A stretch of 64,000 bases of DNA from Actinomycetota bacterium (GTDB lineage: Bacteria > Actinomycetota > Actinomycetes > S36-B12 > CAIYMF01): contig WLRQ01000007.1 of NCBI GenBank assembly GCA_009697815.1, positions 158 to 64,157 on the forward strand, given 5' to 3'. The translations under genes and the position numbers were made by a program. The notes below the pieces were generated by a model that saw only the letters and a program-made list of their open reading frames with translations, searched no databases and was not told the origin of the DNA. Shown in pieces: positions 1-64,000 of this stretch (positions are counted from its first letter, which is position 1; every line of letters begins with the position of its first letter).

Positions 1-510
1 ACTCTGATCGTCACTCTGACGCCTACCCAGAGGTGGCCGCAGAGCACAGCAGTGGCGACCGTGCCGTGGGTGCGCAATGAACGCTCTGCACTGGTGGGGC
101 TCAAGTCGACCTCCTACGCCGAGAACGCCATCGCCCTCGCATCGGCGCAGCGCCGCGGGGCGTCTGAGGCGTTGCTGGCGGACACACGCGGTCGTCTCAG
201 CGAGGGAACCGGCAGCAACATCTTCGTGGTGGTCGCGGGGGAGGTCCTCACCCCGTCACTCGATTCTGGCTGCCTCGCAGGCGTCACACGCGAATTGCTG
301 ATCGAGTGGTCGCGAGACTTCGGGGGGATCTCCGAGACCGACCTGCCCTATGAGGTGCTCTTCAGCGCCGATGAGGTGTTCTTATCTTCCTCGACCCGAG
401 ATGTTCACCCCGTTCACAAGGTGGATTCGCGTGAGTTGCCAGTCGGACCGGTCGCAACCGACCTCGCGGCGATGTTCCTGGCCCGCGCCGCGGACGATCC
501 TGACCCGTGA
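1..510 (+). CDS. Aminotransferase class IV (ADC lyase / branched-chain aminotransferase-like), 5'-truncated by window edge
   Basis: Frame open from base 1; motifs GLKSTSY, EGTGSNIF, LAGVTR typical of fold-type IV PLP enzymes. Confidence 0.85.
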   Translation, partial: TLIVTLTPTQRWPQSTAVATVPWVRNERSALVGLKSTSYAENAIALASAQRRGASEALLADTRGRLSEGTGSNIFVVVAGEVLTPSLDSGCLAGVTRELLIEWSRDFGGISETDLPYEVLFSADEVFLSSSTRDVHPVHKVDSRELPVGPVATDLAAMFLARAADDPDP

Positions 511-632
511 CGCTGTCAGCTGACTTCCCAGGTGCGCGTGCTCAGCCCCGAGAGTTCAGTAAGGCCCCGACCAGGCTGAACGCGGTGCGGGTGATGCGGA
601 CAGGCTCGCATTTGGTAGGGTTCACCAGCACC

Positions 633-704
633 GGGCGATTGGCGCAGGGGTAGCGCGCTTCGTTCACACCGAAGAGGTCACTGGTTCGAAACCAGTATCG
701 CCCA
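633..704 (+). tRNA. tRNA-Val(CAC)
   Basis: Acceptor stem GGGCGAT/ATCGCCC, anticodon arm CTTCG-TTCACAC-CGAAG, T-loop TTCGAAA; CCA not encoded. Confidence 0.95.
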
Positions 705-708
705 CAAG

Positions 709-743
709 CGAAAGCCCCTGTATCACAGGGGCTTTCGGCGTTT
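709..743 (+). terminator. Intrinsic terminator after tRNA-Val
   Basis: 12-bp stem CGAAAGCCCCTG/CAGGGGCTTTCG, 5-nt loop, followed by a T-rich tract. Confidence 0.8.
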
Positions 744-748
744 CTTGT

Positions 749-895
749 CTACTTTCCCGGTGTCGCCCCCGTCAGATGTGTTCGTCGCGGTGTGGGATCA
801 GGCCGCTCATCGTCTTCCACGACGTGCCTCACGGGCTTGCCCCGAGGGCGTGTATCGCCTCGCCGCCACATCAGTCCTTGGGTGACCTTGGGCAT
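749..895 (-). CDS. Possible 48-aa small protein ([14 protein letters not shown]...)
   Basis: ATG at 895 preceded by GAGGAG; fills the tRNA-thrS gap; no recognisable domain. Confidence 0.25.
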
Positions 896-1079
896 CCCGC
901 TCCTCGATCGCTGCCAGGCGGCGACCGTGGTGTGCCCAGATGCCAGATCGGCTCCCGCACCTCGCGATGGCGCGGCGCGGGTAGGCTCGGACCTCCAGAG
1001 CCCGGCGCTTCGTACCCGCCGGTCCCCATCAGGGCCGACCCCTCGTGACGGTCGTTCCATCGAGCACCAGGAGAACGCC

Positions 1080-3086
1080 GTGCCTCAGATCACCGTCCGT
1101 GACCAAGACGGGAACCTCGAGGAGAGGTCGGTTCCAGACGGCTCCACGGCAGCCGAACTCTTCCCGGATCGCAGCGTCGTGGTGGCCCGTGTCTCTGGCG
1201 AACTCAAGGACCTCTCGTACGTGGTGGCCCAGGGTGACACCCTCGAGCCCGTTGCCGTTGACTCAGAAGACGGGCGCTCAGTGCTGCGGCACTCGACAGC
1301 ACACGTCCTAGCCCAGGCCGTGCAGCAGCTCTTCCCGGAGGCAAAGCTCGGAATCGGCCCGCCCATTCGCGATGGTTTCTACTACGACTTCGATGTGGCC
1401 CGCCCATTCACCCCTGACGATCTCGCATCCATCGAGAAGCGCATGCAGGAAATCGTCAAATCAGGGCAGCGCTTCTCCCGTCGTGTTGTGAGCGAGGACG
1501 AGGCGCGCGCCGAGCTCGCCGACCAGCCTTACAAGCTCGAACTCATCGGCCTCAAGGGCGGGGCATCGGCCGACGAACTTGGCGACATCATGGAAGTGGG
1601 TGGCGCCGAGCTCACGATCTACGACAACCTCGATAGCAAGACGGGTGAGCGTTCCTGGTGCGATCTCTGCCGGGGTCCGCATGTGCCAACGACCAGGGTG
1701 ATCCCCGCATTCAAGTTGATGAGATCCGCGGCGGCCTACTGGCGCGGAAGCGAGAAGAACCCGATGTTGCAGCGGATCTACGGCACCGCCTGGGAGAGCC
1801 GGGATGCGCTCAAGGCGCACCTTGCATTCCTCGAAGAGGCCGAGAAGCGCGACCATCGTCGCCTCGGCACCGAGCTCGACCTGTTCAGTTTCCCCGACGA
1901 GATCGGCTCAGGGCTCGCGGTGTTTCACCCGAAGGGTGGGGTGGTCCGTCGCGCCATGGAGGACTACTCCCGTCAACAGCATGAGCGGGCGGGATATGAA
2001 TTCGTCAACACACCACATCTGACCAAGGGCACGCTCTACGAGATTTCCGGTCACCTCGACTGGTACTCCGAGGGTATGTATCCGCCCATGGAGCTCGACG
2101 CGGAGTACGACGCGACGGGTGCACTGAAGCGGGCCGGCCAGAAGTACTACATGAAGCCCATGAACTGCCCCATGCACAACCTCATCTTCTCGGCGCGAGG
2201 TCGCTCCTACCGTGAGTTGCCATTGCGCCTGTTCGAGTTCGGAACGGTCTACCGCTATGAGAAGTCAGGCGTCGTGCACGGCCTCACACGGGCGCGAGGC
2301 TTCACCCAAGACGATGCTCACATCTATTGCACCGTCGATCAGATGCCTGGTGAACTCGATTCACTGTTGACCTTCGTGCTCGATCTGCTGCGCGATTACG
2401 GCCTCGACGACTTCTATCTCGAGCTTTCGACTAAGGATCCAGTCAAGTTCGTCGGTTCTGACGACGACTGGGATCGCGCGACCGAGACGCTACGGGCGGC
2501 TGCCGAACGTCAGGGTCTAGGGCTGGTGATGGACCCAGGAGGCGCAGCCTTCTACGGCCCCAAGATCTCCGTCCAGGCGAAGGACGCCATCGGGCGCACT
2601 TGGCAGATGTCGACTATCCAGGTCGACTTCAACCTGCCCGAGAGATTCGAGCTTGAGTACACCGCGGCAGACGGCACCCGACAGCGGCCCGTCATGATCC
2701 ACCGCGCTCTCTTTGGATCAATCGAGCGGTTCTTCGCCGTCCTGCTGGAGCACTACGCAGGCGCGTTCCCGACCTGGCTGGCGCCGGTGCAGGTGGTGGG
2801 TATCCCGATCACGGATGGCCACGTTGACTACCTGCAGGATGTGGCTCGCGAGTTGCGCGCAGCGGGTATTCGGATCGAGGTCGATTCGTCCGACGATCGC
2901 ATGCAGAAGAAGATCCGCAACGCCCAGAAACAGAAGGTGCCCTACATGCTGATCGCGGGAGACGAAGACGTCGCGAACGGGGCAGTGTCCTTCCGCTATC
3001 GAGACGGTACTCAGAAGAACGGCGTACCCATCGCTGAGGCGATCGCTGAGGTTGTCGACTCGGTGGTGCGTCGTGTCCAAGTCTGA
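1080..3086 (+). CDS. thrS: Threonine--tRNA ligase
   Basis: TGS domain, [26 protein letters not shown] motifs; start moved to GTG 1080 behind a CAGGAG RBS. Confidence 0.98.
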
Positions 3087-3615
3087 GTTCGCGCCGTCCG
3101 GATCAGATGCATGGGACCGTCTCTGGACCCCACATCGCATGGCCTATATCCGCGGCGAGAACAAGCCAACCCATGAACGTCCCGGTGACGAGTGTCCGTT
3201 CTGTCGGGCACCCACGCTTGCAGGCGCTGACAGCCTCGTGGTGGCACGAGGTGAGTCCGTGTACGTCGTGCTGAACCTCTACCCCTACAACGCCGGCCAC
3301 CTGATGGTGTGTCCGTTCCGGCATGTCCCCGACTACACCGATCTCACTGAGGAGGAGGTCGCCGAGTTGGGTGCGTACACCCAACGCTCCATGGCGGCAC
3401 TTCGCGACGTGTCTGGTGCTCAGGGATTCAACATTGGGCTGAACCAGGGCGCGATCGCTGGCGCCGGCATTGCCGGGCACCTCCATCAGCACATCGTTCC
3501 CCGCTGGTCTGGAGACACCAACTTCATGCCCGTGATCGGGGGTACGCGCACGATGCCCCAGTTGCTCGAGTCCACGCGCGATCTTCTGGTGTCTGCCTGG
3601 CCCGAAGGGGCGTGA
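3073..3615 (+). CDS. HIT family protein (Ap4A phosphorylase-like, Rv2613c type)
   Basis: [12 protein letters not shown]-terminus, [14 protein letters not shown] histidine triad; typical position after thrS. Confidence 0.93.
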
Positions 3616-3689
3616 TCCCCCCTGCGCTGTGTCACTAGGAGGGGTTCTCGCTGCTTGATGAGCTATGAATGGAAGGGAGAGGCAGGGTG

Positions 3690-4169
3690 ATGGCCAGCGG
3701 ACCACTCCTGCTCTTCGATGGCGATTGCGCGTTCTGCACGTCGAGCGTGGGTTGGTTCGTGCGGGCGTTCCCCCACGCCTTTGTTGCCCTGCCCTACCAG
3801 CGCGCCAAACTCGAACTCCTGGGATTGACGGAATCCGAATGCCATTCCCGCCTCCAATGGATTTCGGACACCTCCATGGCAGCGACCTCGCGCGAGTCGG
3901 GCGCGCGGGCCGTCGGTTCGATGATGCGCTCAGGCGGGCGGTCACTCCGGGCGAGCGCGGTCGATCGCGACTCAACTCCTCCTGCCGACGCACACCCCAG
4001 GGCCGCGACCCGATCTCGGCTGCGCCTGAGAGCATCCGGGGCGCTCTGGATCGTGTGCGGCGTCCTGGCACTTGTGCCGCCTACCTCGTGGATTGCCGCA
4101 GGCATTTATTGGGCAGTGGCCGCCAACCGCCACGCCCTCCCCGGCGGCACCCCCGCCTGCCACCTCTAA
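3690..4169 (+). CDS. DCC family thiol-disulfide oxidoreductase (DUF393) with internal insertion
   Basis: LLFDGDCAFC (DxxCxxC) at N-terminus, C-terminal LPGGTPAC. Confidence 0.82.
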   Translation: MASGPLLLFDGDCAFCTSSVGWFVRAFPHAFVALPYQRAKLELLGLTESECHSRLQWISDTSMAATSRESGARAVGSMMRSGGRSLRASAVDRDSTPPADAHPRAATRSRLRLRASGALWIVCGVLALVPPTSWIAAGIYWAVAANRHALPGGTPACHL

Positions 4170-4393
4170 CCCCCCCATTTTGTGGTCAATGTGCCCTGGG
4201 CGGCCCTAGAGGCCCTTGAACTTCCCCATTGAACAAGCCTGGCAAGAGTTCAGCAGTGGAACCTTCCTGGCCCTCAGCCTCTCGACAGCGCAGCCCCCGA
4301 GGCCACTATCCGAGGCCGAATTCGTCCCCAATGGGGAAACTCAGCGGCCTCTAAGGCCGCTCAGGGCACATTCACCACGAGATTGGGGGGTTA
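4167..4393. repeat. 227-bp element with 65-bp imperfect terminal inverted repeats (REPIN/MITE-like)
   Basis: 4167-4231 matches the reverse complement of 4329-4393 at 55/65 positions without gaps; each arm carries an internal GGCC-based hairpin. Confidence 0.85.
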
Positions 4394-6541
4394 GCGGCCG
4401 TGGGGGGTGGCGGCGAGTTTCTTGGCTACTTGGGGGGGCATCGGTTCGTGGCCGGTGTAGCTACGGGTGAAGGTGGCGGTGCCATGGGATAACGAGCGCA
4501 ATTCGACGGCGTAGCGGGTGAGCTCCAACTGGGGGACATCCGCCTTGATCTGCGTGCGGCCTGTGCCAACGGGTTCACTGCCTAAGACGCGCCCTCGACG
4601 GATCGAGAGATCGCCCATCACCGCGCCCACGTATTCGTCCGCGACCAGGACAAGGATCTGATCGACGGGTTCGAGCAACGCGATGGAGCCGGAGGCTGCC
4701 GCGTCCTTGAGTGCCAGCCCGCCAGCGGTCGCGAACGCCATGTCTGAGGAGTCAACAGAGTGCGACTTGCCATCGACAAGCGTGACGCGGATGTCGACCA
4801 ACGGATACCCGAGAGCGACTCCGTGGTCCATCTGGCCACGCACACCCTTCTCGATACTTGCGACGAACTGGCGCGGGACCGACCCGCCCACCACCTTGTC
4901 CACGAACTCGAATCCAGTTCCGGCCGGCAGCGGCTCGACCTCGATATCGCAGACTGCGAACTGGCCGTGGCCACCTGACTGCTTGACCAGGCGCCCATGG
5001 CCTTTGCTGACGACTGTGAAGGTCTCGCGCAACGAAACGCGGAGCGGGACGGAGTCCACAGCGACGCCGTACCTGTTGCGGAGACGGTCCAGGACGACGT
5101 CGACATGCGCCTCGCCCATGCACCACAGCACGAGCTGGTTCGTCTCGGGATTGCGTTCGAGACGCATGGTCGGGTCTTCCGCGACCAGACGGCCCAATCC
5201 CTGTGCGAGTTTGTCCTCGTCTGGCTTGGAGTGCGCGACGATCGCGACGGGAAGCAGCGGATCGGGCATCAGCCACGGCTCGATCAGCAGAGGGTGTGAT
5301 TTGTCGGAGATCGTGTCACCGGTCTCGGCCCGGCCAAGTCTTGCGACCGCCACGATGTCGCCTGCGATTCCCGCAGTGACGAGGCGCTGCGTTTTCCCCA
5401 GCGGGGATGACAGAGTTCCCACGCGTTCATCGACATCGTGGTCCTCGTGCCCTCGATCGACGGCGAAGTGTCCCGAGACGTGGACGATCACGTCCGGGCG
5501 CAAGGTACCGCTGAAGACGCGCACAAGGGACACGCGACCGACGTACGGGTCGGACGTGGTCTTGATCACCTCAGCGCAGAGCGGCCCATCGATGTCGCAG
5601 ACCAGGGGATTGGTTGGTGTGCCATCGGGCGCAGTCACCATCGGCAAGGCATGCTCGTTCGGTGACGGAAATCCACTAATGATGAGTTCGAGAACCTCAT
5701 ACATGCCCGTCGCGATTGGGGTCGTGGCGGTTCCGACGACGGGGTAGAAGGAACCTCGCGCTACTGCGGTCTCGAGATCGGCCAGCAGCACAGTGAGGTC
5801 GATCTCCTCTCCCGCGAGATAGCGTTCCATGAGGGTCTCGTCCTCGCTCTCGGCGATGATTCCCTCGATGAGGTAGCCGCGGGCAGTGTCGATCAGCGGC
5901 ACGTGTTCGACGTCGGGCGCCTTGGTTACACGCTCGCCCGAGGTGTAGTCGACTACCTGCTGGGATAGCAGTCCGATCAGACCCCCGACCGAGCCGTTAT
6001 CGCGGTGCATCGGAAGGTGCAGGGGTAGCACGCCCTCGCCGAACACGCGCTGACAGATCGCGACAACGTCGTCGAAGTCGGCCCGTTCCTTGTCCAGCTT
6101 GGTGATCACGACGGCCCGAGGCATCCCGACTGCAGCGCACTCCTCCCAGAGCAGTTGCGTGGCCACGTCAACACCCTCGACCGCCGAGATCACGAACAGT
6201 GCAGCGTCCGCGGCACGCAAACCTGCGCGTAGGTCTCCCACGAAGTCGGCGTAGCCCGGGGTATCGATGAGGTTGACCTTGACCCCAGCAAACTCGAGTG
6301 GCGCGAGCGTGAGTCCGACGGATCTGTGCTGCCGCACCTCTGCCTCGTCGAAATCAGAGATCGTCGTGCCCTCCTCGACGTGGCCCGCCCGGGCCACGGT
6401 TCCGGCTTGGACGAGAAGGTGTTCAACCAGCGTGGTCTTCCCCGACCCCGACGGCCCTACCAGGACGACATTGCGGATCTTGTCGGGGCTGACAGGCGCG
6501 GGCCCGCCTACCCCGGCGCCCGGGCTGTTCTTCTCGGCCAT
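4391..6541 (-). CDS. fusA2: Elongation factor G-like protein EF-G2
   Basis: EF-G domain layout; GPSGSGKTT, DTPGYADF, TKLD, KQSGGHGQF, DGKSHSVDSS. Confidence 0.93.
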   Translation of the reverse strand: MAEKNSPGAGVGGPAPVSPDKIRNVVLVGPSGSGKTTLVEHLLVQAGTVARAGHVEEGTTISDFDEAEVRQHRSVGLTLAPLEFAGVKVNLIDTPGYADFVGDLRAGLRAADAALFVISAVEGVDVATQLLWEECAAVGMPRAVVITKLDKERADFDDVVAICQRVFGEGVLPLHLPMHRDNGSVGGLIGLLSQQVVDYTSGERVTKAPDVEHVPLIDTARGYLIEGIIAESEDETLMERYLAGEEIDLTVLLADLETAVARGSFYPVVGTATTPIATGMYEVLELIISGFPSPNEHALPMVTAPDGTPTNPLVCDIDGPLCAEVIKTTSDPYVGRVSLVRVFSGTLRPDVIVHVSGHFAVDRGHEDHDVDERVGTLSSPLGKTQRLVTAGIAGDIVAVARLGRAETGDTISDKSHPLLIEPWLMPDPLLPVAIVAHSKPDEDKLAQGLGRLVAEDPTMRLERNPETNQLVLWCMGEAHVDVVLDRLRNRYGVAVDSVPLRVSLRETFTVVSKGHGRLVKQSGGHGQFAVCDIEVEPLPAGTGFEFVDKVVGGSVPRQFVASIEKGVRGQMDHGVALGYPLVDIRVTLVDGKSHSVDSSDMAFATAGGLALKDAAASGSIALLEPVDQILVLVADEYVGAVMGDLSIRRGRVLGSEPVGTGRTQIKADVPQLELTRYAVELRSLSHGTATFTRSYTGHEPMPPQVAKKLAATPHGR

Positions 6542-6648
6542 CTCGGTCGCCTCCTGCAGTACTCATGGATCGTGTTGTTCACCTTTCACCCGCGGATCCC
6601 GCGAGGCAACCGCTTCCGTGAAGCAGCCGCCGTTAGGCTCGTGCCGTC

Positions 6649-7272
6649 ATGCTGAACAACACCTCCGTGCGCCGTGCCGTGTCCGTGGTCGTCGAGCCGG
6701 TCGCGCGTGGGTTGCTGCGGTTGCACATATCGCCGGACGCCGTGACTTTCGTCGGCACGCTCGGTACCTGTGCTGCTGCTCTCGTGTTCTTCCCGCGCGA
6801 GTCGTGGTTCATGGGTGCGCTGGTGATCACGATCTTCGTCGTGAGTGACCTTATCGACGGAACGATGGCCAGGCTGTCTGGACGCTCCGGTCCGTGGGGC
6901 GCATTCCTCGACTCCACCCTCGATCGCGTCGCCGATGGGGCCATCTTCGGTGCGATGATCCTTGGTTTGACGCACGCGGGCGATATTCGAACCGCCTGGG
7001 TTGCGCTCGCCTGTCTGGTCGGTGGGGGGGTGGTCTCCTACGCAAAGGCACGCGCCGGAAGTCTCGGGGTCGAGTGCAATGTCGGGGTCGCAGAGCGACC
7101 GGAGCGGATCCTGATCGCCCTGGTGGCCGCCGGGCTTTATGGTCTCGGAATTCCCTACCTCTTGCCGGCGGCTCTCTGGGTCCTTGCGGTGCTCACCTGG
7201 TTCACGGTCTTTCAACGCGTGATGCATGTCCGACGCCAGATGCGACCGGGCCTCGGCACGGATCCGACGTGA
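6649..7272 (+). CDS. pgsA: Phosphatidylinositol phosphate synthase (CDP-alcohol phosphatidyltransferase)
   Basis: DLIDGTMAR...G..GAFLDSTLDR signature; first gene of PIM operon. Confidence 0.95.
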   Translation: MLNNTSVRRAVSVVVEPVARGLLRLHISPDAVTFVGTLGTCAAALVFFPRESWFMGALVITIFVVSDLIDGTMARLSGRSGPWGAFLDSTLDRVADGAIFGAMILGLTHAGDIRTAWVALACLVGGGVVSYAKARAGSLGVECNVGVAERPERILIALVAAGLYGLGIPYLLPAALWVLAVLTWFTVFQRVMHVRRQMRPGLGTDPT

Positions 7273-8183
7273 GCACGATCGGCGAGGTGCTCTCCAATGT
7301 CGGTTTCGGCATCGGCTGGGCGGCCGTCCGACGGATGCCAGAGCGTGCCGCATACGGGCTCTTCGATCGTGTCGCTGACGCCATGCTCGCGCGTCGCGGC
7401 GGGCAGGTACTTCGTCTGGAGTCCAACCTACGACGCGTCGTAGGGCCGGATCTGAGCGAGGCTGATCTGCGACTTCTGGTGCGTGCCGGGATGCGTTCTT
7501 ACTTTCGCTATTGGTGTGAGGCCTTCCGGCTCCCTGGGTGGAGCCGGGCACGAATAGTCGAGTCAATTCGGGTTATCGACGACCACAATCTCGCGGACGC
7601 TCTCGCGACCGGACGAGGAGTCGTGGTCGTGCTGCCCCACATGGGCAACTGGGACCACGCGGGTGCGTGGGCCACACTCAAGCATTCGCCGGTGGTCACT
7701 GTGGCCGAGCGGTTGGAGCCAGAGGACCTTTACGAGAAGTTTCTGGCTTTCCGTCGTGGTCTGGGGATGGACGTGATCCCACTCACGGGAGGCGATCCAC
7801 CGTTCCCATACTTGGCCGACCGGCTACGCGAGGGTGCTCTCGTGGCACTTCTCGGCGATCGCGACCTCGGTAATTCGGGGGTGCCCGTTGATTTCTTCGG
7901 GTCGCGGGCGAAGTTCCCGGCTGGCCCTTCGGCTCTGGCGGTCGATACAGGCGCGGTGCTGCTGCCCGCGACGCTTTTTCTACGCGAGGGGGTCAATTGG
8001 GTGCGTTTTCACGCGCCCATCGAGATTCCCGTGGCAGGGGAGCGTTCACGTCGCATCTTCCGCTCCACTCAACTTGTGGCAGATGTCTTCGCAGCTGGGA
8101 TCGCGGAACATCCCTCGGATTGGCACATGCTTCAGCGGCTCTGGGTGCAGGACCTCGATCCAGTCAGGACGGCGACACGATGA
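7269..8183 (+). CDS. patA: Phosphatidylinositol mannoside acyltransferase
   Basis: PHMGNWD acyltransferase motif, C-terminal DWHMLQRLW; between pgsA and pimA; start GTG overlapping pgsA stop. Confidence 0.92.
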   Translation: MSTIGEVLSNVGFGIGWAAVRRMPERAAYGLFDRVADAMLARRGGQVLRLESNLRRVVGPDLSEADLRLLVRAGMRSYFRYWCEAFRLPGWSRARIVESIRVIDDHNLADALATGRGVVVVLPHMGNWDHAGAWATLKHSPVVTVAERLEPEDLYEKFLAFRRGLGMDVIPLTGGDPPFPYLADRLREGALVALLGDRDLGNSGVPVDFFGSRAKFPAGPSALAVDTGAVLLPATLFLREGVNWVRFHAPIEIPVAGERSRRIFRSTQLVADVFAAGIAEHPSDWHMLQRLWVQDLDPVRTATR

Positions 8184-8217
8184 CCGTGAGCCGTGTGCCC
8201 TCGCAGGTGGCCGTCCC

Positions 8218-9399
8218 ATGAAGATTGGGATCGTGTGCCCCTACGACTGGTCGGCACCGGGCGGCGTCCAGGTTCACGTGCGGGATCTCGCCGTGGCGCT
8301 CGAACGGCTCGGACACCAGGTGAGCGTCCTTGCCCCGTGCGACGACGAGGCAGATCTCCAGCACTTCGTGGTGTCATCTGGTCGTCCAGTATCGGTCTCG
8401 TACAACGGCTCGAAGGCGAAGGTGACCTTTGGCCCGGTGTCGACTAGGCGCGTGCGCCGGTGGCTGCGAGAGGGTGACTTCGACGTGCTCCACGTACACG
8501 AGCCGGCATCCCCGAGCGTCTCCATTTTGTCGTGCTGGTCCGCGCGTGGACCGATTGTGGCGACGTGGCATTCGTCCATGGAGAGGTCTCGCGCGCTCGC
8601 AGCGATGTACTCCATCGTGCAGACGGCACTCGAGAAGGTGTCCGCGCGCATCGCGGTAAGCGAGGCGGCGCGCCAAACCCTCGTCGAACACATGGGCGGC
8701 GACGCCGTATTGATCCCGAATGGGGTCGACTGCTCGGCTTTCGGCGGTGTGGAACCGTTGCCTGGTTGGCCGGGGGAGGGCGGCGCACTGTTCTTCATCG
8801 GTCGCATCGACGAGTCGCGCAAGGGCTTATCGGTTCTCCTCGAAGCCCTTCCCACCATCGCCAAGGCCCATCCTGGCGTCCGTCTCCTTGTGGCCGGTCC
8901 GGGTGACATCGAGGAGTTCCGCTCAAGCCTTCCTGCCGACATTGTCGCCCGAGTGGATTTCCTGGGGCTGGTGAGCGAGGAGGTGAAGCGGCGAGCGTTT
9001 GTTTCCGCCGACATCTACGTGGCGCCCAACACTGGCGGCGAGAGTTTCGGGATCGTGCTCCTCGAGGCGATGGCGAGCGGAACACCGGTGCTGGCAAGTG
9101 ATATCGAGGCTTTCCGTAGTGTCCTCGACGATGGTCGCGTGGGTGCTTTGTTCTCGAATGAGGACCCTCAGGATCTCGCCCGTGCGGCGATCGCCCTGCT
9201 CGATGACACCTCCGAAAGGGCCCGACTCTCGCGAGACGGGGTTTCTCGTGCGCGCGAGTTCGACTGGGAGATCGTCGCCCGGCATGTCCTCGAGGTTTAC
9301 GAGGCGGTCACCGTAAGCGGTGAGAAGGTATCGGAGGACTTCCGCGGGCAGTTGGTCGGCCGGCTCTCCCGTGGTGATCGAGATGACAGGAACGATTAG
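8218..9399 (+). CDS. pimA: Phosphatidyl-myo-inositol alpha-mannosyltransferase (GT4)
   Basis: MKIGIVCPYDW..PGGVQ N-terminus, GGESFGIVLLEAMA GT4 motif. Confidence 0.93.
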   Translation: MKIGIVCPYDWSAPGGVQVHVRDLAVALERLGHQVSVLAPCDDEADLQHFVVSSGRPVSVSYNGSKAKVTFGPVSTRRVRRWLREGDFDVLHVHEPASPSVSILSCWSARGPIVATWHSSMERSRALAAMYSIVQTALEKVSARIAVSEAARQTLVEHMGGDAVLIPNGVDCSAFGGVEPLPGWPGEGGALFFIGRIDESRKGLSVLLEALPTIAKAHPGVRLLVAGPGDIEEFRSSLPADIVARVDFLGLVSEEVKRRAFVSADIYVAPNTGGESFGIVLLEAMASGTPVLASDIEAFRSVLDDGRVGALFSNEDPQDLARAAIALLDDTSERARLSRDGVSRAREFDWEIVARHVLEVYEAVTVSGEKVSEDFRGQLVGRLSRGDRDDRND

Positions 9400-9401
9400 C
9401 G

Positions 9402-9968
9402 ATGGATTGGTTCACCCAAGTTCTCGTCGTCGCCGTCCTTGTGGGCGGCATCGGCGTCTACCTGTCCTCGACGGCGGGCCGTCTCGACCGACTTCACCAT
9501 CGGCTCGAGACCACGTTCGCGGCACTGGACGCGCAGCTGCTGCGCCGCGGGGCTGCCGCTCAGGAGCTGGCTTCATCCGGGCTCCTCGATCCGGCCGCTT
9601 CCCTGGTCCTTGCTGAGGCGGCACAAGGTGCGCTCGCGGCTGATCCCGACGACGAATCACGCCGATCCGTCGTCGAGAGCGAATTGACCCGCGCCATCGG
9701 GGCGGTTCTGGCAACCCGTGAGGATGCCGATGAGGTGCGAGCGAGCGCCGGACCTGACCTCGCGCTGGCCAACCAATTGCTCGACGAACTCGCTGTGGGC
9801 TGTCGTCGTGTAGGGCTGGCCAGAAGGTTTCACAACGACGTGGTGCGCAGCACCTTGCAGCTGCGCCGCAAGCGGGTCGTGAGGTGGTTCCGCCTCGCTG
9901 GTCACACACCGATTCCCACCACGTCAGATTTCGACGACACGCCTCCCGCGGGCTTGTCCACGATCTGA
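9402..9968 (+). CDS. Conserved membrane-anchored helical protein (LemA-like; no NUDIX domain)
   Basis: N-terminal TM helix, RLDRLHHR, RRFHNDVV...RWFRLAG; usual neighbour of pimA in actinobacteria. Confidence 0.75.
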   Translation: MDWFTQVLVVAVLVGGIGVYLSSTAGRLDRLHHRLETTFAALDAQLLRRGAAAQELASSGLLDPAASLVLAEAAQGALAADPDDESRRSVVESELTRAIGAVLATREDADEVRASAGPDLALANQLLDELAVGCRRVGLARRFHNDVVRSTLQLRRKRVVRWFRLAGHTPIPTTSDFDDTPPAGLSTI

Positions 9969-10029
9969 CCTCGACGCGTTTACCCTGAGGCTGGCCCTCA
10001 CGACGGGGGCCTCGAGGCGAGGAATCTTC

Positions 10030-11085
10030 GTGCAAAATCAGTACCACCGTGTCGGTAACGCGACTGTCATCTCGCTCGCGGCCCTCGCCGCCGCGGGTCT
10101 GTTGGCCGGCTGCGCTCAGGGAGATCCGGTCTCCACGCAAACGTCGGCGACAGTGTCCACGAGCGCCTCAGTCGCCGCCCCGACCCCGTCGCCCAGCAAC
10201 ACTGCAGCGGGCGCCTCGCCGTTCTCGGGACGCGCGGGCGGCGCTGGAAAGCCCGTGCTCGTGGTCAAGTTCGACAACACGCCCAATGCCCAGCCTCATG
10301 TGGGCTTGCAGGCGGCCGACATCGTGTTCGTGGAGGAAGTCGAATTTGGCCTCACTCGACTCGCGGCCGTCTTCTCCACCGAGATTCCGAAGGTTGTCGG
10401 TCCGATCCGCAGCGCCCGCATCTCCGACATCGACCTGCTCGGTCAGTTCGGTCGTCCCGCGTTTTCGTACTCCGGCGCACAGGCCAAACTGCGCCCGGTT
10501 CTCGCCTCTGCATCTCTCTTCGATGTGTCAGGTGACCAAGGGCCTCAGGGCTATTTCCGCGATAAGGCGCGTCGGGCTCCCTACAACTTCATGGGATACG
10601 CGACCAACCTGCTCGCACGTGCCCCCGACGCGTCACCGGCGCGTGACATCGGCTACCTGTTCTCGGTTCAGGCACCGTTGGGTGGCAAGAAGATCACCAC
10701 CGCGACCGTGAAGTACCCCTCGTCCTTGGTGCAGTTCCTCTGGAATGCCGCGGGTACCAACTATGACGTCTGGCTCAACGGCAAGCGTGCGCGCGCGGCC
10801 GAGGGAGGCACACAACACGCCGCTACCGTCGTGATCGAGTATGTCGACCAGCATGCGTCGGGCTACGGCGACAAGTTCGGCGGTCTGACTCCGAAAGAGG
10901 AAACCATCGGCAAGGGCACAGGCTGGATTCTGCGCGATGGGCAGGCCTGGCCGGTCACGTGGAATCGGCCCACGCTCACCGTGGGCACCACGTACACCGG
11001 GGCGGATGGAAAGATCGTGAACTTCGCGCCGGGCCAGATCTGGGTGGTGCTGATCAACAAGACCACGCCGGCCAAACTGGTCTGA
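10030..11085 (+). CDS. DUF3048 (YerB-like) lipoprotein
   Basis: Lipobox LLAGC; [32 protein letters not shown] and GPIRSAR motifs. Confidence 0.85.
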
Positions 11086-11219
11086 GGTTCCCAGGCCGCG
11101 TGCCCCTCAAGGCCGAGGCCTTCCCCGGGGGTCAATGCGCTCTGCTACCGGTATCGTGGTCTCGTTCGGTCGTTCGAGGCCGGATCGTTCCCACTCCCGC
11201 TTCTGCCCTGAGGTCGTCG

Positions 11220-12152
11220 ATGCCTTCCACGCCCGAGTCCAGCCGTTCCGGCTCGCCTTCTACCCTCGCTCCTGCGGTCGGCACCGCGCGCGTCAAGCGC
11301 GGTATGGCCGAGATGCTCAAGGGCGGCGTGATCATGGACGTCGTCAACTCCGACCAGGCCAGGATCGCCGAGGACGCGGGAGCTGTCGCTGTCATGGCGC
11401 TCGAGCGGGTACCGGCTGATATCCGAGCCCAGGGTGGGGTGTCGCGCATGAGCGACCCCGACATGATCGACAAGATCATCGAGGCCGTGTCGATCCCCGT
11501 CATGGCGAAGGCTCGCATCGGGCACTTCGTCGAGGCGCAAATCCTGCAGAGCCTCGGAGTCGACTACATCGACGAGTCAGAGGTATTGACACCCGCCGAC
11601 TACGTCAATCACATCGACAAGTGGCAGTTCACCGTTCCCTTCGTGTGCGGCGCCACCAATCTCGGTGAGGCCCTTCGTCGACTGTCCGAGGGTGCGGCGA
11701 TGATCCGCTCCAAGGGTGAGGCTGGCACTGGCGACGTCTCCAATGCCACCAAGCACATGCGGACTATCTCCGGTGAGATCCGCCGACTCAGCTCTCTCTC
11801 GCGTGACGAGCTGTACGTCGCGGCCAAGGAGCTCCAGGCACCGTTCGAGCTTGTGTCCGAGGTCGCCGCTGCCGGGCGACTTCCCGTCGTTCTCTTCACG
11901 GCCGGCGGCATTGCCACCCCCGCCGACGCGGCGATGATGATGCAGCTCGGTGCTGATGGTGTCTTCGTCGGCTCCGGCATCTTCAAGTCGGGCAATCCGC
12001 AGGAGCGGGCACATGCGATCGTCCAGGCGACGACCCACTTCCAGGACGCGGACATTCTGGCGAAGGTCTCTCGTGGCCTTGGTGAGGCGATGGTCGGCAT
12101 CAACGTCGCCGACATCCCGGTGCACCACCGACTGGAAGACCGCGGCTGGTGA
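11220..12152 (+). CDS. pdxS: Pyridoxal 5'-phosphate synthase lyase subunit
   Basis: [31 protein letters not shown] motifs. Confidence 0.97.
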
Positions 12153-12757
12153 CGGGGGCCCCGCTCATCGGGGTCCTGGCACTTCAGGGCGATGTGCGCG
12201 AGCACGAGAATGCCCTCGCCAGTTGCGGTGTGGCCACCCGTCGCATTCGCTTACCGGCTGATCTTGACGGAATTGACGCCCTCGTCGTTCCCGGCGGGGA
12301 GTCCACGACGATGAGCAACCTGGCGCTGCGCTGGGGCCTGATGGAACCGCTGCGCGCTCGTGTTGGTGAGGGGATGCCGGCCTACGGGTCCTGCGCCGGG
12401 ATGATCATGCTGGCGGACCGACTCGAGGGCGGCCGCCCTGACCAGCAGACGATCGGCGGTCTCGACGTCACGGTCCGTCGAAACGCGTTCGGTCGACAGG
12501 TTGACTCATTCGAGGCGGATGTCCAGATCCTCGCCTTGGGGCCCACGCCAATCCATGCAGTGTTCATCCGAGCTCCGTGGGTCGAGCAGGCGGGCGAATC
12601 CGTCCAGGTGCTAGGAACCATCGCAAGCGGCGACGCCGCCAGTAGGATCGTGGCCGTCCGACAGGGTCACCTGCTCGCGACGTCGTTCCACCCCGAGCTC
12701 ACCGGGGACACCCGGGTGCATCAGTACTTCGTCGAGATGGTGAGAGAGCAGGCATGA
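12149..12757 (+). CDS. pdxT: PLP synthase glutaminase subunit
   Basis: [19 protein letters not shown] nucleophile, SFHPE triad. Confidence 0.96.
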
Positions 12758-13506
12758 GCGGCCACTCCAAGTGGGCGACCACGAAGCACAAGAAGGCCGT
12801 GGTCGACGCCAAGCGCAGCAAGTTGTTCGCGAAACTGATCAAGAACATCGAGGTCGCCGCCCGCACGGGGGGCAATGATCTGGACGCGAACCCGACTCTC
12901 TATGACGCCGTCTACAAGGCGAAGAAGAACTCGGTTCCCAACGACAATATCGATCGTGCACTCAAGCGGGGTTCCGGCGCTGAGGCGGGCGGCGCCGACT
13001 ACCTCACGATCATGTACGAGGGCTACGGCCCGAGCGGGGTGGCGGTGCTGATCGAGTGCCTCACCGACAACCGCAACCGCGCGGCGTCCGACGTGAGGGT
13101 GGCCATGACCCGCAACGGCGGCTCGATGGCCGACCCTGGGTCGGTGTCCTACCTGTTCACCCGCAAGGGCGTCGTCATCGTGCCCAAGGGTGGCCGCACC
13201 GAGGACGATGTTCTCGACGCCGTTCTCGACGCCGGTGCTGAGGAGGTAAACGATCTCGGGGAGTCTTTCGAGGTCGTATGCGCCGCATCGGACCTCGTGA
13301 CCGTGAGAACAGCCCTGCAAGACGCCGGCATTGACTACGAGTCGGCCGATTCCTCGTTCCTACCCAGTGTCCAAGTCGACCTCGACGAGGAGGGGGCTCG
13401 CAAGGTCTTCAAGCTTATCGACGCCCTTGAGGACAGCGATGACGTGCAGAACGTCTACGCCAATTTCGACGTCTCGGACGAGGTGCTCGAGGCCCTCGAC
13501 GCCTGA
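12754..13506 (+). CDS. yebC: YebC/PmpR family protein
   Basis: [29 protein letters not shown]. Confidence 0.97.
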
Positions 13507-13605
13507 TCGGTGCGGTGTGGGTGCCCGGCGTGGCGCCGTTCACACTCCCGACGACTGGGTTAACATCCGTACACGTGTTCGGCACAACGGAGGGCGGCCC
13601 TGCTC

Positions 13606-14193
13606 ATGCGCGTGCTCGGCGTCGATCCCGGCCTCACACGTTGCGGTATTGGTGTCGTCGACGGCGCCCCGGGCAGGCGCCTCACGCTGATCCATGTTGA
13701 CGTGGTGCGCACCCCAGCCGAACTCGATTTGTCGCAGAGACTGCTGGCGATCGAGCAAGCGATCGAGGCCGCGATCGAGACAACGGCTCCTGATTGCATG
13801 GCGGTCGAGCGCGTGTTCAGCCAACACAACCTCCGCACGGTGATGGGTACCGCACAGGCGGGAGCGATCGCCCTGGTGGCGGCGGCCAGAAGGGGCATTC
13901 CGGTCACCCTGCACACCCCCAGCGAGGTGAAGGCCTCGGTCACCGGACACGGCCGCGCCGATAAGGATCAAGTCGCCACCATGGTTACCCGGCTCTTGGG
14001 TCTGACACACACACCACGTCCCGCCGATGCCACCGATGCCCTGGCGCTCGCGATCTGCCATCTCTGGCGCGGTGAGATCTCCACGCGTCTGGCCGATGCC
14101 GCGGCCGCGTCCCCCCGCCCGCGCATCCCCCGCACCGCGGCACAGGCTCGCCCCGCCCCTGGACGCCGCGTCGCGGTGGGCGGTCCCAGGTGA
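13606..14193 (+). CDS. ruvC: Holliday junction endonuclease RuvC
   Basis: [26 protein letters not shown]. Confidence 0.97.
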
Positions 14194-14792
14194 TCTCCTA
14201 TGTGCGCGGGTCAGTGGCAGCGGTGGGTGCGGGTTCGGCGGTCATCGATGTCGGAGGCATCGGCTTCGAACTCCAGTGCTCCTCGTCCACACTCGCCGAG
14301 CTGCGCGTCGGACATGCGGCCACACTCTCGGCGGCACTGATCGTCCGTGCCGACTCGCTCACCCTTTTCGGCTTCGCAGACGACGATGAGCGCTCCACCT
14401 TTGACATCCTCCAGAGCGTCACGGGTGTCGGACCCCGGGTGGCTCAGGCTCTCCTGGCGGTGCACCGTCCCGACGCTTTGCGACGCGCCGTGGCCAGTGA
14501 GGACGTCGCAGCCCTGATCCGCGTGCCCGGCATCGGCCGCAAGGGCGCTCAGCGCCTCGTACTCGAGCTCAAGGACCGTCTCGGGGCACCGGTGGGCTCG
14601 GTCGTAGACCTCGCCTCGGCCCCTTCGTCCGGTAACCGCTGGGAGGGGCAGGTCCATGCTGGGCTCGTCGGTCTGGGCTGGTCTACCCGCGAGGCGGATG
14701 CCGCCATCTCAGCTGTCGCGACACAGTTCGAGCCAGATACGGATGTCGCAACCGTGCTCCGCGCCGCCCTTCGCTCCCTGGACCGCGCATGA
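14190..14792 (+). CDS. ruvA: Holliday junction branch migration protein RuvA
   Basis: LFGF, HhH motifs VTGVGPR and [11 protein letters not shown]. Confidence 0.97.
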
Positions 14793-15979
14793 CAGGGGCC
14801 CCTCGCGACGAGCAGGACTCGGAGGAACTCTCCTACGATGACGGCTCCCGAGTGATCATCGGCGAGGCTGTGGGCGACGACATCGTCGTCGAGGGCGCGC
14901 TGCGCCCACGCACCCTCGAGTCATTCATTGGTCAGCAACGCGTCAAGGATCAACTCGGTCTTGTCCTCGAGGCTGCCTCGGCGCGCGGCAGCTCCGCTGA
15001 CCACGTGCTGCTCGCTGGACCCCCCGGACTCGGCAAGACCACCCTGTCGATGATCATCGCTGCCGAGTTGGGGATGCCGCTGCGGGTTACGAGCGGGCCA
15101 GCGTTGCAGCATGCGGGTGATCTCGCGGCAGTCCTGTCGAGCCTGGTCCCGGGAGAGGTTCTGTTCCTCGACGAGATCCACCGTATGTCGCGCGCTGCCG
15201 AAGAGATGCTCTACCTGGCGATGGAGGACTTCCGGGTCGACATCATCGTGGGCAAGGGTCCCGGGGCCACGGCGATCCCGCTCGAGCTGCCGGCATTCAC
15301 CCTCGTGGGGGCCACCACGCGCGCAGGGCTCCTCCCGGGGCCACTGCGCGATCGGTTTGGATTCACCGCGCACATGGACTTCTACGACACCGCGGATCTG
15401 CTGGCGATCGCGGTTCGAAGCGCACGGTTGCTCGAGGTGTCCTTGACCGCTGACGCGGCTGCGGAGATTGCCTCGCGAAGTCGGGGTACACCGCGTGTGG
15501 CAAACCGGCTCCTGCGCCGCGTTCGCGACTTCGCCCAGGTCAGGGCCGATGGCAATATCGATCTCGCGATCACCCGAGCCGCGCTTGCCCTTTATGAGGT
15601 CGACGACATCGGCCTCGACAGGCTTGATCGGGCCGTCCTCGACTCCCTGTTGCGCCGGTTCGGGGGAGGCCCAGTCGGGCTATCCACTCTGGCAGTTTCC
15701 GTTGGCGAGGAGCCCGAGACTGTCGAGACCGTCTGCGAGCCATTCCTGGTCCGGGCCGGGCTGCTGGCACGCACACCCCGAGGTCGCGTCGCCACCCCGG
15801 CTGCGTGGCGCCACCTGGGCCTCCGACCGCCCGCCCACAGTGCCGGACTCACTCTTTTCGCAGGAGCTCCCGAGCAGGGGGACACGTTCGCGCTCGATAA
15901 CTCGCCCTGGGCGGACTTAGACAACCCACCCGAGGTCGTGGGCGAGGCGGGGCACGGGGCTGAGGTGCGGGCCCTCTAG
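14789..15979 (+). CDS. ruvB: Holliday junction helicase RuvB
   Basis: [41 protein letters not shown]. Confidence 0.97.
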
Positions 15980-16025
15980 ACTCCCGGCATCGCCGAGCCA
16001 GTCGGCCCCAGCCCTAGGACAGCTC

Positions 16026-16325
16026 GTGACACTTGGTCAGATCCTTCCGATCCTCCTGCTCGTCGTGATGTTCTACCTGCTCGTTCTGCGTCCCTCGCGG
16101 GCTCGTCAGGCCAAGCAGCGAGCCACGATGGCTCAGTTGGCCCCCGGCTCGCGCATCGTCACCACCTCGGGCCTGCTCGGGACCGTCACTGCGGTCGACG
16201 GCGATGAGATCGAACTTGAGATCTCTGTCGGCGTCCGCGTGCGTTTCGTCCTGGCCGCGGTGGGTCGCGTACTCGATCCGGAAACCGCGTCGGACGCCTC
16301 GGACGAGCTGACCTCGTCCGTCTGA
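16026..16325 (+). CDS. yajC: Preprotein translocase subunit YajC
   Basis: Single N-terminal TM, L.PG.RIVTTSGLLGTV; upstream of secDF. Confidence 0.92.
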   Translation: MTLGQILPILLLVVMFYLLVLRPSRARQAKQRATMAQLAPGSRIVTTSGLLGTVTAVDGDEIELEISVGVRVRFVLAAVGRVLDPETASDASDELTSSV

Positions 16326-16333
16326 TCCTCTCG

Positions 16334-16361
16334 CTCGCACCAGGCTCAGCCGTGGTGCGAG
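16334..16361 (+). terminator. Hairpin after yajC
   Basis: Stem CTCGCACCA/TGGTGCGAG; no T-tract. Confidence 0.45.
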
Positions 16362-16558
16362 TGTCGTCAGGGCGCGCGCGTCATTCATAATGCTCACGCA
16401 CGGCTTCTGGACTTTCGGAAGTCGCGCGCGGGCGAACGCGGCTCGCTCACGTCAACGACGGCCCTGCGGCCGTCATCGCAGGTCCCGCACACCGCGGGCA
16501 CGAGGGTTCCTGGGTAAGACGCTCGCCGTCACGCCCCGGACGCACAGGAGACACCACG

Positions 16559-18391
16559 GTGGCAGCACCGACTCAGCGCCATGCCAGGTCAGGTCGCACT
16601 CTGGCGATCCTTGGTCTGATCATCGCCTCTCTCGCGGTCTGGACGTTCTGGCCGGGGGAGAGTCACGCCCCCAAGCTAGGGCTCGATCTCCGCGGCGGCA
16701 CGGCCGTGATTTTGACTCCCACCGGGACTCAGACCGGCGGAGCGATCACCGATGACCAGCTCAAGCAGGCAGTGGAGATCATCCGCCAGCGAGTCGATGG
16801 CTTCGGTGTTGCCGAGTCCGAGGTCACTACCCAGGGCAGCGGGCAGAACGCCAGCATCATCGTGTCGATCCCCGGGGTCACCAACGAGGCGATTCTCGAA
16901 TCGCTGGCCACCACCGCGAAACTCGATTTCCGACCCGTGCTCGCACAGGGCTTCGGTAGCTCGATGCCGACGCCTACCCCCACGCCGTCAGCGTCCTCCT
17001 CGGGAACGTCGTCCTCACCGTCACCGAGCCCGTCACCGTCCACGAGCGCAAACATCGTGCCGCCAGCCAGCCCTTCGGCGACGGGCAACGGGGCGGCGAT
17101 CACTGGCGGCCTTCGTCCCAACGACACGACGACGCCCGCGAGTCCGTCTGCCACCGGGAGCCCAACCCCGACCGCAAGCGCTTCCGTCACGCCGAGTCCC
17201 ACGTCCACTGCGAGCCCGTCCGCTACGGCGCCGACGAGTCCGGTCAGTTCCGTCAACGGACTGCCCCCGATCCAGTCGGCCGCCAACGATGGCGCTCTCC
17301 AGGCTGCTTACATCACCCTTGACTGCTCTAAGACCGGGGCGACGAAGGGTGGCCCGACCGACCCCAAGAAGTTCCTGGTCACGTGCTCGAAGGATGGCGC
17401 CTACAAGTACTTTCTCGAGCCAGCCGCAGTCGAGGGCACCGAGATTTCCAGCGCCGCCGCGGGGCTTTCGCAGAGCGGTGGGGGCTGGGAGGTCAACCTG
17501 ACCTTCAGCGCTGATGGGTCGACCCAGTTCGCGACGGTCACCGGTGACCTGTCAAAGAAGTCCCCCCCGGCCAACCAGTTCGGCATCGTGCTGGACGGCC
17601 TCGTCGAATCGGCACCCAGTGTCAGCCAGGCGATCATCGGCGGTAGTGCCGTGATCACGGGGTCTTTCACCGCCGACGAGGCGAAGGCGCTGGCGAACGT
17701 ACTCAAGTACGGCTCGCTCCCCGTCTCGCTCGAAGTCTCCTCGGTCGAGTCCATCTCGCCGACTCTCGGCCAAGACCAACTCACAGCCGGCCTTCTTGCG
17801 GGCGCCTTGGGTCTGCTCTTGGTAGTCGTGTACCTGGTGATCTACTACCGGGCGCTGGGCGTCGTGGCGGTGGCATCACTGCTGGTCGCTGCCGCGATCA
17901 CGTTCGAATTGTTCGTCATCCTCGGCCGGCAACTCGGTTTCACCCTCTCGCTCGCAGGGGTGGCCGGAGCCATCGTGGCCATTGGGATTACCGCGGATTC
18001 CTTCGTCGTGTACTTCGAGCGGATTCGCGACGAGATCAGAGAAGGTCGAAATCTGCGGGCTGCGGGTGACGCGGGCTGGATCAGGGCTCGCAAGACCATC
18101 CTGGCCGCCGACTTCGTGTCATTCCTCGCCGCGGTGATCTTGTATTTCCTGTCTGTAGGCAGTGTTCGTGGTTTCGCGTTCACGCTGGGCCTCACCACGC
18201 TGGTCGACGTCGCGGTCGCGTTCGCGTTCACCAGGCCACTGGTGTCGTTGCTGATGCGCAACCCGAGGTTCTCCTCCGGTAAGGCCTGGACAGGCCTGTC
18301 ACCCGATCGTCTCGGGGCGAAGTCCCCCTTGGGTACAGCCACCAGCACGCGAACGACATTGGCCGCATCTCGCGCCGCGAAGGAGTCCTGA
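16559..18391 (+). CDS. secD: Protein translocase subunit SecD
   Basis: KLGLDLRGG, IIRQRVDGFGVAE, LKYGSLP, DSFVVYFERIRDE; S/P/T-rich insertion in the extracytoplasmic domain. Confidence 0.97.
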   Translation: MAAPTQRHARSGRTLAILGLIIASLAVWTFWPGESHAPKLGLDLRGGTAVILTPTGTQTGGAITDDQLKQAVEIIRQRVDGFGVAESEVTTQGSGQNASIIVSIPGVTNEAILESLATTAKLDFRPVLAQGFGSSMPTPTPTPSASSSGTSSSPSPSPSPSTSANIVPPASPSATGNGAAITGGLRPNDTTTPASPSATGSPTPTASASVTPSPTSTASPSATAPTSPVSSVNGLPPIQSAANDGALQAAYITLDCSKTGATKGGPTDPKKFLVTCSKDGAYKYFLEPAAVEGTEISSAAAGLSQSGGGWEVNLTFSADGSTQFATVTGDLSKKSPPANQFGIVLDGLVESAPSVSQAIIGGSAVITGSFTADEAKALANVLKYGSLPVSLEVSSVESISPTLGQDQLTAGLLAGALGLLLVVVYLVIYYRALGVVAVASLLVAAAITFELFVILGRQLGFTLSLAGVAGAIVAIGITADSFVVYFERIRDEIREGRNLRAAGDAGWIRARKTILAADFVSFLAAVILYFLSVGSVRGFAFTLGLTTLVDVAVAFAFTRPLVSLLMRNPRFSSGKAWTGLSPDRLGAKSPLGTATSTRTTLAASRAAKES

Positions 18392-19539
18392 TGTCCCGGG
18401 TCAGTTCACTGGCACACCGGCTCTACAGCGGTGAAGTCTCGTTCGACTTCGTCGGTAAGCGCCGACGTTTCTACGCCGTGTCAGCCGTGTTCCTGCTGCT
18501 GGCACTCATCGGTCTCTTCGGTCGCGGCCTCAACCTCGGTATCGAGTTCAAGGGCGGGGCTGAGTTCACGGTGGTGTCCTCGACCGCAACGGTCGAACAG
18601 GCGCGGGCATCCGCGCAGAGCGCGGGGGTCTCGGCGCCGATCGTCACATCTGTCGGCTCCGACAAGATCCGCATTCAGACACCATCACTGACCCTTCAGC
18701 AGTCCGATGCCATCAAGACACAACTGGCCAGCGACCTCGGGGTTACCCAGTCCGACATCGGGGTTCAGCTCGTCGGGCCAAGTTGGGGTTCGGAGATCAC
18801 CAAGCGCGCCCTGCAGGGCCTGATCGTGTTCCTGATAGCCGTGGTGCTCTTCCTCACCGTGTATTTCGAGTGGCGACTGGCCATGGCTGCGCTCGTCGCC
18901 CTCGTGCACGATCTGCTCATCACGATCGGCATCTACGCGCTCACCGGCTTCGAGGTCACTCCCGCCACCGTGATCGGAGTCCTGACGATCCTCGGGTTCT
19001 CTCTCTACGACACCGTGGTGGTTTTCGACAAGGTGAAGGAGAACACGCGCGGGATCACCTCAAGTAACCGCGCGACCTACAGCGAAGCAGCGAATCTCGC
19101 CCTCAACCAAACTGTGGTGCGTTCGATCAACACCTCGGTAGTGGCGCTACTCCCCGTGGCCGCGATTCTGCTCATTGGCGTGGGTCTACTTGGCGCCGGC
19201 ACCCTCAAGGACCTCGCTCTCGCGCTGTTCATCGGCACAGCCGCAGGCACCTACTCGTCGATCTTCATCGCGACCCCCGTCGCCTGTCAGCTCCAGGAGC
19301 GTCGTCCCGACATGAAGGCCCTCGCGACACGAGTGGCTGCCCGCCGGAGCGGCAGCGATGCCAAGGGTGCGCGAAGCGGGAATGCCCGTGCGACATCACC
19401 CGGAGCAACTGACGAGTCAGGCGAGGATTCAACGTCCTCCCCACTCGCATCGGACCTGGGCGCACCCACGGTGGTCTCCACCGGGGCTCGGTCACAGACC
19501 CAGCGCAGTCGTCCACGAAGCCAGCGCAAGAAGCGATGA
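18391..19539 (+). CDS. secF: Protein translocase subunit SecF
   Basis: LNLGIEFKGG, GFSLYDTVVVFDKVKEN, RSINTS. Confidence 0.97.
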   Translation: MSRVSSLAHRLYSGEVSFDFVGKRRRFYAVSAVFLLLALIGLFGRGLNLGIEFKGGAEFTVVSSTATVEQARASAQSAGVSAPIVTSVGSDKIRIQTPSLTLQQSDAIKTQLASDLGVTQSDIGVQLVGPSWGSEITKRALQGLIVFLIAVVLFLTVYFEWRLAMAALVALVHDLLITIGIYALTGFEVTPATVIGVLTILGFSLYDTVVVFDKVKENTRGITSSNRATYSEAANLALNQTVVRSINTSVVALLPVAAILLIGVGLLGAGTLKDLALALFIGTAAGTYSSIFIATPVACQLQERRPDMKALATRVAARRSGSDAKGARSGNARATSPGATDESGEDSTSSPLASDLGAPTVVSTGARSQTQRSRPRSQRKKR

Positions 19540-20075
19540 TCGACGAATTCGGCGCACTTCTCGACCAACGGATCCGTTCCGTACCGGACTGGCCTGTGCC
19601 CGGGGTCATCTTCCGGGACATCGCACCTCTTCTGGCCGATCCCCGGGGGATCCCGGCGGTGGTGGCGGCGATCATCAGCGAGCTCGCCGTGCGCGGAATC
19701 TCCGATATCGATCTCGTAGCTGGGGTAGAAGCACGTGGGTTCGTTCTCGGAGCCCCGCTCGCGGTAGGGCTGGGTGTCGGTTTCGTTCCCGTCCGCAAAC
19801 AGGGGAAGCTGCCCGGCGACCTCCACTCACAGTCCTACGATCTCGAGTACGGCACCGCCACCCTTGAGGTCCAGGTCGATGCGATAGGAGCCGGCCACAG
19901 GGTCCTGTTGATCGACGATGTCCTGGCCACAGGAGGCACGGCCGAGGCCGCGGTGAGCCTCCTGCGTGCGGCCGGCGGGCATGTGGTGGCGCTCACGGTG
20001 CTTCTCGAGCTTCCCGTTCTCCGGGGGCGCGACCGGTTCGCCGATCTCGAAGTCATCTCACTTCGATTGATCTGA
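19536..20075 (+). CDS. apt: Adenine phosphoribosyltransferase
   Basis: GVIFRDI, VRKQGKLP, YDLEYG, VLLIDDVLATGGT. Confidence 0.96.
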   Translation: MIDEFGALLDQRIRSVPDWPVPGVIFRDIAPLLADPRGIPAVVAAIISELAVRGISDIDLVAGVEARGFVLGAPLAVGLGVGFVPVRKQGKLPGDLHSQSYDLEYGTATLEVQVDAIGAGHRVLLIDDVLATGGTAEAAVSLLRAAGGHVVALTVLLELPVLRGRDRFADLEVISLRLI

Positions 20076-20145
20076 TCCGCCCCAGCGCCCGTCAGGGTCG
20101 CCAGGGTCCGTAGACTGAGCCGCCACTGCACCCGCGAGGAGAAGC

Positions 20146-22446
20146 GTGGCCGAGGACGTCGTAACCGGTACGGGCACCGAGGTGCCCCTCACCATCACGA
20201 CCTCGCCTGCATTCGAGGCCACGAGCAAGCGTTCGCTCCTGCCGCGCATCAATCCACGTCGCGGCTCGAGCCGCCAGAGCATGCACCCCGAACTCGATCC
20301 GCTGTTGCGGACAGTTCGCCATTACCATCCCAAAACTGACGTCAAGATCATCGAACAGGCATACGAGCGCGCCGCATATCTGCACCGCGATCAGCGACGG
20401 CGTTCAGGCGAGCCGTACATCACTCATCCACTCGCTGTCGCGACAATCCTTGCCGACCTCGGCATGACGACGCCCACACTCGTCGCAGCACTCCTGCATG
20501 ACACCGTCGAGGACACCGAGTACAGCCTCGATGCGCTGCGGGAGGACTTCGGCGACGAAGTCGCGGCACTGGTCGACGGAGTGACCAAGCTTGACAAGGT
20601 GAAGTACGGGCAGGCCACCGCCGCCGAGACGGTCCGCAAGATGGTCGTCGCGATGGCCCGGGACATCCGCGTGCTCATGATCAAGCTGGCCGATCGCCTG
20701 CACAACATGCGCACACTGCGGTGGATGCCGCCGGAGAAGCAGGACCAGAAGGCCCGCGAGACCCTCGAGATCTATGCACCCCTGGCCCACAGGCTCGGCA
20801 TGAACACCATGAAGTGGGAACTCGAGGATCTCTCATTCGCCACGCTCTACCCGAAGATGTACGACGAGATCGTTCGACTCGTGGGCACGCGAGCACCAGA
20901 GCGTGATGAGTACCTCACCGCAGTCAAGGACGCCGTCGAGGCAGACCTGCGCGAGGCCAAGGTCAAGGCAACAGTGACCGGGCGGCCCAAGCATTACTAC
21001 TCGGTGTACCAAAAGATGATCGTGCGCGGCCGCGACTTCGCCGACATTTACGACCTCGTCGGCATTCGGATCCTCGTTGAGTCAGTCCGCGACTGCTATG
21101 CGGTCCTCGGTGTGATCCACTCACGATGGAACCCCGTGCCGGGGCGTTTCAAGGACTTCATCGCGATGCCCAAGTTCAACATGTACCAGTCCCTGCACAC
21201 CACGGTTATCGGTCCGACGGGAAAGCCCGTCGAACTCCAGATCCGCACGATGGACATGCACCGAGCCGCCGAGTTCGGTGTGGCCGCCCACTGGCGCTAC
21301 AAGCAGGGAACCGTGGGGGGCAAGTCCGGACCAGACGACATGGGATGGCTGCGCCAGCTTCTGGAGTGGCAGCGCGAGACCGAGGATCCGGGCGACTTCC
21401 TCGACTCGTTGAGGTACGACCTTGGGTCCACCGAGGTCTTCGTGTTCACCCCGAAGGGGGATGTCGTCGCTCTGCCGGGCGGATCGACGCCGGTCGACTT
21501 TGCCTACGCCGTGCACACCGAAGTCGGGCACCGATGCGTGGGTGCGCGCGTCAACGGCAAACTCGTACCGCTGGAGTCCGCGCTGACCTCGGGCGATGTG
21601 ATCGAGGTCTTCACCTCGAAGGCCGAAAGCGCCGCGCCGTCTCAGGACTGGCTCAAGTTCGTCCAGAGTCCACGAGCGCGTTCGAAGATCAAGGCCTGGT
21701 TCAGCAAGGAACGTCGCGAGGAGGCCGTGGAGAGCGGCAAGGACTCCATCACCCGGGCCATGCGCAAGGCCGGTCTACCACTGCACCGGTTGATGTCCGC
21801 CAATTCACTCCAGGGGATCCTCGCGGAGTTGCACTATCCCGACGCCACGGCGCTGTACATCGCGGTCGGCGAAGGTAAGGTGTCGGCGGTCAACATCGTG
21901 CATCGATTGATGCAGGCGCATGGGGGAGCCGACGGTGCCACCGAGGACATTTCCGAGGTCACCAACCCAAGCAAGATGGCAACGGGCAAGACCCGACCCC
22001 AGGGAGATCCCGGGATCGAGGTCGATGGCGACAGCGACGTGTGGGTCAAGCTCGCACGCTGTTGTACCCCTGTTCCGGGCGATCACGTCCTGGGTTTCGT
22101 CACGCGAGGACACGGAGTCTCGGTACACCGACTTGACTGCGTTAATACGGCATCGCTCCAGCGAGAGCCGGACCGCATCGTGCCGGTGACCTGGTCTCCG
22201 AAGGCCACGAGCGTGTTCCTCGTCAACATTCAGGTCGAGGCGCTCGATCGCTCTCGACTGTTGTCCGACGTCACGCGAACGCTCTCCGACCAACATGTCA
22301 ACATTCTCTCGGCCGCCGTCAGCACGACGCGCGACCGCATCGCGATGTCACGTTTCACGTTCGAGATGGCAGACGCTGCCCACTTGGGCTCGGTGCTCAA
22401 GGCCGTTCGCAGCGTCGAAGGTGTCTACGACGTGTATCGCGTCTGA
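20146..22446 (+). CDS. relA: Bifunctional (p)ppGpp synthetase/hydrolase Rel
   Basis: HD hydrolase motif (LLHDTVED), [19 protein letters not shown], zinc-finger and ACT domains. Confidence 0.97.
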
Positions 22447-22501
22447 CTGATCACCATGCCGCGGGAGGCGATTCACCAGCATCGCGTGCATACAGGAAGA
22501 A

Positions 22502-24046
22502 TCAGGCGGAGAACTCCGCGGCCGCACGCTTTGCGGCATCGAGGAGTGTGTTGGCGGTGGCGATCCGAGCTTCGACTTCCGCTGCCTTGCGCGCGTTACC
22601 TGCAGCGTCAGCGGCCGCACGCTCCTTTTCCAGCTTGGCCAAGGATCCCTGGAACTGCTCGACTGTTGCATCGGCCCGGGCCTTCGCCTCGGGATTGGTC
22701 CGCCGCCACTGATCCTGCTCCCCGTCACGGACCGCATCCTCGATGCTCCTCAGGCGGCCGTCGATGCGGTCCTTGTCCCCGCGGGGCACGTGCCCGATTT
22801 GCTCCCACCGCTCCTGGATCGACCGCAACGCAGCCTTGGCGCCCTTGAGGTCAGAGGTGTTGATGGCCTCTGCCTCGACGAGGAGGGCCTCCTTGGCCGT
22901 GAGATTCTCTGCGAAACCTGCATCTCGCTGACCAAGGGCGGCGGTGCGCGCCGCGAAGAAGGCGTCCTGGGCCGCGCGGAAGCGGGCCCACAACGCGTCT
23001 TCCTCGGCCTTGCTCGCCCGACCGGAGGCCTTCCAGCGAGTCATGAGATCGCGATAGGCCCCTGCGGTTGCGCCCCAGTCGGTAGAGGTGATCAGGGCCT
23101 CTGCCTGGTCGACGAGATCGTCCTTGGCCTGGCGGGCCTCCGAGCGTTCACTGTCGAGTTTGGCGAAATACTGGCGACGGTGCTTGTCGAACTGTGAACG
23201 GGCATGGCTGAAGCGTTTCCACAGCGATTGTTCGCCGGAACGGTCCGCGCGTGGGGCGCCCTTCCAGTCGTCGAGCAGGGTCTTGAAGCGTTCACCGGCG
23301 GTCTTCCACTCTGTGGAGTCAGCGAGAGCTTCAGCCTCCGCGACGATGCTCTCGCGGGCGGCGAGTGCGGCGGCCTTCGCCTCGGCCCGCTGTGCGTTCG
23401 CGATCTCACGACGTTCAGCCGCGAGGAGGTCGAGTGATTCGACTCGATCGGCCATCGAGGCGAGATCTCCCACCATCGACAGTTCGGCGAGAGCCTCCCG
23501 AACACGCTTGACCACAGCTGCAGACTGCTCGGGGGATGATTTCCCATCGGCGAGGCGCCTGCTGGCGAGGTCAAGTTCGCCCGAGAGGTCGTCGTACTTG
23601 CGCGCGAAGAATGCCAAGCCTTCGGCCTCCGAGCCCGCGGCCCACTGGCCCACCGGCTGTTCGGTTCCGTCGGCGAGCGTGACAAACACGGTGCCGTCCT
23701 CGGCGATGCGTCCGAACCGTGCGGAGTCAGACGGCGTGGGCGGGTCCGCGGGTGCAGCCGATATCGGCGACGCAGCGTCGCCTGCGGTCGTACGAGGGGC
23801 GGGTGAACCCGCGACGGGGCGCGGCGGGGCTGGACGCATCCGGCCCGCGAGGGAGGCGGGGCTGGGCCGCGCCGGGGAGATCGCCACATGGACAGCCGGC
23901 GCCGAGAGCGCGGGGGGTTCCGCGGTCTCCGCCACCACGGCAACCTCCGGGATGGCAGGCGCGGTCGCGGCGTCGACGTCGGTCTCGGGAGCGCTGGGCT
24001 CGGGCAGGTCGATCTCTGGCATGGTGGGGTTGCTCTCGCTGCTCAT
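22502..24046 (-). CDS. DUF349 domain protein
   Basis: Pro/Ala-rich N-terminus, then FGRIAEDGTVFV..GQW and repeated W......W...G...E..LW.RF..A...FF helical units. Confidence 0.88.
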   Translation of the reverse strand: MSSESNPTMPEIDLPEPSAPETDVDAATAPAIPEVAVVAETAEPPALSAPAVHVAISPARPSPASLAGRMRPAPPRPVAGSPAPRTTAGDAASPISAAPADPPTPSDSARFGRIAEDGTVFVTLADGTEQPVGQWAAGSEAEGLAFFARKYDDLSGELDLASRRLADGKSSPEQSAAVVKRVREALAELSMVGDLASMADRVESLDLLAAERREIANAQRAEAKAAALAARESIVAEAEALADSTEWKTAGERFKTLLDDWKGAPRADRSGEQSLWKRFSHARSQFDKHRRQYFAKLDSERSEARQAKDDLVDQAEALITSTDWGATAGAYRDLMTRWKASGRASKAEEDALWARFRAAQDAFFAARTAALGQRDAGFAENLTAKEALLVEAEAINTSDLKGAKAALRSIQERWEQIGHVPRGDKDRIDGRLRSIEDAVRDGEQDQWRRTNPEAKARADATVEQFQGSLAKLEKERAAADAAGNARKAAEVEARIATANTLLDAAKRAAAEFSA

Positions 24047-24061
24047 ATCTCGGTTCACTCC

Positions 24062-24874
24062 TCAGCCGACCCGCGGGATTTCGCTGGTCGTGGCCTTCGT
24101 GATGACGATCGGTTGCGTGGGTGCACCGTCGCTCGATCCATCCTTGACCCCGGCAGCCGCCACCTTCGTGACGACGTCGAGGCCCGACACCACCTTGCCC
24201 CAGATCGAGTAGTTTGCGGGCAACGTGGTGTCCTTGTACACGATGAAGAACTGACTTCCGCCTGTTCCCTTGCCAGCATTGGCCATCGCGACCGTGCCAG
24301 CAGGGTAGTTGGTGCCGTTGGACTTTGGCAGGTTCTCGTCAGGGACGGTGTACCCGGGATCACCCTTGCTGTCATTCGTCGGGCTGCCGCACTGCAGCAC
24401 GAAGAACGCTGACACAGTGATCCGCGAGCAGTCCGCGTTCTCGTAGTAGCCCTGCGCTGCCAGGAAGATCTCGGACTGAGCCGTCTTGGGGGCCTTCGGA
24501 TCGATCGCGATCTCGATCTTTCCGCAATTCGTTTCCAGGGTCAGGACATAGTCCGTCGCGGCCTTCAACGGTGTGCCACCGAACTTCTTCCAGGTTTGGG
24601 TCTTGGTCGTCGGGGTCGGCGCCGTGGTGCACCCCGCCACAGCCGTGGCGCTCGCCGTCGTCGAGGGGGTTGCGCTGGCGCTCAGAGTCGGATCGTTGCT
24701 GCTGCTGGAGACGACGATTCCGATGACGGCGCCCGACACGAGCACGAAGGCCGCGAGGACGGCCACAACCTGGTTCCGACGCTTGCGAGAGCCGGATTGG
24801 GTAACGCGGCGCGCTTGCTGCCGCTCGTACTTGAGCCGCGCGAGCTCACGCTCGCGCTTGTTGCTGCTCGACAC
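24062..24874 (-). CDS. ppiB: Membrane-anchored cyclophilin-type peptidyl-prolyl isomerase
   Basis: TM helix then VLQCGSP...GDPGY, GTVAMAN, GGSQFFIVY. Confidence 0.9.
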   Translation of the reverse strand: MSSSNKRERELARLKYERQQARRVTQSGSRKRRNQVVAVLAAFVLVSGAVIGIVVSSSSNDPTLSASATPSTTASATAVAGCTTAPTPTTKTQTWKKFGGTPLKAATDYVLTLETNCGKIEIAIDPKAPKTAQSEIFLAAQGYYENADCSRITVSAFFVLQCGSPTNDSKGDPGYTVPDENLPKSNGTNYPAGTVAMANAGKGTGGSQFFIVYKDTTLPANYSIWGKVVSGLDVVTKVAAAGVKDGSSDGAPTQPIVITKATTSEIPRVG

Positions 24875-25037
24875 GTCTGGCTCCCGTCACGTCGGCGGTG
24901 GTCGAACCCACCAGCGCAGGCTCACGAGTCTAGGGAGCAGCACGGGGGCGGCCAAGCGCGGGGCGGCAGGTAGGCTCCTGCCTGCAGATGGGCTCGCTCT
25001 GATCCCGTCGAGACGATCCGCCAGGAGGCCTCCGCCC

Positions 25038-25763
25038 GTGCTCGTCGTCGGCTTCCCCGCAGGCCCTTGGGGCACCAACTGCTATGTGCTCGCGCGAAGC
25101 GCGGGAGAGCAGTGCGTGATCGTCGATCCTGGGAAGGATTCTGCGTCCGGGATTGACGACATCATCCGCCAGCATGGGCTCGCTCCCGTAGCGGTGATCC
25201 TCACGCATGGGCACATCGACCACGTGTGGTCGGTGGTGCCGGTATGTGGCGCACGTGGGATCCCCGCCTACCTCCACCCATCTGACCGCGCCCTCCTCAC
25301 AGACCCCGGGGCTGGACTCAGCGGTGAGTCCCGGCGGATGCTCGCCTCGATGACAGGTGGCACCCTTGAGGCCGCCGAGCCGGACGACCTCCGCGAACTC
25401 ACCGACGGCCTCGTGCTTGAGATTGCCGGATTGGACCTCGTTGTCGACCATGCCCCTGGGCACACCGCAGGTTCAGTGATGTTCCGCACGGCCGGTGATG
25501 GCGATGTTCCCCCCGTCCTTCTCTCCGGCGATGTCCTGTTCGAGGGGTCGATCGGCAGGACAGACCTACCTGGCGGTGACCACGCCAGCATGCTCCGAAG
25601 CCTTCGGGTAAAGATCCTGCCTCTCGGGGACGAGACCGTGGTGTTGCCGGGCCACGGCAACTCGACCACCATCGGCCGCGAGCGCGCTAATAACCCCTAC
25701 GTCACGGCTTTGCTGTCTCGGTCTGTCGACGCGGGCCCGGCCGCGCAAACGCGGGGGATGTGA
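25038..25763 (+). CDS. MBL-fold metallo-hydrolase (glyoxalase II-like)
   Basis: THGHIDH, HAPGHTAG, SGDVLF, PGHG; GTG start behind AGGAGG. Confidence 0.92.
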   Translation: MLVVGFPAGPWGTNCYVLARSAGEQCVIVDPGKDSASGIDDIIRQHGLAPVAVILTHGHIDHVWSVVPVCGARGIPAYLHPSDRALLTDPGAGLSGESRRMLASMTGGTLEAAEPDDLRELTDGLVLEIAGLDLVVDHAPGHTAGSVMFRTAGDGDVPPVLLSGDVLFEGSIGRTDLPGGDHASMLRSLRVKILPLGDETVVLPGHGNSTTIGRERANNPYVTALLSRSVDAGPAAQTRGM

Positions 25764-25765
25764 CC

Positions 25766-27133
25766 ATGGCCCGTCCCGCTGCCCTCTCAGGGTTCCCTGA
25801 GTGGTTGCCACAAGATCGGATCGTCGAACTTAGGCTCCTCGATACCGTGCGATCGGTCTTCGAGTTGCACGGCTTCGCCTCGCTCGAGACACGGGCCGTC
25901 GAGCCGATCGAGCAGATGCTGCGCAAGGGCGAGATCGACAAGGAGGTCTACGTCCTGCGCCGACTTCACGCTGAAGATGGTGAGGCCGACGCCGGGCTAG
26001 GACTCCACTTCGACCTCACCGTCCCCTTGGCCCGCTACGTCGTGCAGAACGCAGGGCATCTCGAATTCCCATTCCGCCGATATCAGATCCAGAAGGTCTG
26101 GCGCGGTGAACGCCCACAAGAGGGCCGATTCCGGGAGTTCACCCAAGCCGATATCGACATCGTCGGACGCGACACCCTCGCCTTCCACCACGAGGTCGAG
26201 GTGGCTTTGGTCATGGCCGAAGTCTTCCGCGCACTGCCATGCCCGCCCGCGGTGATTTTGGTGAACAACCGCAAGCTTGCCGAGGGTTTCTTTCTCGGCC
26301 TCGGCGCTAGCGACACCGCAGCGGCCCTGCGGGCCATCGACAAACTCGACAAGATCGGCCCCGAGAAGGTCACCGGGCTCCTACGTCAGGACGCCGGGCT
26401 CTCCGAGGAGGCGGCACACAAGTGCCTCCAACTCGCCTCGATCCGAACCCCTGACACATCCTTCGTTGACCAGGTCCGGTCACTGGGTGTCGACCACCCC
26501 TTGCTCGATGAAGGGCTCGCAGAGCTTTCCGCAGTGGTCGGCGCCGCCGCCGCCCGCATGCCGGGTGCCGTCGTTGCAGACCTCAAGATCGCCCGCGGGC
26601 TCGACTACTACACCGGCACTGTGTACGAGACTCAACTCGTGGGTCACGAGTCTGTGGGGTCGATCTGCTCCGGTGGTCGATACGACCAGCTGGCGAGCGA
26701 CGGCAAGTCGACCTACCCAGGGGTGGGAATCTCCCTAGGCCTGACCAGATTGCTTTCGGTGCTGATCGGCCGGGGGCTCGTCACGGCCTCCCGCTCGGTC
26801 CCCACCTGCGTCCTGGTGGCAGTGGTCGATGAGGAGAACCGACGGGCCTCCGACGAGGTTGCCTCGCAGTTGCGCTCTCGCGGAATCAGCACCGAGGTCG
26901 CGCCCAAGGCGGAGAAGTTCGGCAAGCAGATTCGATACGCCGATCGCCGCGGTATCCCGTTCGTCTGGTTTCCCGAGGGCGACGCAACACACTCGGTCAA
27001 GGACATCCGGACGGGTGATCAGGTTCTCGCAGATCCCGCCTTGTGGCGACCACCTGAGAGTGATCTTGCCCCCTCAGTCCGCGTCGTCGCATCCGAGCCC
27101 GCCAGTCCCGAGAACAAGGAGATCCACCCGTGA
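25766..27133 (+). CDS. hisS: Histidine--tRNA ligase
   Basis: [44 protein letters not shown]. Confidence 0.97.
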
Positions 27134-28935
27134 TCCGCACGCACACCGCCGGCAGTCTGCGGTCGGCTCACGTCGGCGAGATCGTCACCCTGGCCGGTTG
27201 GGTCGCGCGTCGTCGCGATCACGGAGGCGTCGCCTTCCTCGACCTCAGAGATGCCTCGGGAATCGTTCAGGTGGTCGTGCGCGATCCTGAGGTGGCACAC
27301 CCGCTCAGAAACGAGTTCTGTGTCCGCGTTGTCGGGGAGGTGTCCACGCGCCCCGAAGGCAATGCGAATGCCGATATTGCCACCGGGCAAATTGAGGTGG
27401 TGATCTCCGAACTCGAGGTTCTGAGCGTCAGCGCAGCCCTGCCGTTCCCCATTGACGATCACGTCGAGATTGGCGAAGAGGCGAGGCTCCGCCACCGCTA
27501 CCTTGACTTGCGCCGCCCGGCCCCGGCGGCCGCGATGCGACTACGTAGCCAGGTCAATCGAGTGGCGCGCGAGGTGCTGTACGACCAGGGATTCGTGGAA
27601 ATCGAGACACCCACGCTCACGCGCTCAACCCCTGAGGGCGCACGTGACTTCCTGGTGCCTGCTCGACTTGCCCCGGGCAGTTGGTACGCCCTGCCGCAGA
27701 GCCCACAACTGTTCAAGCAGTTGCTCATGGTCGCGGGGATGGAGCGCTACTTCCAGATCGCCCGCTGTTACCGCGACGAAGACTTCCGCGCCGACCGGCA
27801 GCCCGAGTTCACTCAGCTTGACATCGAGATGAGCTTCGTTGAGCAAGACGATGTGATCGCGATCGGTGAAGCCGTCGTGACCGCCGTGTGGGCGCAAATC
27901 GGAGTGCAGATTCCTACCCCCATACCCCGCATGACCTACGCCGATTCCATGGCCCGGTATGGCAATGACAAACCCGACCTCCGCTTCGGACTCGAACTCG
28001 TCGAGTGCACTGATTACTTCGCCGACACGCCTTTCCGAGTCTTCCAGGCTCCCTATGTCGGAGCAGTGGTGATGCCAGGTGGCGCATCGCAGCCGCGCAA
28101 GACGCTCGACGCCTGGCAGGACTGGGCCAAGCAACGCGGTGCTCGAGGGCTGGCCTATGTGCTGGTCGGCGATGACGGCGAACTCGGCGGTCCCGTAGCG
28201 AAGAACCTCAGTGACAGCGAGCGCGCGGGCCTGGCCGAACGCGTCGGTGCCTCACCAGGTGACTGTGTGTTCTTTGCCGCCGGCGAGACAACTCCGTCTC
28301 GCGCCCTCCTCGGCGCCGCCCGGCTCGAGGTCGGTCGCCGCAGTGCGTTGATCGACGAGTCATCGTGGTCCTTCGTGTGGATCGTCGATGCCCCTCTGTT
28401 CGAGGCCTCGTCATCAGCTACCGCCAGTGGTGATGTCGCGGTGGGCACTGGAGCATGGACGGCTGTCCACCACGCATTCACCTCACCCAAGCCCGAGTGG
28501 ATCGACACCTTCGAGTCTGACCCTGCGCACGCACTCGCCTACGCCTACGACCTCGTCTGCAATGGCAACGAGATCGGGGGCGGCTCTATCCGTATCCACC
28601 GCCGTGACGTTCAGCAGCGCGTGTTCGCCATGATGGGACTCGGACAGGACGAGCAGGAAGAGAAGTTTGGCTTCCTTCTCGACGCTTTCGCCTATGGCCC
28701 GCCGCCTCATGGCGGAATCGCCTTCGGGTGGGACCGCATCTGCGCGCTGCTCTCGGGCATGGACTCCATCCGCGAAGTCATCGCCTTCCCGAAGACGGGT
28801 GGCGGACACGACCCGCTCACCGGCGCCCCCGCCGCAATCACGGCTGAGCAGCGCCGCGAAGCCGGCGTGGATCCCAAGGCCGTAGTCACCGCGGCAGCCC
28901 TAGAGGGCGATCGAGACACTCCGGCGACGGGGTGA
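27130..28935 (+). CDS. aspS: Aspartate--tRNA(Asp/Asn) ligase, probably non-discriminating
   Basis: RRDHGG and RPEG anticodon-domain residues (H/G pattern of ND-AspRS), [36 protein letters not shown]. Confidence 0.96.
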
Positions 28936-29025
28936 CGTGCTCGATCAGCTCACTGCCGGGCATCGCATACTGAACCCCCGGCATATCCGACTGCGAGCAG
29001 TGTGGGCGAGAGGAGACTGAGGACC

Positions 29026-29682
29026 GTGTCCAGGGCCCGTGCACTCTCGATCGTGGCAGTGGCAGCACTCGCCGTCGCCTGCCTCGCCTCATGTGCCAGC
29101 CCAGACTTCAAGTACGCGGCCCAGCGGCCCGGTAGCGTGCCCGCCGGCACGGTGTACTTCAAGGTCCCGTGGAGTTGGACGGAGTTCCCCGCCGAGCAGA
29201 TCGTCAAGGCTCAGCAAGGCTGGTCGGCCGACTCCACGGCGAAGACGCTGCTCGATGCCACCACCTGGCAGTCGGCGTATGACGCCGCGCCCCAACCCTC
29301 ACTCACGGATGTCTTCGGTACCGGAACTCCGGAAGCCCCGGTGGTCTACGCATCGCTGCGCAGCCTCTACTCGGCCGAGTCCGACGCCGCCACTTCAGCC
29401 GCGTTGCGAGACATGGTGGTTCCGCTGTCGACCCTCGGCACCGCAGTGAACGTCACCACGGACGACGTCATGACGCAGGGCAAGGTCACGGGCGTGCACG
29501 TGGTCTACTCCTATCTACCCCTTCCAGGGGCCGCTGAAATAACGATCGACCAGACTTCTTATCTCTCGGCTGAGAAGGATGCGGTCTACCTTCTCGTAGT
29601 CCGCTGCTCAACCACCTGCTACGCGGCACATCGCGACGAGATCTCGCGCGTGGTCTCGTCGTACACGATCCAGGAGGACTGA
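29026..29682 (+). CDS. Uncharacterised lipoprotein (possibly PsbP/Mog1-like fold)
   Basis: Signal peptide with lipobox LASC; C-terminal RCSTTCY pair; fold guess from beta-rich pattern only. Confidence 0.7.
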   Translation: MSRARALSIVAVAALAVACLASCASPDFKYAAQRPGSVPAGTVYFKVPWSWTEFPAEQIVKAQQGWSADSTAKTLLDATTWQSAYDAAPQPSLTDVFGTGTPEAPVVYASLRSLYSAESDAATSAALRDMVVPLSTLGTAVNVTTDDVMTQGKVTGVHVVYSYLPLPGAAEITIDQTSYLSAEKDAVYLLVVRCSTTCYAAHRDEISRVVSSYTIQED

Positions 29683-29683
29683 C

Positions 29684-32098
29684 ATGGCCGACGTGACCCC
29701 CCACGACCCACATGGCCGCCTTGACGCGCCCGGACCCAGCGGGCTGCCCGAGCCCCAGGTAGGGCCGTTCGTGTCGCCCACGCATGGCAGACGAGACGAT
29801 TCCGATGTGCTGACACGCAAGCCGCTCGTCTTCTGGGACCGCATTCGGCTGGCACTGTTCTTCGCCGTGGCGTTTGTGATCGTCCTGTGGTCACAGGCGT
29901 CAGGCAATCCCCTGATGGGAATCATCGAGGCGGAGAAGACCGCCGCCAGCACGGGTATCGGCCAAGTCCTCCTGATTCTCGTCGTGGTCGAATCCCTTCG
30001 ACAGGTGCACTTCCTGCTGGCTGAGAACGTTGCGTCGTACCACCAGGGCTGGATCCGCCTGTTCAAGGGAACGGAGCGCTTTAGTTCGAGATACAGCTCG
30101 TGGACGCGGTTCCGGATGGCGCGCCTGTTCAAGTGGGTTGTCACACTGTCGGTCATCTCGATGGTCCTCGCATCGGTATTCAAGACCTCTCCGATCCTGG
30201 CCCTCTTCCAGGTTCCGGCATGGTTTATCGGGCAGCTCCCGATGATCTTGCAGTTGATGATGTACATGTTCATCGCGGTGGCTCAGTTCGGACTGATCTT
30301 CTGGTTCTTGTCGCGTGGTGGCGTCGATGTCTACTTCCCCGACGACGTGAAGACCCGCTTCGACGACGTGTGGGGCCAGGACAATGTCGTCGAGCGCGTA
30401 CGCGAAAACATCGTCTTCATGGAGAACCCCGAGGCGATCGAGGCCAAGGGAGGTTATGTGCCCGGGGGCATCCTGCTCTGGGGTCCTCCGGGAACGGGCA
30501 AGACCCTTCTCGCAGAGGCGGTCGCAGGGGAGACCGGAAAGCCCTACGTGTTCGTCGATCCGGGCGCGTTCATCAACATGTTCATGGGTGTCGGCGTCCT
30601 GAAGGTCAAGGGCCTCTTCCGCAAGCTGCGGAAACTTTCGCTGCGCTACGGCGGCGTGATCGTGTTCTTCGACGAAGCCGACACCCTGGGAAGTCGCGGC
30701 GGCGCAGTCAGTCAGATGCGCCGCGCCGAACTGACGGGGGAGAGAACCCCTTTCGACGCGATCCATGGAGCAACCTGCAACGGAAGGCATTACGCGTCAA
30801 TGCCCACGCGGCGCTTCCTCGCTGACGCCGACCTCGCACAGCAGCGACAGCTCTTCGTCCCCACTGGGGGCAACGGCGGAGGCGGCATGGGAGGGATGGG
30901 CACACTACAGTCCCTGCTCACCGAGATGTCGGGCTTGAAGAAGCCCCGAGGCTTCGTCAATCGAGTCGTCCGTCGCACGTTGGGCATGCGGCCCAAGCCA
31001 CCGCCGAAGTACCGCATCCTGGTGATGATGGCCACCAATATGCCGGATGCACTCGACCCTGCGCTCCTGCGCCCGGGCCGCATCGACCGCATCTACCGTG
31101 TCGGCTACCCCTCGAAGGCTGGTCGTATCGACACCTACCGCAACTACCTGGACAAGATCCGTCACGAGGTGACGGATGCACAGATCGAGAATCTCGCCAC
31201 CATCTCGCCCTACGCGACCGGCGCGAGCATCAAGGACTCGGTGAACGAGGCGTTGGTGATCGCTTTGCGCGACGGCCGCGAGAGCGTGACCTATCCGGAC
31301 ATGATCAGGGCGAAGTCGCTCAAGGCTCATGGACTGCCCGACGGTTCGAGCTACGTCGATCGGGAGCGCCACTCCATAGCGCTGCATGAGGCGTGCCACG
31401 CCATCGTCATGTACCGCATGCAGCATTCGAGCATCATCGACACGGCCACGATCGAGCGTCGCGGTGATGTCGGTGGTTTCGTGTCGCCGATCCCTATCGA
31501 GGATCGCTTCGTCGAGTGGCGCAGCGAGGTGGAGATCGACGTCATGACCTTCCTCGCCTCCCTCGCGGGCGAGAGGATGTTCTACGACGGCGACCACACT
31601 CAGGGTGTCGGAGGAGACATGGCGGCTGCGACCGGCATCGTCACCCGATCGTTCCTCTCGCACGCGATGGGTCCCACTCTTCGCGCCTTCAACGGCGGGA
31701 TGCTGGGGCAGGCCGGCCTGGTGTCCGGCGGGGTGCCCCTTGTCGAGGGCCTGCCATTCGAGGGCGAGACGGCCAAGGCGATCGAGGCCAAGCTCGCCGA
31801 ACTCTACGACCGAACCGTCGAGGTCCTCCGGGCCAATCGTCGGGAGATTCTCGCGGTGACCCACGCTCTCGAGAGCCACAAGACCCTGTCGGGCGAGGAT
31901 GTCGTCGCCGTGATCGAGGGCACCGAGGGCCCGCTGGTCGATGGACGCGGGTACGTCGAGGCAGCGTTCGTCGCCGACCTTGAGGCCTATCACCGACGGG
32001 CGGTAGAAGCTCACAAGGTGGTGAGCGAGCGACCACCTGCCCTTCCCACCATGCCCGAACCGCTGGCAGCGGCGCGGGCGATCACCCCTGAGGCGTAA
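29684..32098 (+). CDS. FtsH-like membrane AAA+ metalloprotease paralog (peptidase M41)
   Basis: N-terminal TM segments, [39 protein letters not shown] zinc motif. Confidence 0.88.
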   Translation: MADVTPHDPHGRLDAPGPSGLPEPQVGPFVSPTHGRRDDSDVLTRKPLVFWDRIRLALFFAVAFVIVLWSQASGNPLMGIIEAEKTAASTGIGQVLLILVVVESLRQVHFLLAENVASYHQGWIRLFKGTERFSSRYSSWTRFRMARLFKWVVTLSVISMVLASVFKTSPILALFQVPAWFIGQLPMILQLMMYMFIAVAQFGLIFWFLSRGGVDVYFPDDVKTRFDDVWGQDNVVERVRENIVFMENPEAIEAKGGYVPGGILLWGPPGTGKTLLAEAVAGETGKPYVFVDPGAFINMFMGVGVLKVKGLFRKLRKLSLRYGGVIVFFDEADTLGSRGGAVSQMRRAELTGERTPFDAIHGATCNGRHYASMPTRRFLADADLAQQRQLFVPTGGNGGGGMGGMGTLQSLLTEMSGLKKPRGFVNRVVRRTLGMRPKPPPKYRILVMMATNMPDALDPALLRPGRIDRIYRVGYPSKAGRIDTYRNYLDKIRHEVTDAQIENLATISPYATGASIKDSVNEALVIALRDGRESVTYPDMIRAKSLKAHGLPDGSSYVDRERHSIALHEACHAIVMYRMQHSSIIDTATIERRGDVGGFVSPIPIEDRFVEWRSEVEIDVMTFLASLAGERMFYDGDHTQGVGGDMAAATGIVTRSFLSHAMGPTLRAFNGGMLGQAGLVSGGVPLVEGLPFEGETAKAIEAKLAELYDRTVEVLRANRREILAVTHALESHKTLSGEDVVAVIEGTEGPLVDGRGYVEAAFVADLEAYHRRAVEAHKVVSERPPALPTMPEPLAAARAITPEA

Positions 32099-32138
32099 GG
32101 GCCAGCGCGGGCCGAGCGTTCGGGCTGCACGCGGTCCG

Positions 32139-32981
32139 TCAGCCCGGGGGGAGCGAGCCCGAAGTGTTGCGGCGTCCACACGTGAAGCCGAGCGAGGTGT
32201 ACAGCGCACGCGCAGCGTCGTTGTGCGCATACATGCCAAGGGTCACGGCTGGCCTGCCCTGGGCGAGGACATCGGATGCCACTGTGGCGCAGAGGGCACG
32301 GGCCAGGCCCCGGCCCCGCCTGAGTGGATGGGTCGCAACATCGTTGAGATGCACCGCGCCAGACTCCATCGGGACAAGAGCGACCATGGCGACGAGCCCA
32401 CCAGCATCTGCAAGATCGCCTCCTGACTCCTCGATTCCAGCCCAGCGGGACACTCGAGGATCACCGGGTCGGATGGGGGCGTTCGGCGAGGCGAGCGCCA
32501 AGAGCGCTGCCAGCCGGGGATCGTCGGGGTGGAGATCCCGGACCGGAACGGTGCCTGCCCAGGTCGACAGCAGGAGCCTCGGAGGCGCAAGCCCGCCCGC
32601 GGCGGCGGAAGCGCACCACCAATCCCAGTCATCCGTCGCCGTGGGACGCAACCGACTAGGAAGCATCGCAAAACCCCCGCGAGGCAGAGTAATGCCGGCG
32701 ATCGACCTACCCTCGACCTCGCACCGCTGGGCCAGACGTAGGGCTACCTCGATCGCTGCGCGAGCAGATGTTTCGCTGTCGTCTGGGTGGGAGAGGGCCG
32801 TGAGCCATCGCGCCTGGCGATGCGGATGCCATGAGATCCAGGCGACCGCATGTCCGACCTCGATCTCGACGTCTTCCAGGCTGGAGCGCTCGCAGTCGTA
32901 GGTGAGGTAGGGATCGCCCTCCAACCCTCGGAGCATCAGTTCATAACGGCCACTCGTGGTGCCACCCCGGGAATCCGTCAC
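32139..32981 (-). CDS. GNAT family N-acetyltransferase (FR47-like C-terminal domain)
   Basis: [13 protein letters not shown] acetyl-CoA motif, [13 protein letters not shown]; GTG 32981 behind GGAGG. Confidence 0.82.
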
Positions 32982-33021
32982 AGGACCACCCTCCCAGATT
33001 CGCGAGCCCCGAACGCCTAGG

Positions 33022-34467
33022 GTGAGCACGGTGAGCTCGAGCCTGTTCGATGAGGGGGTCGCACCCTCGCGCGCCTCGGCCCCGCTCGCTGTCCGGATGC
33101 GCCCGCGCACTCTTGCCGAGCTCGTGGGTCAACAGCACCTGGTTCGCCCAGGCAGTCCTCTGCGTCGGTTGATCGACTCTGCACAGGATGGCGGACCCGG
33201 CACCACAAGTGTGATTTTGTGGGGCCCCCCCGGCACGGGAAAAACCACGTTGGCCTCGATGGTGAGCACATCGTCCGGAAGGCGCTTTGTTCAGCTCTCT
33301 GCCGTCACCGCCGGGGTGAAGGACGTCCGCGAGGTGATCGACCGCGCTCGCGACTCGCTCGGCATGCAGGGCCAAGGGACAGTGTTGTTCGTTGACGAGG
33401 TACACCGTTTCTCCAAGACACAGCAGGACGCACTGCTCCCCGCCGTGGAGAACGGATGGGTCACGCTGATCGCTGCCACCACGGAAAACCCGTCGTTCTC
33501 GGTGATCTCGCCCTTGCTCTCACGCTCGCTCGTCCTCACGCTCCTCCCGCTGAGCGACGACGACATCCGCGATCTGATCACACGGGCGGTGGCCGACCCG
33601 CGGGGATTGGACGCCACAGTTGAACTCAGCGATGAGGCGCAGGATCACCTCGTGCGCATCGCGGGCGGTGATGCTCGTCGCGCCCTCACGAGTCTGGAGG
33701 CAGCCGCGGGTGCGGCTCTCGATTCCGGTTCGCGCTCCATCGACCTCTCGGTCGTCGAGCGTGCCGTCGATCGAGCCGCCCCTCGGTATGACCGCGACGG
33801 CGACCAGCACTATGACGTCATCAGCGGTTTCATCAAGAGCATTCGCGGGTCGGACGTCGATGCCGCACTTCACTATCTCGCACGGATGCTCGAGGCGGGG
33901 GAGGACCCACGTTTCATTGCCCGCCGACTCGTGATCCTGTCCAGCGAGGACATCGGCCTGGCCGATCCGTCCGCCCTTCAGACCGCGACGGCGGCCGCAT
34001 CTGCAGTGGCATTCATCGGTCTTCCCGAAGGACGCCTGATCTTGGCCCAGGCCACCATTGCGCTGGCCCTAGCACCTAAGTCGAACGCCGTATATCTCGC
34101 GATCTCGGCGGCCGAGGAGGATGTACGCCGAGGGCTCATCGGCCCAGTTCCGCCCCATCTGCGCGACAGCCACTACGCGCGGGCGACTGATCTCGGACAC
34201 GGCGTCGGCTATAGCTATCCGCATGACGTCCCCGGTGCGGTGGCCGCTCAGCAATACGCCCCCGACCAGGCAGTGGGCCGCCGGTACTACGTCCCGACCG
34301 GATATGGAGCCGAGGCACGCTACTCAGATCTCCTAGGTCGCCTTCGCGTGGCGCTGGGTCGTGACCCGGCCCCTGACCCTTCGGGCCCCTCGCAGGTAGG
34401 CTCAGATGCCCCGGGTCCATCGGATGATGCCACTCCGGACGTGAACCACTCGTTCAATGAAGGGTGA
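33022..34467 (+). CDS. rarA: Replication-associated recombination protein A (MgsA/RarA)
   Basis: [47 protein letters not shown]. Confidence 0.96.
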
Positions 34468-34476
34468 CCTGACGCT

Positions 34477-34749
34477 GTGCGCCGGATGTTCTGGGTGTCG
34501 GTCGGCGCTGCCGCCGGTTATTACGCTGCTCGACGCGGTGAGCAGGCCCTTGAGGATGCCCGCGCCCGCGGTCTTGTGGGCAATGTGGTCCTGGTGACCA
34601 CCACGGCCACGCGCATCGGAATGACCGCCTCACGGGTGGCCATGTCCGTCGGCGAGGCGGCTGCCGCCCGTGTCCGAGCTGTGTCAGATCCGCAGGCCGC
34701 CCCCATGAGCCCGGCCACTCCCACATACCCGCGAAAGGCCCGGCCCTGA
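34477..34749 (+). CDS. Small conserved membrane protein upstream of alaS (DUF6167-like)
   Basis: MRRMFWVSVGAAAGYYAARR N-terminal TM; stop overlaps alaS start. Confidence 0.65.
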   Translation: MRRMFWVSVGAAAGYYAARRGEQALEDARARGLVGNVVLVTTTATRIGMTASRVAMSVGEAAAARVRAVSDPQAAPMSPATPTYPRKARP

Positions 34750-37433
34750 TGGACTCCGCCGAGATCCGTAGCCGCTTCCTGCGGTTCTTCACCGAGCGCG
34801 GCCACGTCCAGGTGCCCTCGGCCTCACTTCTCCTCGACGACCCGACGTTGCTCTTCGTGAACGCTGGCATGGTGCCGTTCAAGCCGTACTTCCTGGGGGA
34901 GGCACCCGCCCCGTACCCCACAGCGACCTCGGTGCAGAAGTGCGTGCGCACCTTGGACATCGACGAGGTCGGACGCACCACGCGGCACGCCTCCTTCTTT
35001 CAGATGGCCGGCAACTTCAGCTTCGGCGACTACTTCAAGACCGAGGCGATCCCCTACGCCTGGGAACTCCTGACCTCCTCGGTGGCCGACGGCGGATACG
35101 GATTCCCCGAGGACAAGCTTTGGGCGACCGTCTACGAGAGTGACGACGAGGCCCTCGACATCTGGCACCGACAGGTCGGCGTTCCGCTCGATCGCATCCA
35201 ACGGCGCAGCGCCAAGGACAACTACTGGTCCATGGGCGTTCCGGGCCCCGGTGGACCCTGCTCGGAGATCTACTACGACCGAGGTCCCGAGCATGGCCGC
35301 GATGGCGGCCCCGAGGCCGACGAGGACCGCTACCTCGAGGTCTGGAACCTCGTATTCATGCAGCACGAACTCTCTGCCGTGCGGTCGAAGGACGACTTCG
35401 ATATCCGTGCCGACCTTCCTGCCCGCAACATCGATACCGGTATGGGTCTCGAGCGCATGGCTGCGCTATTGCAGGGTGTCGAGAACATCTACGAAATCGA
35501 CACCACGAGGATCATCCTCGACCGAGCCTGTGCACTCGCCGAAGCCAGGTACGGTGCGGATCACGAGAGTGACGTTCGCCTTCGCGTCGTGGCCGACCAC
35601 GCGCGCACCTGCGCCTTCCTTGTCGCCGACGGCGTCCTGCCGGGTAACGAAGGACGGGGCTACGTCCTTCGCAGGATCATGCGACGCGTGATCCGCAACA
35701 TGCGCATCCTCGGAGGGCCCGACCAGACCATGGGCGAGCTCATCGATGCCGCGGTGCTCGCGATGGGCCCGCAGTACCCCGAGCTCATTGCGAGTGCAGG
35801 ACGTATTCGCAGCATCTGCGAGGGCGAGGAGGCCGCGTTCCTTCAGACCCTTCGCACCGGGACCACGATCTTCGACGTCGCGGTGTCCGACATTCAACGC
35901 GCTGGCGGCTCGCGGCTCGCGGGGGACGCGGCATTCGCATTGCACGACACCTACGGTTTCCCGATCGACCTCACCCTGGAAATGGCGGCCGAGAAGGGGA
36001 TCGAGGTCGACCACGAGGGATTCCGTCGCCTCATGGCCGAGCAGCGCAACCGCGCGAAGGCTGATGCCCGGGTCCGCAAGTCGGGCTTGACCAACACCAA
36101 CGCGTACCGCGAAGTCATGGATGTCGCGGGAATCACGGCGTTCACCGGCTACGACGAGGTCGCGTCCGAGGTCACAGTGCGCGGCATCCTTGTCGATGGC
36201 GACGGCGTTATTAGTGCGCGCGAGGGTGTCAGCGTCGAGGTCGTTCTCGACCGCACCCCTTTCTATGCCGAGGGAGGCGGTCAGCTCTCTGACGCGGGGC
36301 TGATCACTCTCGCGGACGGCGCAGTTCTGGAGATTGACGATGTCCAGCAGCCCGTTCCCGGTTTGTACGTGCACCGTGGCCGTGTCCTCAGTGGTGAGGC
36401 TGTCGTGGGTCGTGCGGCCGTTGGCCGTGTCGATCTCGAACGTCGACGAGCGATCTCGCGAGCTCACACCGCGACCCACCTAGTGCACAAGGCATTCCGC
36501 GAGGCGCTGGGGGAGACAGCAACCCAGATGGGGTCGGAGAACTCCCCTGGACGCTTCCGCTTTGATTTCCCCTTCGCCACCGCGGTGCCCGCATCGGTAC
36601 TCGCCGACGTCGAGGCTCGAGTCAACGATGTCCTTGCCGACGACCTGGTCGTGCGAGCGGAGATCATGACGCAGGACCAAGCGCGCGCAGCCGGCGCGAT
36701 GGCGCTGTTCGGAGAGAAGTACGGCGACCGCGTACGCGTGGTCTCTGTAGGCGACTGGGCCCGTGAACTTTGCGGAGGGACACATGCGCAACGCTCTGGC
36801 CAGGTGGGTCTGATCAAATTCCTCAGCGAAGGGTCGATCGGCGCGGGCGTGCGACGCATTGAGGCGATCGTTGGGGTCGACGCCTACCGCTTTCTCGCAC
36901 GCGAACACCTCCTGCTCGCCCAACTCGCCGATATCGCCAAGGCCCGCACCGATGAACTTCCCGAGCGCATCGACACCGCGCTCAACCGGCTCAAGGATGC
37001 CGAGCGCGAGATCGCCAAGATGCGCTCGGCCATGCTGGTGGCAAACATCGACGACATCATCGGCGAAGGCGACCTCTACGGCGACGTCCGTGTCGTGGCG
37101 TTCGCGGCACCGGAAGGTACCGACGCCGCCGCGCTGCGCGAACTTGTCACCAAGGGCCGTGAGGCTGCTCGACGCGATGTCGCGTGCGTCGTCATCGGTG
37201 CGGCCCTGATCGAGGACAAGATCTCTCTCGTGGTAGCCACCAATGAGACCGGCCGCACGGCGGGACTCTCGGCCAACCGGGTACTTCAAGCAGCCCTAGT
37301 TCCAGTCTCGGGACGCGGCGGCGGCAAGGATGACATGGCGCAGGGAGGCGGCGCTGGCATCGGTGGCGTCGACGGTGTCGGGGCGGTGCTGGTCGCGGCA
37401 CGAGGTGCGATCAGTGGGTCTCTGGGCGCGTGA
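34749..37433 (+). CDS. alaS: Alanine--tRNA ligase
   Basis: LLFVNAGMVPFK, QKCVRT, WNLVFMQ, HTATHL, ELCGGTH, GGGK. Confidence 0.98.
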   Translation: MDSAEIRSRFLRFFTERGHVQVPSASLLLDDPTLLFVNAGMVPFKPYFLGEAPAPYPTATSVQKCVRTLDIDEVGRTTRHASFFQMAGNFSFGDYFKTEAIPYAWELLTSSVADGGYGFPEDKLWATVYESDDEALDIWHRQVGVPLDRIQRRSAKDNYWSMGVPGPGGPCSEIYYDRGPEHGRDGGPEADEDRYLEVWNLVFMQHELSAVRSKDDFDIRADLPARNIDTGMGLERMAALLQGVENIYEIDTTRIILDRACALAEARYGADHESDVRLRVVADHARTCAFLVADGVLPGNEGRGYVLRRIMRRVIRNMRILGGPDQTMGELIDAAVLAMGPQYPELIASAGRIRSICEGEEAAFLQTLRTGTTIFDVAVSDIQRAGGSRLAGDAAFALHDTYGFPIDLTLEMAAEKGIEVDHEGFRRLMAEQRNRAKADARVRKSGLTNTNAYREVMDVAGITAFTGYDEVASEVTVRGILVDGDGVISAREGVSVEVVLDRTPFYAEGGGQLSDAGLITLADGAVLEIDDVQQPVPGLYVHRGRVLSGEAVVGRAAVGRVDLERRRAISRAHTATHLVHKAFREALGETATQMGSENSPGRFRFDFPFATAVPASVLADVEARVNDVLADDLVVRAEIMTQDQARAAGAMALFGEKYGDRVRVVSVGDWARELCGGTHAQRSGQVGLIKFLSEGSIGAGVRRIEAIVGVDAYRFLAREHLLLAQLADIAKARTDELPERIDTALNRLKDAEREIAKMRSAMLVANIDDIIGEGDLYGDVRVVAFAAPEGTDAAALRELVTKGREAARRDVACVVIGAALIEDKISLVVATNETGRTAGLSANRVLQAALVPVSGRGGGKDDMAQGGGAGIGGVDGVGAVLVAARGAISGSLGA

Positions 37434-37951
37434 ACGCGCCTGGTGAGGGCGCGTTCCGCCGGGGAATCCGCCTCGGTATCGACGTAGGATCCGTCCGCGT
37501 CGGGGTTGCTCGCTCCGATCCGGCAGGCACTCTGGCATTTCCGGTTGCGACGCTGGCCCGTCCGAAGGCGGTGGCGGCAGGACGTCCAGATCTGGACGCG
37601 CTAGTCGACCTCGTGCGCGAGTACGAACCCCTGGAGATCATCGTCGGTCTTCCTCTGGGACTCGACGGCCGCGAGGGGGCGGCAGCCTCTGCGGCTCGTG
37701 CCTATGTGGCCGACCTCGCCTTGTGGCTGGCCGAGCGGCGCGTGATGGTTGCCATCCGCCTGCTCGATGAGCGATTCTCGACCTCGCAGGCAGCTCGGGG
37801 GCTCCGGTCGGCTGGGCGCGACGCGCGCAGCGGACGTGCGGTCATCGACCAAGCTGCTGCTGTCATCATCGTTCAGCACGCCCTGGACGCCGAGCAAGCA
37901 ACCGGAATCCCGCCGGGCACGCTTATCGATCATGCGGAGGACCACTCGTGA
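37430..37951 (+). CDS. ruvX: YqgF/RuvX pre-16S rRNA nuclease
   Basis: RLGIDVGSVRVGVA, VGLPL, DERFST, IDQAAA. Confidence 0.95.
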   Translation: MNAPGEGAFRRGIRLGIDVGSVRVGVARSDPAGTLAFPVATLARPKAVAAGRPDLDALVDLVREYEPLEIIVGLPLGLDGREGAAASAARAYVADLALWLAERRVMVAIRLLDERFSTSQAARGLRSAGRDARSGRAVIDQAAAVIIVQHALDAEQATGIPPGTLIDHAEDHS

Positions 37952-39051
37952 GCCAGCTGGGCTTGAACATGACTGCCGACGATCTCCCCCCACGTGGCCG
38001 CCGCCGTCGCGAACCGAGCGAGGGCGGAGGTTCCGCGAGGCGGCCCTTGATGCTGGCTCTGCTGGCACTCGTCGTGATCGTGCTCGCGGTCGTGGTGGCG
38101 ATCCGTTCGCTGGGCACCACGGTGAACGACTTCACCGGTGAGGGAACCGGTTCGGTGAGCATCGTCGTCGCCAAGGGTGATTCGATCCGCGCAATCGGTC
38201 GCACTCTGGCGGATGCCGGCGTGGTGGCCAGCGAGGACGCGTTCGTGAACGCAGCGGACTCCGATGCCAGGGCGCAGGGGATCGCCCCCGGCACCTACGA
38301 ACTCCGATCCGCGATGAGCGGTGCGGCGGCGGTCACGCTGCTTCTGGATCCGCAGGCCCGCCAGATCAACAAGGTCGCTATCCCCGAGGGCTGGCGGCTT
38401 TCTCGAACCTTGGCCGCGGCCGCAAAGTCCACGGGCCTATCGGTCGATGCCCTTCGCGAAAGCCTGATCCGTGCTCCATCCCTAGGTCTGCCCGCGTATG
38501 CCAACGGCAAGGTCGAGGGGTTCCTGTTCCCGGCGACCTACGAGTTCTCGCCCGACGCGAGCGCCGACGGTGTCATCTCCGCGATGCTGACGCGCTTCAA
38601 TCAATCAGCATCGCAACTCGATCTTGAGAAGGCGTCTGCCGCAGTGGGGCTCACCCCCATGCAGGCGCTGACAGTGGCGAGCATCCTGGAGATCGAAGCC
38701 CTGCCGGCCGACTACGACAAGGTGGCCCGCGTTATCTACAACCGTCTGAAAGCGGGCATGCCGCTGCAGATGGACTCCACGGTCAACTACGCCTTGGGCA
38801 AAGCGAACCTGCGTCTCACCGCGGAGCAACTCAAGACGGTCTCGCTCTACAACACCTATCTTCACAAGGGCCTTCCGCCAGGCCCCATCAACTCGCCCGG
38901 GGACGCCGCCATTGCCGCCGCGCTGAACCCTGCGGACGGGACTTGGCTCTACTTTGTGGCGACCGATCCGAGTTCGAAGACCACTGAGTTCGCGACGACC
39001 TACAAGGAATTCCTCGTCCTCAAGCGCAAGTTCCAGGCCAGCGGTGGCTGA
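37948..39051 (+). CDS. mltG: Endolytic transglycosylase MltG
   Basis: TM anchor, IPEG, EGFLFPATY, ASILEIE, VIYNRL, YNTYLHKGLPPGPINSPG. Confidence 0.95.
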   Translation: MSQLGLNMTADDLPPRGRRRREPSEGGGSARRPLMLALLALVVIVLAVVVAIRSLGTTVNDFTGEGTGSVSIVVAKGDSIRAIGRTLADAGVVASEDAFVNAADSDARAQGIAPGTYELRSAMSGAAAVTLLLDPQARQINKVAIPEGWRLSRTLAAAAKSTGLSVDALRESLIRAPSLGLPAYANGKVEGFLFPATYEFSPDASADGVISAMLTRFNQSASQLDLEKASAAVGLTPMQALTVASILEIEALPADYDKVARVIYNRLKAGMPLQMDSTVNYALGKANLRLTAEQLKTVSLYNTYLHKGLPPGPINSPGDAAIAAALNPADGTWLYFVATDPSSKTTEFATTYKEFLVLKRKFQASGG

Positions 39052-39871
39052 TTCGGCGAGCAAGCGCGCTGCGGTGCTTGGTCATCCGATCGCGCACAGT
39101 CTCTCGCCGGTTCTCCATCGGGCGGCATATGAGGCGCTGGGCCTGAACTGGACGTACGAGCGCGTCGATATCACGGGCGACAACCTGGCCGACTTCATGG
39201 CTGGGCTCGACGAGACCTGGGCCGGCCTTTCGCTCACGATGCCACTCAAACGCGATGTGCTGGCCCTGCTCGACCACGCGGATCCACTTGTCTCCGCCAC
39301 AGGTGCTGCCAACACCGTGGTGCTCACCAACGGGCGCCGCTACGGCTTCAACACCGACGTCGATGGCCTGGTGCGGGCCCTAGCTGAACACTCGGACAGC
39401 CGGCCAATCCACACCGCCGCCGTCCTGGGAGGTGGCGCGACCGCCAGATCCGCGATCGCGGCGCTTGCCCGCGGGGGTGTCTCATCAGCCACCGCCTATG
39501 TCAGGCGCCCTGAGGCAGGTGAGGAGTTACTTCTCACCGCTGAGGCCCTGTCATTCCCCCTGAGTATCGACCTGTGGACGAATGCGGCAGGCGGCCTTGA
39601 CGCAGACCTCGTACTCAGCACCACGCCCGTCGGTGCTAGCGACCCGTTAGCTGCGTGGGTCCCTCGTACACCCGGACTGCTACTCGACGTCGTCTACGAC
39701 CCCTGGCCCACGGTGCTCGCCGCTGCCTGGACCGGGGCGGGCGGCCGGGTCGCCTCCGGGCTGGACCTTCTACTTCATCAGGCAGTGCTCCAGGTGGGTC
39801 TGATGACCGGGTTTGATGCGCCACTGGAGATCATGCGTGCGGCGCTCGAGCGCGCCGCACGCAGCCGCTAA
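39044..39871 (+). CDS. aroE: Shikimate dehydrogenase
   Basis: GHPIAHSLSP, LSLTMPLK, NTDVDG, LGGGATARS, LLHQA. Confidence 0.95.
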   Translation: MADSASKRAAVLGHPIAHSLSPVLHRAAYEALGLNWTYERVDITGDNLADFMAGLDETWAGLSLTMPLKRDVLALLDHADPLVSATGAANTVVLTNGRRYGFNTDVDGLVRALAEHSDSRPIHTAAVLGGGATARSAIAALARGGVSSATAYVRRPEAGEELLLTAEALSFPLSIDLWTNAAGGLDADLVLSTTPVGASDPLAAWVPRTPGLLLDVVYDPWPTVLAAAWTGAGGRVASGLDLLLHQAVLQVGLMTGFDAPLEIMRAALERAARSR

Positions 39872-39906
39872 CGAGTAGTCCGGCTCGGATCAGCGACCCG
39901 AACCTG

Positions 39907-39933
39907 CTCAAGCCAACTTGGCCGCATGCCGAT
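39907..39933 (+). promoter_or_regulatory. sigma28/FliA-WhiG-like promoter upstream of Roadblock gene
   Basis: CTCAAG-N15-GCCGAT, recurring in this locus. Confidence 0.7.
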
Positions 39934-39986
39934 GGGACCAGGTGAGGGTCGACTGACCCCGCTCCCGCGACGCGCCGAGGTGGCCC

Positions 39987-40715
39987 ATGACCCATCACCC
40001 GCAAGGACGCGCGGCTCGACTCGATCGCGCCCTGGTTGAGTTGATCAGGCAGGCACCTGAGCTTGAGGCCGCTGCGGTCGTGTCCTTTGACGGGCTTGCC
40101 ATGGCCTCCCTGTTGCCTGTGGGTATGGACGAGGACCGGGTCGCGGCGATGAGCGCGGCACTGCTGAGTCTGGGCGAGAAGGCTTCCCAGGGCCTTGGGC
40201 GCGGAGACCTCTCGCAGGTCTATGTCGAGGGCGAGTCCGGCACGGTCTTCCTGGTCGCGTGTCAGGACGAGGCCGTGCTCGTGGCTGTGGCGGCCGCGGG
40301 CTCCAAGGCCGGGCTCATGCTCTTCGAGATCAGGCGTGCAGCGCAGACGATCGCCGAGATCCTCCTGACGGACAACACTTTCTATGTCGACGGCACGGAC
40401 GACGAGATTGATTTGTTCGAGCACGTCGACACCGAGTCTCTCGATACCGAGTCTCTCGATACCGAGTCAATCGACAGCGCGGCTCTCGCCGACGCCGCGG
40501 CGGCCTACGCCGAGTATCGGGCCGCGCAGTCACTGGGCCAGCCGACTCTGACGCAGGTGTTCTTGCCCGAGGCTCCCTCTCCCGCCTCGCCTTTGCTGAT
40601 GCCGTGGAACACCCCAGCGACGTCGGCGGGCGTGACCGAAGGGTTCGATCCGGCTTCGGTGTACGTCCCGGATGCCCCTCCGCGCAGCGGTGAGCCCCCG
40701 GGACCGTCCGGGTGA
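39987..40715 (+). CDS. Roadblock/LC7 (MglB/CvnB-like) protein with acidic Pro-rich C-tail
   Basis: VVSFDGL.MAS...DEDRVAAMSAALLSLGE...LGRGDLSQVYVEG..G...KAGLMLFEIRR Roadblock pattern in the first ~125 aa. Confidence 0.88.
   Translation: MTHHPQGRAARLDRALVELIRQAPELEAAAVVSFDGLAMASLLPVGMDEDRVAAMSAALLSLGEKASQGLGRGDLSQVYVEGESGTVFLVACQDEAVLVAVAAAGSKAGLMLFEIRRAAQTIAEILLTDNTFYVDGTDDEIDLFEHVDTESLDTESLDTESIDSAALADAAAAYAEYRAAQSLGQPTLTQVFLPEAPSPASPLLMPWNTPATSAGVTEGFDPASVYVPDAPPRSGEPPGPSG
40428..40472 (+). repeat. In-frame 15-bp tandem repeat x3 (DTESL-DTESL-DTESI)
   Basis: GACACCGAGTCTCTC GATACCGAGTCTCTC GATACCGAGTCAATC. Confidence 0.85.
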
Positions 40716-40826
40716 GCGAGCAATTGCGCCCGGATCCCGGACTGGGATTCGTCCAGAGCTAGCAAGCGCACGCCCGCACATGAACACCTAACCGAGCAAG
40801 TGCCGAGCGAGAGGAGGTGAGATCCC

Positions 40827-42134
40827 ATGAAACTGGAGGGATCCCTCGACGCGTTCGGCCTGGGCGATGTCATCACACTGTTGGCGACAACCGGGAAGTC
40901 CGGTGCTCTGCGCCTTCGACGCAATGAGTTCACGGGCCCTGCCGGTGTCGTGTGGTTCCGCGACGGGCTGATCGCGGGTGCGAGTCCGGATTCGTCCCGT
41001 GCTTCACTCCTGCGGCGCATCGTGGGCGCCGGAGCGGTCGATGACACCGCACTTCATGCCGCGGTGGCCCGCGCCAAGCCAGGTGTGGTGGGCGTGACAC
41101 GCGCGTTGATCGACGCCGGGGCAATCGATCAGGAGTTCGTCCGTGAAACAGCCGCCGACCAGGTCGTCGACGGGATCTTCGAACTGCTTCGTTGGACCGA
41201 AGGGGAGTTCGCCCTCGACTGCGAGGCGGTCGATGTCGACGATGTCGGAATCGCCCTCGAGCCGGCGCTGGTGCTCGCGCAGGCACGTGCCAGGTTCGAC
41301 TCGAGCGACCAGATCGACTCACTTGTTCCCGGGGGGCACACGGTCCTGGTCCTCCCGGTGACGCTCGCGAGCGACCCAGAAGTCACCCGGGATGAGTGGG
41401 CGCTCCTTAGCCTCGTCGACGGTCGTCGCAACGTCCGCCAGATTGCCGAGCTGACCGGACGCGGGGAGTTCGCGGTGTCCAGCACCCTCGCTTCCCTAGT
41501 CCATCGCGGGCTTCTCGTGGTCAAGGACGGGGCCCTGCCGGACCACGTCTCCGAGCTTGAACGCCGCCTAGCTCTCGTCGCGGACTATGAGGGCGCGCGT
41601 GATCCACTTCTCGATAAGTCACACCGTGACGGGTCGATCTCCTCTGATCGGCTGGTCCGCTCGTCGCCCGAGGGGCCAGGCGCGAACGGTATGACAGCGG
41701 CCGCGGCCCTGACCGCCGCGCGGGCCGCCCAGCGACTTGCCTCTGCGCAGTCCTCGCCGAGAAACGCTCGCGATGGCGGCCCCGCCACACGCGGAGCCGC
41801 GATGGCGTCCAGTCCAGGCACTGGCCGTTCCAGCGGCACAGCCACGGTTCCCGAGCGTGCCGGCATTGCGGCCTCAGCGCACAGCCCTTCTCTTGTCGCG
41901 CCGGAACGTGACGCGACCCCGGCTGCCACCACTTCGACCCGAACCTCGGTTGACTATGAGCCCTCGAGCACGGGGATGGGCGGCCTGCGAGCAGGTGGAG
42001 CAGAAGCAACCAGTACTGCCACGGCGCGACCGCTCGCTGCGCCCTCAGAGCGCGTCGACGGGGCAATCGGACGCGACCCGAGCGTCAACCGCAGCCTTCT
42101 GCTGCGGCTGATCGCCGGAGTGAGGGGGTTGTGA
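40827..42134 (+). CDS. DUF4388 (PATAN-like) domain protein with winged helix and CvnC-like C-terminal helix
   Basis: LEGSLDAFGLGDVITLL...KSGALRL N-terminus, WTEGEFAL, EWALLSLVDGRRNVRQIA wHTH, terminal RSLLLRLIAGVRGL. Confidence 0.82.
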   Translation: MKLEGSLDAFGLGDVITLLATTGKSGALRLRRNEFTGPAGVVWFRDGLIAGASPDSSRASLLRRIVGAGAVDDTALHAAVARAKPGVVGVTRALIDAGAIDQEFVRETAADQVVDGIFELLRWTEGEFALDCEAVDVDDVGIALEPALVLAQARARFDSSDQIDSLVPGGHTVLVLPVTLASDPEVTRDEWALLSLVDGRRNVRQIAELTGRGEFAVSSTLASLVHRGLLVVKDGALPDHVSELERRLALVADYEGARDPLLDKSHRDGSISSDRLVRSSPEGPGANGMTAAAALTAARAAQRLASAQSSPRNARDGGPATRGAAMASSPGTGRSSGTATVPERAGIAASAHSPSLVAPERDATPAATTSTRTSVDYEPSSTGMGGLRAGGAEATSTATARPLAAPSERVDGAIGRDPSVNRSLLLRLIAGVRGL

Positions 42135-42712
42135 GGATGGCGACTCGACGGGTTCGGCGTCAGGGCGGACAAGCAGTGAAGATCGTGGTGACCGGTCCCT
42201 TCGCGGCCGGAAAGACGACGCTGATTCGCACGATAAGCGAGATCACGGTTCTCTCCACTGAGCGATCCATCAGCGATGACTCGAAGGCGCGGAAGGCTGA
42301 CACGACTGTGGCCATGGATTTCGGACGCATCACCATCGACCCGGATCTCGTCCTGTATCTGTTTGGCACCCCTGGCCAGGACCGATTCGACTTCATGTGG
42401 GAGATCCTGGGAGAGGGCATGCTCGGCTATGTCCTGCTGGTCGACGCCACCGATCGGGAATCCTTCGCCGAAGCTCGGGGAATTCTCGATGCATTCCGTC
42501 GGATGGCTCACGTGCCTTTCGTGGTCGCCTTCAATCGACACGACCACCCGCATGCCGCGGGCGAGAGTGAACTTCGCGAGGTCCTCGATCTCGAGGGGCA
42601 GATTCAGATCGTCGGCTGCGACGTCACCGAGAAGGACTCCGTGAAGAACGTCATGCTCGCTCTCCTCTTTGCCGTACTCGATGAGATCGAGTCAGCGGCG
42701 GTTCACGCCTAG
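42131..42712 (+). CDS. Small GTPase, MglA/CvnD-like
   Basis: KIVVTGPFAAGKTT, TTVAMDFG, LYLFGTPGQ.RF.FMW. Confidence 0.9.
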   Translation: MRMATRRVRRQGGQAVKIVVTGPFAAGKTTLIRTISEITVLSTERSISDDSKARKADTTVAMDFGRITIDPDLVLYLFGTPGQDRFDFMWEILGEGMLGYVLLVDATDRESFAEARGILDAFRRMAHVPFVVAFNRHDHPHAAGESELREVLDLEGQIQIVGCDVTEKDSVKNVMLALLFAVLDEIESAAVHA

Positions 42713-42775
42713 CCGAGAATGAGCGCCGTGCGAATCACTCGGTGGTGGAGTCGACGATGGCACCGCGTCACAAGA

Positions 42776-42991
42776 ATGGTCACAAATAGGACACTTCCCA
42801 CCATTGGGACACCGCGTGTGTCGCCGTCCCTCGCCGATGAGCCGGTCACCACAGGGGTCGGTCTGGTGTTCTCCGATGGCTCCACCGTGGAACTTCGGGC
42901 GGACGATCCCCGCGTCACGGCTTTCCAGGCGGCGGCCGCCGCTCTCCTCGGGGCTACAGGCGAGGGTCGATACTGCCGAACAGGTGAATGA
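42776..42991 (+). CDS. Small hypothetical protein upstream of pilB (start uncertain: 42776 or 42818)
   Basis: Protein-like core VGLVFSDGSTVELRADDPRVTAFQAAAAALL in the GTPase-pilB gap. Confidence 0.5.
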   Translation: MVTNRTLPTIGTPRVSPSLADEPVTTGVGLVFSDGSTVELRADDPRVTAFQAAAAALLGATGEGRYCRTGE

Positions 42992-43059
42992 GGGATTCCA
43001 CGAGACCTCGAGGCATGCCGATCGTCCCGCCATGTACCACTCCGCCGGAAGGAGCACCT

Positions 43060-44736
43060 GTGAAGCAGCTCGGTGAGATCCTCCTGACCGGTGGCCTGGT
43101 CTCGCGCACCCAGCTCGAGGAAGCGCTCGCGGAGCAGACTGAGCTCGGCCGCAGTCTCGGCCGCATCCTCGTCGACCGGGGTGTCTTGACCGAGGCCCAG
43201 TTGGTGGCCGCCTTGGCCGCTCAGATCGGCATGCGTTTCGTCGATCTCAGCGATATCCAGGTTGATGGCTCAGCCCTCGCCCGCGTGCCCGGCTACGTGG
43301 CGCGTCGCCACACCGCGATCCCGATCGGGTTCGAGGACGGCAAACTCGTGGTCGCCATGGCCGACCCGGCCAACGTGTTTGCGATCGACGACATCCGGTC
43401 AGTCGCCGGAAACGGGGGCCATCTCGACATCAAGCCGGTGGTTGCCACGCGCAATGACGTCGTTGCCGCGATCGATCGCTACTACCGCGCGGGGGAGGAG
43501 CTCGATGACCTCACCACCGAGCTCGATATGGGGGAGGACGAAGAGGAGCTCTCCAAGGTCAAGGAGATAACGGAGGACGCTCCGATCGTCAGGTACGTCA
43601 ACCTCCTCATCACCCAAGCGATCCAGGACCGGGCGTCGGACATCCACCTCGAACCGACGGAGCACGACCTCAGGGTGCGGTACCGCATCGACGGCGTGCT
43701 CCACGAGGTCATGCGCTCACCCCGCGCCATCCAGTCTGGTGTCATCAGCCGGCTGAAGATCATGGCGGACATCAACATCGCCGAACGTCGCATTCCTCAG
43801 GACGGACGCCTATCCGTGACGGCCCATGGGAAGAAGGTCGACCTGCGTGTAGCGACCCTGCCGACGGTGTGGGGCGAGAAGGTCGTCATGAGAATCCTGG
43901 ACAACTCCACGGCCCGGATGGACCTCGAGGACTTGGGCTTTAGTCCCTACAACTTCGGGATTTTCTCCCAGTCGTACATGAAGCCGTACGGGATGATCCT
44001 GGTGACGGGGCCCACGGGCTCGGGCAAGTCAACCACCCTGTACGCGGCACTCAATGTCGTGAACAAGCCCGAGGTCAACATCATCACCGTGGAGGACCCG
44101 GTCGAGTACCGGCTTCCGGGTGTCAACCAGGTGCAGGTCAACAACAAGGCCGGCCTGAACTTCGCCTCAGCCCTGCGCTCGATCCTGCGGTCCGACCCCG
44201 ACATCGTCCTGATCGGCGAGATCCGCGATCACGAGACCGCCCAGATCGCGATCGAGGCCTCGCTGACCGGTCACCTCGTGCTCTCGACCCTGCACACCAA
44301 CGACGCTCCGAGTGCCATCGTGCGTCTGACCGAAATGGGCATCGAGCCCTTCCTGGTGGGCTCCGCCGTCGACTGTGTCCTGGCCCAAAGACTCGCACGA
44401 CGGTTGTGTCCCAAGTGCAAGGAGCAATACGAGCCTAAGGCTGAACACCTCGAGAGCATCGGGTACAACCCCCGTGACGATGACCCGCTGCCGACTTTCT
44501 TCCGCCCGATCGGCTGTTCGAACTGCTCCAAGACCGGCTACAAGGGCCGCCTGGCCCTTCATGAGGTCATGGCGGTCGATGACTCCATCGAGCGTCTGAC
44601 CGTCGAAAGGGCCTCCTCCACGGTGATCGGGCGTACTGCGGTGGCCAATGGCATGCGACTGCTGCGCGAGGACGGCCTGCGCAAGGCCAGTCAGGGCATC
44701 ACCTCGCTCGATGAGATCTTCCGCGTCGTCACCTGA
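43060..44736 (+). CDS. pilB: Type IV pilus assembly ATPase with MshEN-like N-terminus
   Basis: RASDIHLEP, GPTGSGKST, TVEDPVEY, IGEIRD, TLHTNDA, CPKC/CSNC zinc site; GTG start behind AAGGAG. Confidence 0.95.
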   Translation: MKQLGEILLTGGLVSRTQLEEALAEQTELGRSLGRILVDRGVLTEAQLVAALAAQIGMRFVDLSDIQVDGSALARVPGYVARRHTAIPIGFEDGKLVVAMADPANVFAIDDIRSVAGNGGHLDIKPVVATRNDVVAAIDRYYRAGEELDDLTTELDMGEDEEELSKVKEITEDAPIVRYVNLLITQAIQDRASDIHLEPTEHDLRVRYRIDGVLHEVMRSPRAIQSGVISRLKIMADINIAERRIPQDGRLSVTAHGKKVDLRVATLPTVWGEKVVMRILDNSTARMDLEDLGFSPYNFGIFSQSYMKPYGMILVTGPTGSGKSTTLYAALNVVNKPEVNIITVEDPVEYRLPGVNQVQVNNKAGLNFASALRSILRSDPDIVLIGEIRDHETAQIAIEASLTGHLVLSTLHTNDAPSAIVRLTEMGIEPFLVGSAVDCVLAQRLARRLCPKCKEQYEPKAEHLESIGYNPRDDDPLPTFFRPIGCSNCSKTGYKGRLALHEVMAVDDSIERLTVERASSTVIGRTAVANGMRLLREDGLRKASQGITSLDEIFRVVT

Positions 44737-44761
44737 GCGGGTCGACGCGTGCCCCCAGAGA

Positions 44762-44788
44762 CTCAAGCGAGGCCCCCATCTGGCCGAT
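44762..44788 (+). promoter_or_regulatory. sigma28/FliA-WhiG-like promoter upstream of pilT
   Basis: CTCAAG-N15-GCCGAT, 50 nt before GTG 44838. Confidence 0.7.
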
Positions 44789-44837
44789 GCCAGGGAGGAC
44801 GCCCGTTCGTATCGGGCCCGTAGGACGAGGAGTACCC

Positions 44838-46160
44838 GTGGAGACGACGCAGTACGACGCCGGCATGGCAAGGCCGGGCTACCCGGTGGCCTATCCCGCC
44901 GCGCAGTCTGCGCCCGCATCCTCGGGTGTGTTCCTGCCCGCCCCACCCCCCGCTCCCGTGCCCGCACCACCGGCAGCCGCGGAGATTCCGGAGAGCCCAC
45001 ACTCCAACGTTCCAGCGATGGCATCTGGGCCACTCTCGACAGGCTCCCTGCTCATGAACGGCCGTTCCTCGACCGAGCAAGGCGTCCGTGACGATGACTT
45101 CTCGCTAGGTGACGCGCTGACGGCCATGCTCGAACGGGGCGCTTCCGATCTCCACATCACCGCGGGGGCCCGCCCGATGGTCCGCATCTCCGGGTCTTTG
45201 GTACCGCTGGATGACTTCGCCCTTCTCACGCCGCCGGTGATCCAGCGGGTCATGTACGCGATCATCACGCAGGCCCAGCGCGAGAAGTTCGAGGAGAACC
45301 TCGAACTCGATTTCGCCTACTCGCTGCCCGGACGTGCCCGCTTCCGCGTCAATCTCTACCGGCAGCGCGACTCGGTTGGCGCGGCGTTCCGCGTCATCCC
45401 GTTCGAGATCAAGACCCTTGAGACCTTGGGGATTCCGACCTCAGTATCGAATTTCGCGGCCCTTCCGCGTGGGTTTGTCCTGGTGACCGGCCCGACGGGC
45501 TCGGGAAAGTCGACCACCCTGGCGGCGATAGTCGATCTCGCCAACCGGACTCGGCAAGACCACATCATGACGGTGGAAGACCCAATCGAGTTCCTCCACA
45601 AGCACAAGTCCTGCCTGGTCAACCAGCGTGAGGTGGGCGAGGACACCTGGTCGTTCACCAGTGCCCTCAAGCACGTGCTGCGACAGGATCCAGACATCAT
45701 CCTCGTGGGCGAGATGCGCGACCTGGAAACGATCTCGGTAGCCCTCACCGCCGCCGAGACCGGGCACTTGGTCTTCGCCACGCTTCACACCCAGGACGCT
45801 GCGCAGACCATCGACCGCATCATCGACGTCTTTCCGCCCCACCAGCAGCAGCAGGTTCGGTCCCAGCTGGCGATGGCCCTTCAGGGCGTGGTCTGTCAGA
45901 CCTTGGCCAAGACCGCAGACGGACACGGCCGCGTCGTCGCGACCGAGGTGCTCGTCGTCACACCTGCGGTTCGCAACCTGATCCGTGAAGGCAAGACCCA
46001 CCAGATCTACTCGGTGATGCAGGCCGGCGCGGCACATGGGATGCACACCCTCGACCAGCACCTCGCTGATCTGGTGCGCAGCCGTCAGATCACCTACGAG
46101 GTAGGCATCGAGAAGTGCCATCACGTGGAGGACTTCAACCGGCTCTGTGGCCGGGCCTGA
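44838..46160 (+). CDS. pilT: Type IV pilus retraction ATPase with Pro-rich N-terminal extension
   Basis: ASDLHIT, GPTGSGKSTT, RQDPDIILVGEMRD, TLHT, AVRNLIREGK (PilT-specific); RBS GAGGAG before 44838. Confidence 0.95.
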   Translation: METTQYDAGMARPGYPVAYPAAQSAPASSGVFLPAPPPAPVPAPPAAAEIPESPHSNVPAMASGPLSTGSLLMNGRSSTEQGVRDDDFSLGDALTAMLERGASDLHITAGARPMVRISGSLVPLDDFALLTPPVIQRVMYAIITQAQREKFEENLELDFAYSLPGRARFRVNLYRQRDSVGAAFRVIPFEIKTLETLGIPTSVSNFAALPRGFVLVTGPTGSGKSTTLAAIVDLANRTRQDHIMTVEDPIEFLHKHKSCLVNQREVGEDTWSFTSALKHVLRQDPDIILVGEMRDLETISVALTAAETGHLVFATLHTQDAAQTIDRIIDVFPPHQQQQVRSQLAMALQGVVCQTLAKTADGHGRVVATEVLVVTPAVRNLIREGKTHQIYSVMQAGAAHGMHTLDQHLADLVRSRQITYEVGIEKCHHVEDFNRLCGRA

Positions 46161-46190
46161 GCGACGGCATAGAGAGGACTGGATCAGACC

Positions 46191-47417
46191 ATGGCTTCAA
46201 CCGCCACGTTCGAATACGCCGTTCGCGATCGCGCCGGTCAGATAGTCACCGGCAAGATCGACGCTGAGTCAACGGCGGCGGTCGCTGCCAAGCTCAAGAG
46301 CATGGGGTACGCACCCGTCAAGATCTCGGCGGTTCGCAACACTGGCCTGCAGATGGATCTGAAACTGCCCAAACTTGGTGCGAAGGTCAAGCTCAAGGAA
46401 CTCGCGGTCTTCAGCCGTCAGTTCTCCACAATGATCAATTCAGGCCTGTCCATGCTGCGAGCCCTGTCCATCCTCGAAGAGCAGCAGCCCAACAAGACCT
46501 TTTCCGCGGTTCTCACCGAGATCCGCCTCGAGGTTGAGGCAGGCTCGGCTCTTTCGGTGTCGATGGCCCGCAATCCGGACATTTTCCCGCCTCTGATGGT
46601 GAACATGATCAAGGCCGGCGAGGTCGGGGGATTCCTCGACAAGGTGCTGGTCCAGATAGCGGACAACTACGAGTCCGAGGTCAAACTGCGCGGGAAGGTG
46701 AAATCAGCCATGACCTACCCGGTCGTGGTGCTGGTGATGGCCATCGTCATGACCATCGGCATGCTGCTCTTCATCGTGCCGACGTTCGCCGGGCTGTTCA
46801 CCTCCCTCGGAGGTGAACTCCCGGCCCCTACCCAGATCCTGGTGAACCTCTCAGCCTTTCTCAAGGTCGCCATACTCCCGCTGATCGTGATGGGCGTCGC
46901 TGGCTCGATCGTGTGGCGCCGGGTCAAGCACCGAGACGATGTGCGCAATGTCCTCGATCCGATCAAGCTCAAGGTGCCGATCTTCGGAAACCTGTTCCGC
47001 AAGATCGCCCTGGCTCGGTTCTGCCGCAACCTGGGCACGATGCTGTCCTCGGGGGTACCGATCCTCCAGAGTCTGGACATCGTGGCCGATACGTCCGGGA
47101 ACATGGTGGTGGCCAAGGCTGTGCGTGACGTACAGGAAAGCGTGCGCAGGGGCGAGAGCTTGACCGAGCCGCTGAGCAAGCACGACATCTTCCCGCCGAT
47201 GGTGACCCAGATGCTCGCGGTGGGCGAAGACACCGGCGCCCTCGACACCATGCTCCACAAGATCAGCGACTTCTACGACCAGGAGGTCGAGGCCACGACC
47301 GACCAGCTCACGGCCCTAATCGAGCCGTTGATGATCGCGGTGCTCGGTGGACTCGTAGGCTCGATGATCGTCGCCCTGTACATGCCGATCTTCAAGATCT
47401 TCGACCTGATCAAGTAG
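46191..47417 (+). CDS. pilC: Type IV pilus platform protein (GspF/PilC)
   Basis: FSRQFSTMINSGL, GEVGG.L, AMTYP, GEDTGALD, EPLMI..LG...YMPIF. Confidence 0.95.
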   Translation: MASTATFEYAVRDRAGQIVTGKIDAESTAAVAAKLKSMGYAPVKISAVRNTGLQMDLKLPKLGAKVKLKELAVFSRQFSTMINSGLSMLRALSILEEQQPNKTFSAVLTEIRLEVEAGSALSVSMARNPDIFPPLMVNMIKAGEVGGFLDKVLVQIADNYESEVKLRGKVKSAMTYPVVVLVMAIVMTIGMLLFIVPTFAGLFTSLGGELPAPTQILVNLSAFLKVAILPLIVMGVAGSIVWRRVKHRDDVRNVLDPIKLKVPIFGNLFRKIALARFCRNLGTMLSSGVPILQSLDIVADTSGNMVVAKAVRDVQESVRRGESLTEPLSKHDIFPPMVTQMLAVGEDTGALDTMLHKISDFYDQEVEATTDQLTALIEPLMIAVLGGLVGSMIVALYMPIFKIFDLIK

Positions 47418-47430
47418 GCCAAGACCCTCA

Positions 47431-47463
47431 GCGCCGCCCCGACTCACGTCGGGGCGGCGTTTT
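47431..47463 (+). terminator. Intrinsic terminator after pilC
   Basis: 12-bp stem CGCCGCCCCGAC/GTCGGGGCGGCG, TCAC loop, TTTT tail. Confidence 0.85.
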
Positions 47464-47712
47464 CCATGTCTGTAGCCGTGAGGCAGTCGCGTCGTGCCGC
47501 ACGTGCGAATGCGGAAACTCCTCAAGATTGCCTCAGCGAATCCTCAAGTCAGGCTATTTGAAACTCGACAACACATCTGTCAGCGCCGCGGATCTCCTCG
47601 GCGGCGCCGGTGCGTTCTCGGGTCAGCGGCAACGTTGGCAAAGTCTGCTCTCACGCTGCGACAACCGGTTCTGCTGGGCTTCACCCGAACAGCCGACACC
47701 GACCCGCTCTGA

Positions 47713-47740
47713 TTCAAGAACAGGGCCCGCAAGGGCCGAA
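47713..47740 (+). promoter_or_regulatory. sigma28-like promoter variant upstream of pilA1
   Basis: TTCAAG-N16-GCCGAA, at the same relative position as the motif before pilA2. Confidence 0.55.
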
Positions 47741-47801
47741 CAGACCAATATCGGCGGCGCCACAAGACCCGCCGAGAGCCTCGTCCCGAAAGGACAACGT
47801 C

Positions 47802-48290
47802 ATGCTGGCAAAGTTCCGCAAGTCCACTGAGCGTGCCGACGAGGGCTTCACCCTCATCGAACTGCTCGTCGTGATGATCATCATTGGCATCCTGGCTGCA
47901 ATCGCTATCCCCACGTTCCTCAACCAGCGCAAGAACGGTTGGAACTCCGCGTCCAAGACGGACGTATCGAACATCGCGCTGGCAGCTGAGTCCTCGGCCG
48001 TCGACAAGGCTGGTGACTTCACCCAGGTGTTCACCACCAACGTCGCTGGCACGGCGCTGAGCACGAGCGGAACCCTCGACGCGGGCAACCTCGTGGCGAA
48101 CCTGGAGTTCACGGGAACGCAGAACGTCGACATCGTGCTGGGCACCGTTGCGACGGCAAACACCTACTGCCTCGTCGGTCACAACACCAACCTCGGTGCG
48201 AGCGACGGATGGTGGACCTACAGCAAGGCCAAGGGCGGGCTCCAGCCCACGGTCGCCGTCTCTCTGGTAGCAGCCGAAGCTGCCTGCTGA
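47802..48290 (+). CDS. pilA: Type IVa major pilin, copy 1 (162 aa)
   Basis: Class III signal ...ADEG|FTLIELLVVMIIIGILAAIAIP; Cys pair; RBS AAAGGA. Confidence 0.93.
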   Translation: MLAKFRKSTERADEGFTLIELLVVMIIIGILAAIAIPTFLNQRKNGWNSASKTDVSNIALAAESSAVDKAGDFTQVFTTNVAGTALSTSGTLDAGNLVANLEFTGTQNVDIVLGTVATANTYCLVGHNTNLGASDGWWTYSKAKGGLQPTVAVSLVAAEAAC

Positions 48291-48299
48291 TCTGAGTCG

Positions 48300-48343
48300 G
48301 GATCTTGGGGGCCTGGGACCTTTCGGTCCCGGGCCCCCGATCC
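48300..48343 (+). terminator. Hairpin terminator after pilA1
   Basis: GGGGGCCTGGGACC-TTTC-GGTCCCGGGCCCCC. Confidence 0.7.
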
Positions 48344-48382
48344 AACTGGACGAAAGTGGCAAAAAGAATATGTGGGCAAGCG

Positions 48383-48409
48383 CTCAAGCCCTGTCCGATT
48401 CCCGCCGAT
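48383..48409 (+). promoter_or_regulatory. sigma28/FliA-WhiG-like promoter upstream of pilA2
   Basis: CTCAAG-N15-GCCGAT. Confidence 0.7.
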
Positions 48410-48474
48410 CAGTCAGTTGTTCGGCAGGGCCACCCACGGCTCGCCGAGAACCTCTTAACGAAGGGACGACGGGC

Positions 48475-48963
48475 ATGTTGGCTCGCATCCGTAAGTCGAC
48501 GGAGGGCACCGACGAGGGCTTCACCCTCATCGAGCTCCTTGTCGTGATGATCATCATCGGTATCCTCGCAGCAATCGCCATTCCCACGTTCCTCAACCAG
48601 CGCAAGAACGGTTGGAACTCCGCGTCCAAGACGGACGTGTCGAACTTCGCGCTGTCTGCTGAGTCCTCCGCCGTGGACAAGGGCGGAGACTTCACCAAGG
48701 TCTTCACCACCAACACGGCTGGCACGGCCCTCAGCACGAGTGGCGTCCTCCAGACCGCCAGTCTCGTGGCTGGGTTCGAGTTCACCGGCAGCCAGAACGT
48801 GGACATCACACTCGGCACCGTCTCGACGAGTAACACCTACTGCCTCGTCGGTCACAACACCAACCTCGGCGCGAGTGACGGGTGGTGGACCTACAGCAAG
48901 GCCAAGGGCGGGCTCCAGCCCAACGTGGCCATCTCCCAGGCTGCGGCTCAGGCTGCCTGCTGA
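48475..48963 (+). CDS. pilA: Type IVa major pilin, copy 2 (162 aa)
   Basis: ...TDEG|FTLIELLVVMIIIGILAAIAIP; 137/162 aa identical to copy 1 by manual alignment. Confidence 0.93.
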   Translation: MLARIRKSTEGTDEGFTLIELLVVMIIIGILAAIAIPTFLNQRKNGWNSASKTDVSNFALSAESSAVDKGGDFTKVFTTNTAGTALSTSGVLQTASLVAGFEFTGSQNVDITLGTVSTSNTYCLVGHNTNLGASDGWWTYSKAKGGLQPNVAISQAAAQAAC

Positions 48964-48978
48964 TCTAGCGCGAACACG

Positions 48979-49024
48979 TGGTGTGGGGCTTGGAACCGAG
49001 TGGTTCCGAGCCCCACACCATTTT
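48979..49024 (+). terminator. Intrinsic terminator after pilA2
   Basis: 19-bp stem TGGTGTGGGGCTTGGAACC/GGTTCCGAGCCCCACACCA, GAGT loop, TTTT tail. Confidence 0.85.
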
Positions 49025-49081
49025 CTCGTGCACCACACAACCGCTCTGCTCACCCAAGAGGACCTTGGTAACCCCATTTCG

Positions 49082-49108
49082 CTCAAGGCAGCGCGAATAT
49101 CGTCCGAA
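49082..49108 (+). promoter_or_regulatory. sigma28-like promoter upstream of minor pilin operon
   Basis: CTCAAG-N15-TCCGAA (one mismatch). Confidence 0.6.
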
Positions 49109-49143
49109 GACCGGTAGGGCCACGAGAGCAAAGGAGGCACGCC

Positions 49144-50463
49144 ATGACCATCACTGAGAGCATCAGAGCGCGTGCCCTCCGGCGCGACGACTCAGGCGTG
49201 TCCCTGATTGAAGTCGTGGTCGCGCTTTCCCTACTCATGGTCCTCGGCGTCACGGTCGCCGCGGGTTTGCTCGCAGTCCAACGCTCTGCCATGACCAGCA
49301 AGCAACGCAGCGCCGCCGCCAACCTGGCCACCCGCGAAGTGGAGATCGTCCGCAACTGGTTCCATTCAAGCGACAGCGCACCCCTGGCGGTCATGACCGC
49401 GGGCGATGCCACCAACGCCAGCCCCCTCCCAGGCCAGACCGGTTCACTCGTGGTGGACAACGTCGCGTACACCGTGAAGCGACAGGTCGCGTGGATGATC
49501 GCTGGGGCGGGAGCGAGCGCGTGTGATGGCGGAAGTGTCGTGTCCTACCCGAGCGTGAGCCTTCACGTTGAGGTCACCTGGGCAAACATGGGCGCGGTGC
49601 CGGCCGTCGTCTCTGACACGATCCTCACTCCGCCCAAGAGCGTGCTCAACGCCACCTACGGTTACCTCGCGGTGAAAGTCGTCAACAGCGCGGGTACCCC
49701 CAACGCCGGCCGCATCGTGACCGCCAGCGGCCCATCGGGAAACTTCAGCGACACAACTGGTCCGGACGGATGCGCAACCTTCGTTCTGAGCCTGCCCGGC
49801 ACGTACACCGCGGCCCTCACTGAGGGATCCACTGGTTTCGTTTCCTTCAACGGTTCGTCGAGCCAGACGGCCAGTATCACCACAGGTTCGTTGGTGGTGC
49901 GCACCTTCACCTACGACCTCGGCGAGTCCTTCCGTGTGACGCTCACACCTCCGGGCGGGTATGCACTTCCGGCGAGCTTGCCCGCCACGACCCTGGGCAA
50001 CTCCGGCATCCTGCCGGCAGGGCTGTCCTCCTTCACCTCGACCGCCGGTGGGACCACAGTGATCGGCCCCGTCTGGCCGTTCGCCTCGGGCTACAGCATC
50101 TGGGCGGGCAGTTGCCCCGATTCCGATCCGGCGCTCGATACCGGCAGGCCCACAGCTCTTGTGCCCACCAAGGGCACCACCACGAGCACCACTGCGGCAC
50201 TCCAGGGAATCGCGGTCACGACAACCCGCCTCGGGCTCCGGCAGTCCGCACAGGTTTCGGCCACGTACGCAGGCCCCGGTTCCTGCCCCGCGGGAGACAG
50301 CGTCCTCAACCTCGGGACCTCCAGCTCACTCGGCACGCTGAATACCTCGTTGCCCTACGGGTCATGGACCCTCTCGACGTCCATCGGTGGGCAGAATGTC
50401 AGCGCCCTCGTCGACGTCTCGTCCGCTGGCGTCGTCAGCGCAACCCTGAACGGCACGACATGA
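49144..50463 (+). CDS. Large minor pilin (PilV-like position) with extra C-terminal beta domains
   Basis: DDSG|VSLIEVVVA class III signal; 439 aa. Confidence 0.82.
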   Translation: MTITESIRARALRRDDSGVSLIEVVVALSLLMVLGVTVAAGLLAVQRSAMTSKQRSAAANLATREVEIVRNWFHSSDSAPLAVMTAGDATNASPLPGQTGSLVVDNVAYTVKRQVAWMIAGAGASACDGGSVVSYPSVSLHVEVTWANMGAVPAVVSDTILTPPKSVLNATYGYLAVKVVNSAGTPNAGRIVTASGPSGNFSDTTGPDGCATFVLSLPGTYTAALTEGSTGFVSFNGSSSQTASITTGSLVVRTFTYDLGESFRVTLTPPGGYALPASLPATTLGNSGILPAGLSSFTSTAGGTTVIGPVWPFASGYSIWAGSCPDSDPALDTGRPTALVPTKGTTTSTTAALQGIAVTTTRLGLRQSAQVSATYAGPGSCPAGDSVLNLGTSSSLGTLNTSLPYGSWTLSTSIGGQNVSALVDVSSAGVVSATLNGTT

Positions 50464-51200
50464 TGCGAGCCCTGGCATCGTCGCGCGCGCGCGTCCGTCG
50501 CCTGCGACGTTCTGACGACGGGGTCACCATGCCCGAACTTCTGGTCAGCATCATGGTTCTCGCTCTCCTGATGAGCTGTGTCGTGATGATGGTGACGGCA
50601 GGGCAACGAATATCGCTCGGAACCAAGGAGCGACTCGACCAGACGAATGACGCCACGATCTCCATCGAACGGATCAGCAGGAATCTGCGAACGGCCGTCT
50701 TGCAGAGCCAGCTCACCTCGAGCTGCACGCTCTCGAGTTGCACCGACTCAGCCTTCCTTAAGGGAACACGCACGAGCGTGCAGTTCTACGCGGACGTCGA
50801 CAATCCCAAGAACACGATCGGCCCAAGCCGGGTCACCTATGACGTCACCAACGGTGTCCTCACCGAGACCGTGCAGAAGCCGGATTCGCCGACTCCCGAC
50901 GCGAGCGGCTACCACTACTGCACCTCCGGAGTGGGATGCGTCATCCGCACGACGATCCTCGCCCGAAACGTGCTCACGACATCCGCGTTCTTCAGCTATT
51001 ACACGGCGGCAGATCCCGTGAGCGCCATCACGCTCGCGTCCGGTGTGGATCTCACGTCCTCCCAGCTGAAGTCGGTCGACAGCATCGATGTCTTCGTGCA
51101 GATCCAGGTGCCCGGCGGCGCTAACGTTGCGGGCTCCTCGATGATCCAACGGGTTGCGCTCCCCAATGCCGACAGCGTCGTCCGGACGACGGGAACATGA
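50460..51200 (+). CDS. Minor pilin (PilW-like)
   Basis: SDDG|VTMPELLVSIMV class III signal; ISIERISRNLRTA. Confidence 0.82.
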   Translation: MMRALASSRARVRRLRRSDDGVTMPELLVSIMVLALLMSCVVMMVTAGQRISLGTKERLDQTNDATISIERISRNLRTAVLQSQLTSSCTLSSCTDSAFLKGTRTSVQFYADVDNPKNTIGPSRVTYDVTNGVLTETVQKPDSPTPDASGYHYCTSGVGCVIRTTILARNVLTTSAFFSYYTAADPVSAITLASGVDLTSSQLKSVDSIDVFVQIQVPGGANVAGSSMIQRVALPNADSVVRTTGT

Positions 51201-52984
51201 TGATGCACAACAGATTCCGTGAGCTGCGCGAGAGCGACTCCGGGGCCGCCCTGATCATGGTCATCGGGTGGATGATGGTTCTCGCCCTCCTCGTGAGCGC
51301 CGCCCTCGGTTACGCGATTCAGAGCAACGTCGTCGCACACAAGGGTCAGGACTGGGGGAGCGCCCAGTCCGCGGCCCAGGCTGGCCTTGAGGATTACGTG
51401 GCCCGACTGAACCGAAACGACAACTACGCGAGAGTCTGGGATTGCACAAATCCGGCACTCCAAGGGCCCAACCAAAGCGGAAACACCTGCGGTTGGGGCG
51501 CAAACACCGTCACCGGTTGGATCCCCGTCATCGCCACTCAGCCGACAGGTCCTGCATTTCATTACGACGTCGACGCGAGCATGCTCGACCAGAGCGGCAC
51601 GATCAATGTGATGTCGACTGGACGCGTGGGCAAGGTCACTCGGACGATCCAGGCGGCTATCGGTCGCGGCGGTTCAACCGATTTCCTGTACTACACCGAC
51701 CTCGAGCACGCAGATCCCGCCAACGTCGGTGTCTACCCGTCCGGCACAACCAAGTACTTCTGCGGATCCACCGGCGCACAGAAGGACATCTACTGGTGGA
51801 GCCCGAGCATCAGTGGATCGAACCGCTCGAACTCCGGTTGCACGGAGATCGGCTTCGCAGCTGCCGACGTCCTCGACGGCCGCGTTCACTTCAATGACAC
51901 TCCCAAGCTCAACGCGACGGGGGCTACGTTCCTGAGCGGATTTGAGACGTCAAACCCGGGCTGCAAGACCGCAACCGCGCCGAACTACTCCGGGTGTCTC
52001 CGCAGTGGTAGCCCTATCCCGGTCTATGGAACGTCGGGGAGCCCTGTACCGCCGATCTATACCGACACTCTCTATCTGGACGACACCTCAGCGAAGTTCT
52101 CTGCCTACCCCGGCTGCCACTTCTATGGCTCGACCCGTATCAAGTTCAACAGCGACGCCACCATGACCGTGTGGAGCAAGGACAGCACCGGCAAGTCCAC
52201 CGGCACTGGGTGCGGCACCTTCAGCGCGGCCAATTCATCCCAGACGGTCGCGGTTCCGAACGATCAGGTCATCTACGTCTCGGCCGGCAGTGCGACCCAC
52301 CGCTGTCTTTCCTCTGAGATCGGTGACGGTCTCCCGCTAGGTACCTATACCGGCAGTGCGACCACGACGTATACCTATGACCTGACCATGCTCACCACGG
52401 ATCAGTTCTGCGGGCAGGGCAATCTTTACATCGAGGGCACAGTCAAGGGACGCGTCACCATGGCGGTGGAGAATTCCATCGTCGTCACCGGAGACCTCGT
52501 GCTAGCCAACGGGATCAACGGCACGGACCTCGTCGGACTGGTCGCGGGCAACTCAGTGCAGGTCTTCCACCCCTGGGTCGACACCTGGCAGAAGCCGTCG
52601 ACCACCTGGGGCTGGAAGAACGCCCCGGCCGCAGTGTCAGGCTGGCCGCACCGCTACATCGACCCCTCGACATCGGCCTATACCCCCACGTCCGGAATCC
52701 AGATTGCCGCCTCGATCCAGACCCTCCAGCACAGCTTCTGGGTGCAGCAGTACAGCCAGGGATCAGCCCAGGGCACGCTGCTGGTTCTGGGCTCCATCGC
52801 CCAGCGTTGGCGTGGCATCGTAGGACAGGGGTCGGCCGGCTACGTCAAGCTGTACAAGTACGACGCCCGCCTGAAGTACTCCTCGCCCCCCTATTTCCCT
52901 CAGTGGACCAACGCGAAGTGGGGCCCGCGCCACACCGGCGAGTTGGTGTCCACGTATAACTCCGCCGGGAAGTACGTAGGCTGA
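51197..52984 (+). CDS. Large PilX-like minor pilin lacking Glu5, candidate tip adhesin (ComZ/DUF4900-like)
   Basis: SDSG|AALIMVIG, AQSAAQAGLED, 10 Cys, C-terminal YKYDARL....PPYFP. Confidence 0.75.
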   Translation: MMMHNRFRELRESDSGAALIMVIGWMMVLALLVSAALGYAIQSNVVAHKGQDWGSAQSAAQAGLEDYVARLNRNDNYARVWDCTNPALQGPNQSGNTCGWGANTVTGWIPVIATQPTGPAFHYDVDASMLDQSGTINVMSTGRVGKVTRTIQAAIGRGGSTDFLYYTDLEHADPANVGVYPSGTTKYFCGSTGAQKDIYWWSPSISGSNRSNSGCTEIGFAAADVLDGRVHFNDTPKLNATGATFLSGFETSNPGCKTATAPNYSGCLRSGSPIPVYGTSGSPVPPIYTDTLYLDDTSAKFSAYPGCHFYGSTRIKFNSDATMTVWSKDSTGKSTGTGCGTFSAANSSQTVAVPNDQVIYVSAGSATHRCLSSEIGDGLPLGTYTGSATTTYTYDLTMLTTDQFCGQGNLYIEGTVKGRVTMAVENSIVVTGDLVLANGINGTDLVGLVAGNSVQVFHPWVDTWQKPSTTWGWKNAPAAVSGWPHRYIDPSTSAYTPTSGIQIAASIQTLQHSFWVQQYSQGSAQGTLLVLGSIAQRWRGIVGQGSAGYVKLYKYDARLKYSSPPYFPQWTNAKWGPRHTGELVSTYNSAGKYVG

Positions 52985-52990
52985 CGAACT

Positions 52991-53770
52991 GTGGCCGCAC
53001 TCGTGCTAGTCGTCACCCTGCTCGGACTGTTGATCGGGTCATTCCTCAATGTGGTGATCCATCGCGTCCCCTTGGGTGAGTCGGTCGTCAGCCCGCGCTC
53101 CCGATGCCCCGGCTGCGGGACTGAACTCTCGTGGTACGACAACATCCCCGTGCTGTCCTGGATCGTGCTCCGTGGCCGCTGCCGGACCTGCTCGACGCCT
53201 ATCTCGTGGCGCTACCCCCTCGTCGAGCTCGGCACCGGGCTGCTGTTCGGTGCCGTGACGTGGTGGTCGGGTGCCACGTGGGCTCTGCCGGCCTACCTCT
53301 ACCTCGCGGCCATCGGCGTGGCGTTGTCGGCAATAGACATCGACACCAAGCGCCTCCCGAACGCGATCGTGCTTCCGTCCTACGCGGTCGCCTCTGGCCT
53401 GCTGCTGCTCCCCGCTCTCCTTGAGGGGTATAGGACGTCGTTGCTCTACGCCGCGATCACGGGCATCGCGCTCTTCACGTTCTACTTTCTACTTGCCTTT
53501 ATTTATCCGGCAGGCATGGGATTCGGCGACGTCAAGCTCGCCGGCGTCCTCGGGCTCTACCTCGGCTGGTCCGGGTGGGGCCTGGCCGTAGTGGCCACGT
53601 TCGTGGCCTTTCTGCTCGGCTCGGTCGTCGGAGTTGTCGTGATGGTGCGTTCGGGCGGCGGGCGCAAGACCAAAGTTCCCTTTGGGCCTTTCATGCTCCT
53701 GGGCACATTCGCGGCACTGTTCTTCGGTCAAGGCGTCGTCGACTGGTATTTCGGGAGCCTGGGCATCTGA
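52991..53770 (+). CDS. pilD: Prepilin peptidase / N-methyltransferase (A24A)
   Basis: GSFLNVVIHRVP, CPGC and CRTC zinc motifs, catalytic AIDID and GFGDVKL, VPFGPFM. Confidence 0.95.
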   Translation: MAALVLVVTLLGLLIGSFLNVVIHRVPLGESVVSPRSRCPGCGTELSWYDNIPVLSWIVLRGRCRTCSTPISWRYPLVELGTGLLFGAVTWWSGATWALPAYLYLAAIGVALSAIDIDTKRLPNAIVLPSYAVASGLLLLPALLEGYRTSLLYAAITGIALFTFYFLLAFIYPAGMGFGDVKLAGVLGLYLGWSGWGLAVVATFVAFLLGSVVGVVVMVRSGGGRKTKVPFGPFMLLGTFAALFFGQGVVDWYFGSLGI

Positions 53771-53816
53771 ACCCAGGGGTTTCCGGCAGTTCTCGCGGAA
53801 AGGATCCCAACTTCGA

Positions 53817-53843
53817 CTCAAGCCCGGCCCCATATCCGCCGAA
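53817..53843 (+). promoter_or_regulatory. sigma28/FliA-WhiG-like promoter upstream of pilM
   Basis: CTCAAG-N15-GCCGAA. Confidence 0.7.
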
Positions 53844-53895
53844 AGCGGAGGGGAGGAATCACCACGACCGTGGTGACGGGCGAGAGGTGGGAACC

Positions 53896-54945
53896 GTGGC
53901 TGCTCGAACCGCCATCGGGCTCGATATCGGCACATCGAGCATTCGTGCGGCCCAGTTGACCGTCTCCAAGGGCGCGGTCACTCTGGACCGCTTCGGACAG
54001 GTTGCCATCCCTCCCGGCGTTGTTCGCGACGGCGAGGTCATCGATTCAGATGCCGTGGCCGAGGCCCTCAAGCACCTGTGGTCGAGCGCCAAGTTCTCCC
54101 AGAAGGACGTCGTTCTCGGGATCTCTAACCAGAAGGTGTTCGTCCGCCAGGTCGACATCCCGTGGATGCCCGCTGGTGAACTCAAGAATTCCCTGAAGTT
54201 CCAGGTTGCCGATCTGCTCCCGATGCCGGTCGAAGAGGCCGTGCTCGACTTCGTCGTACTCAACGAGGTCATGAACGAAGGAGCACGTCACCTGCGCGGG
54301 CTGCTCGTGGCCGCGAGCCAGGACATGGTCCTCGGCTCGATCCGGGCTTGCCAGAAGGCTGGGCTCAAGGTCACCACCGCGGATCTCACCCCGTTCGCCG
54401 TCCTACGCGCTGCCGGCACGACTGATCCCATGGGCCTCTCGGGTCCCGAGGCGGTCGTGGATGTCGGTGCCAGGGTCACCAATATCGTGGTCCATGAGGG
54501 TGGCGTTCCTCAGTTCGTGCGGATCCTCCTCCTCGGCGGAGACGATGTCACCGGGGCCATCGTCGAGCGTCTGGGCATCTCAGCAGTCGAGGCCGAGCGC
54601 CTGAAGCGTTCGCCTGGGGCTCTGAGTAGCCCTGCTGCCGCCGATGCCCGTCGAGTGGTTGACGCAGCCCTCGCGGAGTTCGTCGACGAAGTCCGCGGAT
54701 CCGTTGACTACTTCCTGGCCACCAGCGGAAGTCGCCCGCTCACCCGGTTGGTTCTCAGCGGGGGCGGCTCGCTCGCGGACGGACTGGCCCAGCGCCTGGC
54801 CACCGCAGTACGTACCCAGGTCGAGTACGGACGGCCCTTCAGTCGGCTCACGATCGGGAAGACCGGCCTCGCTGCTCAGCAGGTTCAACTGGTCGAACCC
54901 TTGGCAGCGGTGCCGGTGGGTCTGGCCATGGGAGCGATGTCATGA
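53896..54945 (+). CDS. pilM: Type IV pilus assembly protein PilM (actin-like)
   Basis: IGLDIGTSSIR, VVDVGARVTNIVV, LSGGGS, AVPVGLAMG. Confidence 0.93.
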   Translation: MAARTAIGLDIGTSSIRAAQLTVSKGAVTLDRFGQVAIPPGVVRDGEVIDSDAVAEALKHLWSSAKFSQKDVVLGISNQKVFVRQVDIPWMPAGELKNSLKFQVADLLPMPVEEAVLDFVVLNEVMNEGARHLRGLLVAASQDMVLGSIRACQKAGLKVTTADLTPFAVLRAAGTTDPMGLSGPEAVVDVGARVTNIVVHEGGVPQFVRILLLGGDDVTGAIVERLGISAVEAERLKRSPGALSSPAAADARRVVDAALAEFVDEVRGSVDYFLATSGSRPLTRLVLSGGGSLADGLAQRLATAVRTQVEYGRPFSRLTIGKTGLAAQQVQLVEPLAAVPVGLAMGAMS

Positions 54946-55721
54946 TTTCGCTCACGCGCAAGAGGGCCTCGACCGCCGAGGTGCTCCAGGACAAAGACTC
55001 GACACAGTCCACGCCGATCCCGCCGAGTGCCCCCCATGCAGCATTCCCACGGGTGAATCTCATTCCCGATGAGATCGCCCATGAGGCGAGGATCCGGCGC
55101 GCCCAGCTGATGGTTGCTGGCTCGGTGCTCGCCTCACTGATCGTCGTTGCCGGCCTGTACGCCCTAGCCGCCATGTCCGTGGGCTCGGCACAGCAGCAGT
55201 TGGACCAGGTGTCAGCGCAGAGCGTGAGCCTGTCCACCGAGGTAGCGAAGTACGCCGATGTTCCCAAGGTGATCTCCGACTTGGCCTCGGCACGCAATCA
55301 GCAAGCCTCGGCTATGGGCGGCGAAGTGAGGTGGTCGCTACTACTCAACAACCTTGCGCTGTCCATCCCCACCGGGACCGCGATCAACAGCCTCAAGGGC
55401 ACAATCACCGGCTCCCCTCTCGCAACGGCTGAACAGGCTGCGCTGGGAGGTCCGGCGCCTGTCACGAGCGTGCTGGGCAAGACGGGCGTCGGAAGTATCC
55501 AGTTCGAGGGTGAGGCGCTCGACAACGGGCACGTCTCGAACTTCCTCGAGGCCATCTCCCGCAACACCGGACTCACTGATCCGTTCGCCACCCTGGCCGC
55601 GAAGGACCAGAGCTCTCCCGGTGGCGCGGCGATCTCTCAACCCTCGTCGGTCAGGTTCACCGCGACCGTCACGATCGACGGCAAGGCACTGAGTCACCGC
55701 TACGACGTGAAGGGAAGCTGA
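54942..55721 (+). CDS. pilN: Type IV pilus assembly protein PilN
   Basis: PRVNLIP PilM-binding motif, single TM, coiled coil, W..LL..L...IP. Confidence 0.88.
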   Translation: MISLTRKRASTAEVLQDKDSTQSTPIPPSAPHAAFPRVNLIPDEIAHEARIRRAQLMVAGSVLASLIVVAGLYALAAMSVGSAQQQLDQVSAQSVSLSTEVAKYADVPKVISDLASARNQQASAMGGEVRWSLLLNNLALSIPTGTAINSLKGTITGSPLATAEQAALGGPAPVTSVLGKTGVGSIQFEGEALDNGHVSNFLEAISRNTGLTDPFATLAAKDQSSPGGAAISQPSSVRFTATVTIDGKALSHRYDVKGS

Positions 55722-55722
55722 C

Positions 55723-56388
55723 ATGTCCATAGGGGCAACTCAGAAGTGGTACGCGGGCGCAGCAGTAGCGTCCGCCGCCGTCCTTGGAGCCGGCTGGTTC
55801 CTGCTCGTCTCACCACAACAGTCCACAGCGGCTGAGATCACGGCGCAGGCCGAGATCGTGGCCAGCGCGAACCAAACGACGATGATGCAGATCCAGACGC
55901 TGAAGGAACAGTTCAAGGACCTCCCTGTCCTTCAGGGCCAGCTCGATCAGATCGCCGCCCACCTGCCGAGCGCACCGAATGAGCCCGCGCTACTGCGCAC
56001 GCTCTCGAGTGCGGCAACAAAGGCTGGCGTCTCGCTCGTGTCCGTGCAGTTGCAGGCTCCCGCGCCCATGACGGTGCCGGGCGCTGCACCGCCCGCCGCG
56101 GGCACGAATGCTTTCACGGTGCCAGGCCAAATCAGCCAGATCCCTCTCACGATGGAGATCTCTGGCTCGTTCGCGAATACACAGCTGTTCCTGAACTCCC
56201 TGGAAGGCCAGCAGCGGGTTGTACTGGTCACGGGGCTGGACATCACGCGCGACCTGACGACCGGCAAGACGACCGGACTGAGAACCGTTCTCGCCGCCCG
56301 GGTCTTCATGGCCAACCCCGGGACCTATGTCCTGCCCTCTGCGGAACCTGTCACCGCGGGTGCCGACACGTCCAACCAGGCAAGCTGA
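55723..56388 (+). CDS. pilO: Type IV pilus assembly protein PilO
   Basis: N-terminal TM, coiled coil, LPSAPNEPALLRTL, GSFANTQLFLNSLE. Confidence 0.88.
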   Translation: MSIGATQKWYAGAAVASAAVLGAGWFLLVSPQQSTAAEITAQAEIVASANQTTMMQIQTLKEQFKDLPVLQGQLDQIAAHLPSAPNEPALLRTLSSAATKAGVSLVSVQLQAPAPMTVPGAAPPAAGTNAFTVPGQISQIPLTMEISGSFANTQLFLNSLEGQQRVVLVTGLDITRDLTTGKTTGLRTVLAARVFMANPGTYVLPSAEPVTAGADTSNQAS

Positions 56389-56410
56389 GCGACGAGGTCG
56401 AGGAGTCACG

Positions 56411-57052
56411 ATGTCCGAGCCAATCTTCTCCATCCCCGGCCAGGGGGCCGTCCCCGCCATGGGTGCGCCCGAGCCTGACGCGGGAACGAGCCGCAAGTCT
56501 CTGTTCATCATCGGGGGCGTGGGCGCTGCATTGATCCTCGGCGCAGGAGCCTTCTTCATGCTCGGCTCTGGAGCCTCGACCCCGGAGCCGATCGCCGCGG
56601 GCCCGGTACCGGCAGCATCTGTCTCCCCGTCGGAGTCGCCCGCGGCTGCAGAGAAGCTGCCGGCCGCATCCACGGTTCCGGTGGCCCCGGTTGCCCCCGT
56701 CGCCACCGCGGCCGTCACCACGCGCGACCCCTTCAAGCCTCTGTTCTATGTCGGCGGATCTTCGGTTGCATCTGTGGCCGACACAACCACCACTACCCCC
56801 GCCGAAGTCCCCGTCGCCCCGCCCTCGGTAGCGACGGTGAACCCGCTCACGCTCACCGTGAGTTCGATTGATCCGGTCGCCCAGACTGCGGTGGTGGGGG
56901 TCGACGCCAAGCCCTACACCGTCGGTGTCGGAGTGCCCTTTGCCAAGTACTTCACTGTGTACAGCGTTTTCAACGCGAACTGCGTAGGGGTCCTGTTCGG
57001 CGACCAGAGCATTCCCGTGTGCACGACGGTGCCCCAGTCAGTCTCACCCTGA
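56411..57052 (+). CDS. TM-anchored PilP-like protein
   Basis: Syntenic position after pilO, TM helix, Pro/Ala linker, RDPFKP motif, small C-terminal beta domain with 2 Cys. Confidence 0.6.
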   Translation: MSEPIFSIPGQGAVPAMGAPEPDAGTSRKSLFIIGGVGAALILGAGAFFMLGSGASTPEPIAAGPVPAASVSPSESPAAAEKLPAASTVPVAPVAPVATAAVTTRDPFKPLFYVGGSSVASVADTTTTTPAEVPVAPPSVATVNPLTLTVSSIDPVAQTAVVGVDAKPYTVGVGVPFAKYFTVYSVFNANCVGVLFGDQSIPVCTTVPQSVSP

Positions 57053-57071
57053 CCTCTCAACACCACCTCGA

Positions 57072-57107
57072 CGTGAGGGCCGACCCGACCACTCGACGGC
57101 CCTCACG
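57072..57107 (+). terminator. Hairpin closing the pilus locus
   Basis: 11-bp stem CGTGAGGGCCG/CGGCCCTCACG. Confidence 0.6.
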
Positions 57108-57142
57108 CCTCGTTCAGGCCTGAACATGACAGGATCAGCATC

Positions 57143-58321
57143 ATGTTGCGTTGGCTGACCGCGGGTGAATCACACGGGCCCGCCCTCGTGGCGATCCTCG
57201 AGGGTGTCCCGGCCGGCGTGGAGATCACCACCGCGGATATCGATCTCGACCTCGCTCGTCGCCGGCTGGGCGTCGGCCGCGGTGCGCGTATGAAGTTCGA
57301 ACGCGACGTTGTCCGAATCCTCGGGGGAGTCCGCCATGGACTCACCATGGGCGGACCCATCGCGGTCGAAGTGGGCAACAGCGAATGGCCCAAGTGGGAT
57401 GTCGTCATGTCGCCCGATCCCGTCGACGCGGAGGCGCTCGAGAAGATCGCCCGCAACGCGCCTCTGACCCGGCCACGCCCCGGTCACGCAGATCTTGTGG
57501 GCATGCAGAAGTACGGCTTCGACGACGCCCGCCCGGTGCTCGAGCGCGCAAGTGCCCGCGAGACGGCCGCCCGCGTGGCGCTGGGCGCCGTGGCAAAGGC
57601 CTTTCTTCGCCAGACCGTGGGCGCAACAGTCCTCTCGCATGTCGTCGAACTCGGAACCGTCGTGGCTCCGTCCGGTCTCGTGCCGACGATCGATGATCTT
57701 CCCGCGATCGACGCCGATCCCGCGCGATGCCTCGATCGCCCCACCAGTGCCGCGATGGAGGCGGAGGTCGAGTCCGCACGCAAGGACGGCGACACGCTCG
57801 GCGGGGTCATCGAGGTCGTCGTGCACGGGCTCCCGCCGGGACTAGGCAGCCACGTCCACTGGGACCGTCGCCTCGACGCCCGTCTGGCCGGGGCACTCAT
57901 GGGAATCCAGGCAATCAAGGGTGTCGAGGTCGGAGACGGTTTCGGTCTGGCCCGCACCCGAGGCTCACTCGCGCACGACGAGATCCTCCCTGGCCCGCAC
58001 GGGGTGGTTCGCGCCACCGGGCGAAGCGGTGGCACCGAGGGAGGCATGTCGACAGGCGAGGTCCTGCGTGTACGCGCGGCCATGAAGCCGATCTCCACAG
58101 TTCCACGCGCCCTCCGTACCGTTGACGTGGCCACAGGCGAGGCCGCACAAGCGATCAATCAGCGCTCCGATGTCTGCGCGGTTCCCGCTTCGGGAGTCGT
58201 GGCCGAAGCCATGGTCGCGCTTGTTCTTGCCGACGCCGTTCTCGAGAAGTTCGGCGGTGACTCCGTAGCTGAAACCGCGCGCAACGCGGCGGCTTACCTC
58301 GCTGCCCTCGTGGTCTCCTAG
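57143..58321 (+). CDS. aroC: Chorismate synthase
   Basis: [43 protein letters not shown]. Confidence 0.97.
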
Positions 58322-58325
58322 TCCG

Positions 58326-58844
58326 ATGTCACCCTGTGTGGTTCTGGTCGGGGTGCCCGGCTCGGGCAAGACAACAGTCGGCTCCCTGTTGAGCGCTCGG
58401 CTCGGAATGGCCTTCCGCGACACCGACCACGATGTCGAGGCAAGCGAGGGCAAGTCGATCTCGGACATCTTCGTCGACTCAGGCGAATCCCACTTCCGCG
58501 CACTCGAGAAGGCAGCAGTCGCGGCGGCCCTTCGGGATCACGATGGCGTTCTCTCCCTGGGTGGGGGAGCCGTGCTCGACCCCGACACTCGGGCACTCCT
58601 GACCGGCGCTCCCACCGTCTGGCTGCAGGTCGGCGCGTCCTCGGGCGCCCATCGTGTGGGCCTCAACGTCGCCCGCCCCTTACTGCTGGGCAATGTCCGA
58701 GGTCGCCTCTCAGCCCTGTTAGCAGAGCGCGGGCCGCTCTACGCCGAGGTGGCCAGGGTCGTCGTCGACACCGAAGGTCACACCCCCGCTGAGGTAGTTG
58801 ACACCATCGTTGATGAGCTGCGATTGGCGGAAGATCGTGCCTAA
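58326..58844 (+). CDS. aroK: Shikimate kinase
   Basis: GVPGSGKTT, DTD, FRALE, SLGGG, RPLL. Confidence 0.95.
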   Translation: MSPCVVLVGVPGSGKTTVGSLLSARLGMAFRDTDHDVEASEGKSISDIFVDSGESHFRALEKAAVAAALRDHDGVLSLGGGAVLDPDTRALLTGAPTVWLQVGASSGAHRVGLNVARPLLLGNVRGRLSALLAERGPLYAEVARVVVDTEGHTPAEVVDTIVDELRLAEDRA

Positions 58845-59937
58845 CGTCACCCACATCGCGGTCACCGGCGACACCACATACGACGTCGTCGTGGGCCACG
58901 GACTTGACTCCGAACTTGCGTCACTGATCGGCTCCTCCACAAGCAGAGTGGCGCTCATCCATCCAGCCACTCGTCCCGGTGACGCACGTCGGCTCGCCAC
59001 TGTTGTGCGATCCACTGGTGCCGAGCCAGTGCTCATCGCGGTTCCGGACTCCGAAGCAGCCAAGACTGCGGACGTTCTGACGGACTGCTGGACGGCGCTT
59101 GGCCGAGCTGGATTCACGCGCTCCGACGCCGTGATCGGCATCGGCGGAGGTGCCACAACCGACCTCGCTGGATTCGTTGCTGCCAGTTGGCTTCGCGGGA
59201 TCCGCCTGATCCACGTGCCCACAACCTTGCTCGGTATGGTCGATGCCGCGGTTGGAGGCAAGACCGGAATCAATACGTCCGAAGGCAAGAATTTGGTCGG
59301 CGCCTTCTACGCACCCGCCGGCGTACTGTGCGACCTCGACGCCCTCTCGACGTTGCCCAAGGTTGATCTCGTCGCTGGCATGGCTGAGATTGTCAAGGTC
59401 GGCTTCACCACCGACACTGCGATCCTCGACATCGTCGAGGCCGACCCGGTCGCCGCCCTTGACGTCCATAGCGGCCCGCTTCGCGAGTTGGTCGAGCGCG
59501 CGATTCGCGTCAAAGCATCGGTGGTTTCGGAGGATCTACGCGAGGCACGACCCGGCGGTCTTGGACGCGAGGTGCTCAACTACGGGCACACCTTCGCCCA
59601 CGCGATCGAGCTCGTCGAGCGCTACACCTGGCGCCATGGGCACGCGGTGAGTGTCGGGCTCGCCTTCATCGCGTCACTTGGGCGCCTGTCGGGCCGCCTT
59701 TCCGATGCGGATGCTGCACGCCACAGGGCCGTTCTGACAGCTCTCGGCCTGCCGATCACCTACGCTTCGGGACGGTTCCCCGAACTCCTCGACGCCATGA
59801 GGATCGACAAGAAGTCGCGTGGTGATCTACTGCGCTTCGTGATTCTCGACGGTATCGGCCGGCCCGGGCTGCTCGAAGGACCAGACATCGCACTGCTCGA
59901 AGCCGCGTACGCCGAGGTCTCGGAGGTGTCGCCATGA
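58837..59937 (+). CDS. aroB: 3-dehydroquinate synthase
   Basis: [40 protein letters not shown]. Confidence 0.96.
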
Positions 59938-60368
59938 CACGTGTTCTCGTTCTTAACGGCCCGAACCTCTCTCGCCTCGGATCACGCGAGCCCGAGGTCT
60001 ATGGGTACGCCAACCACGATGATCTCGTTGCCCTGTGCATCGCCGAAGGCGCTCTGCTCTCACTCGAGGTCGAGGTACGACAGACTGACGACGAGGCGCA
60101 ACTTGTGCACTGGCTGCATGAGGCGGCCGACGCCTCCACCCCCGTGGTCCTCAACCCAGCGGCTTTCACTCACTACTCGTATGCAGTGCGGGATGCGTGC
60201 GCCCAGCTCCGTGCACCTCTGATCGAAGTACACCTGTCGAACCCGGCCACGCGCGAGGAATTCCGGCACACCTCGGTGGTCGCAGGCGTCGCCACCGGCA
60301 CGATCGCGGGTTTCGGGGTGGACTCCTACCGACTCGCGCTCCGCGCCGTGGCGATCCTCGTCGCCTGA
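59934..60368 (+). CDS. aroQ: Type II 3-dehydroquinate dehydratase
   Basis: [29 protein letters not shown]...RE.FRH.S. Confidence 0.96.
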
Positions 60369-61450
60369 TGTCGACGCTGCACCGCCGCGACTTGATTCGT
60401 GCCGGGCTGCTCGAATCCGACCTTGATGCCCTTGTCGTCACCTGTGCCTCGAATGTGCGCTATCTCAGCGGATTCACGGGGTCTAGCGGTGCGGTCGTGA
60501 TCACTCGCCATCGCGATCAAGACCGCCTCGTCACAGATTCGCGCTACGAAATCCAGGCCGCAGCAGAATCGCCCGACCTCGCAGCTCTGGTGGAGCGCCA
60601 TGTCGCGCGCACCGCATTCGGCCATGCGGCCGCAAACGGCGCTGCCCGAGTCGGATTCGAGGCTGACGACCTCAGCGTCTCGACATTCGAGGCGTTGCGC
60701 GGGGCCCATGCCGCACTCGAGTTTGTGGCCACCTCGCGGGTGGTCGAGCAACTGCGGGCATGTAAGGACGACGACGAGATCGCATCTCTCACCGAGGCCT
60801 GCCGCATCGGCGACGTCGCACTCGCGCGGTTGATCTCCGAGGTACGCGTTGGCATGACTGAGCGCGAGATCGCCCGTCGACTCGACCAGCACATGCTTGA
60901 CGCCGGTGCGGACGCATCATCGTTCGAGACGATCGTCGCGTCTGGGCCGAACTCGGCGATCCCGCATCATCGTCCGACCACTCGACCGATCGAACCCGGG
61001 GACTTCCTCAAAGTTGACTTCGGCGCTCTCTATGCCGGTTATCACTCCGATGAGACGCGAACCTTCGTGGTCGGCGCCCAGCCTCTCGAGTGGCAGAGCG
61101 CACTTCATGCGCTTGTTGCTCGAGCGCAGCGAGCTGGCATTGATGCTCTCCGAGTGGGCGCGAACGTCCGCGACGTCGACCTCGCGGCACGTTCGGTGAT
61201 CGATGATGCTGGGCACTCCGCGCACTTCGGCCACGGCCTCGGGCACGGGGTGGGGCTCGACATCCACGAGGCGCCGATGATCGGATACTCCGCGACGGGT
61301 ATCCTGGGTGATCGCACGCCGGTGACCATCGAGCCGGGGGTCTATCTCCCGGGTCTCGGTGGTGTTCGCATCGAGGACACCCTCGTTGTTCTCTCCGGCG
61401 GGCCCGTGTCGCTCACCTCGACGACCCGCGAGCTGCTCGTCCTCGGATAG
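60368..61450 (+). CDS. pepQ: Xaa-Pro peptidase (M24 family)
   Basis: RYLSGFTGS, DFG...GYHSD.TRT, HGLGHGVGLDIHE, EPG, GVRIED. Confidence 0.92.
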   Translation: MSTLHRRDLIRAGLLESDLDALVVTCASNVRYLSGFTGSSGAVVITRHRDQDRLVTDSRYEIQAAAESPDLAALVERHVARTAFGHAAANGAARVGFEADDLSVSTFEALRGAHAALEFVATSRVVEQLRACKDDDEIASLTEACRIGDVALARLISEVRVGMTEREIARRLDQHMLDAGADASSFETIVASGPNSAIPHHRPTTRPIEPGDFLKVDFGALYAGYHSDETRTFVVGAQPLEWQSALHALVARAQRAGIDALRVGANVRDVDLAARSVIDDAGHSAHFGHGLGHGVGLDIHEAPMIGYSATGILGDRTPVTIEPGVYLPGLGGVRIEDTLVVLSGGPVSLTSTTRELLVLG

Positions 61451-61474
61451 AGGACCTCGACCAGGAGACCCTCC

Positions 61475-62035
61475 GTGGCAACGACGAATGATCTGAAGAA
61501 CGGCTTGGTCCTCAATATCGATGGTCAGCTTTGGACTGTCGTCGAGTTCCAGCACGTCAAGCCCGGCAAGGGGCCTGCGTTCGTGCGAACCAAGCTCAAG
61601 GCCGTCATGTCCGGCAAGGTCGTCGACAAGACCTTCAACGCCGGGCTGAAGGTCGAGACGGCCACCGTTGACAAGCGGGATATGCAGTACCTCTACCGCG
61701 ACGGCGACAGTTGGGTCTTCATGGATGTCTCCACCTACGAGCAGACCTACATCCCCGACGCCGTGATCTCCGACAACCGCAAGTGGCTGCTGGAGAACCA
61801 GAACGCCATCGTCGCCACGCACGAGGGCGTGCCGCTGTTCATCGAACTCCCCGCCTCGGTCGAGCTGATGATCACCTACACCGAGCCGGGCCTGCAGGGC
61901 GACCGCTCCACCGGCGGCACCAAGCCCGCCACCCTCGAGACTGGCGCCGAGATCGCCGTGCCGCTGTTCATCGAGAACAACACCAAGGTCAAGGTCGACA
62001 CCCGCGACGGTTCCTACCTCGGCCGCATCAACTAG
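61475..62035 (+). CDS. efp: Elongation factor P
   Basis: [27 protein letters not shown]. Confidence 0.98.
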
Positions 62036-62037
62036 CC

Positions 62038-62451
62038 GTGACAGCACGCGGCAAAGCACGTAAGCGCGCACTCGACATCCTCTACGAGGCCGACATGCGC
62101 GGCATCTCCGCAGTGGAGATCCTCGACGCGAAGGCTGAGTCCACTGAGCCCGTCAGCAACCCGTACACCACAGAGATCGTGTGGGGCGTGATCGAGCATG
62201 CCGACCGGATCGATGATCTGCTCTCAACCTACGCCCAGGGTTGGACTCTCGACCGCATGCCCGCGATCGACCGAAACCTCCTGCGTATTGGCACTTTTGA
62301 GCTGTTGTGGGCTGACGACGTTCCCGATGCCGTGGTGATCTCCGAGGCCGTGACCCTGGCGAAATCCCTCTCGACGGATGACTCGCCGACCTTCATCAAC
62401 GGCCTTCTCGGTCGCATTCTCGAGATCAAGCCCAAGCTCGCCCTCGACTAA
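62038..62451 (+). CDS. nusB: Transcription antitermination factor NusB
   Basis: ARKRALDILY, WTLDRMPAIDRNLLR, FINGLLG. Confidence 0.95.
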   Translation: MTARGKARKRALDILYEADMRGISAVEILDAKAESTEPVSNPYTTEIVWGVIEHADRIDDLLSTYAQGWTLDRMPAIDRNLLRIGTFELLWADDVPDAVVISEAVTLAKSLSTDDSPTFINGLLGRILEIKPKLALD

Positions 62452-62759
62452 GACAGGCGTCTGAGCCACTCGCGAATCCGGCCAACGACAGTGCACTACC
62501 CCCGCGAGATGTCTCACCTGTGACTACGGTGCGGACGGATCCTGGACGCCCCGTCCCGTGGACATCCGCGTCAGCGGCGATAACTGCCCTCACTGCGCGG
62601 CGAACGCCGCTCATGCCCGCGCCACGGCAACCGCCTGAGGGCGCTCAGTCAGCGCCCGGTCACGCTAGTGAGCGAGCGTAGGTCGCGTGGGTATAGCTGA
62701 ACCAACGCGACCGCGAAGGCGTCCGCCCATGCGTTCATGTTCCTCAAAGTTCGAAATCG

Positions 62760-62833
62760 TGCCCCGAGTGGGATTCGGACCCACACTGGATGGTGTTTGA
62801 GACCACTGCCTCTGCCGGTTGGGCTATCGGGGC
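62760..62833 (-). tRNA. tRNA-Leu(CAA), short variable loop, atypical T-loop
   Basis: Acceptor GCCCCGA/TCGGGGC, anticodon arm GTGGT-CTCAAAC-ACCAT, T-arm GTGGG-TCCGAAT-CCCAC. Confidence 0.88.
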
Positions 62834-62887
62834 GCGCCCAGAGCATATCGGGCGACGTGGGCACCCTGCGATCCGTAGGCTCAGGTC

Positions 62888-63499
62888 GTGACTGACTCGT
62901 CTTCTGATACCCGGAAACTCCGTGTCGTCGTCGCCGAGGACGAGGCTCTGATCCGCCTCGATCTCGTGGAGATGCTTCGTGAGGAAGGTTACGACGTCGT
63001 GGGCGAGGCCGCCGACGGCGAAGAGGCCGTACGTCTGGCCACCGCACTACGCCCTGACGTGGTGATGCTCGACGTGAAGATGCCCGTGCTGGACGGGATC
63101 ACAGCGGCCGAACGCATCGTGGCCGCCCGCATCGCCCCTGTCGTCATGCTCACCGCCTTTAGCCAGCGCGAACTCGTAGAACGCGCTCGTGACGCGGGGG
63201 TGATGGCCTATCTGGTGAAACCCTTCACCCAGGGCGAACTAGTGCCGGCTATCGAGTTGGCGGTGGGGCGGTATGCCGAGATCACCACCTTGGAGTCCGA
63301 GGTGGCCGATCTCGGACAACGACTCGAGACCCGCAAGCGCGTTGACCGCGCCAAGGCACTGCTTCAAGAGAGCTACTCACTCTCGGAGACGGACGCCTTC
63401 CGCTGGATCCAGAAGTCAGCGATGGATCGCCGGCTTTCGGTGCGCGAGGTGGCCGACGCAGTTGTGCGGGAACTCGGAAAGTCTTCCGGTGGCCAGTGA
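62888..63499 (+). CDS. pdtaR: REC-ANTAR response regulator (PdtaR-like)
   Basis: VAEDEALIRLDL, LDVKMP phosphoacceptor, YLVKPF, RKRVDRAKALL...E.DAFRWIQKSAMDRR. Confidence 0.9.
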   Translation: MTDSSSDTRKLRVVVAEDEALIRLDLVEMLREEGYDVVGEAADGEEAVRLATALRPDVVMLDVKMPVLDGITAAERIVAARIAPVVMLTAFSQRELVERARDAGVMAYLVKPFTQGELVPAIELAVGRYAEITTLESEVADLGQRLETRKRVDRAKALLQESYSLSETDAFRWIQKSAMDRRLSVREVADAVVRELGKSSGGQ

Positions 63500-63722
63500 A
63501 GACCAGTACGGATCGTGATCTCCGCATGATGATCGTCGCCCGAAATCTGGGTGATCAACATCACTGAGGGGAGGGCCTGAGGCCCACCTTGCCCGAGAAT
63601 TTCCGGACAAAGGGTTGCACTCGCAGCGCACTTGACCCCACAGTTCGACAAGCCAGACCAACACAGCAGGCTCACGTCGGCATCCGGGTCGGCCTGTCGC
63701 CACGAATCTCGGGAGGTCGACC

Positions 63723-64000
63723 ATGCTCCGATCTCCGGTAGTCGTCCGAGCCGCCACCGAGCAGGACGTGGAGTCCCTCACCCCGTTGTGGGACGAGTTC
63801 TGTGAGCAGATCGGCTCCAGCCTCGTCCCCTCTGGATTTATCGACGTCCCCGAACGAGTTCGCGAGCGGATCCGCATCTCGAACGCCACTGCCGAAGCCG
63901 GTGCCCGACCTACCTATCGCCTCGCCATTGCGCTCAGCGATGGGCAGCCGATCGCCTTCGCCTCCATGACCGTCGTCGATCGTGGACTGATGAGCGCTTC
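63723..64000 (+). CDS. Probable GNAT family acetyltransferase, 3'-truncated by window edge
   Basis: ATG behind GGGAGG; VVVRAATEQDVESL..LW and LAIALSDGQPIAFA GNAT-like N-terminus; open to window end. Confidence 0.6.
   Translation, partial: MLRSPVVVRAATEQDVESLTPLWDEFCEQIGSSLVPSGFIDVPERVRERIRISNATAEAGARPTYRLAIALSDGQPIAFASMTVVDRGLMSA

Follow-up and report, generated by a model that had tools for sequence, protein, structure and literature searches.

The window, by which we mean the whole analysed stretch of 64,000 nucleotides from an uncultured actinobacterium, carries a type IV pilus cluster between aroE and aroC. Genes were called with a codon-likelihood caller and identified by Pfam, which upheld the identities that had been predicted for the genes next to the motif described here. 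The cluster lies on the plus strand and consists of six transcription units, each headed by a two-block sequence of the CTCAAG-N15-GCCGA(T/A) type or a close variant of it.

The first unit (39987-44736) encodes a Roadblock/LC7 protein (39987-40715), a DUF4388 protein (40827-42134), a small Ras/Arf-like GTPase (about 42131-42712) and PilB (T2SSE plus MshEN, 43060-44736). Its promoter P1, an exact CTCAAG-N15-GCCGAT (39907-39933), precedes the ATG of the Roadblock gene at 39987. A non-coding gap of 347 nt separates the GTPase gene from pilB, and the GTG start of the latter at 43060 is backed by alignment with relatives. A 90-aa open reading frame within this gap (small90, 42719-42991) is unlikely to be a gene, given that its GC content is flat by codon position. 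The same gap contains, on the plus strand, a candidate weak seventh promoter, CTACAG-N15-GCCGAA (42954-42980), which lies 79 nt before the pilB start and has one mismatch in the -35 block, its TACA failing the pattern T(A/C)AA. Close relatives possess a perfect TCAAG-N15-GCCGA 31-73 nt before pilB, and the -10 block of the site in the window aligns with theirs; the activity of this seventh site in the present genome is uncertain. The original prediction had missed it.

The second unit (44838-47465), comprising pilT (44838-46160) and pilC (46191-47417), follows promoter P2, again an exact CTCAAG-N15-GCCGAT (44762-44788), ahead of the pilT GTG at 44838. Folding of the gap between pilC and pilA1 revealed a GC-rich hairpin with a T tract at its end (about 47431-47465). 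The two major pilin genes form units of their own. That of pilA1 (47802-48338; gene at 47802-48290, recognized by its N_methyl motif) starts with an ATG at 47802 behind the variant promoter P3, TTCAAG-N16-GCCGAA (47713-47740), and is followed by a predicted hairpin with a 14-bp stem (48307-48338). That of pilA2 (48475-49021; gene at 48475-48963, ATG at 48475) is preceded by promoter P4, an exact CTCAAG-N15-GCCGAT (48383-48409), and a terminator scan placed a 20-bp stem with a T tract at 48978-49021. In the fifth unit (49144-53770), three pilin-like or minor pilin genes (49144-50463, about 50529-51200 and 51197-52984) and the prepilin peptidase gene pilD (52991-53770) stand behind promoter P5, CTCAAG-N15-TCCGAA with a variant -10 block (49082-49108), before the first gene at 49144. 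The sixth unit (53896-57052) begins with the GTG of pilM at 53896, preceded by promoter P6, an exact CTCAAG-N15-GCCGAA (53817-53843), and continues with pilN, pilO and a gene for a 213-aa protein; a hairpin found by folding separates it from aroC.

Specificity and conservation of the motif

Four exact copies of CTCAAG-N15-GCCGA(T/A) had been predicted at 39907, 44762, 48383 and 53817, together with variants at 49082 (minor pilins) and 47713 (pilA1), all 35-70 nt before start codons. All six sites are there, on the plus strand. The -10 block and the start codon are separated by 53 nt (Roadblock), 49 nt (pilT), 61 nt (pilA1), 65 nt (pilA2), 35 nt (minor pilins) and 52 nt (pilM). Every site is intergenic and lies on the strand of its gene, at 35-65 nt well inside the limit of 200 bp that we tested, and between them the six head every transcription unit from aroE to aroC.

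Compared with the WhiG-type -35 pattern T(A/C)AA, all six sites read TCAA, and the flanking bases of C-TCAA-G are kept. The -10 block is GCCGA in five sites and TCCGA in one, so that the CGA core is common to all, and T or A follows. The prediction that the -10 block equals the sigma-28 consensus was thus right for GCCGA(T/A), the only conserved part; the full GCCGATAA is not conserved, its final AA not being kept. Spacing between T(A/C)AA and GCCGA, tested over the range 15-17, is 16 in five sites and 17 at pilA1.

The motif is rare outside these positions. Apart from the four sites, no exact copy occurs on either strand of the window, in agreement with what had been noticed by eye, and exact matches to CTCAAG-N15-GCCGAW were absent from 100 dinucleotide-preserving shuffles of it. 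The genome (2.66 Mb) contains a single further exact copy, in frame within the smc open reading frame (C102:6608), which is best read as a coding coincidence. When intergenic, correctly oriented sites with no or one mismatch were counted over the genome, spacer 15 gave 15 sites, whereas only 1, 1 and 2 were obtained with spacers of 13, 14 and 17. No sigma-70-like promoter was detected in 39000-58500, where shuffles give 2.0, and neither a c-di-GMP riboswitch nor any other Rfam family was found in 39000-58000. Two sub-threshold Rfam matches in the latter region proved to be terminator hairpins.

Comparison with relatives revealed how strictly the motif is maintained. A search of 80 related pilus loci (1.2 Mb) for T[CA]AAG-N15-GCCGA gave 106 matches on the pilus strand and a single one on the opposite strand. 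Other spacings in these loci gave counts of 0-16; for T(A/C)AA and GCCGA, distances of 15 and 17 were found 3 and 6 times, respectively, versus 106 times for 16. The motif precedes orthologous Roadblock, pilB, pilT, pilA, minor-pilin and pilM genes, with spacers unrelated in sequence. Among the related loci, 10 have it before the orthologue of the Roadblock gene, 15 before that of the major pilin gene, 6 before that of the minor pilin gene and 9 before that of pilM, where it lies 40-79 nt upstream; for pilT, 18 of 27 loci with a PilT at least 73% identical carry the strict motif ahead of the gene and 3 more have it farther upstream. Positions that were not part of the search pattern, namely C before T and T/A after GCCGA, are also kept in relatives, and pil genes of Cellulomonas, Sanguibacter and Kineococcus loci are preceded by the motif as well. 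The six promoter signals of the pilus locus are real and conserved.

Counts over whole genomes are less telling. Among 121 genomes of the order, the exact motif reached a density of 1.20 per Mb in WhiG-bearing and 0.84 per Mb in WhiG-lacking members (controls 0.31 and 0.25), and these counts do not separate the two groups, because most matches outside pilus loci are coding. Since, in addition, the reversed-pattern control takes no account of codon structure, pilus clusters were compared directly. In two sister-family genomes without WhiG, both from one family, no motif precedes any pil gene of the pilus clusters.

The WhiG sigma factor, RsiG-like proteins and further candidate targets

A sigma-28-type sigma factor, possibly one that responds to c-di-GMP, had been expected outside the window. 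Indeed, the genome encodes a single member of the FliA/WhiG family, located on a contig other than that of the pilus locus (C102:28663-29745). Its score is 425.8 bits on the NCBIfam WhiG equivalog NF004935, where the cut-off is 343, and 285 bits on TIGR02479, where it is 189.6; the match to Streptomyces venezuelae WhiG (PDB 6PFJ) has an E value of 1e-113. Six other genes of the sigma-70 family, out of seven in total, do not belong to the FliA/WhiG family. The whiG gene is situated between lepB and rpsB-tsf-pyrH-frr-cdsA, a conserved neighbourhood of ribosomal and translation genes that is free of flagellar genes on both flanks; its lepB to rpsB-tsf context matches that in Streptomyces. Neither FlhA nor flagellin was found in the assembly, which is 93% complete.

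A search for RsiG-like anti-sigma factors, suggested with the original prediction, yielded two proteins (C22 and C26) with E-x3-S-x2-R-x3-Q/H-x3-D motifs. For the C22 protein, the match to S. venezuelae RsiG (6pfj_T) has an E value of 1.7e-26; the C26 protein shows a weaker match to RsiG chains (E 2e-4). In both proteins one motif is perfect, and in the other His replaces the Gln that contacts c-di-GMP. The genome further encodes 11 GGDEF proteins, which indicate no more than that c-di-GMP is probably made.

Outside the cluster, the motif precedes a second pilT paralogue. It is also found before two LuxR-type regulator genes, and ahead of an atypical LuxR-type response regulator it is present in 23 of 30 family genomes. 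NCBIfam and homologue searches returned only generic NarL/FixJ names for this response regulator and did not identify it as WhiI or BldM. The divergent second RsiG paralogue has a candidate promoter of the form (C/T)T(C/A)AAGGTTT-N10-GCCGAW, kept in 12 of 30 family genomes. Unlike in Rubrobacter, no convincing WhiG-type promoter was detected ahead of the 11 GGDEF genes, whiG or the C22 rsiG homologue, the closer of the two.

WhiG as the probable reader of the motif

We propose that (C)T(C/A)AAG-N15-GCCGA(T/A) is a promoter read by RNA polymerase containing WhiG, the only sigma-28-family sigma factor of the genome, and we consider this very probable. Region 4 of the sigma factor would read the -35 block TCAAG and region 2 the extended -10 block GCCGA(T/A), and we infer that transcription would begin a few bases downstream of the latter. 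Since the six promoters, with a possible weak seventh at pilB, head every unit, free WhiG would turn on the pilus machinery, its two major and its minor pilins and the associated Roadblock/DUF4388/GTPase module together. By homology with Streptomyces and Rubrobacter, activity of WhiG is probably gated by c-di-GMP through the RsiG anti-sigma factor; at high c-di-GMP, WhiG would be sequestered and the pilus genes would stay off.

Could the two blocks be a binding site of a transcription factor, for instance of a LuxR-type response regulator, and not -35 and -10 elements recognized by an alternative sigma factor? In principle, a conserved motif ahead of co-regulated genes suits an operator equally well, and the copies before the genes of the two LuxR-type regulators could reflect autoregulation. 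The architecture of the sites makes this very improbable. The blocks are asymmetric and do not repeat each other in direct or inverted form, their orientation strictly follows that of the downstream gene (106 on the pilus strand versus 1 on the other), essentially one spacing is tolerated, and the sites lie 35-65 nt ahead of start codons. Moreover, both blocks match the sigma-28/WhiG consensus, and no other promoter-like element was found in the cluster. It is harder still to credit accidental similarity due to composition, or a by-product of local duplication with no regulatory role, which we regard as the most remote of the explanations weighed here. The cassettes of pilA1 and pilA2 arose by recent duplication, which could give two of the six sites a common origin, and the fifth genomic copy, in smc, is itself a coincidence of coding. 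Against this stand the failure of shuffled sequences to give any match, the unrelated flanks and spacers of the other sites and the conservation data, which already contradict an accident: in many genera the motif is found again at orthologous positions, with spacers that differ.

That the motif is a promoter for another alternative sigma factor, ECF-type or SigB/F-like, is a further reading to which we give very little weight. The six additional sigma-70-family genes would supply candidates, and the -35 block TCAAG deviates from the classical TAAA. A GCCGA -10 block, however, is characteristic of sigma-28-family promoters and is not known from those of ECF or SigB/F sigma factors. The motif is also missing from the pilus clusters of the two relatives devoid of WhiG, and the -35 element published for WhiG2 is T(A/C)AA (bioRxiv 10.64898/2026.01.14.699351). 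Recognition by WhiG remains our preferred reading, in support of the originally predicted sigma-28-type pilus regulon.

Relation to known WhiG and sigma-28 systems

Classical sigma-28 promoters, as used by E. coli FliA and B. subtilis SigD, follow TAAA-N15-GCCGATAA. The motif shares with them the two-block layout, the GCCGA core of the -10 block and a T-A-A-G-like -35 block; it differs in having TCAAG instead of TAAAG, a spacing one base longer and no conserved final TAA in the -10 block, and its targets are pilus genes instead of flagellar ones. Two queries were used by Denis et al. (2026, bioRxiv 10.64898/2026.01.14.699351) for WhiG regulons across the phylum: T(A/C)AA-N16-GCCGA for WhiG2, which equals our motif, and CTCA-N16-17-GCCGA for WhiG1, which the motif fits as well. 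The Actinoplanes element CTCA-N15-17-GCCGAA, named in the original prediction, is consistent with the WhiG1 consensus quoted there. Their search over 673 reference genomes accepted intergenic sites at most 200 bp from a start codon, a rule that the motif of the window satisfies exactly, and predicted type IV pilus targets of WhiG in Cellulomonadaceae, Sanguibacteraceae, Jonesiaceae, Cryptosporangiaceae and Rubrobacteraceae. The text of that preprint mentions neither Nanopelagicales nor Kineosporiaceae, and the present uncultured lineage is therefore not named in it. The nearest records of this group are labelled Nanopelagicales, Kineosporiaceae or Frankiales.

In Rubrobacter radiotolerans and R. 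xylanophilus, an (RsiG)2-(c-di-GMP)2-WhiG switch governs type IV pilus genes, and the pilus cluster has WhiG-type promoters whose transcription start sites have been mapped (Schumacher et al. 2021, PMC8325347). Both there and here, a non-flagellated actinobacterium combines WhiG of the sigma-28 family with RsiG, and several WhiG-type promoters within the pilus cluster head separate pil units. Rubrobacter has two to three such promoters in the cluster; here there are six to seven and every unit is covered. Rubrobacter RsiG is a single-motif homodimer, whereas both RsiG-like proteins of our genome are of the twin-motif type; Rubrobacter WhiG also targets DGC/PDE genes, of which none was found among the targets here; and the Rubrobacter sites rest on mapped starts, those reported here on sequence. 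The RsiG-(c-di-GMP)2-WhiG sporulation switch of S. venezuelae (PDB 6PFJ/6PFV) includes a very similar sigma factor and a twin-motif RsiG homologue, and the atypical LuxR-type regulator as a conserved target is reminiscent of Streptomyces whiI, although the output of that switch is sporulation and here pili.

In Actinoplanes missouriensis, sigma factors of the FliA/WhiG family direct the flagellar genes of zoospores as well as type IV pilus genes, a likeness to the sigma-28-family control of pilus genes proposed here. Its consensus, as quoted in citing papers, is CTCA-N16-17-GCCGAACT, and sites of the window fit CTCA-N17-GCCGA. Actinoplanes has four paralogous sigma factors, flagella and no RsiG, as opposed to one WhiG and two RsiG-like proteins in our genome, where neither FlhA nor flagellin was found.

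A sigma-28 pilus regulon is thus not a new idea, because expression of pili under WhiG has already been published for both Rubrobacter and Actinoplanes and is predicted phylum-wide in the 2026 preprint; no new mechanism is revealed. What is gained is a clean operon map of the pilus locus, a set of extra candidate targets (the second PilT, the atypical response regulator and the RsiG paralogue) and, in the sharp spacing and strand specificity over 80 related loci, a good training set for prediction of WhiG regulons in metagenome-assembled genomes. The published switch linking c-di-GMP, RsiG, WhiG and type IV pili is extended to an uncultured actinobacterial group. We suggest, tentatively, that the regulon might be wired unlike those of Rubrobacter and Streptomyces: serving the pilus almost exclusively, through the cluster's six or seven promoters and one ahead of the second pilT; including, as its first operon, the Roadblock/DUF4388/small-GTPase module, which may set polarity or switch the pilus motor; and with WhiG driving the RsiG paralogue. 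If this is true, the WhiG-driven RsiG paralogue would constitute built-in negative feedback on the sigma factor, replacing the feedback that in Rubrobacter goes through c-di-GMP enzymes.

Probable promoter sites in the pilus locus and the genome

A complete type IV pilus locus is, by Pfam assignment, inserted between mltG-aroE and aroC. It runs from a Roadblock/LC7 protein, a DUF4388 protein and a small Ras/Arf-like GTPase through PilB (T2SSE and MshEN domains in Pfam), PilT and PilC to two major pilins, three pilin-like proteins, PilD, PilM, PilN, PilO and a 213-aa protein. Transcription units were drawn from our own calls with a codon-likelihood gene caller and from folding of the gaps. Six promoter-like sites head six such units. 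The first runs from Roadblock to pilB. The second, pilT-pilC, ends in a hairpin with a T tract, the third, pilA1, in a hairpin and the fourth, pilA2, in a terminator with a 20-bp stem. The fifth holds the minor pilins and pilD, and the sixth pilMNO and the 213-aa gene.

A pattern search of the window for CTCAAG-N15-GCCGA(T/A) returned four exact matches, at 39907 (Roadblock), 44762 (pilT), 48383 (pilA2) and 53817 (pilM), all on the + strand, while 100 dinucleotide-preserving shuffles of the window gave none. Two variants complete the set, CTCAAG-N15-TCCGAA at 49082 (minor pilins) and TTCAAG-N16-GCCGAA at 47713 (pilA1), the latter having a T in place of C in the -35 block and one more base in the spacer. 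The four copies and two variants thus stand where the original prediction had placed them; it had put the promoter-to-start distance at 35-70 nt, and we measured 53, 49, 61, 65, 35 and 52 nt from -10 block to start codon for the six sites in their order along the locus, a range of 35-65 nt. A seventh, degenerate site, CTACAG-N15-GCCGAA, lies at 42954, 79 nt 5' of the pilB start and inside a non-coding gap; in close relatives the corresponding site before pilB is perfect. A search of 39000-58500 for sigma-70-like promoters gave no match, against 2.0 in shuffles.

The assembly comprises 2.66 Mb in 112 contigs (66% G+C, 93% complete), the window lying within contig C80. The genome-wide scan that the original prediction had called for yielded only one exact copy outside the window, at position 6608 of contig C102; it is in frame within the smc gene, most likely a coincidence of coding sequence. 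Intergenic, co-oriented sites at most 250 nt from a gene and with no more than one mismatch are concentrated at spacer 15, which has 15 of them, compared with one each at spacers 13 and 14 and two at spacer 17. For TCAA-N16-GCCGA there are 9 intergenic co-oriented positions in this genome, compared with 1-2 at other spacings.

Some features of the locus deserve separate description. The pilA1 and pilA2 genes (47802-49021) are tandem duplicates, two monocistronic cassettes that each have a separate promoter and a separate strong hairpin. Two unusually long non-coding gaps, 42713-43059 (347 nt, before pilB) and 47418-47801 (384 nt, before pilA1), match no Rfam family, and the former contains the degenerate promoter only. 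The Roadblock/LC7, DUF4388 and small Ras/Arf-like GTPase genes (39987-42712) are the first of the unit that ends with pilB; this module may be either MglA/MglB-like or conservon-like.

Conservation in related loci and the probable cognate sigma factor

Eighty related pilus loci (1.2 Mb in total) were retrieved by PilT search, mostly from metagenome-assembled genomes labelled Nanopelagicales, Kineosporiaceae, Frankiales and Actinomycetes, and also from Cellulomonas, Kineococcus, Sanguibacter and Solirubrobacterales. Across them, T[CA]AAG-N15-GCCGA has 106 matches on the pilus strand and a single one on the opposite strand, other spacings giving 0-16 matches. Sites precede the orthologues of Roadblock (10 loci), pilT (about 24), the major pilin (15), pilB (about 10), pilM (9) and the first minor pilin (6), and their spacers are unrelated to one another in sequence. 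Of 27 loci with a PilT identity of 73% or more, 18 have a strict site no more than 650 nt from the conserved core, and in 3 others it lies farther upstream. A logo of 65 sites reveals conservation also at positions left unfixed, C before TCAA and T/A after GCCGA; the G after TCAA is conserved too, with the caveat that the training sites were picked as T[CA]AAG. The two blocks are conserved, the spacer between them varies in sequence but not in length, orientation is strict and the distance to the start codon is fixed, features that together argue that the motif is a promoter and not an operator.

The motif agrees exactly with the WhiG2 search rule already published, T(A/C)AA-N16-GCCGA, and is also compatible with the WhiG1 rule CTCA-N16-17-GCCGA (bioRxiv 10.64898/2026.01.14.699351). 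Seven sigma-70-family proteins are encoded in the genome, of which a single one, at C102:28663-29745, belongs to the FliA/WhiG family, bearing out the expectation of a sigma28-type factor encoded outside the window. Its scores are 285 bits against TIGR02479 (cut-off 189.6) and 425.8 bits against NF004935, the WhiG equivalog (cut-off 343), and it matches S. venezuelae WhiG (PDB 6PFJ) at E 1e-113. Neither FlhA nor flagellin was found in the 93% complete genome. The whiG gene is flanked by lepB on one side and rpsB-tsf-pyrH-frr-cdsA on the other, which is also its neighbourhood in Streptomyces. In some family members (G014, G028, G030, G015, G018) there is a second paralogue of FliA/WhiG type, more distant, which hits the WhiG model at E about 1e-45 to 1e-49; the window's genome does not have it.

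Two families within the order are without a WhiG-level match, one of them with genomes of 1.2-2.0 Mb. Exact-motif counts per whole genome did not separate WhiG-bearing from WhiG-lacking genomes and are uninformative, because most matches are coding. In the sister family, two WhiG-lacking genomes possess pilus clusters (PilT 58% identical) with no such site before any pil gene; within the limits of two genomes from a single family, this fits the WhiG assignment. The sequence data establish the motif, how specific and how conserved it is, and which protein components the genome has; dependence on WhiG, the start sites and the gating by c-di-GMP are inferred. The motifs of the pilus locus are very probably WhiG promoters, and transcription would start a few bases downstream. 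Region 4 of the WhiG holoenzyme would read TCAAG and region 2 GCCGA(T/A), and all pilus units would be transcribed in parallel.

Further candidate targets, RsiG-like proteins and c-di-GMP

Candidate sites also occur outside the cluster. A second PilT paralogue (357 aa; C36:47827, in the region C36:47662-48900) has CTCAAG-N15-GTCGAT 139 nt 5' of its start. An atypical LuxR/NarL-type response regulator with a poor receiver-domain match (C54:10656, in the region C54:10571-11276) is preceded by GTCAAG-N15-GCCGATAG, and (G/C)TCAAG-N15-GCCGATA(C/G) precedes its orthologue in 23 of 30 family genomes (L133-L161), representing all five genera. This regulator recalls whiI, a WhiG target in Streptomyces, by likeness only. 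Candidate WhiG-type sites likewise lie upstream of a second response regulator, on contig C35, and of several small or secreted proteins.

The search for an RsiG-like anti-sigma, also proposed originally, identified two twin-motif proteins in the genome by the pattern E-x3-S-x2-R-x3-Q-x3-D. One (C22:20829-21389) is similar to RsiG of S. venezuelae (6pfj_T; E 1.7e-26); the other (C26:3445-4038), a divergent paralogue, gives E 2e-4 against an RsiG chain from Rubrobacter. Each combines one perfect motif with one that has His in place of Gln; those of the C26 gene (region C26:3371-4038) are ETRVSYWRRIIQARLD and EDKLSNFRRELHRRID. The genome also has genes for eleven GGDEF proteins. Judging by the homologous systems of Streptomyces and Rubrobacter, high c-di-GMP would lead to sequestration of WhiG in an RsiG-(c-di-GMP)2 complex, and pili would therefore be made at low c-di-GMP. 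By this analogy, gating by c-di-GMP through RsiG appears moderately likely.

PilB residues 3-55 (43060-43230) contain two tandem 24-residue MshEN-type c-di-GMP-binding motifs, 5 residues apart, an arrangement shared with V. cholerae MshE (PMC5013675). Since Gln3 and Ser32 take the place of the Arg that opens each motif, it is uncertain whether the motor binds c-di-GMP directly, though it may.

WhiG-type control of pilus genes is already known. Pilus clusters have WhiG-type promoters with mapped start sites in Rubrobacter radiotolerans and predicted ones in R. xylanophilus (PMC8325347), pilus and flagellar genes of Actinoplanes are read by WhiG-like sigmas according to work cited in that paper, and pilus targets of WhiG were predicted in five actinobacterial families (2026 preprint, bioRxiv 10.64898/2026.01.14.699351). 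The present genome stands apart in a few details. Each unit of the locus is headed by a promoter of its own, with a Roadblock/DUF4388/GTPase module as the first unit; there are two RsiG-like proteins, both with twin motifs; and no c-di-GMP enzyme gene is among the targets. No WhiG-type site was found in this genome before any GGDEF gene, whiG or the closer (C22) RsiG homologue.

The C26 paralogue, on the other hand, is preceded by a sigma-28-type CTCAGG-N14-GCCGAT, and among 30 family genomes (L108-L125) there are 12 in which (C/T)T(C/A)AAGGTTT-N10-GCCGAW lies 5' of its orthologue. One RsiG-like protein is thus apparently under WhiG control, and, if this is true, its promoter could provide negative feedback by WhiG on an anti-sigma paralogue.
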